Assembly (NCBI GenBank): GCA_040905465.1
Contig: JBBDRK010000004.1
Coordinates: forward strand, 3,970 to 47,919
DNA length: 43,950 nt
Direction of reading: 5' to 3'
DNA from: Trueperaceae bacterium
Lineage (GTDB): Bacteria > Deinococcota > Deinococci > Deinococcales > Trueperaceae
The position numbers and the translations under genes were made by a program. Under the pieces are notes generated by a model. That model was not told where the DNA came from, made no database searches, and saw nothing but the letters and a program-made list of their open reading frames with translations. Shown here piece by piece: positions 1-43,950 of the stretch (position 1 is its first letter; each line of letters opens with the position of its first letter).

Positions 1-57
1 GGGGGGGGGCGGGCCCCCGCCGCCGAAGAATTTTCGCTGGATGCGGACGGTGTCCCG

Positions 58-642
58 GTGAAACTGATAGTGGGATTGGGAAACCCGGGTGAGAGCTACC
101 GCCGGACGCGGCACAACGCCGGCTACCTGGTGATGGACGAGCTCGCCCGGCGCCACGGGCTGAAGTTCCGAAAGGCGCGCGGCGGTGATTCCAGCCGGCT
201 GGGAGGGGTCACCCTGCTCAAACCGACCACCTACATGAACGGTTCCGGTCGGGCTGTGCAGGCGGCCGCCGGGGCGGCAAGAGCCCGCAGCGAGCAGATT
301 CTGGTGGTTCACGATGACCTCGACCTGCCGTTGGGCAAGTTGCGATTCAAACGGGGCGGCGGCGCCGGCGGGCAGCGAGGCGTGCAGGACACCATCGCCC
401 GCATCGGGCCAGACTTCTGGCGGTTGAAGCTGGGAATCTCGCGGCCGCCACCCGGCTGGCAGGTCGAAAACTGGGTGCTCAGCCGCTTTCGCGAAGAGGA
501 GCAGGAGCTGGTCGGGCGGGTCGTGACTGCCGCCGCTGACTCCGTAGAGCTGCTGCTGAGCAGCGACATCGATACGGCGATGAACAGCACCAACGGGCTC
601 GATCTGGCAGCCCCTACGGAGCCGCGCGGCAGCGCGGACTAA
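58..642 (+). CDS. pth: Peptidyl-tRNA hydrolase
   Basis: MKLIVGLGNPG..Y..TRHNAG, KPTTYMNGSG and VVHDDLDL motifs; GTG start. Confidence 0.96.
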   Translation: MKLIVGLGNPGESYRRTRHNAGYLVMDELARRHGLKFRKARGGDSSRLGGVTLLKPTTYMNGSGRAVQAAAGAARARSEQILVVHDDLDLPLGKLRFKRGGGAGGQRGVQDTIARIGPDFWRLKLGISRPPPGWQVENWVLSRFREEEQELVGRVVTAAADSVELLLSSDIDTAMNSTNGLDLAAPTEPRGSAD

Positions 643-1568
643 GGCGCGCCGATACCCTCGAGCCGCGCCAGCTCATCTCGGTAGGCCAGTTCATCGAGAG
701 GAAGGTAGCCGATCTCTCTCATGAGCTCGCGACCGCGCGGCGACAGCAGCATCTCCACGAACTCGACCACGAGCGGCTCCTCGGAGATCGCCGCCGTGCT
801 CACATAGAGCTGGAGCCGGCGCAGCAGCACAGGAGCGTCGTGTCCGCTCGGCACGCCGGCTTCCAGGCGCGGCACCACGCAGCCGTCACCCTCGTCTATA
901 GCCAACGCCCTTAGGCCCCCGGGGCCGTTCCGATAGTAGGCGTGACCGAAGAAGGCCACTCCGTTCTCCTCGGCGGCAACCCGGTGTGCCAGCAGAGCGT
1001 CGTCTTCGCTGGGGAAGAAGTCGGTGCGGAGTGCACCTCCGCCGAGCACGCGGTCGGCGAAGACGTCGTAGGTGCCGCTGGCCACACCCGGCGCGAAGAG
1101 CGCTATCTCCTCGTTCGGCCAGTTCTGCCTGAGGTCGCTCCAGCGATCGACCGTAGACCCTTCGGCCCACAACCGACCCAGCTCATTTAGCCGCAGGCAT
1201 GTCAGCCACTCGTTCCGGGCGTTCACCACCACGGTGATCCAGTCGTATGCGAGCGTGAGGGCGATGAACTCCACGTCCGCCGCGGCGCAGGCCGCCGTCT
1301 CTTCACCGGTCGCCGGCCGGCTGGCGCCGATCATCTCCACCTGGCCGCTGCAGAACAGCTCGAACCCGACCCCGGTACCCGAGAAGCGAAGCGAGAGTAC
1401 CGTACCGTCGGCTCCCGGTCCCAGTGCCTCCGCTACCGCCCGCAACAGCGGATGAACGGTGGAGGAGCCGTCCACCCGGATCTGCTGGCCCGTCGCCTCA
1501 CCCTGCCACATGAGCAGCCAGAGTGCCGCCGGCAGCAAGACCGACAACCGCAAACTCCTGCGAACCAC
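639..1568 (-). CDS. PstS-family phosphate-binding protein (orphan)
   Basis: Signal-peptide-like N-terminus; DGSSTV, SGTGVG, ASR and SGT motifs of PstS/PBP_like_2; overlaps the pth stop convergently by 4 nt. Confidence 0.8.
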   Translation of the reverse strand: MVRRSLRLSVLLPAALWLLMWQGEATGQQIRVDGSSTVHPLLRAVAEALGPGADGTVLSLRFSGTGVGFELFCSGQVEMIGASRPATGEETAACAAADVEFIALTLAYDWITVVVNARNEWLTCLRLNELGRLWAEGSTVDRWSDLRQNWPNEEIALFAPGVASGTYDVFADRVLGGGALRTDFFPSEDDALLAHRVAAEENGVAFFGHAYYRNGPGGLRALAIDEGDGCVVPRLEAGVPSGHDAPVLLRRLQLYVSTAAISEEPLVVEFVEMLLSPRGRELMREIGYLPLDELAYRDELARLEGIGAP

Positions 1569-1631
1569 CCGAAAACCCCCGGACTCAGGGTACCGGGTGG
1601 CCGGTTATCCGCCTCCCCCACCGTCACGAAC

Positions 1632-4280
<2,649 letters not shown>

Positions 4281-4285
4281 GAGAA

Positions 4286-4620
4286 AACCTCCTCCGCCTG
4301 GCCTGATGCCTGAGCAAAATCCTGTTGCCTGGGCAATAAGGCACGCTGCGGACGAGGCGCACGCCCCGCGGTACCACCGCAGTTCCTCTCGCTGCCGGCA
4401 CGTCGCCGGCCCGGCCAGAGGCTCTCGTTCTACCGCACTCACGGGGCGGCTGCCGGAGGTTCTAACGGGCGCCGTTAACGCCTTTCTTCCTCGAAACGCG
4501 AGGTGGACCGGAGTCCGGTTTCGCGCCGGGCGACATTCATCGACTGTGCTTCCGCTCCGACTCTCAGCGCGTCATCGGAACTCTCTGTGGACCTGTAAGT
4601 CGACTACTACTCCCGTTGTC
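4286..4620 (-). ncRNA. T-box riboswitch (Val specifier GTC) in the valS leader
   Basis: Minus strand shows stem I with AGTA, CAGAGAG and GCTGAGAG motifs, TGAA-T-GTC specifier (4532-4534), stem II/III, T-box AACTGCGGTGGTACCGCG (4367-4384) and antiterminator GCGG-TGGTACC-GCGGGGC/GCCTCGT-CCGC. Confidence 0.93.
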
Positions 4621-4655
4621 GGGCTCCGGCGGCAGACCGGAATCCGTTTGATGGA

Positions 4656-4684
4656 AGTCTAGCAGCCGGTCGAACGCGATACAA
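4656..4684 (-). promoter_or_regulatory. Sigma70-type promoter of the T-box/valS transcript
   Basis: TTGTAT-N17-TAGACT with extended TG, immediately upstream of T-box stem I. Confidence 0.7.
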
Positions 4685-4831
4685 GCAAGCGCCGCGTGCC
4701 GGGTAGCCGGTGGCAACCGCCGACGCTGTTGCCCTGTTAGCTTGGGTGAAGTCGAGTTGTGGCAAAGCGGTCGTTCGAGGCGGCTCGCCTGCACCACAGA
4801 CCGCATCCCGTAGCGAAACGGAGGAACCCCC

Positions 4832-4936
4832 ATGAATCGCCAGGTCACCCAACCATTCGAGCGACGGAACCGCCGCGCAAGCGAGCGTAGTCCGCAAATC
4901 ACCGTTGCCCGGTGCGCCGTGACGAGCGCCGGATGA
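4832..4936 (+). CDS. Putative 34-aa upstream ORF (MNRQVTQPFERRNRRASERSPQITVARCAVTSAG)
   Basis: GGAGG at 4820-4824, 7 nt before ATG 4832; its TGA overlaps the hydrolase ATG (ATGA). Confidence 0.35.
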   Translation: MNRQVTQPFERRNRRASERSPQITVARCAVTSAG

Positions 4937-5592
4937 ACGGCCCGCACAGCGGCGCCATCGCCGCCAGCGCCGGTGCCCCGCTCGCTGCTTCCGGCGCCGC
5001 AATGGTGATGATCCACGGACGGGGCGACTCTGCCGCGGGCATCCTGAGTCTCGCCGAGGTGTTCGACAGGCCGGACATCGCGTACGTGGCACCCCAGGCG
5101 ACCCACAACACCTGGTATCCCAACTCGTTCCTGGTCTCGCTGGCCGACAACGAGCCGTGGCTCGGCTCGGCTCTGGAGGCGATGGGGGCGGTGGTCGACG
5201 CGGTTGCTGCAGCCGGCATGGCTCGCGAGCGCATCGTGCTTCTCGGCTTCTCCCAAGGAGCCTGCCTGGCAAGCGAATACGCCGCCCGCAACGCGGCACG
5301 CTTCGGTGCCGTGGTCGCCTTGTCCGGTGGCCTCATCGGTCCCGACGGCACCACTCGCGACTACGGCGGGTCGTTGCAGGGCACCCCGGTATTTCTCGGC
5401 TGCAGCGATGTCGACGCCCATATTCCGGTTGCCCGCGTTCACGAGACAGCCGACGTTTTGGCCGCCATGGGAGCGTCGGTGGAGAAGCGCATCTATCCGA
5501 ACTTCGGTCACACCGTGAATCAGGACGAAGTCGACTGGGTGAAGGGGTTGCTGAGCGAACTCCTGCAGGACAGCCGTCACCTGGAACGCTAG
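4933..5592 (+). CDS. Phospholipase/carboxylesterase-family alpha/beta hydrolase
   Basis: HGRG, GFSQG nucleophile elbow, D-x-H and GHTV catalytic motifs; start taken as ATG 4933. Confidence 0.88.
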   Translation: MNGPHSGAIAASAGAPLAASGAAMVMIHGRGDSAAGILSLAEVFDRPDIAYVAPQATHNTWYPNSFLVSLADNEPWLGSALEAMGAVVDAVAAAGMARERIVLLGFSQGACLASEYAARNAARFGAVVALSGGLIGPDGTTRDYGGSLQGTPVFLGCSDVDAHIPVARVHETADVLAAMGASVEKRIYPNFGHTVNQDEVDWVKGLLSELLQDSRHLER

Positions 5593-5634
5593 CGGCGCGT
5601 CCTTCGGACACGGTTGTCTTTTGCAGCGTCGTCT

Positions 5635-5646
5635 GGTAACGTTACC
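5635..5646. promoter_or_regulatory. LacI-family operator, copy 1 (GGTAACGTTACC)
   Basis: Perfect 12-bp palindrome with central CG upstream of an operon that encodes a LacI regulator. Confidence 0.75.
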
Positions 5647-5721
5647 GCAGTGCTTCCATAACTGAAGACCGACGTTCCCCAGAGGAGGGAGGAGTGGCCG
5701 TTGTTCCGCGTTATCGAGTAA

Positions 5722-5735
5722 TGGTAACGTTACCA
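5722..5735. promoter_or_regulatory. LacI-family operator, copy 2 (TGGTAACGTTACCA)
   Basis: Perfect 14-bp palindrome with the same core as copy 1, overlapping a candidate extended -10 (TGgTAACGT). Confidence 0.8.
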
Positions 5736-5772
5736 CCGACGAGTCTCATGAAAGCCGCGAGGAGATAACTGC

Positions 5773-6963
5773 ATGAAGGCAATCCTGTTGACCCTGACTT
5801 TGCTCATCGCAAGCCTGGCTGCCGGCCAGGAACGGATAACGATCTGGACGCACTTCACCGAGGTCCAGGAGCTCGAGTGGCTGAAGGCACAGGCGCAGGG
5901 CTACGAAAACGATACCGGCGTCCGGGTAGAGGTGGTCGAGGTGCCCTTCGACGACATCCGCCAGAAGCTGGTACTCGGCGCACCTCAGGGAGACGCCGCC
6001 GACCTGATAGTCACGATCCCGCACGATTGGGTAGGCGAACTGGCCGCCTCGGGCGTGCTGGAGCCGCTGACTGAACATATCGACGCCGCAAGCCTCGATG
6101 ATCTGGAACCGGTGGCGGTCGAGGCGCTGAACTTCGAAGGCAGCCTGTTCGGCTTCCCCATGTTCATGGAGGGGATCGCGCTGCTCTACAACCGCGACCT
6201 GGTAGAGAGCGCGCCGGAGACCTGGGACGAGGTTCTGACCATAGCCGAGGAGCAACAGGCCGCGGGAAGGTTCGGACTCCTCTACCAGCTCGACATTCCC
6301 TACTACGGCTACGGCTGGTGGAAGTCGTACGACGGCTACATCTTCGGCGAGGCGCAGGGAGGCGGTCTCGACGCCAACGACATTGGACTCGGCGAAGAAG
6401 CCGGGTACCGGGCCGCGAACTTCATCAAGGACCTGCGCTACCGGTACGCTTTGGTGCCCGAGGGGGTCGACTACCCGGTAGCCAACTCTGCGTTCCTGGA
6501 CGGCGCCGCAGCCATGATCCTCAACGGACCGTGGGCGGTCGGCGACTACCGACAGGCCGGGCTCGACTTCGGAATCGCCCCGATGCCGTCACCGCCGGGA
6601 GCCGAAGAGCCCTGGGGCCCGATGGTCGGCGTCCAGGGGATAGTCCTCAACGCCTACTCCGACCGAAAGGCAGAGGCGGTCGAGTTCGCCCGGTACCTGG
6701 TCGAGCCCGGCCAGCAGGTGTCTTTCAATCAGGCAGGGGGCCGAATTCCGGTTGCCCTGGAGGCGACCGAGCAACTTGCCGACGATCCGATAGTCCAAGG
6801 CTTCTCCTCCTCCATCGCACTGGGGCAAGCGATGCCGAACATCCCGGAGATGGGTCGGGTGTGGGGCGCCTGGGGTAACGCACTGCAACTTGTCCTGCAG
6901 AGTCCAGATTCCGACGTCGAAGCGATCATCGACGACATGATGGTAGAGCTCCTCGCCGACTGA
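5773..6963 (+). CDS. malE: Maltose/maltodextrin ABC transporter substrate-binding protein
   Basis: Signal peptide; PHDWVG, AMILNGPWA, MPNIPEMGRVW motifs; GGAG RBS. Confidence 0.9.
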   Translation: MKAILLTLTLLIASLAAGQERITIWTHFTEVQELEWLKAQAQGYENDTGVRVEVVEVPFDDIRQKLVLGAPQGDAADLIVTIPHDWVGELAASGVLEPLTEHIDAASLDDLEPVAVEALNFEGSLFGFPMFMEGIALLYNRDLVESAPETWDEVLTIAEEQQAAGRFGLLYQLDIPYYGYGWWKSYDGYIFGEAQGGGLDANDIGLGEEAGYRAANFIKDLRYRYALVPEGVDYPVANSAFLDGAAAMILNGPWAVGDYRQAGLDFGIAPMPSPPGAEEPWGPMVGVQGIVLNAYSDRKAEAVEFARYLVEPGQQVSFNQAGGRIPVALEATEQLADDPIVQGFSSSIALGQAMPNIPEMGRVWGAWGNALQLVLQSPDSDVEAIIDDMMVELLAD

Positions 6964-6973
6964 GCGGCGGGTC

Positions 6974-7001
6974 GGGCCCGGCTCCGCACCCGTCCGGGCC
7001 C
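6974..7001 (+). other. Intercistronic hairpin after malE
   Basis: GGGCCCGG...CCGGGCCC 8-bp stem with no U-tract. Confidence 0.45.
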
Positions 7002-7022
7002 CTCGCTGGCTTACGCGTCTCA

Positions 7023-8363
7023 ATGTACAGGCAGCAGAAAAGCACCAAGACTACGCTGGTCGCCGGCGCGATATTGAGTATCGCGACGGCGACCGCGGTT
7101 GCTCTCGGGCTCCTGGTCTTCTGGGCCCTGACCACCCTCTATTCGGACACGCCCGGCTACGTGCTACTGTTCACGATCGCCATGGCCCTGCTGCCGATCC
7201 TGGCGCTGGCAGTACGGTGGCTTCCGCTTCTCGGCTACTGGTACTATTTCCTGCCCGCCCTTCTCTTCCTTCTCGTATTCACCGTCTATCCCATATTCCT
7301 GACTGTCTATCTGGCCTTCACCGACTACTCGGGTGCTCGCAGCGGCCAACCGAACCGCGCGACCCAGACCAGGGTCAGCGAGGTCGACGACCGCACTCTC
7401 ACGCTCGCCGGCCCGGTGGCGCTGTCGCTTCGCTGCGGTAACGAGTGCGTGGGCCGGCGGGTAGAGCTGCAGGCGGGGTCGGAGCGGACCAAGCTGCGCA
7501 TCCGGGACGTATCGGGTGAGCGCCTTGAGCTGGAGCGGTCGCCACCGTTCGAGCCAGTACTCGTCAGCATCGTCAACGACTTCGGCTTCGTCGGCCTGGG
7601 CAATTTCGCTTTCATCCTCCGGCGGGCCTCTCGCTCGCTGCTGCCGGTTTTCACCTGGAACCTCGTTTTCGCGTCGGTCAGCGTGCTCGTTGTCGCGGTC
7701 CTCGGCGTGCTACTGGCTATCTTGCTGAACAACCGCTCGCTCGCGTTTCGGGGCCTCTATCGCACCCTGCTGATAATTCCCTGGGCGATCCCCGGCGTAA
7801 TCAGCATCCAGATGTGGCAGGCGTTGCTGAACCACCAGTTCGGCTCCATCAACAGGCTACTCGGCCTGCTCGGTATCTACCCGATTCCCTGGCTGCTCGA
7901 TCCGCTATGGGCCAAGGCGGCCGTCCTGCTGGTCAACGGCTGGCTCGGCTTCCCCTTCATGATGGTGGCCGCTCTCGGCGCCCTTTCCACCATCCCGGAC
8001 GAGCTCTACGAGGCTGCCAGGATCGACGGGGCGTCACCGCTCCAGGCGTTACGCGAGGTCACCCTCCCGCTGCTCTATCCGCCGATGCTGCCCGTCCTGC
8101 TCACGGCTTTCGCCTTCAACTTCAACAACTTCAACGTGATCTACCTCCTGACCGGCGGCGGGCCCGCCCAAGAGGGCCGCCTCGCTACCGCTCAGGGCAC
8201 CGACATCCTCATCTCCTGGGCGTACAAGACGGCATTCAGCTCGGCGGGGCAGACTGCCTACGGCCTGGGAGCCGCCATCTCGATAGTCATCTTCCTGGTG
8301 ACGGTGGCGATCAGCTTCCTGAACTTCCGGCTGACCGGGGTACTGAAGGAGGCGGGCGAGTGA
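7023..8363 (+). CDS. malF: Maltose/maltodextrin ABC permease, MalF-like
   Basis: Multiple TM segments; YEAARIDGA (EAA loop); FAFNFNNFNVIYLLTGGGP. Confidence 0.88.
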   Translation: MYRQQKSTKTTLVAGAILSIATATAVALGLLVFWALTTLYSDTPGYVLLFTIAMALLPILALAVRWLPLLGYWYYFLPALLFLLVFTVYPIFLTVYLAFTDYSGARSGQPNRATQTRVSEVDDRTLTLAGPVALSLRCGNECVGRRVELQAGSERTKLRIRDVSGERLELERSPPFEPVLVSIVNDFGFVGLGNFAFILRRASRSLLPVFTWNLVFASVSVLVVAVLGVLLAILLNNRSLAFRGLYRTLLIIPWAIPGVISIQMWQALLNHQFGSINRLLGLLGIYPIPWLLDPLWAKAAVLLVNGWLGFPFMMVAALGALSTIPDELYEAARIDGASPLQALREVTLPLLYPPMLPVLLTAFAFNFNNFNVIYLLTGGGPAQEGRLATAQGTDILISWAYKTAFSSAGQTAYGLGAAISIVIFLVTVAISFLNFRLTGVLKEAGE

Positions 8364-9670
8364 GGCGGGCGCTGTACCTCGCCCTCGGTTCGGCCGCCCT
8401 CCTCGCCGCCGTTTCGGTTGCCCGGGACCTGGTGGGTCGGGTGCGCCCCGGCAGCGTGTTCGGCGGCGTGTTCGTCGACAGCGGCTGGATCTACGCCCTG
8501 GCAGGGCTGGCTGGCACCGTGCTCGCGATCTTGCTCTTCTCCGTCATGGTCACAGTTGTCGTAAACCACCTTCGCTCGCGGCAGCGTCGCCCCTGGCCAC
8601 TCTTTCTCCAGGGGGTCACCCACCTGTTCATGTGGCTCGTACTCGCCCTCGTTTACTACCCGGTGCTCCAGGTCGTGGCGGCCTCGTTCGATCCCCGCAA
8701 CTCGCTGTTCAGCTTTCGGCCCGTGGAGAGCCGGTTCCTGCTGGTCCGAGCCAAGGTACTCCCCGACCTCAGCCAGCTGAGCTGGTCGAACTACTCCAGG
8801 CTCTTCGACGGCCTGCAGATTCATGTCTTCCAGTGGTTGTTGGTCCTGCTGGCGGTGCTCGCGCTGGCCCTCGCGGCAGTCCTGAGCGTCCGCCTGGCAC
8901 GCCTCGGGTCGAATCGACGATCGGAACGGGCGCGCTCGCTGCTCACGCTCGGCGCCATCTTTGCACTGACCGTTCTGGTGGTGTCGCTGAGCCCGCAGCA
9001 GTTCACCGGCCGCGCCACCGAGAGCAAGTTCTTTCTGTGGGTGCGCAACACGCTGCTGGTGGCCGGCCTCACCGGCCTGCTTTCGGTCGTGCTCACCGCA
9101 ACCGCCGGTTACGCGTTCGCACGCTTCCGCTTCCTGCCCGGACGCTTCCCGATGCTCATGGGTTTCATCTTCGTGCAGATGTTCCCGGGGTTCCTCACCC
9201 TGATCGCCATCTTCTTCCTGATGAGCTGGCTCGGGCTGCTCGACACGCTGACCGGATTGGTCCTCGCCTACTCCGGAGCGGTGATCAGCTTCGGCACGTG
9301 GATCTACAAGGGGTACCTGGAGTCGTTGGGGAAGAGCCTGGAAGAGGCGGCGTTGGTCGACGGCGCAACCTCGTGGCAGGCGTTCACCCGGATCATCGTG
9401 CCGTTGTCGCTGCCGATCTTCGTCTTCATCTTCCTGATGCAGTTCGTGGGGGCCTACTCGGAGTTCATCCTCGCCAACCTCTTCCTTACCGGAGTCGAAT
9501 CGTGGACGGTGGGAATCGGCCTGTACAGCTTCACCTCGGGTCAATTCAACACCCGCTGGGGAATATTCGCTGCGGCCAGCATCCTGGGATCCCTGCCGAT
9601 CCTGGCCATCTTCTACGGGTTCCAACGAGCCTTCGTCTCCGGCTATACCGCTGGAGGCGTGAAAGAGTGA
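8360..9670 (+). CDS. malG: Maltose/maltodextrin ABC permease, MalG-like (long form)
   Basis: GTG 8360 overlaps the malF stop (GTGA); AGYAFARFRF, EEAALVDGA and C-terminal GGVKE motifs. Confidence 0.87.
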   Translation: MRRALYLALGSAALLAAVSVARDLVGRVRPGSVFGGVFVDSGWIYALAGLAGTVLAILLFSVMVTVVVNHLRSRQRRPWPLFLQGVTHLFMWLVLALVYYPVLQVVAASFDPRNSLFSFRPVESRFLLVRAKVLPDLSQLSWSNYSRLFDGLQIHVFQWLLVLLAVLALALAAVLSVRLARLGSNRRSERARSLLTLGAIFALTVLVVSLSPQQFTGRATESKFFLWVRNTLLVAGLTGLLSVVLTATAGYAFARFRFLPGRFPMLMGFIFVQMFPGFLTLIAIFFLMSWLGLLDTLTGLVLAYSGAVISFGTWIYKGYLESLGKSLEEAALVDGATSWQAFTRIIVPLSLPIFVFIFLMQFVGAYSEFILANLFLTGVESWTVGIGLYSFTSGQFNTRWGIFAAASILGSLPILAIFYGFQRAFVSGYTAGGVKE

Positions 9671-9719
9671 GCGACGACGCCGACAACGCGACACTGAGAG
9701 GAAGGGCGAGCGACAGCCG

Positions 9720-10724
9720 ATGAAGAGACCGAGCGTCCGCGAAGTAGCCAAACTGGCGGGTGTAGGGACGAGTACCGTCTCCCGCGCCCTGAACAATCAT
9801 CCGAGCGTATCCGACTACGCCCGTCGGCGCGTTCTTACCGCGGCCGAGGAGCTAGGCTACACTCCAAACCTGACCGCCCGGCGTCTGAGGACGGGCCAGA
9901 CTCACGCCATCTCGGTACTGCTCCCGATGACCGGCCCCGAGTTCTACACCCGGCTGCTCGACAGGCTCGAGAGCGTGCTCGAGCGGGAGAGCCTGGATAT
10001 CGCCCTCTTTCCCGTGGTCGGCGGAATCAGGCTCAAACGCTACCGTGACGCGGGCGCTCTTCCCTATCACGCCGACGGCCTGATAATCGCGTCGCTCGAC
10101 CCGGACCGCATCTACCAGGGCAGGCGCCCGCCTTACGACAGGCCGATCGTCCTGGTGGACGCCCACCATCCCGACTTTCACAGCGTCTACTTCGAGAACG
10201 CCGCAGCGGGACGGCTGGCGGCCGAGCACGCTCTCAGCCTGGGCGCGCCCATCGCCCTGGTCGACGTCGAGGAGACGCCGGGCGCGTTCGAGAGCCCGGC
10301 CTTCCGGGAGCGGCGCCAGGGCATCATGCACGAGCTGCAGCGGCACGGCATAGGCCTGGTCGACCACATCCGCCTGCCAATCTCCATCGAGGAGGGCCGG
10401 CGCGCCGCGCAACTGCTGCCGGAACCGGGCAGTGGCGAGAGCCTGACTGTGATCGCGACCTGCGACGAGCTCGCGCTCGGCGTGTTGCGGCAGCTCGGGG
10501 AGAACGGCCAGTCGCTTGGCCGCGACGTGAGCGTGATCGGCTTCGACGATCAGAGCGCGGCGGGACCGAACGAACTGACGACGGTCGCCCAGCCGATCGA
10601 GGAGATGGGAGCGGCGGCCGCCGAGTTGCTGGTGGCGGCCCTGGCGGGCGGACTCGAACGCATCGAACAGGTAGCCTTTCCACCACGGCTCGTGATCAGG
10701 CGGAGCACCGTGGGGCGAGCATGA
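9720..10724 (+). CDS. LacI-family transcriptional regulator
   Basis: VREVAKLAGVGTSTVSRALN HTH, YTPNLTARRL hinge, SVIGFDD, LTTVAQP. Confidence 0.95.
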   Translation: MKRPSVREVAKLAGVGTSTVSRALNNHPSVSDYARRRVLTAAEELGYTPNLTARRLRTGQTHAISVLLPMTGPEFYTRLLDRLESVLERESLDIALFPVVGGIRLKRYRDAGALPYHADGLIIASLDPDRIYQGRRPPYDRPIVLVDAHHPDFHSVYFENAAAGRLAAEHALSLGAPIALVDVEETPGAFESPAFRERRQGIMHELQRHGIGLVDHIRLPISIEEGRRAAQLLPEPGSGESLTVIATCDELALGVLRQLGENGQSLGRDVSVIGFDDQSAAGPNELTTVAQPIEEMGAAAAELLVAALAGGLERIEQVAFPPRLVIRRSTVGRA

Positions 10725-10797
10725 GCCGCGTCATTGCCGGTCGGAGCAGGCCGTACCGAGAGGACCTCGGCGGCGCCGCAGCCGTCGACGGAGGCCG

Positions 10798-12468
10798 ATG
10801 AACAAGCTTCAGCGCGACCGCGAGTTGCAGATGCCGCAGGGGGAGGTGCTGCCACTGGCGCTCTCTCACTATCCGTCGCGGCGGGAGGACTTCGACATAC
10901 GCGGCGACGGCCTGGCGCGTCTGCGAATCAGGGCTGAAGCGGGAGCGATACGTTCAGCCGAGATCGTCTGCCTCGGCGGCGACTGGCCGGAACCGCGCGA
11001 TCTGACGTTGCGCTACCGTGACCGGAACGAGGAGCTGTGGGAGAGCGAGGCGCTGACCTTGTTTGAATGCCGCGAGTACTACTTCCGGCTCCAGACGGTG
11101 ACCGGGCAGGCGCTCTTCGGCTCGGCCGGGCTGCAAGGCAGCGTTCCTTGCGAAACGCGGTTTCGGGCGCCCGCACCCTACCGGGGCACGCCGCCGCAAT
11201 GGAGCAGGGGCGCAGCGTTCTATCAGATCTTCCCGGATCGCTTCTGCAATCTCGAGACCTCCTCCGAGGGCAAGGGCTCCGGCGCGGGCATCGAATCCTG
11301 GGACAGCCCCCCGAGCGGAACCGGCTTCAAGGGCGGCTCACTGGCGGGCATCACGGCCAAGCTCGACTACGTCGAAAGCCTCGGCATCGAGGCGATCTGG
11401 TTGAATCCGATCTTCAGCAGCCCCTCGAATCATCGCTACGACGCCACCGACTTCTATGCCATCGATCCACGGCTGGGTAATGACGAAGATCTGGGCACGC
11501 TCACCGAAAGAGCCCACGAGCGTGGAATCCGGGTGGTCCTCGACGGCGTGTTCAACCATGTCTCCGACGAACACCCGTTCTTCCAAGACGTCGTGTGCCG
11601 CGGAATGAAATCACCCTACTGGGAGTGGTTCCGAATAAAGCGCTGGCCGATAGCCGAGCGCACGGAAGAGTACTACGGGACGTGGTGGGGCCACGGCCAC
11701 CTTCCCCAGCTCAACCTGGAGAACCCCCAGGTGCAGCAGTACTTCCTGGACGTAGGCGAGCACTGGATACGGAAGCACGACATAGACGGGTGGCGACTCG
11801 ACGTGGCCGCGGAGGTGCCTCTGGCCTTCTGGAGGAGCTTTCGCGAGGCGATTCGCGGCGTCAAACCGGATGCCTACCTGTTGGCCGAGGTGTGGGGCGA
11901 CGGGCGTCTCTTTCTTCAGGGCGACACCTTCGACGCCACCATGAACTACCCGTTCAGGCGAGCTGTCCTTGAGTTTCTCGGCGGACGCATCGATGCCGAA
12001 GCGTGCGCCGGCCATCTGAACAGGCTGTACTACCGCTATCCACGGGAGACCGCCGAAGCGCAGTACAACCTGCTCGGGAGCCACGACGTCAGCCGGCTGC
12101 GGCATGACCTGGGGGGCGACACGGGCCTCGTGGAGGTCGCCTGGGCTATTCAGTGCGCCTATCCGGGCGCGACCGCACTCTATTACGGCGATGAGCTCGG
12201 GCTCGACGGTCGCGGCGATCCCGGTTGCCGGGAGGCGTTTCCCTGGAATCGCGTCGGGTCTCCGGGCACATCAGCGGCGGACTCATCATTGACAGAGACA
12301 ATGAGCGGCCTGCTCAGTCGGCGCAAGCGCGAGCCCGCCCTGAAGTTCGGCCTCCTGCACTGTGCCGCCGACGGCGAGCACCGGCTCCGCATAGTACGGA
12401 CCCTGGCAGAAGAGTCGATCGCCTTGAGTGCCGACCGGCGCTCACGCTCGTACACCTGGGAGCGTTGA
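10798..12468 (+). CDS. GH13 glycoside hydrolase (neopullulanase/cyclomaltodextrinase-like)
   Basis: FYQIFPDRF, DGVFNH, DGWRLDVA, AEVW and LGSHD conserved GH13 regions. Confidence 0.92.
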   Translation: MNKLQRDRELQMPQGEVLPLALSHYPSRREDFDIRGDGLARLRIRAEAGAIRSAEIVCLGGDWPEPRDLTLRYRDRNEELWESEALTLFECREYYFRLQTVTGQALFGSAGLQGSVPCETRFRAPAPYRGTPPQWSRGAAFYQIFPDRFCNLETSSEGKGSGAGIESWDSPPSGTGFKGGSLAGITAKLDYVESLGIEAIWLNPIFSSPSNHRYDATDFYAIDPRLGNDEDLGTLTERAHERGIRVVLDGVFNHVSDEHPFFQDVVCRGMKSPYWEWFRIKRWPIAERTEEYYGTWWGHGHLPQLNLENPQVQQYFLDVGEHWIRKHDIDGWRLDVAAEVPLAFWRSFREAIRGVKPDAYLLAEVWGDGRLFLQGDTFDATMNYPFRRAVLEFLGGRIDAEACAGHLNRLYYRYPRETAEAQYNLLGSHDVSRLRHDLGGDTGLVEVAWAIQCAYPGATALYYGDELGLDGRGDPGCREAFPWNRVGSPGTSAADSSLTETMSGLLSRRKREPALKFGLLHCAADGEHRLRIVRTLAEESIALSADRRSRSYTWER

Positions 12469-12537
12469 AGGCGCCTCGGCACGGTCGACCCGGTTCGGTA
12501 CCGTCGGCATTCGGGTTCGGCAGGTGGCCAGAGCCTG

Positions 12538-13593
12538 TTAGACGACCGGCAGGCTCATCATCGCCTGCACGCTCACCCGGCCGGCCAGGATCCTGGCGGC
12601 CTTGCGCAACTCCACCGCACTCGGGCTGTCGGGGTCGGAAACCACCAGCGGCGTGCCGGCGTCGCCGGACTCGCGCAGCGCCCGCGTGATCGGAATCTGC
12701 CCCAGCATCGCCAGCTTCTCCTTCTCGGCGAACGCCAGTGCGCCGCCCTCGCCGAAGATCGGGTCGCGTGTTCCGTCCGGGAGCTGGTAGTAGCTCATGT
12801 TCTCGATCACGCCGAGGATCGGCACGTGGGTCTTGCGCATCATCGTGTAGGCGCGGCGTACGTCCATCAGAGCAACGTCCTGGGGGGTCGTAACCAGCAC
12901 TGCGCCCGCCACCGTCACCAACTGGGTCAGCGACAGCTGCACGTCACCGGTACCGGGCGGAAGGTCCACCACCAGATAGTCGAGCTCACCCCACACCGTC
13001 TGCTTGAGCATCTGCGTAAGAGTCCCGTGCAGGATGGGGCCGCGCCAGGTCAACGCCTGGCCGTCCTCCACCAGATTGGCGATGGAGATCAGCTTGACGC
13101 CGTGGTTGCGCAGGGGAAGGATGTTCTTGTCGTCGTCCGCCATGAGGCGTTTGCCTTCGACGCCGAACATCCGCGCCTGGCTGGGCCCGTAGATGTCGGC
13201 GTCGAGCAGGCCCACCGAGGCGCCCTCGAGCGCCAGGCCGGCGGCCAGGTTCGCCGCCACTGTCGATTTGCCCACTCCACCCTTGCCCGAGCCGACCGCG
13301 ATTATGTTTCGTACCCCCGGCAAGGCCTCCTGCTGCGTTCCCTTCACTTGCGAACCGAAGCTCAACTCGACGACGTCGATGCCGTCGAGCGGTTCGACCG
13401 CCTGGCGGATGTCCGCCTCGATCTTGGCCTTCATCGGGCAGGCCGGAGTGGTGAGGTTGATCTTGATACTGATCCGCTGACCGTCCACGGCGACGTTGTC
13501 GACCATGCCAAGAGTTACCAGATCCTGATGAAGCTCCGGGTCCTGAACGGTCTTCAGGGCTTCGAGAACACGCGTTTCCAGCGGGGTTGTCAT
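12538..13593 (-). CDS. mrp: Mrp/ApbC Fe-S cluster carrier ATPase
   Basis: N-terminal DUF59 (DPEL..LTTPACP); GKGGVGKS, DADIYGPS, DLPPGTGD, ENMS. Confidence 0.93.
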   Translation of the reverse strand: MTTPLETRVLEALKTVQDPELHQDLVTLGMVDNVAVDGQRISIKINLTTPACPMKAKIEADIRQAVEPLDGIDVVELSFGSQVKGTQQEALPGVRNIIAVGSGKGGVGKSTVAANLAAGLALEGASVGLLDADIYGPSQARMFGVEGKRLMADDDKNILPLRNHGVKLISIANLVEDGQALTWRGPILHGTLTQMLKQTVWGELDYLVVDLPPGTGDVQLSLTQLVTVAGAVLVTTPQDVALMDVRRAYTMMRKTHVPILGVIENMSYYQLPDGTRDPIFGEGGALAFAEKEKLAMLGQIPITRALRESGDAGTPLVVSDPDSPSAVELRKAARILAGRVSVQAMMSLPVV

Positions 13594-13773
13594 TGCTTGC
13601 AGACTATCAGGGGGTGTGTCGCGTCGACAACAGATGGCATTACCGCGAGGCAGTCGTCGGCAGGTTGCCGGGCATCCGGCCGGAGAACCGATCGGCTATA
13701 CTCGCAAACGTGATCCCGCGACCGCACCGGCGAGTTCCTTCCCGCCGGCTACCGGCCTCTCGGGAGGGCGGCG

Positions 13774-14928
13774 ATGACCGGTCCTGACAGGTTCAAGAAC
13801 GTGGAGCCGTTCGAGGAGCGAACGGACGCCGACTCGTATCGGGGAATCGATCCCGTTACCGGTCTGCCGGTCCTCATCTACCGGTTCGAGGGAGAGCCGC
13901 GCGACACGGCTTCGTCGCTGGCCTCGGAAAACACACCGACGATCCTGTTCAGCGACTCCCAGAACGGGCAAGGCCGCTTGGTCGCGGCCCTCGCGCCCGG
14001 CTGGCGCCGCCGGCAGGCAGCGGACGGACCACTGACGGCAAACGAGCTCCTCGGCGCTGCCCGTGCCTTGCGCGACGCCGCGGACGCCCACCTGACGCAC
14101 GGCGACATCCGTCCCGAGCGCCTGCTCGTTGTCGATGGCCGTGTGCTGTTGGAAGGCTTCGGCGTGCCCTGGCAGCCGCGGCCGGGGCCGTTCACGGCGC
14201 CGGAGGTGACCAACGATGCGACGGCCGCCGGTGACGTCTGGTCGCTGGCCGCTACCCTGGCGAGCGTCGGAACGGCGTTCCACGACCAGACCCTGAGCGC
14301 CGTACTGGAGCTCTGTACCGCTGCCGAGCCCGACGACCGGCCCACCGCGGAGGAGTTCTATCTGGCGCTCGAGCGCCTGCTGGCTGATGCTCCTGGCAAT
14401 GGCGCCCCGCGCGGCGAGCGCAGGCCGGCGAAGACGGCACTCCAGAGCACCGGCGCCGGGGCCGCGCTGCCCGCAAGCGTGCTGCCGGCGAAAGTGCCGC
14501 CGGCGACCCTGGCGCAGGCAGACCTCGCTACCACGGATCGACCGGCCCAGAACGACGGCGGCGACTCGGGCCGGCGTCTCGCGTTGCTCGGCGTGCTGAT
14601 GGCAGCCGTTGTCATGCTCGCGCTGCTTGCCGTTTACGGACCGCGGGGCGGCGGGGCACCGGCGACCGACAGGGAGGCGGTCGTTTACGTGGTGGAGGTG
14701 TTCGTTGCCCCTGACGACCTACCTCCGGTCGCCATCCATCTCATCTCCAGTCCGCCCGGCTCCAGCCTCGAGCGCGGCGACCGGCTCGGCACCGCCCCGC
14801 GCCATCTGGCCCTGGATCGCCCCGGCACCTGGGTCTTCCAGGGAAGACTTCAGGACCGCCGCTCCGAACCGGTCGAGATTACGGTGCCGATTGAGCGCTC
14901 CCTCACCCTCACCATCCCCGGCCAATGA
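13774..14928 (+). CDS. Membrane-anchored degenerate Ser/Thr kinase-like protein with C-terminal PEGA-like domain
   Basis: HGDIRPE, GFG in place of DFG, APE, DVWSL and RPT motifs; Ala/Pro-rich linker; one TM helix; beta-rich C-terminus (SSPPGS..LGTAP). Confidence 0.65.
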
Positions 14929-14974
14929 ACCGGATCCCTCGCCAGGGTCGCTGCAACCCACGAAACCGGAGAGT

Positions 14975-16504
14975 ATGAATCACATAATTGTCGTCGACTA
15001 CGGCTCGCAATACACCCGCCTGATCACCCGCCGGCTGCGCTCGCTCGGTGTGTTCAGCCTGATCGTCACGCCCGACGAGTTGGCGAGCGCCCTGGCAGAC
15101 GGACCGGCCGCGGTAGTGCTGTCAGGCGGACCGGGCAGCGTATACCGGTCGGAAGCCAACGGATTGCCGCCCCGGCTGCTGGAGGGCGGACCTGCCGTGC
15201 TCGGCATCTGCTACGGCATGCAACTGCTCGCCAAGGGCTTGGGTGGCGAGGTGGAACCGAGCGACGTGCGCGAGTACGGCAAGGCGGTGTTGAGCGACTG
15301 CAGCGGGCGCCTCTTCGCCGGAGTGGAGGGCGAGTTCGTGGCCTGGATGAGTCATGGCGATTCGGTGAAGGCTCCGCCTCCCGGCTTCCGGGTCACCGCC
15401 GCCAGCATCGACACTCCGGTAGCCGCGATGGAGAGCTCCGACGGCCGCTTGTTCGGGCTGCAGTTCCACCCGGAGGTCATGCACACGCCCAAGGGCTTGG
15501 AGGTGCTCGAGCGGTTCGTGGAAATCTCGGGAGCAGATCGCGATTGGACGCCGGAGAACGTGGTGAGCACGCTGACGCAGGAGGTGCGCGAACGGGTCGG
15601 CAGCGAGCGGGTGCTCCTGGGGATCTCGGGCGGCGTCGACTCGAGCACGCTGGGTCTGCTGCTCAACCGGGCCCTGGGCGAACAGCTCTTCGCGGTCTTC
15701 GTGGATCACGGCCTGTTGCGCATGGGCGAGGCCGACGAGGTCGAACGGGCCCTGCGCGCGCTGGGCGTGAACCTTACAGTGATCGACGCATCGGACCGCT
15801 TCCTGCACGCCCTGGCTGGCGTTTCCGATCCCGAGGAGAAAAGGAAGATCATCGGAAGGGAGTTCATTGCGGTGTTCACCGCCCAGGCCAGAAGCCTCCA
15901 GGAGGCGCACGGCGAGATCCGCTTCCTGGCCCAGGGGACCCTCTATCCGGACGTAATCGAGTCGGCCGGCGGGCACGGCGCGGCAAATATCAAGTCGCAT
16001 CACAACGTGGGCGGACTGCCGGCCGACCTGGAGTTCGAACTGTTGGAGCCGTTCCGTACACTGTTCAAGGACGAGGTGCGCGAAGTAGCGGCGATGGTCG
16101 GCCTGCCGCCGGCGCTGCGAGACCGCCATCCGTTCCCCGGTCCGGGCCTGGCCATCCGTTGCCTCGGCGAGGTGACACCGGCAAGGCTCGAGGTGCTGCG
16201 GCGGGTGGACGACATCTTCATCGGCGCCCTGCGCGAATTCGGGCTCTATGACTCCACCTGGCAGGCGCTGGCCGTCCTCACGCCGCTTCGTTCGGTAGGG
16301 GTGATGGGCGACGGCCGCACCTATGCCAATACGGTAGCGTTGCGCGCCGTATCCAGCGTCGACGGCATGACTGCCGACTGGTCCAGGCTGCCGGACGACT
16401 TCCTGGCGACCGTGTCGAACCGCATAGTCAACAAGGTAAGCGAGGTCAACCGCGTGGTGTACGACATTACCTCGAAACCGCCGGGAACGATCGAATGGGA
16501 GTGA
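14975..16504 (+). CDS. guaA: GMP synthase (glutamine-hydrolysing)
   Basis: [45 protein letters not shown]; start moved to ATG 14975. Confidence 0.97.
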
Positions 16505-16555
16505 GTGCCCGCTGGACGAACGAGCGCTCGCGCCGGAGCGGGTTATCATCCCGCA

Positions 16556-17038
16556 ATGGGTCAATGGCTGCTCAAGAGCGAACCGGGTTCCTTCTCCTTC
16601 GACGACCTGCTGGCAGCCGCCGAGCAGACTACCGCCTGGGACGGAGTCCGCAACTACCAGGCGCGAAACTTCATACGCGACGAAATGAAAGTGGGCGACC
16701 AGGTCCTGTACTACCACTCCAGCACGGCAGAGCCGGGCGTGGTGGGGATTGCGGAAATAGCCTCGAAACCGTACCCGGACCCCACGCAGTTCGATCGCCG
16801 TAGCCGCTACTTCGACCCGAAATCCTCGAGCGAGCAACCTCGCTGGTTCGTGGTCGACGTCCGGGGCGTGCGTCCTCTGAGTCGGACGGTCACCCTCCCG
16901 GAACTGAAGGCAGACCCGGCGCTCGCCGGCCTGAAGCTGGTTCAGCGCGGCAGCCGCCTCAGCGTAATGCCCGTGAGCGGAGCCGAGTTCAAACGGATTG
17001 TCGCACTGGCGGAGCGACCGGCCCGAGCGGGACGGTGA
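16556..17038 (+). CDS. EVE domain protein (PUA-like)
   Basis: WLLKSEP, WDGVRNYQARN, YYHS, RLSVMPV; start ATG 16556 lies 6 nt after TATCAT. Confidence 0.93.
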   Translation: MGQWLLKSEPGSFSFDDLLAAAEQTTAWDGVRNYQARNFIRDEMKVGDQVLYYHSSTAEPGVVGIAEIASKPYPDPTQFDRRSRYFDPKSSSEQPRWFVVDVRGVRPLSRTVTLPELKADPALAGLKLVQRGSRLSVMPVSGAEFKRIVALAERPARAGR

Positions 17039-17115
17039 CGCGAGGCTGCGGCTAAATCTCGTCTGTCGCGTCATCCTTCACGATTTTTCCGGCCCGGTGA
17101 TGCTAGCATGGGAAC

Positions 17116-18072
17116 ATGCTGAACGAACGGCGATCCCGCATACTCGACCTGGTCGCCGAGTCGTACATTAGCTCGGCGCACCCGGTTCCGTCGTCGCAGG
17201 TCGCGGAACGCCTGAACGTGAGCAGCGCGACCATCAGGAACGAGTTCTCCGAGCTGGAAGAGAGCGGCTACTTGCAGCAGCCTCACACCTCGGCCGGGCG
17301 CATCCCCACCTCTCGCGGATTCCGGGCCTATACCCGGGCGCTCCTTCCTCCCGAGGGTCCGGAACCCAGCCAACTCCGCCTGATCCAGGATCGGTTGAAC
17401 GGCAAGCACGGCGATACCCTGCTCGAAACGATAGCGTTGCTGGCAGCGGACCTGTCCGGCTACGCAGTGGTGGTGCGACTGCCGGCCGACGAGACGCTCC
17501 ACGCCATCGAGATCCATCTGTCCGCCCTCTCCGCCAGCAAACTGTTGGCGGTCGTGGTTCTCGAGAACGGCCTGGTAAGGCAGCTGGTCGTCGATCTCGA
17601 CCCCACGCCCTCGGCCGACGTGATCACCGGCGCCGAGAGCAGCCTGCGGCAGCTCACGGTTCCCGTAGGAGAGATGCCTCGTGCGTTGGCGGCCCTCGCC
17701 CAGCGGGAGGTCGCCGACCTCGCCCGCACGCTCACGGCCCTCGCCGAAGCCTGGCCGGCGATGAACCCGCCCCGGTTGTTCTCGGGCGGCCTTCGCAACC
17801 TCCTGTCCGAGCCGGAGTCGCGCGATCCCGAGTTCCTGCGGCTGGTGGTCGAGCAGGTGGAAACCCCCGGCGAAGACTCCATCGACGGCGGGCTGGAGCT
17901 CTCGCTCGACGACTCGACGGCACGGATCAGGGCTCGGCTCGAGCTCGGACGCGGCTACGCCGGCCTTACCGTCGTCGGACCCGCACGAATGCGCTACCGC
18001 GAGGCGTTGCGCGTGGCGTGTGGCATCGCCGACACGCTCGCGCCCGGTAGCGCCGGAGTCTCCACCAACTGA
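17116..18072 (+). CDS. hrcA: Heat-inducible transcription repressor
   Basis: SSATIRNE, GYLQQPHTSAGRIPT, VVGPARMRY. Confidence 0.93.
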   Translation: MLNERRSRILDLVAESYISSAHPVPSSQVAERLNVSSATIRNEFSELEESGYLQQPHTSAGRIPTSRGFRAYTRALLPPEGPEPSQLRLIQDRLNGKHGDTLLETIALLAADLSGYAVVVRLPADETLHAIEIHLSALSASKLLAVVVLENGLVRQLVVDLDPTPSADVITGAESSLRQLTVPVGEMPRALAALAQREVADLARTLTALAEAWPAMNPPRLFSGGLRNLLSEPESRDPEFLRLVVEQVETPGEDSIDGGLELSLDDSTARIRARLELGRGYAGLTVVGPARMRYREALRVACGIADTLAPGSAGVSTN

Positions 18073-18226
18073 ACCGACGCGCGTCTCCGGCGCGCTTCCC
18101 AGAGGATTTTTCACACGCCCGGGTGGGCCGAAAACCTATCCTTGAGGTCTACCGTCGCGGCGCCTTGCCGACTGGTGGCGGAGACAGGACGCTTCATGGA
18201 TATGGGGACGAAAGTGTGGAGCGGCA

Positions 18227-19132
18227 TTGGGGGCACCCGTGCCGAATGAGGTCTTCCTGCGCACACGCGCGGGCCTCACCGCTCTGGTTTCGTCCCGGGC
18301 CGCGGGCCGCATCCTTGAAGGAGCGCTGAAGGGCAGCGGACACAACCCCGAAGACGTGAACCTGCCGCAGATGCGGAGCGCGCTTCTCGGGCCGGTGATG
18401 CACGAGCTCGAAGGGGTGTTGCCCCGGGCAGGGCTGCGGCGCAACCTCGAACGGCTGGCGCGAAGCCTTCGTTCGGCATCGGGCACGGTTGCCGGTCCTC
18501 AGGTGACGACCGAAGACACAGCGCCCCTGGAGCAACCCTACACGGGCACGGACGAGCCCGAATCGGACTCCGAGACGGCGGCTGGCGCCCGAGCGGAAGC
18601 GGCGCAGGGCCACGATGCAGCCGGGGAGACCGACTCTGGCCGCGCGGTAGGTGACGACGCCGAAGGTGCCGACGCCGAAGGTGACGACACGGAAGCCGGC
18701 GACAGCGAAACCGGCCGTCCGGCGGCCGAACCGGCACGAGTTCGGGCAGTCGCCGCCGACCCCGCCCCGGCGCCCGTCTCCGGCGCACCTGAACGCGGCC
18801 CACTGGCCACCGAGGATCTGGAACGACACGTCCAGAGGTTTGCCCAGATCGAACACGTGCGGTTGGTGAGCGTGATTCGCAGGGACGGTTCGGTCGCCGT
18901 AAGCCGCGGTGACGGACCCGACCCCGAGCTCCTGGCCCGCTTCAGCCGACTCGCCCTCACCCTGCTGGCGAAGGGCGGAGCCATCCGCCAGTTCCATCTG
19001 GGGCATACGGGCGGTCAGCTCTTTCTGTACCCGCTGGGACACGACCTCCTCGTGATAGTCGGAGGCGTAGAACTAAATCTGGGAACCATTACCACCGCAT
19101 TCACAGCGCTCGCGCTGGAGGAGGACCTATGA
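18227..19132 (+). CDS. Hypothetical protein: helical N-terminal domain, acidic linker, C-terminal Roadblock/LC7-like domain
   Basis: C-terminal pattern VRLVSVIRRDG...QFHLGHTGGQLFLYPLGHDLLVIVG..ELNLG fits the Roadblock fold; start TTG 18227 or GTG 18239. Confidence 0.7.
   Translation: MGAPVPNEVFLRTRAGLTALVSSRAAGRILEGALKGSGHNPEDVNLPQMRSALLGPVMHELEGVLPRAGLRRNLERLARSLRSASGTVAGPQVTTEDTAPLEQPYTGTDEPESDSETAAGARAEAAQGHDAAGETDSGRAVGDDAEGADAEGDDTEAGDSETGRPAAEPARVRAVAADPAPAPVSGAPERGPLATEDLERHVQRFAQIEHVRLVSVIRRDGSVAVSRGDGPDPELLARFSRLALTLLAKGGAIRQFHLGHTGGQLFLYPLGHDLLVIVGGVELNLGTITTAFTALALEEDL
18650..18709 (+). repeat. Degenerate 15-bp coding tandem repeat (x4)
   Basis: GGTGACGACGCCGAA/GGTGCCGACGCCGAA/GGTGACGACACGGAA/GCCGGCGACAGCGAA, encoding GDDAE-GADAE-GDDTE-AGDSE. 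Confidence 0.7.
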
Positions 19133-21264
19133 AACCCGCTCTTCGCCATATTGTTGTCTGCGCCCTGCTGCTTGTCGTCGGAATCGGCGCGCAGGCGCAA
19201 GGCGATGAGGTACTGGAGCGCTACGGGCTCGCACTCGCCAACCTGAGCGAGAGCTTACTGGCTCTCTCCAGCGACAGCACCGCCAGCCGTGACGAGCTCG
19301 ACCGGGCCGCGGGAGCGCTGCGGTTCATGGCCGCGAGCGCCGGAAGCCCGAACCTGGTCGAAGCGATGGAGCGGGTGTTCGAACGCGCGCGCAGCGCCAT
19401 CCAGAATCGTTCGGTCACCGACCTGGGCGTCCAGACTTCGCTCCTTGGCGGCGGCTTCCAGCGGGCCCTCTTCGACTCCGCCCTCGCCTTGCTGGAGGAT
19501 GAGCCGGCGACCGCGCTGACCCGGCTCGACAGGCTGGCCACCGATCTGGACTTCGACGATCAGACCAGGGCCGCACTGGCCGAAGCCGGCACCGACGCCG
19601 CGGCGATACGCCGCGAGTTCGAGGCCGCCGTCGCCGAACGGGTCGGCCAACAGCTCGAGCTGGCCGAGGAGCGGTACGCCCAGAGCCGGGATTCCGCATA
19701 CCGTACGCTGGCCGACGCCTATGGCGACTTCCTGCTGATCCAGGACTCTCCGCGCGCCGACGCCCGACTGAACGCCGCATTCGCCGCCGCCGCCGAAGAG
19801 CTGATAGCCGACCGTGGCGAAGAGATGAGCGCCCGCTTGCAGAGCCTGGCGCAGGGCTTCGACCGTCTCGCCGACGCCGCACGTTCGACCGTGCCGGAAT
19901 CCGACGGTGCCGCCGGTACCAATGGCACTACTCCCGGCGACGCGGTCGATCCGGCGAGCGGCTCGACCACAGGCGACGGCGACATACCGCGACAGGCGGC
20001 GGTCGGCGTCCAGGACGACGCAGCGAGAAACACGGCGGAAGGCGCAGGGCAAGACGCAGGGCAAGACGCTGTCACGGACGTTCCCCGACCGGCGGCCGAA
20101 CGAACCGTTGCGGGCACGCCGACCGGCGCAAACCAGGGCGAGGACGCCGGTGGTGAAACTGCTCCGAGCGACACTGCCGCGAACGAGGTTGCACGCAACG
20201 ACGTTGCTCGAGACGACGGTGCAGCAGCCGCCGCAATTCAAACCGGGGCAGCACCGGCCGGCGCCGTCAACGCGGGCCAGCAGGCCACCGGCGACAGCCC
20301 GCCGTCGGACACCGGAGCCGAAACCGGCGCCGAAGCCGGCGCTGTGGGCGTCACGGACAGCACCGACATGAACAGCGGCGTCACAAACAGCGCAGACACG
20401 ACCGCCTTACGCAGGGCGCTGGCACGCGAGCTGATCCTGGCGGGAGTGCCGGCGACGCAGGTGGAACGACTGGCGGAAGACTTGCAGGAGCGCGGGTTGG
20501 TCTCGCTCGGCGACCTCAGCGACGAGCTGTACACGTCGGCCGGACGCCTGGTGGCCGACATCCAGGCCGGCGACACGGCCTCGGCCGAGAGTCGCCTGTC
20601 GGAGCTGAGCGCCGGCTATGCGAGCTCGGTACGCCCACTGGTGGCGATTCTCTCCCCGGCGATCGACCGGCGCACGACCCAATTGATGGAGAAGCTCGCT
20701 GCCTCGTCGGTGCTCCGCACTCAGGACGCGCTGGTGCTGATCGGCCAGATCGAAGCGGTAGACAGGCTACTTGCAGGGAGCACTCCGGTCCGCACCCAGA
20801 TCGTCAACAGCGAGACCACCATCGTCTGGACCGGCTGGCTGCGACTGGTCACGCTCCTGACCCTCGCGCTACTCGCCGTCATCCCGCTGTTCCTGCTCAA
20901 CCTGGCGTTCGGCGGCGGAAACCGCAACTGGCAACTGATCGGCGTCGCCCTCTTCCTGCTGCTGCTTCCGGTCATTTACGAGGGCCTGGCCTCGCTGGCC
21001 TCGCTCGCCGCGGAGCTATTGGCTCTGCCGGTACTGTCGGCAGGCACCACGTTCTCGATGTTCGAGAGTCCGATCGGCCAGGTGGCCTGGGCGGCGGTCA
21101 CCGCGGCGGGCATCCTGTTCGCAAGTGCCGGACTGTACGGAATCTGTGTCCAGTTCGGCCTGCTGGGCGGCAGGCAGTCGAGAACCGGCGACTCTCAAAC
21201 GATGATCTCCGCCGCTCCGGGGGGAGACGCAGACACGGTCGTAGACTGGGACGAGGAGTTCTGA
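19129..21264 (+). CDS. Hypothetical exported membrane protein (signal peptide, helical domains, disordered linker, ~3 C-terminal TM helices)
   Basis: GGAGGAGG RBS; ATGA overlap with the upstream gene; signal peptide ending AQA; hydrophobic C-terminal segments; acidic tail VDWDEEF. Confidence 0.8.
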   Translation: MKPALRHIVVCALLLVVGIGAQAQGDEVLERYGLALANLSESLLALSSDSTASRDELDRAAGALRFMAASAGSPNLVEAMERVFERARSAIQNRSVTDLGVQTSLLGGGFQRALFDSALALLEDEPATALTRLDRLATDLDFDDQTRAALAEAGTDAAAIRREFEAAVAERVGQQLELAEERYAQSRDSAYRTLADAYGDFLLIQDSPRADARLNAAFAAAAEELIADRGEEMSARLQSLAQGFDRLADAARSTVPESDGAAGTNGTTPGDAVDPASGSTTGDGDIPRQAAVGVQDDAARNTAEGAGQDAGQDAVTDVPRPAAERTVAGTPTGANQGEDAGGETAPSDTAANEVARNDVARDDGAAAAAIQTGAAPAGAVNAGQQATGDSPPSDTGAETGAEAGAVGVTDSTDMNSGVTNSADTTALRRALARELILAGVPATQVERLAEDLQERGLVSLGDLSDELYTSAGRLVADIQAGDTASAESRLSELSAGYASSVRPLVAILSPAIDRRTTQLMEKLAASSVLRTQDALVLIGQIEAVDRLLAGSTPVRTQIVNSETTIVWTGWLRLVTLLTLALLAVIPLFLLNLAFGGGNRNWQLIGVALFLLLLPVIYEGLASLASLAAELLALPVLSAGTTFSMFESPIGQVAWAAVTAAGILFASAGLYGICVQFGLLGGRQSRTGDSQTMISAAPGGDADTVVDWDEEF
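20044..20067 (+). repeat. 12-bp coding tandem duplication
   Basis: GCAGGGCAAGAC x2 (AGQD-AGQD) in the low-complexity linker. Confidence 0.7.
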
Positions 21265-21439
21265 TCGGGGATTACAGCGGCAGGCGGCATGACGACCTGC
21301 CATAGTCCCGCGCTCCTGGCCCGGGCGCAGGGTCGCTGGCGGCTCGAAGTAACGAGGAGTAACCAGACTTGTTGATGGGGTCGGACAACCAAGCGAGCGC
21401 GATTTCGGCCGGTGCCGTCGAGCCGGCCGGAGGTGCGTC

Positions 21440-24196
21440 TTGAGCCCTAGCCCCCTCTATCAGGCGGCGGTATCCGAGCTCGAAGGCGTCCTCTCGCCGC
21501 GGGTCGTCTCGCGATCGCTGAAGGAGGGCATGCTGCAGGTAGGCAGCACGCCCGATGCGATCGAGCTGACGGAGCTGGAACGCATCCTCAAGGCGCAGAT
21601 CTACCGTCAGCTGCAGGTGGCGATGCCGCTCGAGCAGGCCAAGGAGACGATCTCGGGAATCCTCGAGCGGCTCCGTAGCCTCGAAACCGGAGGCAAGCCC
21701 CGCGACCCGACACCGGCACCGCTGGACGGCCAGCAGGTGGCCCTGGCCGAGTTGCAGGCGGCGATGCGTCCCTTCAACCTCTATTTCGAGTGGCCCGAAG
21801 TCCAGAAGTTGCGCGCTCAGATCCAGCTACTCGAAGGCGAGCAGTCCGCAGGCAGGGAGGCGGCCAGCCTCCTGCGTGACGCCCGCGAACAGCTGCGGTC
21901 CGTCGCTCAGAAGCTGGAGGACAGCCTGGTCATTCAGGCACGCGACCTCGGAGAGCTCGACGGCCTGCTCGAACAGGTCCGCAGCCTGGGGGGACCGAAA
22001 GTTCGGCGATTGGAGAACCTGCTGGGCCAGATTCGCGAGGCCCAGGACCAGCGTCAACTGGCGACCGCCGAGATCGAGCGCGCCCGAAAACTCGGCACCG
22101 ACCTGCGCAAGCTCCTCGAGTCCAGCGTTTTGGCCCAGAAGGAGCAGGCGCCGGCGGACGACACCGGGATCCTGGAGGTGGACGAGGACGAGCCACTTGC
22201 CGTGGTCCGCGACGTTGAAGAGGGCGTGAACGCGCGGTTGCTGATGATCGACCTGGAGAGCGAGCGCTTCGAGCTCGGATCGATCGAAAGCGGCCACGCG
22301 CACCTGTTGGAGCACCATCCGGAGTCGCGCGCCGAGATCGAGCGCCTCAGAGAAGCCGTGGACGCGGGAACACCGATTGGTGACGAGCTCGGCCCGCTGC
22401 GCGAACGGCTCGACAGGGCGTCCGAGGAGGCTCGAGTCGCTCTCAGCAAAGAGCTCGAGGCGATCGCCGATGACGCGCTGCGACTGCGGCAGCACTCGGA
22501 CGTCGGCGAGCTGAGCCAGGCGGTACAGGTGGCCCGCGGCGTGCTCGAGAAGTCGATTCCCGAACTCAACGACATAGCACACGTTCGCGACCTGCACGCC
22601 TTGGCCAGCGAACGCGCGCAAGCAGCGGAGAAGCTCGAGGAGGAGGCAGAGGCGGAGCGCCAGGCGAGACTGCGCGAGCAAGCGTCTGCGATAGCCAGGC
22701 TCGAGTCCACCGTTCAGGTGCACGGCGCCGACTCGTCGGCGGAGTTCGAGGCGCTCAAGGACGGCCTTTCGGCGCTCCGCGCGGCTCACGCCCAGGGCGA
22801 ACTCGTACCGGAGCTCCTTGCGGCGGTCAGGCGCTCGGAGGAGCGCTACCAGGCGGCCGCCGGAGCCGAGGAGTCCGGTGCCGGCGACCGGCCGGAAGCC
22901 CGGGCCCGCGCGCTGCTCGACGAGCTCGAAGCCTTGCCGCTGCTGCCCTCGCTGCGCGAGCGCGCCGGTGCCCTGGCCGGCAAGCTCTCGGCGCTACTCG
23001 TCGGCGGCGAGCGGGCCGGTCTCGAGGACGCCGCCGCGCGCCTGGAGGAGGGCGAGTTGATGCTCGCTGCCCTTCGAGTGGAGTTGCGCGACGCCTACCG
23101 CGAGCGCCTCCAGTCGGCGCGACGCGAGGCGCTCGAACTCGGTCAGGACGCAACCGCCGATACCCTCGAGCAGGCCGAGAGCAGGCTGGGCAAGGGGGAG
23201 TTTCCGAGGCTCCACGACATCGAGGCGGGCCTTCGCGGCGACGCCGACCGCCGCCGCCAGGAGGAGCTGACCGAGACCAGGGTCCTCGAGGCCGAGGCCG
23301 CCCGCTTCGCCGGCCTTGGCCTTTCTGGCTACGAGGAGCTCTGCAGCCTTATCGAGGAGGCCAAGGGGGCGCCGATGGGGAGTCGCACGGCGGCGCTCCT
23401 GGGCCGTGCCTGGTTGCAACTCGAGGCGCTGCGGGCGACCGTCGAGCAGCGACTGGCAGGCTTGGAGAGCCGCTTAGATGCTGCCCTGGCGGGGCTGGAA
23501 CGAGTCGAGAAGCTGAACAGCGAGGACGTCGAAGAGTCGCGCCGCATCCTTCACCACCTGCACGATCAGCGAGATTCGCTGGGGCGCGTCTCGTTGGGGC
23601 TGCGGCTGGAGCTGGAGTCGTCCCTACAGTGGGCCGAGTCGCTCCTGGCCAAGCTCCAGCAGGAGTACGAAGCCACCCGTGTTATCGCGGACCAGTTGGT
23701 GAGCGGCAACTTCATCGACGACATGCTCGGCCTGCTGGGCAGCGATCAGCCACGGCCGGAGGCCCCGTCGGACCAGATCGCGATCCCCGACCTGACTCCG
23801 GCAGAAACGGTGGAGACGCGCAGCGACAACCCGAAGCTCAACGCCTGGGTCGAGGGGTATCTGGCCGAGCAAGGCGTCTCGTCGTTGGCGCTGCTCGACC
23901 GCGAGGGAAAGATGGTGGCCGGCCGGTTGCAAGCGATCCCGGCCCAAGCAAGGTCGGGACTGGACCGGCTGATGACGGAACTCGACGCTCTCGGAGCCGA
24001 GCTGGGCCGCGGCGCCCCCCGGCTAGCCACGCTGGAAGCCGGCAACCGAGCGGTGATCGCAAGCCGACCCATAGGAAAGTATCGGTTGCTGGCCGTGCTC
24101 GACACCTCCTCCGCGCTCAGCCGGGTGCTGCACCGGCTGCGTGGCGAGCTCGCGCCGGGCAGCAACAAGACCAGCGGTGATTCTCCACTCTCTTGA
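21440..24196 (+). CDS. Hypothetical 918-aa coiled-coil protein with C-terminal Roadblock/LC7-like domain
   Basis: GGAGG RBS before TTG; long E/L/A/R heptad-rich body; C-terminus GVSSLALLDREG...RLATLEAGNRAVIASRPIGKYRLLAVL. Confidence 0.75.
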   Translation: MSPSPLYQAAVSELEGVLSPRVVSRSLKEGMLQVGSTPDAIELTELERILKAQIYRQLQVAMPLEQAKETISGILERLRSLETGGKPRDPTPAPLDGQQVALAELQAAMRPFNLYFEWPEVQKLRAQIQLLEGEQSAGREAASLLRDAREQLRSVAQKLEDSLVIQARDLGELDGLLEQVRSLGGPKVRRLENLLGQIREAQDQRQLATAEIERARKLGTDLRKLLESSVLAQKEQAPADDTGILEVDEDEPLAVVRDVEEGVNARLLMIDLESERFELGSIESGHAHLLEHHPESRAEIERLREAVDAGTPIGDELGPLRERLDRASEEARVALSKELEAIADDALRLRQHSDVGELSQAVQVARGVLEKSIPELNDIAHVRDLHALASERAQAAEKLEEEAEAERQARLREQASAIARLESTVQVHGADSSAEFEALKDGLSALRAAHAQGELVPELLAAVRRSEERYQAAAGAEESGAGDRPEARARALLDELEALPLLPSLRERAGALAGKLSALLVGGERAGLEDAAARLEEGELMLAALRVELRDAYRERLQSARREALELGQDATADTLEQAESRLGKGEFPRLHDIEAGLRGDADRRRQEELTETRVLEAEAARFAGLGLSGYEELCSLIEEAKGAPMGSRTAALLGRAWLQLEALRATVEQRLAGLESRLDAALAGLERVEKLNSEDVEESRRILHHLHDQRDSLGRVSLGLRLELESSLQWAESLLAKLQQEYEATRVIADQLVSGNFIDDMLGLLGSDQPRPEAPSDQIAIPDLTPAETVETRSDNPKLNAWVEGYLAEQGVSSLALLDREGKMVAGRLQAIPAQARSGLDRLMTELDALGAELGRGAPRLATLEAGNRAVIASRPIGKYRLLAVLDTSSALSRVLHRLRGELAPGSNKTSGDSPLS

Positions 24197-24617
24197 GGAA
24201 ACTCGGGAGCTCGCGGCGCTGTTGGTAGAGCGGACCGCGCCGGGTGACCTCCTGCTTCTCGCCGGTCCGCTCGGTGCGGGCAAGACCACGCTCACCAGCC
24301 TGATAGCCGAGGAGCTGAACAGCGATGCACAGGTTTCCAGCCCCACCTACACGCTGGTACACGAGTACCCAACGCCGGCAGGACTGCTGGTGCACATAGA
24401 CGCCTTCCGTCTCGCCGACCACGCAGCGCTGAACCAGCTCGGCCCATTGGGTCACATCGGCCTCGACGACTATCTGGACCGGGCCAGGCTGGTGGTAGTG
24501 GAGTGGGGCGAAGCACTCGCAAAGCAGTACCCTGAGGCCTGGTTGGTGCGGCTCGAGCGCGACGGAGAGCGTCGTGAAGCGAGCATACGGCCCCCGAACA
24601 CGCCGGCAGGCGGATGA
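24177..24617 (+). CDS. tsaE: tRNA t6A biosynthesis ATPase
   Basis: GPLGAGKTT, VSSPTYTLVHEY, HIDAFRL, VEWGE; GTG start overlaps the upstream gene end (start uncertain). Confidence 0.92.
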   Translation: MILHSLEETRELAALLVERTAPGDLLLLAGPLGAGKTTLTSLIAEELNSDAQVSSPTYTLVHEYPTPAGLLVHIDAFRLADHAALNQLGPLGHIGLDDYLDRARLVVVEWGEALAKQYPEAWLVRLERDGERREASIRPPNTPAGG

Positions 24618-25186
24618 GCGGGTCGTTCGCCAGCGGTCTTTACCTGGGTCTGGATACCGCCACCCCGTACCTGGCAGTCGCCGTCTGCTCGGCGCAAGGT
24701 AGCGTGCTGGCGGCCACGACCGAACTGGTGGAGCGCCGACACGCCGCCCGTCTGATCTCGGCGCTGGAAGAAACGCTGGCGGATGCCGGAGTCGAACGAA
24801 CCTCCCTCGCCGCCATCGCCTGCGGAATAGGTCCCGGTTCCTATACCGGCCTGCGGGTGGGCGTTGCCGGCGCACTCGGCCTGGCGCGGTCGCTCGCTGT
24901 GCCCCTGGCCGGCTGTGACACCCTGGCGGCCGTTGCTTTCGGAGCGCTCGAGGACGACGAGGAGGGGCTGGCGACTCTCGATGCCCGCCGCGGGAACCTC
25001 TACGTGGGGCGTTACCGTCGACAGGGACAGGACATCGTCACCCTGGCAAGCCCCCGCAAGGTCGAACGCCAGTCACTACTCGAGCAGCACCCCGGGATGC
25101 GCCTCATCGAGAACCGGCCCCCCGACCCCGGCTTCGTGGCCCGACAGGCAGGGGGCACGGCGCCCTTCACGCCGGTCTACCTGTGA
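24614..25186 (+). CDS. tsaB: tRNA t6A biosynthesis protein
   Basis: LGLDTAT, GIGPGSYTGLRVG, DARRG; ATGA overlap with tsaE. Confidence 0.92.
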   Translation: MSGSFASGLYLGLDTATPYLAVAVCSAQGSVLAATTELVERRHAARLISALEETLADAGVERTSLAAIACGIGPGSYTGLRVGVAGALGLARSLAVPLAGCDTLAAVAFGALEDDEEGLATLDARRGNLYVGRYRRQGQDIVTLASPRKVERQSLLEQHPGMRLIENRPPDPGFVARQAGGTAPFTPVYL

Positions 25187-25253
25187 ACGGACCACCGCCG
25201 TCAGGAGAAGGGGGGGAGAGAAGTTCCTATCGTAAGCATGAGTAAGCTGACGT

Positions 25254-25259
25254 TATACT
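25254..25259 (+). promoter_or_regulatory. Candidate -10 element (TATACT) for the mreB-lpx transcript
   Basis: Near-consensus hexamer in the AT-richer patch of the tsaB-mreB spacer. Confidence 0.5.
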
Positions 25260-25334
25260 GCGCTGGTTGCAAGCCCGGCTCCGGCGGGCGTTTCCCCGGC
25301 CGGCCCCCCAAACGTGGCACGTGATGGAGTGACG

Positions 25335-26369
25335 ATGTTGAGACCCTGGCAGGAAATCGGTGTGGACCTCGGGACGGCCACCGTCCTCATCTATGTCAAA
25401 GGCAAAGGTATCAAGCTGCGCGAACCGTCGGTGATCGCCATGGTTCGCGATACCGGCGACATGAAAGCTGTCGGCGACGAGGCCTACCGCATGCTCGGCC
25501 GCACGCCCGGCAACATCGTTGCGGTCCGCCCTATGCGCGACGGCGTGATAGCCGACTACGACCTGACCGAGAAGATGCTCAAGGCCTTCGTTCGCAAGGT
25601 CATAACCGGTCCCGGCCGGCTCTTCAAACCGCATATCATGGTGTGCGTTCCTTCGGGGGTGACCGAGGTCGAGCGGCGGGCGGTGCTGCAGGCAACGCGC
25701 GAGGTCGGCGCCCGCAAGGCGTTCCTCATCGAGGAGCCGCTGGCAGCGGCGATCGGTGCCGGCGTGCGCATCGCCGAACCCACCGGCTCGATGATCGTAG
25801 ACATCGGCGGCGGCACCACCGACGTCGCCATCATCAGTCTCGGCGGCATCGTGGTGTCGGAATCGCTGCGCATCGCCGGCAACGAGTTCGACGAGGCGAT
25901 AATCCGCTACATCCGCCACAAGGAGAACATGCTCATCGGTGACCGCACGGCCGAGGACGTCAAGATGAAAGTCGGCGCGGCCGTGGTTCGCGGGCCGGAC
26001 GACGTGCGGGACATGGAAGTGCGTGGGCGTGACCTGATCAACGGCCTTCCCAAGACCATCAAGGTGACCACCGAAGACACCGTCGAGGCTCTCCAGGAGC
26101 CCCTGCAGAAGATTTCCGACGGCGTGCGCCGGGTGCTCGAGCTGGCGCCCCCCGAACTGGTGAGTGACGTTATCGACCGCGGGATCATCATGACCGGCGG
26201 TGGTTCGTTGCTGCGCAACTTCGACGAACTGCTGCGGCAGTCAACCGGCATACCGGTTGCCGTCGCCGACAACGCAATAGACGCCGTCGCGCTGGGCACA
26301 GGCCAGGCGCTCGACATGATCCCCGTTCTGCAGGACGCGCTGATCTCCGACAACTTCCTCCGTCGCTGA
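25335..26369 (+). CDS. mreB: Rod shape-determining protein MreB
   Basis: IGVDLGTA, EEPLAAAIGAG, VDIGGGTTD, MTGGGSLL; ATG 25335 with GGAG RBS. Confidence 0.96.
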   Translation: MLRPWQEIGVDLGTATVLIYVKGKGIKLREPSVIAMVRDTGDMKAVGDEAYRMLGRTPGNIVAVRPMRDGVIADYDLTEKMLKAFVRKVITGPGRLFKPHIMVCVPSGVTEVERRAVLQATREVGARKAFLIEEPLAAAIGAGVRIAEPTGSMIVDIGGGTTDVAIISLGGIVVSESLRIAGNEFDEAIIRYIRHKENMLIGDRTAEDVKMKVGAAVVRGPDDVRDMEVRGRDLINGLPKTIKVTTEDTVEALQEPLQKISDGVRRVLELAPPELVSDVIDRGIIMTGGGSLLRNFDELLRQSTGIPVAVADNAIDAVALGTGQALDMIPVLQDALISDNFLRR

Positions 26370-26435
26370 GTTGATGGACTACGGCCGCCACGATCGGCAC
26401 GCCCGACCGCACCCGGCAAGGCAGGCGGCGAAGCG

Positions 26436-27467
26436 ATGACCGGAAACCGCGGCCGCACCTTCCACGCCCGTGAGCTGGCGGATCGGCTGGCGGGCGAGTT
26501 GGACGGCCCCGATCTGACGGTCGCAAGGCTCGCGCGCCCCGGTCCTGGCTGCGACGGCGCGGTAGTGGTGCTCTTCGAGCCCCGCCAGGAGGCGGCGCTG
26601 TCGGGGACACGTCCCGCCGTGATAGTTGCGCCTCTCGGACTGGCCCGTCCGTCCGAAGCAGACGCCCTGATCCGGGTTGCCGATCCGCGCCTTGCGCTGG
26701 TTCAACTGACGTCGATGTTCGATGACAGGCCCCTGCCTCAACCCGGCATTCACCCCAGTGCCAGCGTGGCGCCGGACGCACTGATCGGCGCCGGGGCCCG
26801 CGTTGCCGCCGGCGCCGTCGTCGCCGCTGGTGCCCGCATCGGCAACGCGACGATAGTCGGTGAACGGGTGGTGGTGGGTGCCGGGTCGGTGGTCGGAGCC
26901 GAGTGCCGCCTGCATGCCGGCGCCACGCTCGCCGACGGAGTGCAGCTGGGCGATAGGGTGATAATCCAAAGTGGCGCCGTACTGGGCAGCGACGGTTTCG
27001 GCTACGTTCCCTCGCCGCGTGGCGCCGCCAAGCTCAGGCACCTGGGATCGGTGATAGTAGCCGACGACGTGGAGATAGGCGCCAATACCTGCGTCGATAG
27101 GGGCACCCTGGGGGACACCTTCATTGGAACGCGCAGCAAGATCGACAACCTGTGCCAGATCGCCCACAACGTCCAGATCGGAAGCGATTGCCTGATCGCC
27201 GGGCAGTGCGGTATCGCCGGTTCCACACGGATCGGCGACCGTGTAACGGTGGCCGGCGGCGTTGGCGTCGGGGACCATCTGGAAATAGGCGACGGCGCCG
27301 TCCTCGGGCCGCGGGCGGCAGTGCTGAAGAGCGTTCCGGCGGGAGAAACCTGGCTGGGCTACCCGGCTCGGCCGTACAAGCGCTTCACCCGTGAGTCGTA
27401 CCTCATTGGCCGGCTCGAGCGCATTTGGCGCTTCGTGCGGCAGAACGAAGGGAATGACGAGGAGTGA
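26436..27467 (+). CDS. lpxD: UDP-3-O-acylglucosamine N-acyltransferase
   Basis: Hexapeptide repeats; GSDGFGY, EIGANTCVDRG, KIDNLCQIAHNV. Confidence 0.92.
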   Translation: MTGNRGRTFHARELADRLAGELDGPDLTVARLARPGPGCDGAVVVLFEPRQEAALSGTRPAVIVAPLGLARPSEADALIRVADPRLALVQLTSMFDDRPLPQPGIHPSASVAPDALIGAGARVAAGAVVAAGARIGNATIVGERVVVGAGSVVGAECRLHAGATLADGVQLGDRVIIQSGAVLGSDGFGYVPSPRGAAKLRHLGSVIVADDVEIGANTCVDRGTLGDTFIGTRSKIDNLCQIAHNVQIGSDCLIAGQCGIAGSTRIGDRVTVAGGVGVGDHLEIGDGAVLGPRAAVLKSVPAGETWLGYPARPYKRFTRESYLIGRLERIWRFVRQNEGNDEE

Positions 27468-28243
27468 TCTCGGGTATCGGCATCCATGGCGGGGCGCCAT
27501 GCCGGGTGAGGCTGCACCGCAGCGAGGGTGCCCTTCGTTTTCGCCGGGGAGCGCTGGAGATACCCGCAGAGGTCGGTGCGGTGGTGTCCACCGAGCGGTG
27601 CGTGGTGCTGGCGGCCGGTGCAGCGCGCGTTGCCACAGTCGAACATCTGTTGGCGGCATTGGCGCTCGCCGGTTTCTGGTCCGGCGTGGTGGTGGAGGCG
27701 GACAGCGATGAGCTGCCGATCCTCGACGGATCGGCGGTTCCCTGGAGCGAGGAGATCGCCGGTCTCGGCGAGCCGCCGGTCGCTCCGGCGCCGATCGAAC
27801 CGGCTCAGCCGCTAAGCGTGTCTCTCGGCTCGGCGTCGGCCGAGTTGATCCCCGGCGCCAGCGCCCTCGACGTGAGCGTGGAGTACCCGCATCCGGCCAT
27901 CGGGCGCCAGCGCTGGTACGGCGGGCCGGAATGTTGGCACGAACTGCTGGACGCCCGCACTTTCGGCTTCCTGGCTGAGCTGCAGACGCTGCATGCGGCA
28001 GGACTGGCGGCCGGGGCTGACACCGAAAATGCTATTGTCTTTGATGACGATGGGCCGTTGCGCCCACTTCGTCATGTCGATGAGCCGGTGCGGCACAAGG
28101 CGCTCGATCTCCTCGGCGACATGGCCCTGCTGGGCCGTCCGCTGAGTGCCGAAGTTCGCGTGTACCGCGGTTCGCACCGGTTGCACGTGAATCTTATGCG
28201 CCATCTACTTCGCCTTCAACCACACCAGGAAGCAACAGCGTGA
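27464..28243 (+). CDS. lpxC: UDP-3-O-acyl-GlcNAc deacetylase
   Basis: GIGIHGG, TVEHLLAAL, ELPILDGSA, ARTFGF, RHKALDLLGD. Confidence 0.93.
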   Translation: MISGIGIHGGAPCRVRLHRSEGALRFRRGALEIPAEVGAVVSTERCVVLAAGAARVATVEHLLAALALAGFWSGVVVEADSDELPILDGSAVPWSEEIAGLGEPPVAPAPIEPAQPLSVSLGSASAELIPGASALDVSVEYPHPAIGRQRWYGGPECWHELLDARTFGFLAELQTLHAAGLAAGADTENAIVFDDDGPLRPLRHVDEPVRHKALDLLGDMALLGRPLSAEVRVYRGSHRLHVNLMRHLLRLQPHQEATA

Positions 28244-29196
28244 CCCCACTGAGAGTAGCGGTCGTGGGTGCCGGCGTGATGGGCAACTATCACGCGGCCA
28301 ACTACGCCGCTCTTCCACAGGCGAAGCTGGTGGCGGTGGTCGACCCGGACCCGGAGCGACGTGCCGAAGCCGCAGCGGCGTTCGGTTGCCGCGCCTACGG
28401 CGACGTCGAGGCGATGCTGGCGGTCGAAAAGATCGACGCCGCCTCAGTGGCCGCTCCTACCGCGATGCACTACCGTCTCTCCCGGCAACTGCTGGAAGCG
28501 GGCGTGCACGTGCTCGTCGAGAAGCCCGTTGCCACCGACGTCGAGCAGGCCCTGAGCCTGATGGAGCTCAGCAAGCTCATGGGCGTCGTCCTGCAGGTCG
28601 GTCACATAACCCGCTTCTACCGTGCGGTCCACGCCCTCTCGGAAGAGGTCAGGCACCCGTACCTGATCGAGGCCCGGCGGCTCACACCGTCTGCCCGCAT
28701 CAAGGATGTCGGCGTGATACTCGACCTGATGATCCACGACATCGACATCATCCTGCGAATAGTCTCCGCTCCGGTTCAGAGCGTGTCGGTGGCGGGGCAT
28801 ATGCTCAACGGAAGTCCCTTCGAGGATGTCGCCGCCGCCCAGATAGTCTTCGAGAACGGCTGCATCGCCCGGTTGCTCGCCAGTCGCGTGGCGCCGGACC
28901 AGGAACGCAGCCTGCTGGTGAGCGAAGCGAGCCAGACCGTGAGGCTCGACTTCGCCCGTGAGCCCCAGACCGAAGTGACCATCTACCGAATGTTGTCGGC
29001 GAACGGTCACGCCGCCCAGGTAGACCGGCGGACCGTCCAGGAGGACAACCCGCTGCGCATGGAGCTCGAGCACTTCCTGGCGCGCATCGGCAACGCAGCC
29101 CAGCCCATCGGCACTCTCGAGGACGACCTCCGCTCGATCGAGCTGGCGACCCGCCTGCTGGCCGAGATGGAGCTGCGCCGGCCGGCCCTGGCCTGA
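28240..29196 (+). CDS. Gfo/Idh/MocA oxidoreductase (GnnA-like UDP-GlcNAc 3-dehydrogenase candidate)
   Basis: VVGAGVMG, HVLVEKP, DLMIHDID; coupled to lpxC by a GTGA overlap. Confidence 0.85.
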   Translation: MTPLRVAVVGAGVMGNYHAANYAALPQAKLVAVVDPDPERRAEAAAAFGCRAYGDVEAMLAVEKIDAASVAAPTAMHYRLSRQLLEAGVHVLVEKPVATDVEQALSLMELSKLMGVVLQVGHITRFYRAVHALSEEVRHPYLIEARRLTPSARIKDVGVILDLMIHDIDIILRIVSAPVQSVSVAGHMLNGSPFEDVAAAQIVFENGCIARLLASRVAPDQERSLLVSEASQTVRLDFAREPQTEVTIYRMLSANGHAAQVDRRTVQEDNPLRMELEHFLARIGNAAQPIGTLEDDLRSIELATRLLAEMELRRPALA

Positions 29197-29219
29197 GGGC
29201 GATCCGCTAGACTGCTGCC

Positions 29220-29639
29220 ATGGATGTCGACCTTTACGCCATTCTTCCGCACCGCTACCCGTTCCTGATGGTCGACGCGTTCGTTTCCCAGGAGGGCGAC
29301 CGTTTCGAATGCCTCAAGAACGTCTCCAACAACGAGCCCTTCTTCCAGGGCCACTTCCCCGGCGAGCCGGTGATGCCGGGTGTAATGATCGTGGAGGCGC
29401 TGGCTCAGGCCGCGGCGGTGGGCTTGGCGGTTCGTGAAGGTCGAGAGGACGGACAGGTCGGCTATCTGGCCGCGGTCGATTCGGCGAAATTCCGGCGGAA
29501 GGTGCTGCCCGGGGACAGCCTGCGCCTCACCGGCGAGATCCTGCTGTTCCGGCGCGGCCTCTGCAAGGTCAGTGCGGTAGCGCTGGTGGGGGATGAAGTG
29601 GCCGCCGAGGCTACGCTGTCGTTCGTGTTTGCGAGATGA
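29220..29639 (+). CDS. fabZ: 3-hydroxyacyl-ACP dehydratase
   Basis: LPHRYPFLMVD, FFQGHFPGEPVMPGV..EALAQ. Confidence 0.95.
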   Translation: MDVDLYAILPHRYPFLMVDAFVSQEGDRFECLKNVSNNEPFFQGHFPGEPVMPGVMIVEALAQAAAVGLAVREGREDGQVGYLAAVDSAKFRRKVLPGDSLRLTGEILLFRRGLCKVSAVALVGDEVAAEATLSFVFAR

Positions 29640-30415
29640 CGGTAAGAGCACTGATAGACCGTAGCGCGGTCGTGAGTCCGGCCGCGCAACTGGCCGACGG
29701 AGTGGAGATCGGCCCGTTCGCGGTGATCGAAGCGGACGTAACGATAGGCCCCGGCTCGGCAGTGCTGGCCGGGAGCGTGCTTCATTCGGGATCGCGCGTC
29801 GGAAGCGACTGCCGAATCGGGCCCTACGCCATGGTCGGGGGCCTGCCCATGGACAGCGCCTTTCGCGGCGAACCGTCGTCGACCGTGCTGGGCGACCGCG
29901 TAGTCCTCCGGGAGTTCGTGACCGTTCACCGGGCGACCGGCGAGGGCGAGGCCACCCGGGTGGGAGACGACACCCTGGTGATGAGCTACGCGCACGTGTC
30001 CCACAACGTTCAGGTAGGTGCCGGCTGCACCCTGACCACCTCGGTTCAGCTGGGCGGCCACTGCCGGGTGGACGATCGTGCTGTCCTGGGCGCCAACGCC
30101 ATCCTCCATCAGTACTGCCGGGTAGGTCGTCTGGCGATGTTCGGAGCCGGTTCCGGGTCCAATCGCGACGTGCTGCCCTTTCTCATGGCTCGCGGCAACC
30201 CGGCTCGTCACTATCGACTGAATCGGATCGGACTGCAGCGCAACGGCATCGACGGCGAGCGCTACCGAGTACTGGAGCGGGCCGTGCGGGCGCTGCGAAG
30301 ACGCGACCGTACCGCTCTCGCCGAGCTTGCTCGCGTCAGCACCGAGGTACGGTCGATCGAGGAGTTCGTCGAGTCCAGCAGGCGCGGAGTGAACCGCTTC
30401 GTCGGGAGCGATTGA
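29636..30415 (+). CDS. lpxA: Acyl-ACP--UDP-GlcNAc acyltransferase
   Basis: Hexapeptide repeats; REFVTVHRAT, YAHVSHN, HQYCRVG, LNRIGLQR. Confidence 0.93.
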   Translation: MTVRALIDRSAVVSPAAQLADGVEIGPFAVIEADVTIGPGSAVLAGSVLHSGSRVGSDCRIGPYAMVGGLPMDSAFRGEPSSTVLGDRVVLREFVTVHRATGEGEATRVGDDTLVMSYAHVSHNVQVGAGCTLTTSVQLGGHCRVDDRAVLGANAILHQYCRVGRLAMFGAGSGSNRDVLPFLMARGNPARHYRLNRIGLQRNGIDGERYRVLERAVRALRRRDRTALAELARVSTEVRSIEEFVESSRRGVNRFVGSD

Positions 30416-30418
30416 CCG

Positions 30419-31627
30419 GTGGCAGCCACCATCGTGCTGGTAAGCAACGGACCAGGTGAACTACACACCTGGGTGCGACCGGTGCTCGACGAGCTGCGCC
30501 GCCGGGCGCCCGGGTTGCGCGTGGTCATCAGCCTCATCCCCTGCCAGTTCGCAAGCGGCGGTGAGAGCCAAGCCGCGCGATCGTTCGAGCCCGACGGGGT
30601 GACCACACCGGCCCAGTACCTCCGGCTGGTTGCGGGCGGGCGCCCGCCCGCCGAGTTCGGTGACGAGGTGGCGGCGGTAGTGAGCCTGGGCGGAAGCGTC
30701 GGAATGGCCGTGCGACTGGCCGACCGGCTCGGCAGCTGTGTCTACCGGTACTCGTTCGTACCCTACTGGCATCGACGGTTGGAAACGCTGTTCGTGCACG
30801 ACGAACGGGCGTATCGCAAAGCCCGGCTGCTGGGAGCCCCCGGAGGACGCCTCGAGATAGTCGGCAACCTCGTCGCCGATGCGGTGGCGGCGAGCCGGCC
30901 GGTAGAGGATGCGGGCCGGCCGCATGTGCTGCTGCTTCCGGGTAGCCGCGACGGTTTCGCCATCCACCTGATCCCGTTCATGATCGCTTTGGCCGACAGG
31001 ATCCACGCCGACTTCCCGGCCGCGCGCTTCGTGTGGCCGCTGTCGCGGCTGCTGCGGGCCGAGACGCTCGCGGAGGGCGTGAGCGGTGTCGAGAGAGCCA
31101 CGCTCGGCGGCGTCGCCGGGCGGCGCGAGGGGAACACGGTCGTGGCGCCGGAGGGTGCACGCATCGAGCTGGTAGCGGAAGAGGAACGTTACCGGCAGAT
31201 GGCCAGTGCCGACCTGGCGGTCACCATCCCCGGCACCAATACCCTCGAGCTGGGCGTGGCCGGCGTTCCCTCGATCGTGGTGCTGCCGCTCAACCGGCCG
31301 GAAGTGATTCCGCTGGAGGGCCCGGGACACTGGCTGTCGCTGCTGCCGCTGGTGGGGATCCCGCTCAAGCGCCGCGCCGTGCGGCTGTTCGTGGAGCGCC
31401 TGTCGTACCCGGTGTCGCTGCCCAACCAGCTCACGGGCGAGGACCTGATGGTGGAACTGCGCGGAACAATCGATCCGGCAGGCGTGGCGGAGCGGGCGAT
31501 TGCGCTACTCGAGGACCCGCAAGACCTGGCTCGCCGCCGCGAGCGCCTGCTGGCGGCCATGCCGCAGCCGGGGGCCGCCGCCAGGGTTGCCGAACGTGTT
31601 CTGGCCTCTCTGCCTGCACATGTCTGA
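30419..31627 (+). CDS. lpxB: Lipid-A-disaccharide synthase-like GT-B glycosyltransferase (divergent LpxB)
   Basis: SNGPGE N-terminus, VGNL, LLPGSR, GTNTLELG, SLPN; position after lpxA. Confidence 0.75.
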   Translation: MAATIVLVSNGPGELHTWVRPVLDELRRRAPGLRVVISLIPCQFASGGESQAARSFEPDGVTTPAQYLRLVAGGRPPAEFGDEVAAVVSLGGSVGMAVRLADRLGSCVYRYSFVPYWHRRLETLFVHDERAYRKARLLGAPGGRLEIVGNLVADAVAASRPVEDAGRPHVLLLPGSRDGFAIHLIPFMIALADRIHADFPAARFVWPLSRLLRAETLAEGVSGVERATLGGVAGRREGNTVVAPEGARIELVAEEERYRQMASADLAVTIPGTNTLELGVAGVPSIVVLPLNRPEVIPLEGPGHWLSLLPLVGIPLKRRAVRLFVERLSYPVSLPNQLTGEDLMVELRGTIDPAGVAERAIALLEDPQDLARRRERLLAAMPQPGAAARVAERVLASLPAHV

Positions 31628-33371
31628 GTTGCCGCCGCTCCTGCTGCCGCGCACGCCTCCGGCAATCGCCGGCCTGCTGGCGGCGCTGGTGAACGCCGCC
31701 ATGCGCGTCGCCGTCATTCCACTGTTCGTGACGCCACTGATCGACCGGGTGGTGGGGCAAGGACGGCTCGAGGCTCTGGCGCCGCTTCTGGCATTGGCGG
31801 CGCTGCTGGTGGTGGCGGGAAGCCTGGCGCTCTGGGCCCAGGACGCTCTGTTGGGACGAGCCGCCGCCATCAACGCCGCGAGTTGGCGCGAAGCGCTCTA
31901 CCGGCGGCTGTTGCGGCGGTCTCCGGGCAGGCTTCCCGGGACCAGCGGAGGACTGGCCTCACGCGTCCTGCATGACCTGCGCGAGGTCGAAACCTTTCAC
32001 CAGTTCGGCCTCGGCACGCTGGTTGCCGAGAGCTTCACGGTGCTGGGTATTCTGGCGGTGCTGGGCGCCACCAACGCGTCGGCAACCGCCCTGCTGGTGG
32101 CGCTGTGCCTGCCGTTGGTCATCGTGCTTCGTGCCGTCGGCGTGCGGCTCGAAGCGGTGGCGAAACGCTCGCAGGCGAGCACCGAGGAGCTCGGCACCCA
32201 CCTGCAGGAGGGTCTACGGCACCACGAGACGGTGCGGGCGTTCGACGCTACCGGCTTCATGCTCGGCCGCTTCGGCGAAGTGAACCGGCGCACGGCCTCG
32301 GCAATGAGCAGGCGCAGCGCCCTGGCGGCACTCCAGATACCGGCAACCCAAGTGCTGGCGTTCGCCGCCCTGGGAGCGTTGGTGGCGGTCCTGGCGGCCA
32401 GCGCCGCACAGGGTGGGATGACCGTCGGCGAGATAGTCTCCTTCATCACCCTGGTCGCCCTGCTCTCCACCCCGGCTCAACTCCTCCCGCGGGGCATCGC
32501 CATGGCTCAGCAGGCCGGCGCCGCCGCGAAGCGGCTGCGTGAGCTGGCAGAACTGGAGCCGGCCGCCAAGGGCGCTCCGTCCGGAGATCGTCGGCCTGGT
32601 GGAGCCGTTGCCGCGCGTTCGGCGGCCAACCTGGAGCTGCGCGGAGTCGAGGTCGGCCACGGCGCAGAGCCGCTGCTGCGGGGCGTCGACATGCGCCTTG
32701 CCGGCCCGGGCCTCGCCGTGCTGGTGGGCGAAAGCGGAAGCGGCAAGACCACTCTCCTGCGCCTGCTGCTGCGCTTCCACCCGCTCGAGCGGGGCGAGGT
32801 GCTGCTGGGCGGCAAGCCGCTGGCGGCCTGGCCGGAGGGCGAACTCCGGCGAGCGGTTGCCTACGTGGCCCAGGGGCACGAGCTGTTGCGCGGAACGGTG
32901 CGCGATAACCTTGCCCTGGGGCGAAACGTCGACGACGAGCAACTCTGGCGAGTGCTCGCCGAGGTGCAACTTGCCACGGTAGTCGACAGGCTGCCGGCCG
33001 GGCTCGACTACCGGCTGGGCGAAGACGGCGGCGGGCTCTCGGGGGGCCAGCGTCAACGACTGGCGCTGGCGCGGGCGCTGCTGAGCGACCCGGCCGTTCT
33101 GCTGCTCGACGAACCCACCTCCAACCTCGACGAGGGCGCCGAAACGGAGCTGGTGGCGCTGTTGCAGAGGCAGGCCGTCGACCGGCTGGTGCTGGCCGCG
33201 ACCCATCGTCCGGCATTGAGCGACGCGGCAGAGCGGTCTTGGCGCGTGTCGGCAGGCAGTGTGCGTGAACTGGGCGATGCCGTTGACGGTTCGGCTGAGG
33301 ACTCGATTGACGAGGACGGTGACGGGAGCGGCGGGAACCCCGGCGGCGCCGGTGCCGAGGTGAGCCGGTGA
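31620..33371 (+). CDS. ABC exporter, fused TMD-NBD (MsbA-like)
   Basis: N-terminal TM domain; GESGSGKT, LSGGQRQR, LLDEPT, H-loop; ATG 31620 overlaps the lpxB end. Confidence 0.85.
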   Translation: MSELPPLLLPRTPPAIAGLLAALVNAAMRVAVIPLFVTPLIDRVVGQGRLEALAPLLALAALLVVAGSLALWAQDALLGRAAAINAASWREALYRRLLRRSPGRLPGTSGGLASRVLHDLREVETFHQFGLGTLVAESFTVLGILAVLGATNASATALLVALCLPLVIVLRAVGVRLEAVAKRSQASTEELGTHLQEGLRHHETVRAFDATGFMLGRFGEVNRRTASAMSRRSALAALQIPATQVLAFAALGALVAVLAASAAQGGMTVGEIVSFITLVALLSTPAQLLPRGIAMAQQAGAAAKRLRELAELEPAAKGAPSGDRRPGGAVAARSAANLELRGVEVGHGAEPLLRGVDMRLAGPGLAVLVGESGSGKTTLLRLLLRFHPLERGEVLLGGKPLAAWPEGELRRAVAYVAQGHELLRGTVRDNLALGRNVDDEQLWRVLAEVQLATVVDRLPAGLDYRLGEDGGGLSGGQRQRLALARALLSDPAVLLLDEPTSNLDEGAETELVALLQRQAVDRLVLAATHRPALSDAAERSWRVSAGSVRELGDAVDGSAEDSIDEDGDGSGGNPGGAGAEVSR

Positions 33372-34120
33372 GCGACGTCCCCGACATCTACGACGAGCCG
33401 GACCTATACGACGAGCAGTATCTGCGCTACCGCGACGACATCCCCTTCTACCAGCGGTTGGCGGTAGATGTCGGCGAGCCGGTGCTCGAGCTCGGCGCCG
33501 GCAGCGGGCGGCTGAGCGTGGAGTTGGGACGGGCCGGTCACCGGGTGGTGGGCGTCGAACTGTCTCCGCGGATGCTCGAGCAGGGTCGCGCAAGGGTGGA
33601 GGCGGAGCGCTTGGATGAACGTGTGCGCCTGCTGGCCGGCGACATGCGCAAACTCCGGCTCGAGGAGAGGTTCCCGCTGATCGTGGCGGCGTTCAACACC
33701 CTGATGCACCTCTACACGCCGGCCGACCAGGATGCCGCCTTGGCCACGGTCGCCACGCTCCTGGCGCCCGGCGGCACGTTCGCCTTCGATCTGTTCCTGC
33801 CCGAGTTCGGTCCCCAGGGGCTGCTTCGCCGTGAAGCCGAGTGGGAGAACGTTGGCGGCGCGCGCAGTGAACTGTTCCTGGTGCAGGAGCACGACCGGGT
33901 TGCCCAGACGATCACCTCGCGCTACTATCTCGACAGCAGTGGCGCCGACGGCCTGCTGCGGCGGCGCACCACCACCTTGCATCAGCGTTACTACACGCGC
34001 TTCGAGATAGAAAGGGCGTTGCGTCAGGCAGGCTTCTCGCGCATCAGCCTGTCGGGCGACTTCGACCGCCGCCCGGTTACCGCCGACTCTCCCCGTCTGG
34101 TCGGCCTCGCCCGGCTCTGA
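33368..34120 (+). CDS. Class I SAM-dependent methyltransferase
   Basis: VLELGAGSGR, GVELSPRML, GDMR; GTGA overlap with the ABC exporter. Confidence 0.9.
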   Translation: MSDVPDIYDEPDLYDEQYLRYRDDIPFYQRLAVDVGEPVLELGAGSGRLSVELGRAGHRVVGVELSPRMLEQGRARVEAERLDERVRLLAGDMRKLRLEERFPLIVAAFNTLMHLYTPADQDAALATVATLLAPGGTFAFDLFLPEFGPQGLLRREAEWENVGGARSELFLVQEHDRVAQTITSRYYLDSSGADGLLRRRTTTLHQRYYTRFEIERALRQAGFSRISLSGDFDRRPVTADSPRLVGLARL

Positions 34121-34126
34121 CAGGCC

Positions 34127-35266
34127 TCAGGCCGCCTCCAGCGTCCTCATCGCGGCGGCCACGCCCAAGCCGTAAGGCACATCGCGGCCCAGCTCGCGCA
34201 TTACCTCCTCGAGTGCGGCAACGGTCAACACGGCGTCGTAGCGATCGGCCCAACCGAGAAGTGACGGGCGGATCAGCGCCGGTTTCGCCTGGTCCTGACC
34301 ACCGGAGATCACGATTCCGCGGCGTGCCAGCGCCGAGACGACGTCGGGAGCGGAGATGCCTGCCGGCACCGTCATCGCGGCGACCGCCGGGCTGACCCTC
34401 TCGGCGTAACCGTCCAGGCCGATCGCACCGCCGCCCGCCAGGAGCGCCTGGTTGAGTCGCGCCCGGCGGGCCCACAGCCCCTCGACGCCCTCATCGAGCA
34501 GCATTCCGAGCGCCACGTCGAGCCCAGCAAGCAGGTTCAGCGCCGGAGTGAACGCCGTCTCCCCCTTTGCCTGACTGCTGCGCTCCCGGTGCAGGTCGAG
34601 ATAGAAACCGGCCGGCCGGTCCGCGTCGGCCGAGCGCCAGGCGCGCTCCGAGAGCCACGCCACGCCGAGGCCGGGCGGGGTCATGAGACCTTTCTGCGAG
34701 CCGGAGACGATCGCGTCCAGGCCCCACTCTCGAGGGCGCAGTTCGGCAGCGGCCAGCGAGGTCACCGCATCCACCAGCACCAAAGCGGCGGGTGTCTGCT
34801 CCCGGGCGGTCCGAGCGAGGGCCGCAACGTCGTGCAGGACGCCCGTGGAGGTTTCGGAGTGAGTAGTGGTGATGGCTGCGGTGTCCGGATGACCGGCCAG
34901 GGTGCTTGCCAGTTCCGCGGGATCGGCCGCCTTGCCCCAGGGGAAGGAGAGCGGAACCACCTCGTAGCCGAACCGCTCGGCCATCTTGCCCCAGCGTTCA
35001 CCGAACTTCCCGGCCTGCACCGCCACGATCTTGGCACCGCGCGGCACGCTGGCCAGCAGTACCGACTCGAACGCGGCGGTGCCGGAACCGCCGACCACCA
35101 GCACCTCCTCGCCGGGAACACAGGCGACTTCGGCCAGGCGTTCGCGCACTCGCAGCAGCAGCGTGCGGAACCGGCCGCCCCGGTGCATGAACACCGGCCG
35201 GGCCAGCGCCTCGAGTACCTCCGGGGGCACCGCGACCGGGCCTGGGGCAAGCAGACGGTGTTTCAT
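34127..35266 (-). CDS. Class V PLP aminotransferase (alanine-glyoxylate/serine-pyruvate family)
   Basis: LLAPGP, HSETSTGV, VDAVTS, SGSQKGLMTPPG (PLP lysine). Confidence 0.92.
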   Translation of the reverse strand: MKHRLLAPGPVAVPPEVLEALARPVFMHRGGRFRTLLLRVRERLAEVACVPGEEVLVVGGSGTAAFESVLLASVPRGAKIVAVQAGKFGERWGKMAERFGYEVVPLSFPWGKAADPAELASTLAGHPDTAAITTTHSETSTGVLHDVAALARTAREQTPAALVLVDAVTSLAAAELRPREWGLDAIVSGSQKGLMTPPGLGVAWLSERAWRSADADRPAGFYLDLHRERSSQAKGETAFTPALNLLAGLDVALGMLLDEGVEGLWARRARLNQALLAGGGAIGLDGYAERVSPAVAAMTVPAGISAPDVVSALARRGIVISGGQDQAKPALIRPSLLGWADRYDAVLTVAALEEVMRELGRDVPYGLGVAAAMRTLEAA

Positions 35267-35348
35267 ACGGCAGCTCCCGCCAGGCGCAGCCTCGCTACGG
35301 CTGCCGCCGTCCCGAGCTGCAGCGGCGCACTACGGTGACAGCGATGAC

Positions 35349-36920
35349 TCACAGCCGCACCATCCTCAGGCTGCGGATCACGTCGGTCATGTCTCCGAGC
35401 ACCTCCAGCACGTTGTCGGGCGGGACCTCGTCGAGCGTCAGGGCGAACATGGCGACGCCGTTGCCGTTTACCCGGGAGAGCTGCATCCCCGAGATGTTCA
35501 CGCCTGCTTCGCCGAGAACCGTCCCGACCCGGCCGACCGCGCCCGGCCGGTCGTAGTTGGTGCAGATCAACATCGTGCCCTCCGGGCGAATCTCGATCGG
35601 ATAGTCCTCGATGCTGACGATTCGTGGCCGGTCGCCGAGAACGCTGCCGCCGACCGATGCGCGGTCCTCGTCGCTTACCGCGGACACGCCGACGTGGCTG
35701 GTGTATCCACGGCCGCGCGAGGCGGTGACACGCGAGACCCTGATGTCGCGCTCGCGCGCGATCGACGGTGCGTTCACGTAGTTCGGCGGCTCATCGAGTA
35801 TCGGTTCCAGGAATCCCTTGGTCACGGCCACCGCGATAGGGTCGGGATCGATGGGGAATGTCCCGGAGAACTCGATCTCCAGTCCACGTACCCGGCCACG
35901 CACGAGTTGCGAGACCATCCGGCCCAGCGCTTCGCCCAGCTCCAGGTAGCGCCCCAGCGACTCCATCACCTCCGGCGCCAGGGCCGGTGCGTTCACCACT
36001 CCGCGTGAATAGTCCCCGCGCAGCGTCATCGCCGTGCGTTCCAGAATCTCGATTCCGACCCGCGCTTGTGCTTCGGCGGTGTTGGCGCCCAGGTGAGCGG
36101 TCAACACCACGTTTTCCCGTTGCAGCAACGGGTGATCGGCCCGTGGCGGCTCGAGCACGTAGACGTCGAGTCCGGCTGCGAACAGCTTCCCGCTTTCCAG
36201 TGCCGCCACCAGAGCATCCTCCTGAACGATGCCGCCGCGCGCCGCATTGACCACGATGGCTCCCCGAGGCAGCCGGGCGAGCTCGTCCGCTCCGATTATT
36301 CCGTCGGTCTCCTCGGTCAGCGGCGTGTGGACCGTCAGGAAATCGGAGCGCTCCAGCATCGCTCCCAAGTCGTCGAAGAGCTCCACCTTCAGTTCCTCGG
36401 CGCGCCTGCGGGAGACGTACGGGTCGTAGGCAGCCACCTGCATCCCGAGTCCCTGGGCGCGCCGGCTCACCAACGAACCGATTCGTCCCAGGCCGACGAT
36501 TCCCAGTCGGGCGTCTTTCACCTCGCGGCCCAGGAACTTGCGGTCCCAGGTGCCGCTGCGAATCAACCGGTCGGAGCGGCTCACGCCGCGCGCGGCCGCC
36601 AGCATGAGGGCGATGGCCAGTTCGGCGGCCGATACGTTGTTGGCCTCGGGGGCGTTGAGCACCAGAATGCCGCGACGGCTGGCCGCATCGAGATCGATGT
36701 TGTCGACGCCGACGCCGCCTCGCCCCACGACCCGCAGCTTGCTCGCCCTGCGGATCAGCTCGTCGTCCACCTGGGTGCGCGAACGGGTGATGAGCCCGTC
36801 GTAGCGATCCACGATCTCCAGCAGGTCCTCCCGGGAGATTCCTTCGTGGTAGTCGACTTCGATATCAGGGTAGGTAGCGTCGCCGAGCTGAATTGTGTCG
36901 GTGACCAGGATCCTGAACAT
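35349..36920 (-). CDS. serA: D-3-phosphoglycerate dehydrogenase (with ASB and ACT domains)
   Basis: GRGGVGVDNID, GLGRIG, NAARGG, HLGANT.EAQ, C-terminal DRPG ACT domain; start moved to ATG 36920. Confidence 0.95.
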   Translation of the reverse strand: MFRILVTDTIQLGDATYPDIEVDYHEGISREDLLEIVDRYDGLITRSRTQVDDELIRRASKLRVVGRGGVGVDNIDLDAASRRGILVLNAPEANNVSAAELAIALMLAAARGVSRSDRLIRSGTWDRKFLGREVKDARLGIVGLGRIGSLVSRRAQGLGMQVAAYDPYVSRRRAEELKVELFDDLGAMLERSDFLTVHTPLTEETDGIIGADELARLPRGAIVVNAARGGIVQEDALVAALESGKLFAAGLDVYVLEPPRADHPLLQRENVVLTAHLGANTAEAQARVGIEILERTAMTLRGDYSRGVVNAPALAPEVMESLGRYLELGEALGRMVSQLVRGRVRGLEIEFSGTFPIDPDPIAVAVTKGFLEPILDEPPNYVNAPSIARERDIRVSRVTASRGRGYTSHVGVSAVSDEDRASVGGSVLGDRPRIVSIEDYPIEIRPEGTMLICTNYDRPGAVGRVGTVLGEAGVNISGMQLSRVNGNGVAMFALTLDEVPPDNVLEVLGDMTDVIRSLRMVRL

Positions 36921-36974
36921 ACCAGCGGACGATATCACGCCCCGCCGGCCGGGCCATGCAACGGGCGCGCCGGA

Positions 36975-37904
36975 TCAGCGATCGCCGGAGTAAACGAAGC
37001 CGACGACTTTCCAGCCGTCGGGAACGGCAAAGGCATCCACTCCGAGAACGTCCATCGCCAGCCGGCCCGTGATTTCGATGCCGGTGGGGATGCCGGAAAG
37101 CGCCGCCTCCAGCGACGCTCGCGCCTCTTCCGAGAGCTCCGCGCGCTGGGGATAGAAGGTCATGTCGACCTGGGTCGACGAACCCGCCGGCAGCGGGACG
37201 GGTCGCAGGTCGTCGGTAGCGATCTGGTGGCCGCCCAACGCCAGCGACAGGTCCTTGCCGTAGAGAAAGTAACCGATGTCACCCGGGTTGCTGATCGAAA
37301 GTATCAGACGCACCACCGGAACCTCGGGGTTAAGCAGGTAGGCGCGGCTCGCCTGTTCATCGAGTCGCAGCGCGGGTGCCTGTACGGTCTCACGCGCCAG
37401 CGTTGCGCCTTCGACCAGCAGCCGATTGTTGGTGCGGAACTCGTAGGCGAGCGAGTTGAACGTCAGGCTACCGTCGATGCGGAACGCGAGCGGTTCGCCG
37501 GTGAACGCTCGTACGACCGATCTCAGCAGGCCCGGCCGGTCCCGCAGGGCGGCTTCGATGGCGAAGCGCAGCGGCGCGGTGGCTTCGGCCGCCAGGAACA
37601 TGTCGAGATCCAGTGTGCCGCGGGTAACCTGGCGGTCCTCCAACGCCACCGTGTACTCGATGGCGGTCACCTTCACCGGGAACGGGTTCGGATTGTACAC
37701 GCTGGTTCCTACCGTCAGGGCCACCACTCCACCGGCTCCGGGCGGGTCGAAGCGCTCCACGCTCGTCTGCCCTTCGACCAGGCGAAACACGGGTGGGCTG
37801 ATCTCGCCGATACGCTGGGCACTGCGAATCTCACTTCTCGGGACGCAGCCGGCGAGGAGCGCGAACAGAGCGAGGCAAACGACGAACCACGTGCGACGGT
37901 GCAC
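36975..37904 (-). CDS. Lipoprotein with two LEA_2/WHy-like domains
   Basis: Lipobox LLAGC; YNPNPFPV and a second SNPGDIG motif in beta-rich repeats; GTG 37904 lies 6 nt after TATGCT. Confidence 0.75.
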   Translation of the reverse strand: MHRRTWFVVCLALFALLAGCVPRSEIRSAQRIGEISPPVFRLVEGQTSVERFDPPGAGGVVALTVGTSVYNPNPFPVKVTAIEYTVALEDRQVTRGTLDLDMFLAAEATAPLRFAIEAALRDRPGLLRSVVRAFTGEPLAFRIDGSLTFNSLAYEFRTNNRLLVEGATLARETVQAPALRLDEQASRAYLLNPEVPVVRLILSISNPGDIGYFLYGKDLSLALGGHQIATDDLRPVPLPAGSSTQVDMTFYPQRAELSEEARASLEAALSGIPTGIEITGRLAMDVLGVDAFAVPDGWKVVGFVYSGDR

Positions 37905-37982
37905 GATCCGAGCATAGCAGACGCCCGCCACGAGCAAGCGAGCGCTTTCGTCCCTGGCCCACCCGCGCAACCGGGGAAACTC

Positions 37983-40313
37983 TCAGATGACCTGCCGGAA
38001 GCCCACGGCCCGAGTGCGCCGCTGCAGTTCCTCCTTGAGCCGTCGTGCCCAGCTCGCTCCCAAATGCGGGTCGGCCTCCAGCATCTGCTTGGCGAGCGCT
38101 CGAGACTCCTCGATCAGGTCGCCGTCGCCGACCAGATCACCGAGAATCAGGTCGGGGAGGCCCGACTGGCGGGTTCCGCGCAGCTCGCCAGGTCCGCGCA
38201 GCTCCAGGTCCTTTTCGGCGATCACGAAACCGTCGTTGCTGCGCACGATCGCCTCCAGGCGCTTCTGCGTATTGCGGGAACGGTCGCCGGCAACCAGGAT
38301 GCAGCTGCTGGCGTGCTCACCTCGCCCCACTCGTCCACGGAGCTGATGCAGTTGGGCCAAGCCGAAGCGCTCGGCATTCTCGATGACCATCAGCGTGGCG
38401 TTGGGAATGTCGACGCCGACCTCGATCACGGTGGTGGCAACCAGCAGATCGAACTCGTGACGCCGGAAGCGCTCCATCACCTCGTCCTTCTCGGCGCCGG
38501 ACATCCTGCCATGAAGCATCGCAATGCGGCAGTCGGCCGGCAACCGCTGCTTCAGGTCCTCGAACATCCGGGTGGTCGACACTATCTCCTCGAGAGCCTC
38601 GCTGTCCTCCACCAGAGGCGTGACCAAAAATGCCTGCCGCCCCTTGCGGATCTCGTCGGTGACCTGGTGGTACACCTCACTGCGCTTGGCTGCGTTGAAA
38701 AGCCGGGTAGTAACCGGCTTGCGTCCGGGAGGCAACTCGTCGATGATCGACAGGTCCAGGTCGCCGTAGTAGGTGAGCGCCAGCGAACGGGGGATGGGGG
38801 TGGCGCTCATCACCAGGACGTGCGGAGCGTCCTGTAGCAGCTTGCGCCGCTGCTCTACGCCGAAGCGGTGCTCCTCGTCGATCACCGCCAGTCCCAGCCG
38901 CGAGAAGTGCAGCCCGTCCTGGATCAGAGCGTGCGTCCCCACCGCCAGCGCCGCTTCGCCGCTGCCGATTCGCGCCTTGGCCGTGCCCCTCTCGCCCGAC
39001 GTCATACTGCCCAGCAGCAACTCGCAGGAGATTCCGAGCGGATAGAGGTAGTCGCGCAGGTTCAGGTAGTGCTGCCGCGCCAGGATCTCGGTCGGAGCCA
39101 TCAACGCCGCCTGATATCCCCTGCGCGCCGCGGCGAAAACCGCGGCGGCCGCCACCGCCGTCTTGCCGGAACCGACATCGCCCTGCAGCAGCCGTGCCAT
39201 CTGCCGGCCACCCGCCATGTCCTCGAGGATCTCTGCCAGCACGCGCCGCTGCGCTGCGGTGAACGAGAACGGCAGGCTGTTTTCGAACTCGCTCAGCTCG
39301 GCCTGGTCCACCGGAATCCGTTTGCCCACGACATCAGCGTCACGGTTCAGCAGCACCCGCAGTTCGAGGAACAGGAACTCGTCGAACTTCAGCCGCCGGG
39401 TTGCCGCCTGCAACGCCGTTTCCGACGCGGGAAAGTGGATGTCGCGAAGCGCCCGGTCGAGCGATGTGAGCCCCTGCCTGGCCAGGACCGTGCGTGGCAG
39501 ATGGTCGGGCAGCGTATCGAGCGCCGTGAGCAGCCGGTGTGCCGATCTCCGCAGGTAAGCCTGCGAGAGCCCCTGGGTCGAGGGGTAGATAGCAACGATC
39601 CGGCCGGTCGACAGCGACTCGCTGTCATCGTCGATCTCCATGTGCTGAACGGCGAGTTCCACCTGGCGGCCGCGCCGCTTCACCTTGCCGGTCACGATCA
39701 TCCGCTGGCCCGGAAACAGCTGCTTCTCGAGCCACGGCTGGTTGAACCACACCGCGCTCAGGCGGTCGCCCCGCGAGTCCTCGAGAAACGCGCGCAGCAA
39801 CGCTATCCCGCGCCGGCTGCGGCTGGCCTTGCGTCCGATTACGAGGCCGGCGACGGTGACTTGCGTGTCATCTTCCAGGGTGCCGAAGTGGGGGAGCGCA
39901 CGTCGGTCTTCATAGCGGCGCGGCATGTGAAAGAGCAGGTCGCGATACGTCCGGATGCCGACGGCGGAAAGCTTCTTCGCGGCCTGTGCGCCGAGATCGA
40001 GCAGCGGTCGATCGATCGCTTGTTCCAGAGTCGCGGCGTCGAGTCGCGAGGCGGCCGGTCGAGCGTGGGCGGTGGGGCCGGCCTTCGGCTCTTCGACGAG
40101 CAATGCCAGTGCGCCCTCGACCCGGTTGGCTCGCTCGGCAGGTTCCAGCTCGGAGTACCCGCTAATCAGGGCCTTTACATCGCCGAACGGCTTGCCCACG
40201 GTTGCAATCAGCTTTTCGAGCCCGCCGACGACGGTGGTGTCGCGGCAACCGCTACGCAACTCCACCAACAGCGGCCTGCGCAGCCGCTCACGCAAATCGC
40301 TGACGCTGGCCAC
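37983..40313 (-). CDS. recG: ATP-dependent DNA helicase RecG
   Basis: PRRYED wedge region, [40 protein letters not shown]. Confidence 0.97.
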
Positions 40314-40327
40314 GACCGAGTCTACCC

Positions 40328-40356
40328 TTTACGACCCTCCCCGGAAGCGCTATTGT
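40328..40356 (+). promoter_or_regulatory. Sigma70-type promoter of the glucose-type ABC operon
   Basis: TTTACG-N17-TATTGT, back-to-back with the recG -10 (TAGACT, minus strand, 40319-40324). Confidence 0.55.
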
Positions 40357-40501
40357 GAGCGGGCAGTCCAACGAAACCGGCCACTCCGAACTCACGGGGA
40401 CGCAAGGCACGGATCCGGTAACGGAAGGCGCGGCGAGGGCCGGGACGCGCCGCGTTCTTGCCATGGCATCGCCCGAACAGCCAAGTCGATTGGGAGCGAA
40501 C

Positions 40502-41719
40502 ATGAGACGAACGGTTCTGCCATTCCTACTCCTGCTTCTGGGCCTGTCCGTAGCGGCGGCTCAGAACGAGCTCGAGATCTTTTCCTGGTGGGCGGGCGAC
40601 GAGGGCCCCGCGCTCGAGGCGCTCATCGAAATGTACGAGCAGCAGCATCCCGACGTAGAGGTGATCAACGCGACCGTCACCGGCGGGGCGGGCGTGACCG
40701 CCAAGGCGGTACTCAAGACACGCATGCTCGGTGGCGATCCGCCCGATTCGTTCCAGGTTCATGCGGGCCAGGAACTGATCGGCACCTGGGTGGTCGCCAA
40801 CCGGATGGAGGACCTGACCCCGATGTTCGAGGAGCAGGGCTGGATGGACTCCTTCCCGCCTGACGTGATCGAGCTGATATCCACCGAAGGCGGCATCTGG
40901 AGCGTGCCGGTGAACGTTCACCGCTCCAACGTCATCTGGTACGTGCCCTCGAACCTGGAGGAGTGGGGCGTCGAAGTGCCGGCGGACTGGAACGAGTTCG
41001 TGGAGACCACCTGCCCGGCGCTGCAGGAGCAAGGCGTCACCCCGCTGACCGTCGGCGAGAACTGGACCCAGCAGCACCTGTGGGAGTCGGTCGTACTGGC
41101 CGAACTGGGCGTCGACGGTTGGCGCTCGCTGTGGACCGGCAATATGGCGTTCGATGACGACGCGGTCGTTGCCGCCTGGGAGACCTTCGGCCGGGTCCTC
41201 GACTGCACCAACGACGACGCCGCCGGCCTGGCCTGGCAACAGGCCACCGACCGTGTTGCCGAGGGTGAGGCCGCCTTCAACGTCATGGGTGACTGGGCCG
41301 CCGGATATATGAACACCACACTCGGATTGGAACCGGGCCAAGGGTTCGGCTGGGCGGCATCGCCCGGAACCGACGGTGTGTTCATGGTGCTGTCGGACTC
41401 CTTCGGGTTGCCGGTGGGATCGCCGCACCGCGACAATGCCGTCGCATGGCTCGAGCTGATCGGCTCCAAGGGGGGGCAGGACGCCTTCAACCCCCTCAAG
41501 GGCTCGATCTCGCCCCGCCTCGACAGCGACCTGAGCCTCTACAACACGTACGGCCAGTCGGCTGCCGACGACTACCAGAGCGACACCAAGGTCGGTTCGC
41601 TGGCGCACGGGACGGTCGCCAACGAGACCTTCATGAGCGAGTTCGCGACCGTGATGGACGCTTACACGGGCACGCGAGACGCCCGCCAGGCGGCCGCCAT
41701 GTCGAGCGACCTGGCGTAA
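40502..41719 (+). CDS. Glucose/mannose-type sugar ABC substrate-binding protein
   Basis: Signal peptide; [38 protein letters not shown] motifs like Thermus-type glucose-binding proteins; ATG 40502 with GGGAG RBS. Confidence 0.88.
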
Positions 41720-41753
41720 CAAACCGGCGTGGGCCGCTTGGCTTCCTTTGTAT

Positions 41754-41778
41754 TCGGGGCGCGCCGGGCGCGCCCCGA
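41754..41778 (+). other. Intercistronic hairpin after the substrate-binding protein gene
   Basis: TCGGGGCGCGC-CGG-GCGCGCCCCGA, 11-bp perfect stem. Confidence 0.6.
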
Positions 41779-41813
41779 TTCACGTTGGGCCAGCCGCCTT
41801 CCGGGATCAGCCG

Positions 41814-42956
41814 ATGCCCCGCCATCGCGGCGCGTTCAGGCCGCGCAGCAACGACCATGTGATAGCGGTGCTGATGCTGCTGCCGACGCTTGTGCTGTTG
41901 GCGGTATTCGTGTACGGCTTCATAGGCAGCACCGCCTGGATGTCGCTTACCGACTGGGGGAGCAACCCGGCTCAGGCGCTGGCTCTCGACCCGGAGGTCG
42001 CCTTCGTCGGCCTCGCCAACTACGAGCGACTCTTCACCAGCGGCCTCAATGCCCGCTTTCGCCAGGATCTCGTCAACACCTTCTTCTTCACCGTCTTCTT
42101 CATAGTCGGTTGCGTGAGCCTCGGCCTCGGGCTGGCCGTCCTGCTCGACCAGCGAGTGAGGGGGGAAGGCTTCTTCCGCACCGTCTTCCTGTTCCCGTTC
42201 GCACTGGCGTTCATCGTCACCGGCACCATCTGGCGCTGGATGCTGCAGCCGCAGGGAGGCGTGAACCGCCTCCCCGAGCTGATCGGGTTGCCACCGTTTC
42301 AGTTCGGTTGGCTCACCAGCCGGCAGCAGGTTTGGCAGTTCCTGTGGCAGGACCTACCGGTGTTTCTGGGTGCGCTGCTGGCCCTGGTCGCGCTGTGGCA
42401 GGTCTGGCGCACCTGGCGCCGCGGCGGGCGCCTGAGCGCCGGAGCCTGGGGAGGAGTCGCTCTTGCGCTAGCCGTCTGGACGCTGTCGGGAGCTCCCGGA
42501 GTAGCCCTGCCGGCGCGCCCCGAAACGCACGGCTTCAACCTCGCGTTCCTGGGCATCATCCTGGCGTCCATCTGGCAGATGTCGGGGTACACCATGGCGC
42601 TGTACCTGGCCGGCCTGCGCGGCATCTCGGACGACCTGAGGGAAGCCGGACGGATCGACGGCGCCACCGAATGGCAGCTCTACCGCCACGTGATCCTGCC
42701 GCTGCTGGGACCGGTGACCCTGTCTGCGATGATCATCCTCGGCCACATAAGCCTCAAGATCTTCGATCTGATCTGGGCAATGGCTGGCGCCGACAACGCC
42801 GAGACGGACGTGCCGGCGTTGCTGATGTACCTGCGCTCGTTCCGGGCCAATCGCTTCGCCGAGGGCGCGGCGATCGCCATCGTGCTGCTGCTGATGGTGG
42901 CCGCGGTGATCGTTCCCTATCTGCGGAGCACTCTCCGCCGCGAGAAGGCCGCGTGA
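41814..42956 (+). CDS. Carbohydrate ABC permease
   Basis: TM segments; [12 protein letters not shown] loop; start uncertain (ATG 41814 chosen). Confidence 0.88.
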
Positions 42957-43804
42957 CGGCGACCTCCGGCACACTATGCAGGCCGCCGCGCCGTTCCGGC
43001 TCCCGAGTCGTCGTCTACCTGCTGCTGGCGTTGGCCACGCTCTTCTTCCTGCTGCCCATCTATCTGGTGCTGATCACGGCGCTCAAGGAGCCGGCAGAGA
43101 TCAGCCTCTCCTCTACCTGGCGGCTGCCGCGGACCTGGCACTGGCATAGTTTCGTCCTCGCCTGGGAAGCGTTCGCGCCGCGGCTGCGCAACAGCCTGAT
43201 CCTGGCCGTGAGCGCCACCGTCGGATCGGCGCTGCTCGGCTCGCTCAACGGTTACATCCTCTCCAAGTGGCGGTTCCGGGGAGCCGATATCGTCTTCCCG
43301 TTGATGCTCTTCGGAATGTTCATCCCCTACCAGAGCATCCTCATTCCGCTGTTCCAGTTCCTGCGCGATGTCGGACTCTACGGCGGCCTGCCCGGCCTCA
43401 TCCTCACCCATATCGTCTACGGCCTGCCGATCACAACCCTGATCTTTCGAAACTTCTACGCCGAGATTCCCGACGAGATGCTCGACGCCGCCAAGATAGA
43501 CGGAGCAGGCTTCTTCGGAATCTACCGACGGATCATCTTTCCGCTCTCGGTGTCCGGGTTCGTGGTGGTGGTTATCTGGCAGTTCACGCAGATCTGGAAC
43601 GAATTCCTGTTCGCGGTCACGCTCACCCGTCAAAGTAGCCAACCGATCACCGTGGCCCTGGCCCAACTGGCGGGCGGCCAGGCGGTCAGCTGGAACCTGC
43701 CGATGGCGGGCTCGATCCTGGCGGCACTGCCGACACTGCTCATCTATATCGTGCTCGGGCGTTATTTCATCAGGGGGCTGCTGGCCGGTTCTGTAAAGGG
43801 CTGA
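42953..43804 (+). CDS. Carbohydrate ABC permease
   Basis: GTG overlaps the upstream stop; [15 protein letters not shown]-terminal GSVKG. Confidence 0.9.
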
Positions 43805-43950
43805 CGACGCCGCGGCGACAGCGGCTCGGCGTTCCCGTGTTCTTATGTGCCCATTGTGTTGAAGTCGACGGAAGCGGGGTTGCGTCTTGATTGCTAGGCG
43901 CTGGTACCTGTGCCACAGCCGCGGACAGCCCGTGGAGCCAACGGTCGATG

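Follow-up and report, generated by a model that had tools for sequence, protein, structure and literature searches.

Roadblock domains act together with small GTPases in several described systems that resemble the locus analyzed here. These are the MglA/MglB switch of Thermus thermophilus and Myxococcus xanthus (PDB 3t12, 1j3w and 6izw); MglC of Myxococcus, a second Roadblock protein on that switch that is not a GAP, along with RomR/RomX/RomY of the same polarity module; the Ragulator (LAMTOR1-5), which combines Roadblock heterodimers and a membrane anchor subunit into a platform for the Rag GTPases; and the Streptomyces conservon (CvnA-D), whose membrane-associated complex includes a Roadblock protein together with a small GTPase. 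Altered pilus localization in mglA/mglB mutants of T. thermophilus is reported in passages of PMC12024867 and PMC12393216 that refer to Salzer et al. 2015, and the mechanism of polar pilus bias in this bacterium is described there as unclear.

The locus consists of three genes, A, B and C, in a 43,950-nucleotide stretch of a Trueperaceae genome (the window), with hrcA on one side and tsaE, tsaB and mreB on the other; the tsaE reading frame starts at 24141, inside the end of C, which runs to 24196. The Roadblock folds of A and C superpose on MglB (Foldseek E values of 1.4e-5 to 4.3e-5; VIA Z scores of 13.6 and 12.4), and throughout the phylum C, as well as A except in genome G051, is present or missing together with MglA and MglB. 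Unlike MglB, A and C have a four-helix N-domain, to which C adds a conserved domain and a rod of more than 500 aa; both score below the family model, are linked to a membrane protein and never adjoin mglA, and the genome encodes a genuine MglB besides them. The A domain also matches MglC (7cy1_A, VIA Z 10.1), and the polar landmark logic of MglC and RomR/RomX/RomY is alike, but MglC is small and soluble, consists of a single domain, lacks both a membrane partner and a rod, and shows no detectable relation to A or C in sequence. Foldseek ranks LAMTOR chains first among the matches of A (6ehr_B, E 6.8e-6); the Ragulator, however, is eukaryotic and anchored by a lipidated peptide rather than a polytopic exported protein such as B, so that the likeness is one of design only, with a presumed A/C heterodimer. 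The Roadblock chains 3kye and 3leq match A as well (VIA Z 13.5 and 12.6), yet the conservon operon includes a GTPase gene of its own along with genes for a DUF742 protein and the sensor-kinase-like CvnA; none of these is found in the A-B-C locus, where the neighbors are hrcA and tsaE/tsaB/mreB.

Architecture of the three proteins

The features of the locus are as follows.

18227..19132, + strand: gene A, open reading frame of 301 aa from the TTG at 18227; putative cytoplasmic adaptor
18239..18481, + strand: A N-domain (residues 5-85), four helices, arginine-rich, homologous to the C N-domain
18482..18787, + strand: A linker (residues 86-187), acidic, disordered, variable
18788..19129, + strand: A Roadblock domain (residues 188-301), from AF2 topology, Foldseek and VIA
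19129..19132, + strand: ATGA overlap of the A stop and B start (translational coupling), read in the sequence
19129..21264, + strand: gene B, open reading frame of 711 aa; predicted exported protein with a C-terminal membrane anchor
19129..19200, + strand: B signal-peptide-like segment (residues 1-24), from the hydrophobic segment 1-26, which ends AQAQG; predicted cleavage
19201..19893, + strand: B exported N-terminal helical domain (residues 25-255), with invariant GG..R and QDS motifs in alignment A3
19894..20403, + strand: B low-complexity spacer (residues 256-425), of variable length, unalignable
20404..20817, + strand: B second helical domain (residues 426-563), a conserved block in alignment A3
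20818..21168, + strand: B three TM segments (residues 564-680), from hydropathy and invariant A3 columns
21169..21261, + strand: B cytoplasmic tail (residues 681-711), conserved, acidic and W-bearing, ending DWDEEF
21440..24196, + strand: gene C, open reading frame of 918 aa; TTG start with GGAGG 7 nt upstream
21440..21694, + strand: C N-domain (residues 1-85), homologous to the A N-domain by hhalign, tblastn and HMM cross-hits
21737..22129, + strand: C conserved helical domain (residues 100-230), with invariant residues across five families
22130..23749, + strand: C variable helical rod (residues 231-770), from composition and periodicity
23807..24154, + strand: C Roadblock domain (residues 790-905), from AF2, Foldseek and a profile match

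The three reading frames exist as the first-pass annotation described them, and B is coupled to A through the ATGA at 19129-19132, with GGAGGAGG immediately upstream of the overlap. The homologues of A begin with M/V-PNEVF, so the true start of this gene is probably the GTG at 18239 and not the TTG at 18227.

A and C are paralogous proteins without a hydrophobic segment, each of which joins a basic four-helix N-domain to a C-terminal Roadblock fold, and this common architecture, proposed earlier from the sequence, was corroborated at both ends. The homology of the N-domains was detected by hhalign (93.6% probability, E 2.2e-7, 79 columns), by HMM cross-hits between the two domains and by tblastn matches of the A-position reading frame of two relatives to the C N-terminus (E 3.5e-6 and 2e-7). 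Both C-termini adopt the alpha-beta-beta-alpha-beta-beta-beta-alpha topology in the AF2 models, and AF2, Foldseek and VIA-align place them in the Roadblock/LC7 superfamily at the fold level, with the Foldseek matches headed by Roadblock, MglB and LAMTOR chains. At the level of sequence profiles, the HMM of the C C-terminal domain matches (E 4e-6, positions 4-120) a 147-aa reading frame in the same genome (C35:16155-16595) that is a verified Roadblock protein (53.7 bits on Pfam Robl_LC7). No profile-level link to a verified Roadblock member was seen for A, and the profile similarity between the A and C C-terminal domains is weak (22%, E 9.4e-4, hhalign). Neither A nor C of the window matches Pfam PF03259 (gathering threshold 23 bits) at E≤1 or the NCBIfam MglB model NF052242 (equivalog cut-off 200 bits); on C orthologues, Robl_LC7 is weak, with matches in 2 of 27 (best E 0.0032) and 21.6 bits in one genome.

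The 19 database homologues of A are conserved at both ends. The helices of the N-domain span residues 7-20, 23-37, 46-64 and 67-85 in the AF2 model (pLDDT about 60-80), and R12, R14, R24, R28 and R72 are invariant in the homologue alignment. The short, acidic, disordered spacer reported in the first reading is borne out by pLDDT below 50 over residues 85-187 and by composition (A 23%, G 12%, E 12%, D 11%); among homologues, it varies in length and is unalignable. The C-terminal domain (H195-206, E211-217, E223-228, H233-248, E256-260, E263-270, E273-279, H285-299; pLDDT about 85-94) produced 110 PDB matches at E≤1e-3, the best being LAMTOR 6ehr_B and the Asgard Roadblock chain 7yh1_A (9.1e-6); VIA gave Z 14.9 against 7yh1_D (rmsd 2.2, 108 aligned) and 13.6 against MglB 6hjm_A.

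C has 234 database homologues, and its length differs by family (about 650 to 1200 aa). W118, E120, R125, L159, L163, Q166, R190, L207, E211 and R214 of its conserved domain are invariant across five families; a structural search of the Atlas with this domain returned the orthologue cluster only, and no PDB or Pfam relative was found. The rod is rich in L (16%), A (15%), E (14%) and R (10%), with a patchy 3.5-residue periodicity, and 13 prolines occur in residues 120 to 770. The roughly 700-aa coiled-coil spacer initially assigned to C is long and helical, as claimed, but not uniform, because residues ~100-230 form the conserved domain and heptad-like periodicity is strong in patches only. The Roadblock domain of C (pLDDT 89.8, pTM 0.79) has 90 PDB matches at E≤1e-3, among them 9jue_C (9e-6), MglB 6izw_C (1.4e-5) and T. 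thermophilus MglB 1j3w_C (4.3e-5).

Judged by its sequence, B (154 database homologues) is an exported helical protein of the inner membrane with three C-terminal TM helices and an acidic, tryptophan-bearing tail, in agreement with the export and C-terminal anchoring proposed at first. The N-terminal hydrophobic segment is conserved in kind across 35 homologues, and G108, G109, R112, Q205, D206 and S207 of the N-terminal domain are invariant in alignment A3; the spacer is dominated by A (22%), G (15%), T (12%) and D (12%). Hydrophobic segments at 564-598, 601-638 and 652-680 make up the TM region, which contains an invariant AFGG.N.NW loop and a GL.GIC.QFGL.G motif (alignment A3). An N-out/C-in topology is suggested by the three TM segments that follow the signal peptide and by the basic residues that occupy the loop and follow TM3. 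W707 and D708 of the tail are invariant in alignment A3, and a W-plus-acidic motif ends 120 of the 121 database homologues.

Distribution in the phylum and joint loss with MglA/MglB

We scored profiles of A, B, C and MglA in 301 Deinococcus-Thermus genomes, of which 294 encode B and 286 encode C; the A profile is found in 146, outside its own family mostly through the N-domain only. The three genes are co-conserved, as the first-pass annotation had expected: A-B-C is contiguous in 13 of the 20 loci examined, which come from 5 families, with C adjoining A-B in 3 of the 5 and an A-B pair elsewhere in the remaining families. A and B are paired away from C in all three further loci searched by HMM, and in two Thermus-type loci the pair is indicated by weak HMM matches (E 0.38 and 0.1) together with architecture. 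The position upstream of tsaEB-mreB recurs in three families. The Thermus/Meiothermus-type family lacks it, C being flanked there by relA/spoT and the gene of an MscS-like channel, with tsaE absent nearby; the siting is no functional evidence. The orthologues carry no assigned function, consistent with the initial statement that the module lacked a functional description, and no Pfam family, name or describing paper was found for it.

That the module comes without a GTPase holds for the window, where no MglA-like sequence was detected (tblastn best E 2.3), but not for the genome, which has a canonical mglB-mglA operon on contig C57, with MglA matching PDB 3t12_A at E 2.9e-99 and MglB scoring 210.3 bits, above the NCBIfam equivalog cut-off (200). 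The mglBA operon never adjoins the module and lies hundreds of kb away in the complete contigs compared. The presence and absence of the module follow those of MglA/MglB: C and MglA occur together in 281 genomes, C alone in 5, MglA alone in 3 and neither in 12. The 12 double-negative genomes, in which C was sought with a five-family profile, lack MglB too, and 11 of them are 94-99% complete. In four of the eight discordant genomes, the matches themselves point to a broken assembly or a decaying locus (MglB truncated at the edge of a contig; C present as a fragment; a contig that stops after B; C in three frames with a stop); the other four are 80-85% complete, and two of these have large stretches withheld. 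One of the 12 (G251, an unpublished genome in 390 contigs) has an almost full-length B, and C may have fallen into an assembly gap there.

In a GuaA tree covering 29 genomes, the loss requires 5 changes, at least 2 of them forced by well-supported branches, the forced losses being confined to the module's own family and to a single-gene tree in which related genomes are not independent; further losses occurred in two genera of a second family, and a decaying locus was found in a third. A disappears along with C, MglA and MglB in most such lineages and is kept in G051. Four genomes retain the order hrcA-B'-tsaE-tsaB-mreB. A clean excision between hrcA and tsaE has removed A and C from them, and their B' lacks the GGGNRNW and GICVQFGLLG motifs as well as the W-acidic tail; in three genomes of a genus without MglAB, A and C, B' is reduced to the exported N-domain. 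In one genome only C is gone, with A and B remaining (tail TDWDDEVS), and in another the A-like reading frame, B and C are all broken.

The joint disappearance with MglA/MglB suggests that A, B and C are probably membrane-side partners of the switch. PilT above the family cut-off is retained in 9 of the 12 loss genomes, so the loss is not a general erosion of pilus genes. B is also still present in 9 of the 12, and at least part of it therefore appears to work without A, C and MglAB. In the module's own family, all Pfam-detectable Roadblock genes are absent from the same loss genomes; hence, the partner need not be MglA/MglB itself. The joint loss could also stem from a third feature on which both depend, such as polarity or lifestyle.

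Candidate functions and implications

Our preferred reading, held tentatively and at slightly less than even confidence, is that A, B and C form a Roadblock scaffold of Deinococcota that is anchored in the membrane and cooperates with the MglA/MglB switch, whose genes lie in another part of the genome. From the earlier interpretation, a putative trans-envelope scaffold or polar landmark with a Roadblock heterodimer, this reading keeps the Roadblock folds, the architecture, the B anchor and the co-conservation, and drops the lack of a GTPase beyond the window and any functional weight on the tsaEB-mreB siting. The N-domains of A and C would dock on the cytoplasmic face of B, at the tail and/or the TM1-TM2 loop, and their Roadblock domains would pair, as Roadblock domains do. 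The resulting platform, spaced by the helical rod of C, might bring MglA-GTP or the dimer of MglB to particular sites on the membrane or regulate them there, much like MglC/RomR-RomX in Myxococcus or the Ragulator on lysosomes. The likely output would be the placing of MglA-dependent machines, for example, type IV pili at the pole, and the exported N-domain of B may have an additional role of its own.

An unlikely but substantial alternative, in line with the earlier interpretation, is a GTPase-independent envelope scaffold or landmark. B would connect the envelope with a Roadblock dimer of A and C and a rod in the cytoplasm that organize another process (the division site, the nucleoid or the biogenesis of the envelope), and the co-loss with MglA/MglB would be a parallel loss of polarity functions. 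The separation of the module from mglBA in every locus examined, the distance of A and C from MglB in sequence, the persistence of B after A, C and MglAB are gone and the concurrent loss of other Roadblock genes in own-family genomes would all fit such a scaffold. Against it, the module and MglA/MglB agree almost perfectly in presence and absence when assembly breaks are discounted, the joint loss recurs in separate lineages, and the pilus ATPase genes are retained.

The gene neighborhood and the existing labels suggest other functions. With mreB three genes downstream, C could be a cytoskeletal rod and B a periplasmic link to peptidoglycan synthesis in a cell-shape or cell-wall module; the order C-tsaE-tsaB-mreB is found in the window and in five other own-family loci, and MglA connects to MreB in Myxococcus. 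We consider this improbable, given that the second, third and fourth families keep the module although mreB was found in none of their 14 loci of 20 kb, and that mreB has not moved where A and C were excised. A partnership with the tRNA t6A ATPase TsaE is more improbable still: tsaE directly follows C in 12 of the 20 loci examined and overlaps it in the window, but it is missing near C in the Thermus-type locus, remains, abutting B', where A and C are deleted, and is universal, whereas the module is lineage-specific and dispensable. The JGI label 'chromosome segregation protein' on many C homologues, and the long helical region of C, could point to an SMC-like protein, a scarcely credible assignment already contradicted by the domain content, as the SMC head (SMC_N), hinge and ATPase domain are absent, no Pfam family is found in C and none consistently in 27 orthologues, and C begins with a four-helix domain and ends with a Roadblock fold.

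Within the preferred reading of a scaffold for MglA/MglB, a more specific version is possible, although we regard it as doubtful: A-B-C might be the missing membrane receptor of MglA/MglB in Deinococcota, a bacterial counterpart of the Ragulator. The acidic W-tail of B, a polytopic envelope protein, would hold A and C, the Roadblock heterodimer would capture MglA-GTP or MglB, and the GTPase cycle would thus be fixed to envelope sites and confer polarity on the pilus or another machine, with the C rod as a spacer or ruler.

The module offers three concrete, conserved candidate partners for the switch in genetically tractable organisms, and its losses amount to a natural experiment in which the partners vanish where the switch vanishes. 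It also adds three protein families without a Pfam model, namely, the N-domain shared by A and C, the conserved domain of C and protein B. If the proposed design is true, it would be a bacterial case of Roadblock domains tethered to the membrane by a dedicated anchor, an arrangement otherwise known, to our knowledge, from the eukaryotic Ragulator.

Organization and conservation of the A-B-C locus

The genome that carries the window (contig C4, positions 3970–47919) comprises 3.53 Mb in 81 contigs, and the database homologues of the window genes bear Trueperaceae or Deinococcales names. The three ORFs of the module, denoted A, B and C, were found exactly where the first-pass annotation had placed them, in the following setting:

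17116–18072, hrcA, the 5' neighbour of A-B-C
18227–19132, + strand, gene A
19129–21264, + strand, gene B
21440–24196, + strand, gene C
24141–26369, tsaE-tsaB-mreB, the 3' neighbours, followed by lpxD, lpxC, lpxA and related genes

The proposed coupling of A and B is borne out by the ATGA shared by the stop codon of A and the start codon of B, with GGAGGAGG ahead of the overlap. C starts with TTG preceded by GGAGG, and the start of A more likely lies at GTG 18239 because the N-termini of A homologues read M/V-PNEVF. A scan of positions 17900–24700 yielded zero promoter-like sites and two terminator-like sites, both on the opposite strand and not exceeding the counts in shuffled sequence. The tsaE ORF, if started at GTG 24141, shares 56 bases with the 3' end of C (24141–24196); the real tsaE start may lie further downstream. 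Directly 3' of mreB, lipid A genes follow in a row (26436–33371: lpxD, lpxC, a GFO/IDH/MocA oxidoreductase, lpxA, an LpxB-like gene and an MsbA-like ABC exporter). The best-known genera of the phylum are usually described as lacking lipopolysaccharide, which makes this run notable.

Across a sample of 301 genomes from five families of the phylum (f1–f5, f1 being the family of this genome), C was found in 286 genomes with a single protein query, B in 294 with a profile, and A in 146 with a profile, outside f1 mostly through its N-terminal domain alone. In the 20-kb regions of 20 genomes in which gene order was read, A-B-C is intact in 5/6 f1, 6/6 f2 and 2/2 f4 loci, usually with tsaE directly 3'; the sixth f1 region yielded no A and has a partial B. 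C is separate from A-B in f3 and f5, with one f3 copy located between an MscS-like gene and relA/spoT, and A and B were found together away from C by HMM in three of three loci, as well as in two further loci where the A-like ORF was recognized by a weak HMM match (E 0.38 and 0.1) and its architecture. The constant unit is therefore the A-B pair, which C frequently adjoins. The gene-neighbourhood survey suggested along with the module reveals co-conservation, with either A-B-C or the A-B pair kept across the five families. In one f1 genome (locus L049), the module takes a short form, with a C of ~650 aa and B matched in its N-terminal part only (450-aa frame); no A was found there, yet MglA is present.

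Proteins identical to the locus translations are recorded under Thermus, Meiothermus, Deinococcus and Truepera, and their record names (hypothetical, uncharacterized, coiled-coil or cytoplasmic protein) agree with the initial statement that no functional description of the module is known. “Chromosome segregation protein” is the name that one source attaches to many homologues of C; the same source uses “Roadblock/LC7/MglB family” for some homologues of A and of C. Searching 1.84 billion representative proteins with a profile built on residues 1–245 of C produced just 254 matches (E ≤ 1e-3); among 10 weak matches checked, one cluster is named (Deinococcales) and the others are nameless.

Domain architecture of A, B and C

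The alignment of 19 homologues of A shows conservation of the N-terminal 80 and the C-terminal 110 residues, separated by an unalignable acidic linker. The AlphaFold2 model built from this alignment contains four helices (7–85), disorder (85–187) and an alpha-beta-beta-alpha-beta-beta-beta-alpha domain (195–299); the C-terminus of C, modelled on an alignment of the final 150 residues from 38 loci, adopts the same topology (pLDDT 89.8, pTM 0.79). Foldseek searches of the PDB (E ≤ 1e-3) returned 110 matches for A and 90 for C, the top ones being Asgard Roadblock proteins, MglB of Myxococcus and Thermus, and LAMTOR/MP1-p14. VIA-align superimposed A on 7yh1_D (Z 14.9, rmsd 2.2, 108 aligned), MglB (Z 13.6 for 6hjm_A and 12.4 for 3t1r_A) and MglC (7cy1_A, Z 10.1). 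The Roadblock fold predicted for the C-termini of A and C is therefore supported by model topology, Foldseek and, for A, VIA-align. In addition, the HMM of the C Roadblock domain matches another ORF of this genome that Pfam identifies as Roadblock (E 4e-6).

The common N-terminal domain of A and C, also part of the original description, was recovered by hhalign end to end (93.6%, E 2.2e-7, 79 columns; 19 A rows and the 109 of 120 C homologues that are 850–1000 aa long), in agreement with tblastn and HMM cross-matches in other genomes, and the likeness between the two Roadblock domains is weak in sequence (22%, E 9.4e-4). The architecture first given for C, an N-domain, a coiled coil and a Roadblock domain, holds at both ends but not in between, where a conserved domain at ~100–230 interrupts the supposedly uniform coiled coil. 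Residues from about 100 to 230 are the best-conserved part of C across the five families (invariant W118, E120, R125, R190, E211 and R214); beyond residue ~230, the rod shows helical composition, patchy heptad-like periodicity and variable length.

BLASTP found no relation between A and C, and profile searches of the PDB gave only an unrelated protein for A (best E 0.53), no relatives for the N-terminal part of C and, for B, only a designed helical protein matched on a low-complexity part (E 2.6e-4). None of the three proteins matched a Pfam or NCBIfam family; Pfam searches assigned no family to 27 C orthologues (weak Robl_LC7 matches in 2/27, best E 0.0032) and found no relatives of 35 B orthologues. 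An Atlas structure search with the shared N-domain and C residues 95–240 retrieved Deinococcota orthologue clusters and weak helical look-alikes, and nothing else; the matches that VIA-align listed for the model of A were taken up by its Roadblock domain.

The architecture of B, read from 35 homologues, runs from a signal-peptide-like start through a conserved helical domain, in which GG..R and QDS are invariant, a variable spacer rich in A, G, T, D and P, and a second helical domain to hydrophobic segments 564–598, 601–638 and 652–680. This membrane part includes the invariant loop AFGG.N.NW and the motif GL.GIC.QFGL.G, and the tail after it ends in DWDEEF. This W-plus-acidic C-terminal motif is present in 120 of 121 database homologues. 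Given the signal peptide and three transmembrane segments, the N-terminal domains should be exported and the tail should be cytoplasmic.

MglA, MglB and joint gene loss

The first-pass annotation noted the lack of a GTPase, which is correct for the window (best tblastn match to MglA, E 2.3) but not for the genome, where mglB and mglA lie on contig C57. MglB scores 210 bits against the NCBIfam equivalog model and matches PDB 3t1r (E 6.5e-49); MglA, directly after it, matches Thermus thermophilus MglA (3t12_A, E 2.9e-99). This canonical operon (L060:1707–2815) has gcvT on one side and, on the other, a 188-aa ORF that belongs to no family. A search of the genome for a second MglA-like gene found none: a weak match on contig C54, considered as a second GTPase, is Obg, and Ras and GPN-loop family searches yielded large translation-type GTPases or nothing above the cut-off. 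On the minus strand of contig C35 (L059:7153–8398), a tandem of three small Roadblock/LC7 genes adjoins genes for a PP2C phosphatase and an NHL-repeat Ser/Thr kinase; two genomes of another family have a trio like it. Within f1, the genomes from which MglAB, A and C have gone are also those that lack the tandem genes.

MglA was found in 284 of the 301 genomes, distributed relative to C as follows.

Joint distribution of C and MglA (number of genomes)
C found, MglA found: 281
C found, MglA not found: 5
C not found, MglA found: 3
C not found, MglA not found: 12

The Fisher p of 2.9e-15 for this table overstates the link, because related genomes are not independent. Among the 12 doubly negative genomes (11 without G251, an unpublished genome), a five-family profile detected C in none, one retaining just an A-like 250-aa ORF, and the MglB family model likewise gave 0/12; completeness is 94–99% in 11 of them. 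Pfam Roadblock genes are absent from eight, one more has a sub-threshold match, and the three-genome f2 genus described below keeps two. The eight discordant genomes comprise one with MglB cut at a contig end, one whose contig ends just past B, one with a C fragment, one with C in three frames plus a stop and no MglAB, two searched without 32 kb and 395 kb of sequence, and two only 83–85% complete. On a GuaA tree of 29 genomes (leaving out G264 and G161, which gave no GuaA match), the loss requires five changes, at least two of them forced by well-supported branches, and the f2 and f4 cases are additional.

Four f1 genomes have the order hrcA-B'-tsaE-tsaB-mreB, with no A or C; the W-acidic tail of their reduced B (B') is gone, as are the conserved loop and TM3 motifs. 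In one f2 genus (three genomes), B is reduced to the exported N-domain (250–325 aa, with an internal stop in two) immediately 5' of tsaE; one other f2 genome keeps A and B, with the B tail TDWDDEVS and tsaE about 115 nt after B. The f4 genome G196 (C24:17685–20504; L087, L095), in which neither MglA nor MglB was found, has a locus that looks like it was caught in decay: the A-like ORF is fragmented, and so are B, in two frames with a TGA, and C, in three frames with a TAG.

Pilus loss as the cause of the joint loss was rejected because PilT remains above the family cut-off in 9/12. The genome carrying the window has a third PilT paralogue (C10:40828–41850, E about 1e-125). The four genomes of genus g6 that were searched and are positive for MglAB and C (G210, G230, G280 and G285) have it too, and it was not found in the four g6 genomes where MglAB, A and C are lost; the second family does not show such a pattern.

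Proposed function of the module

In T. thermophilus, MglA/MglB mutants are reported to mislocalise pili (PMC12024867 and PMC12393216, citing Salzer 2015), and the basis of polar bias is described as unclear. A survey of prokaryotic MglA/MglB (PMC4316618) assigns the MglA of Deinococcus/Thermus to groups 1 and 5, with no mention in its available text of partners like A, B and C; the MglB-like proteins that it lists, a few without a Pfam match, may include orthologues of A or C. Within the full texts searched on Roadblock, coiled-coil, MglA and MglB proteins in Deinococcus and Thermus, no description of A, B or C was found.

In an uncontrolled co-folding of the A and C Roadblock domains with MglA and GTP, MglA being the scored partner, ipSAE was 0.00 in both runs, a result that counts neither for nor against binding. 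Among the alternatives to a module working with MglA/MglB, a scaffold acting independently of a GTPase is less likely but should be kept in mind. An MreB-linked module appears improbable, and a partnership with TsaE, which has adjacency as its sole support and is contradicted by the f3 gene order, more so. That C is an SMC-like protein, at odds with its domain content, is hardly credible.

C, MglA/MglB and the cytoplasmic features of B share one fate, and A shares it in every locus read except that of G051. This argues that they work together, as does the fact that the exported part of B survives. Under the most economical mechanism, in which we infer binding from joint loss, the basic N-domains of A and C would dock on the cytoplasmic face of B, and their Roadblock domains would make up a platform acting at the membrane on MglA or on MglB.
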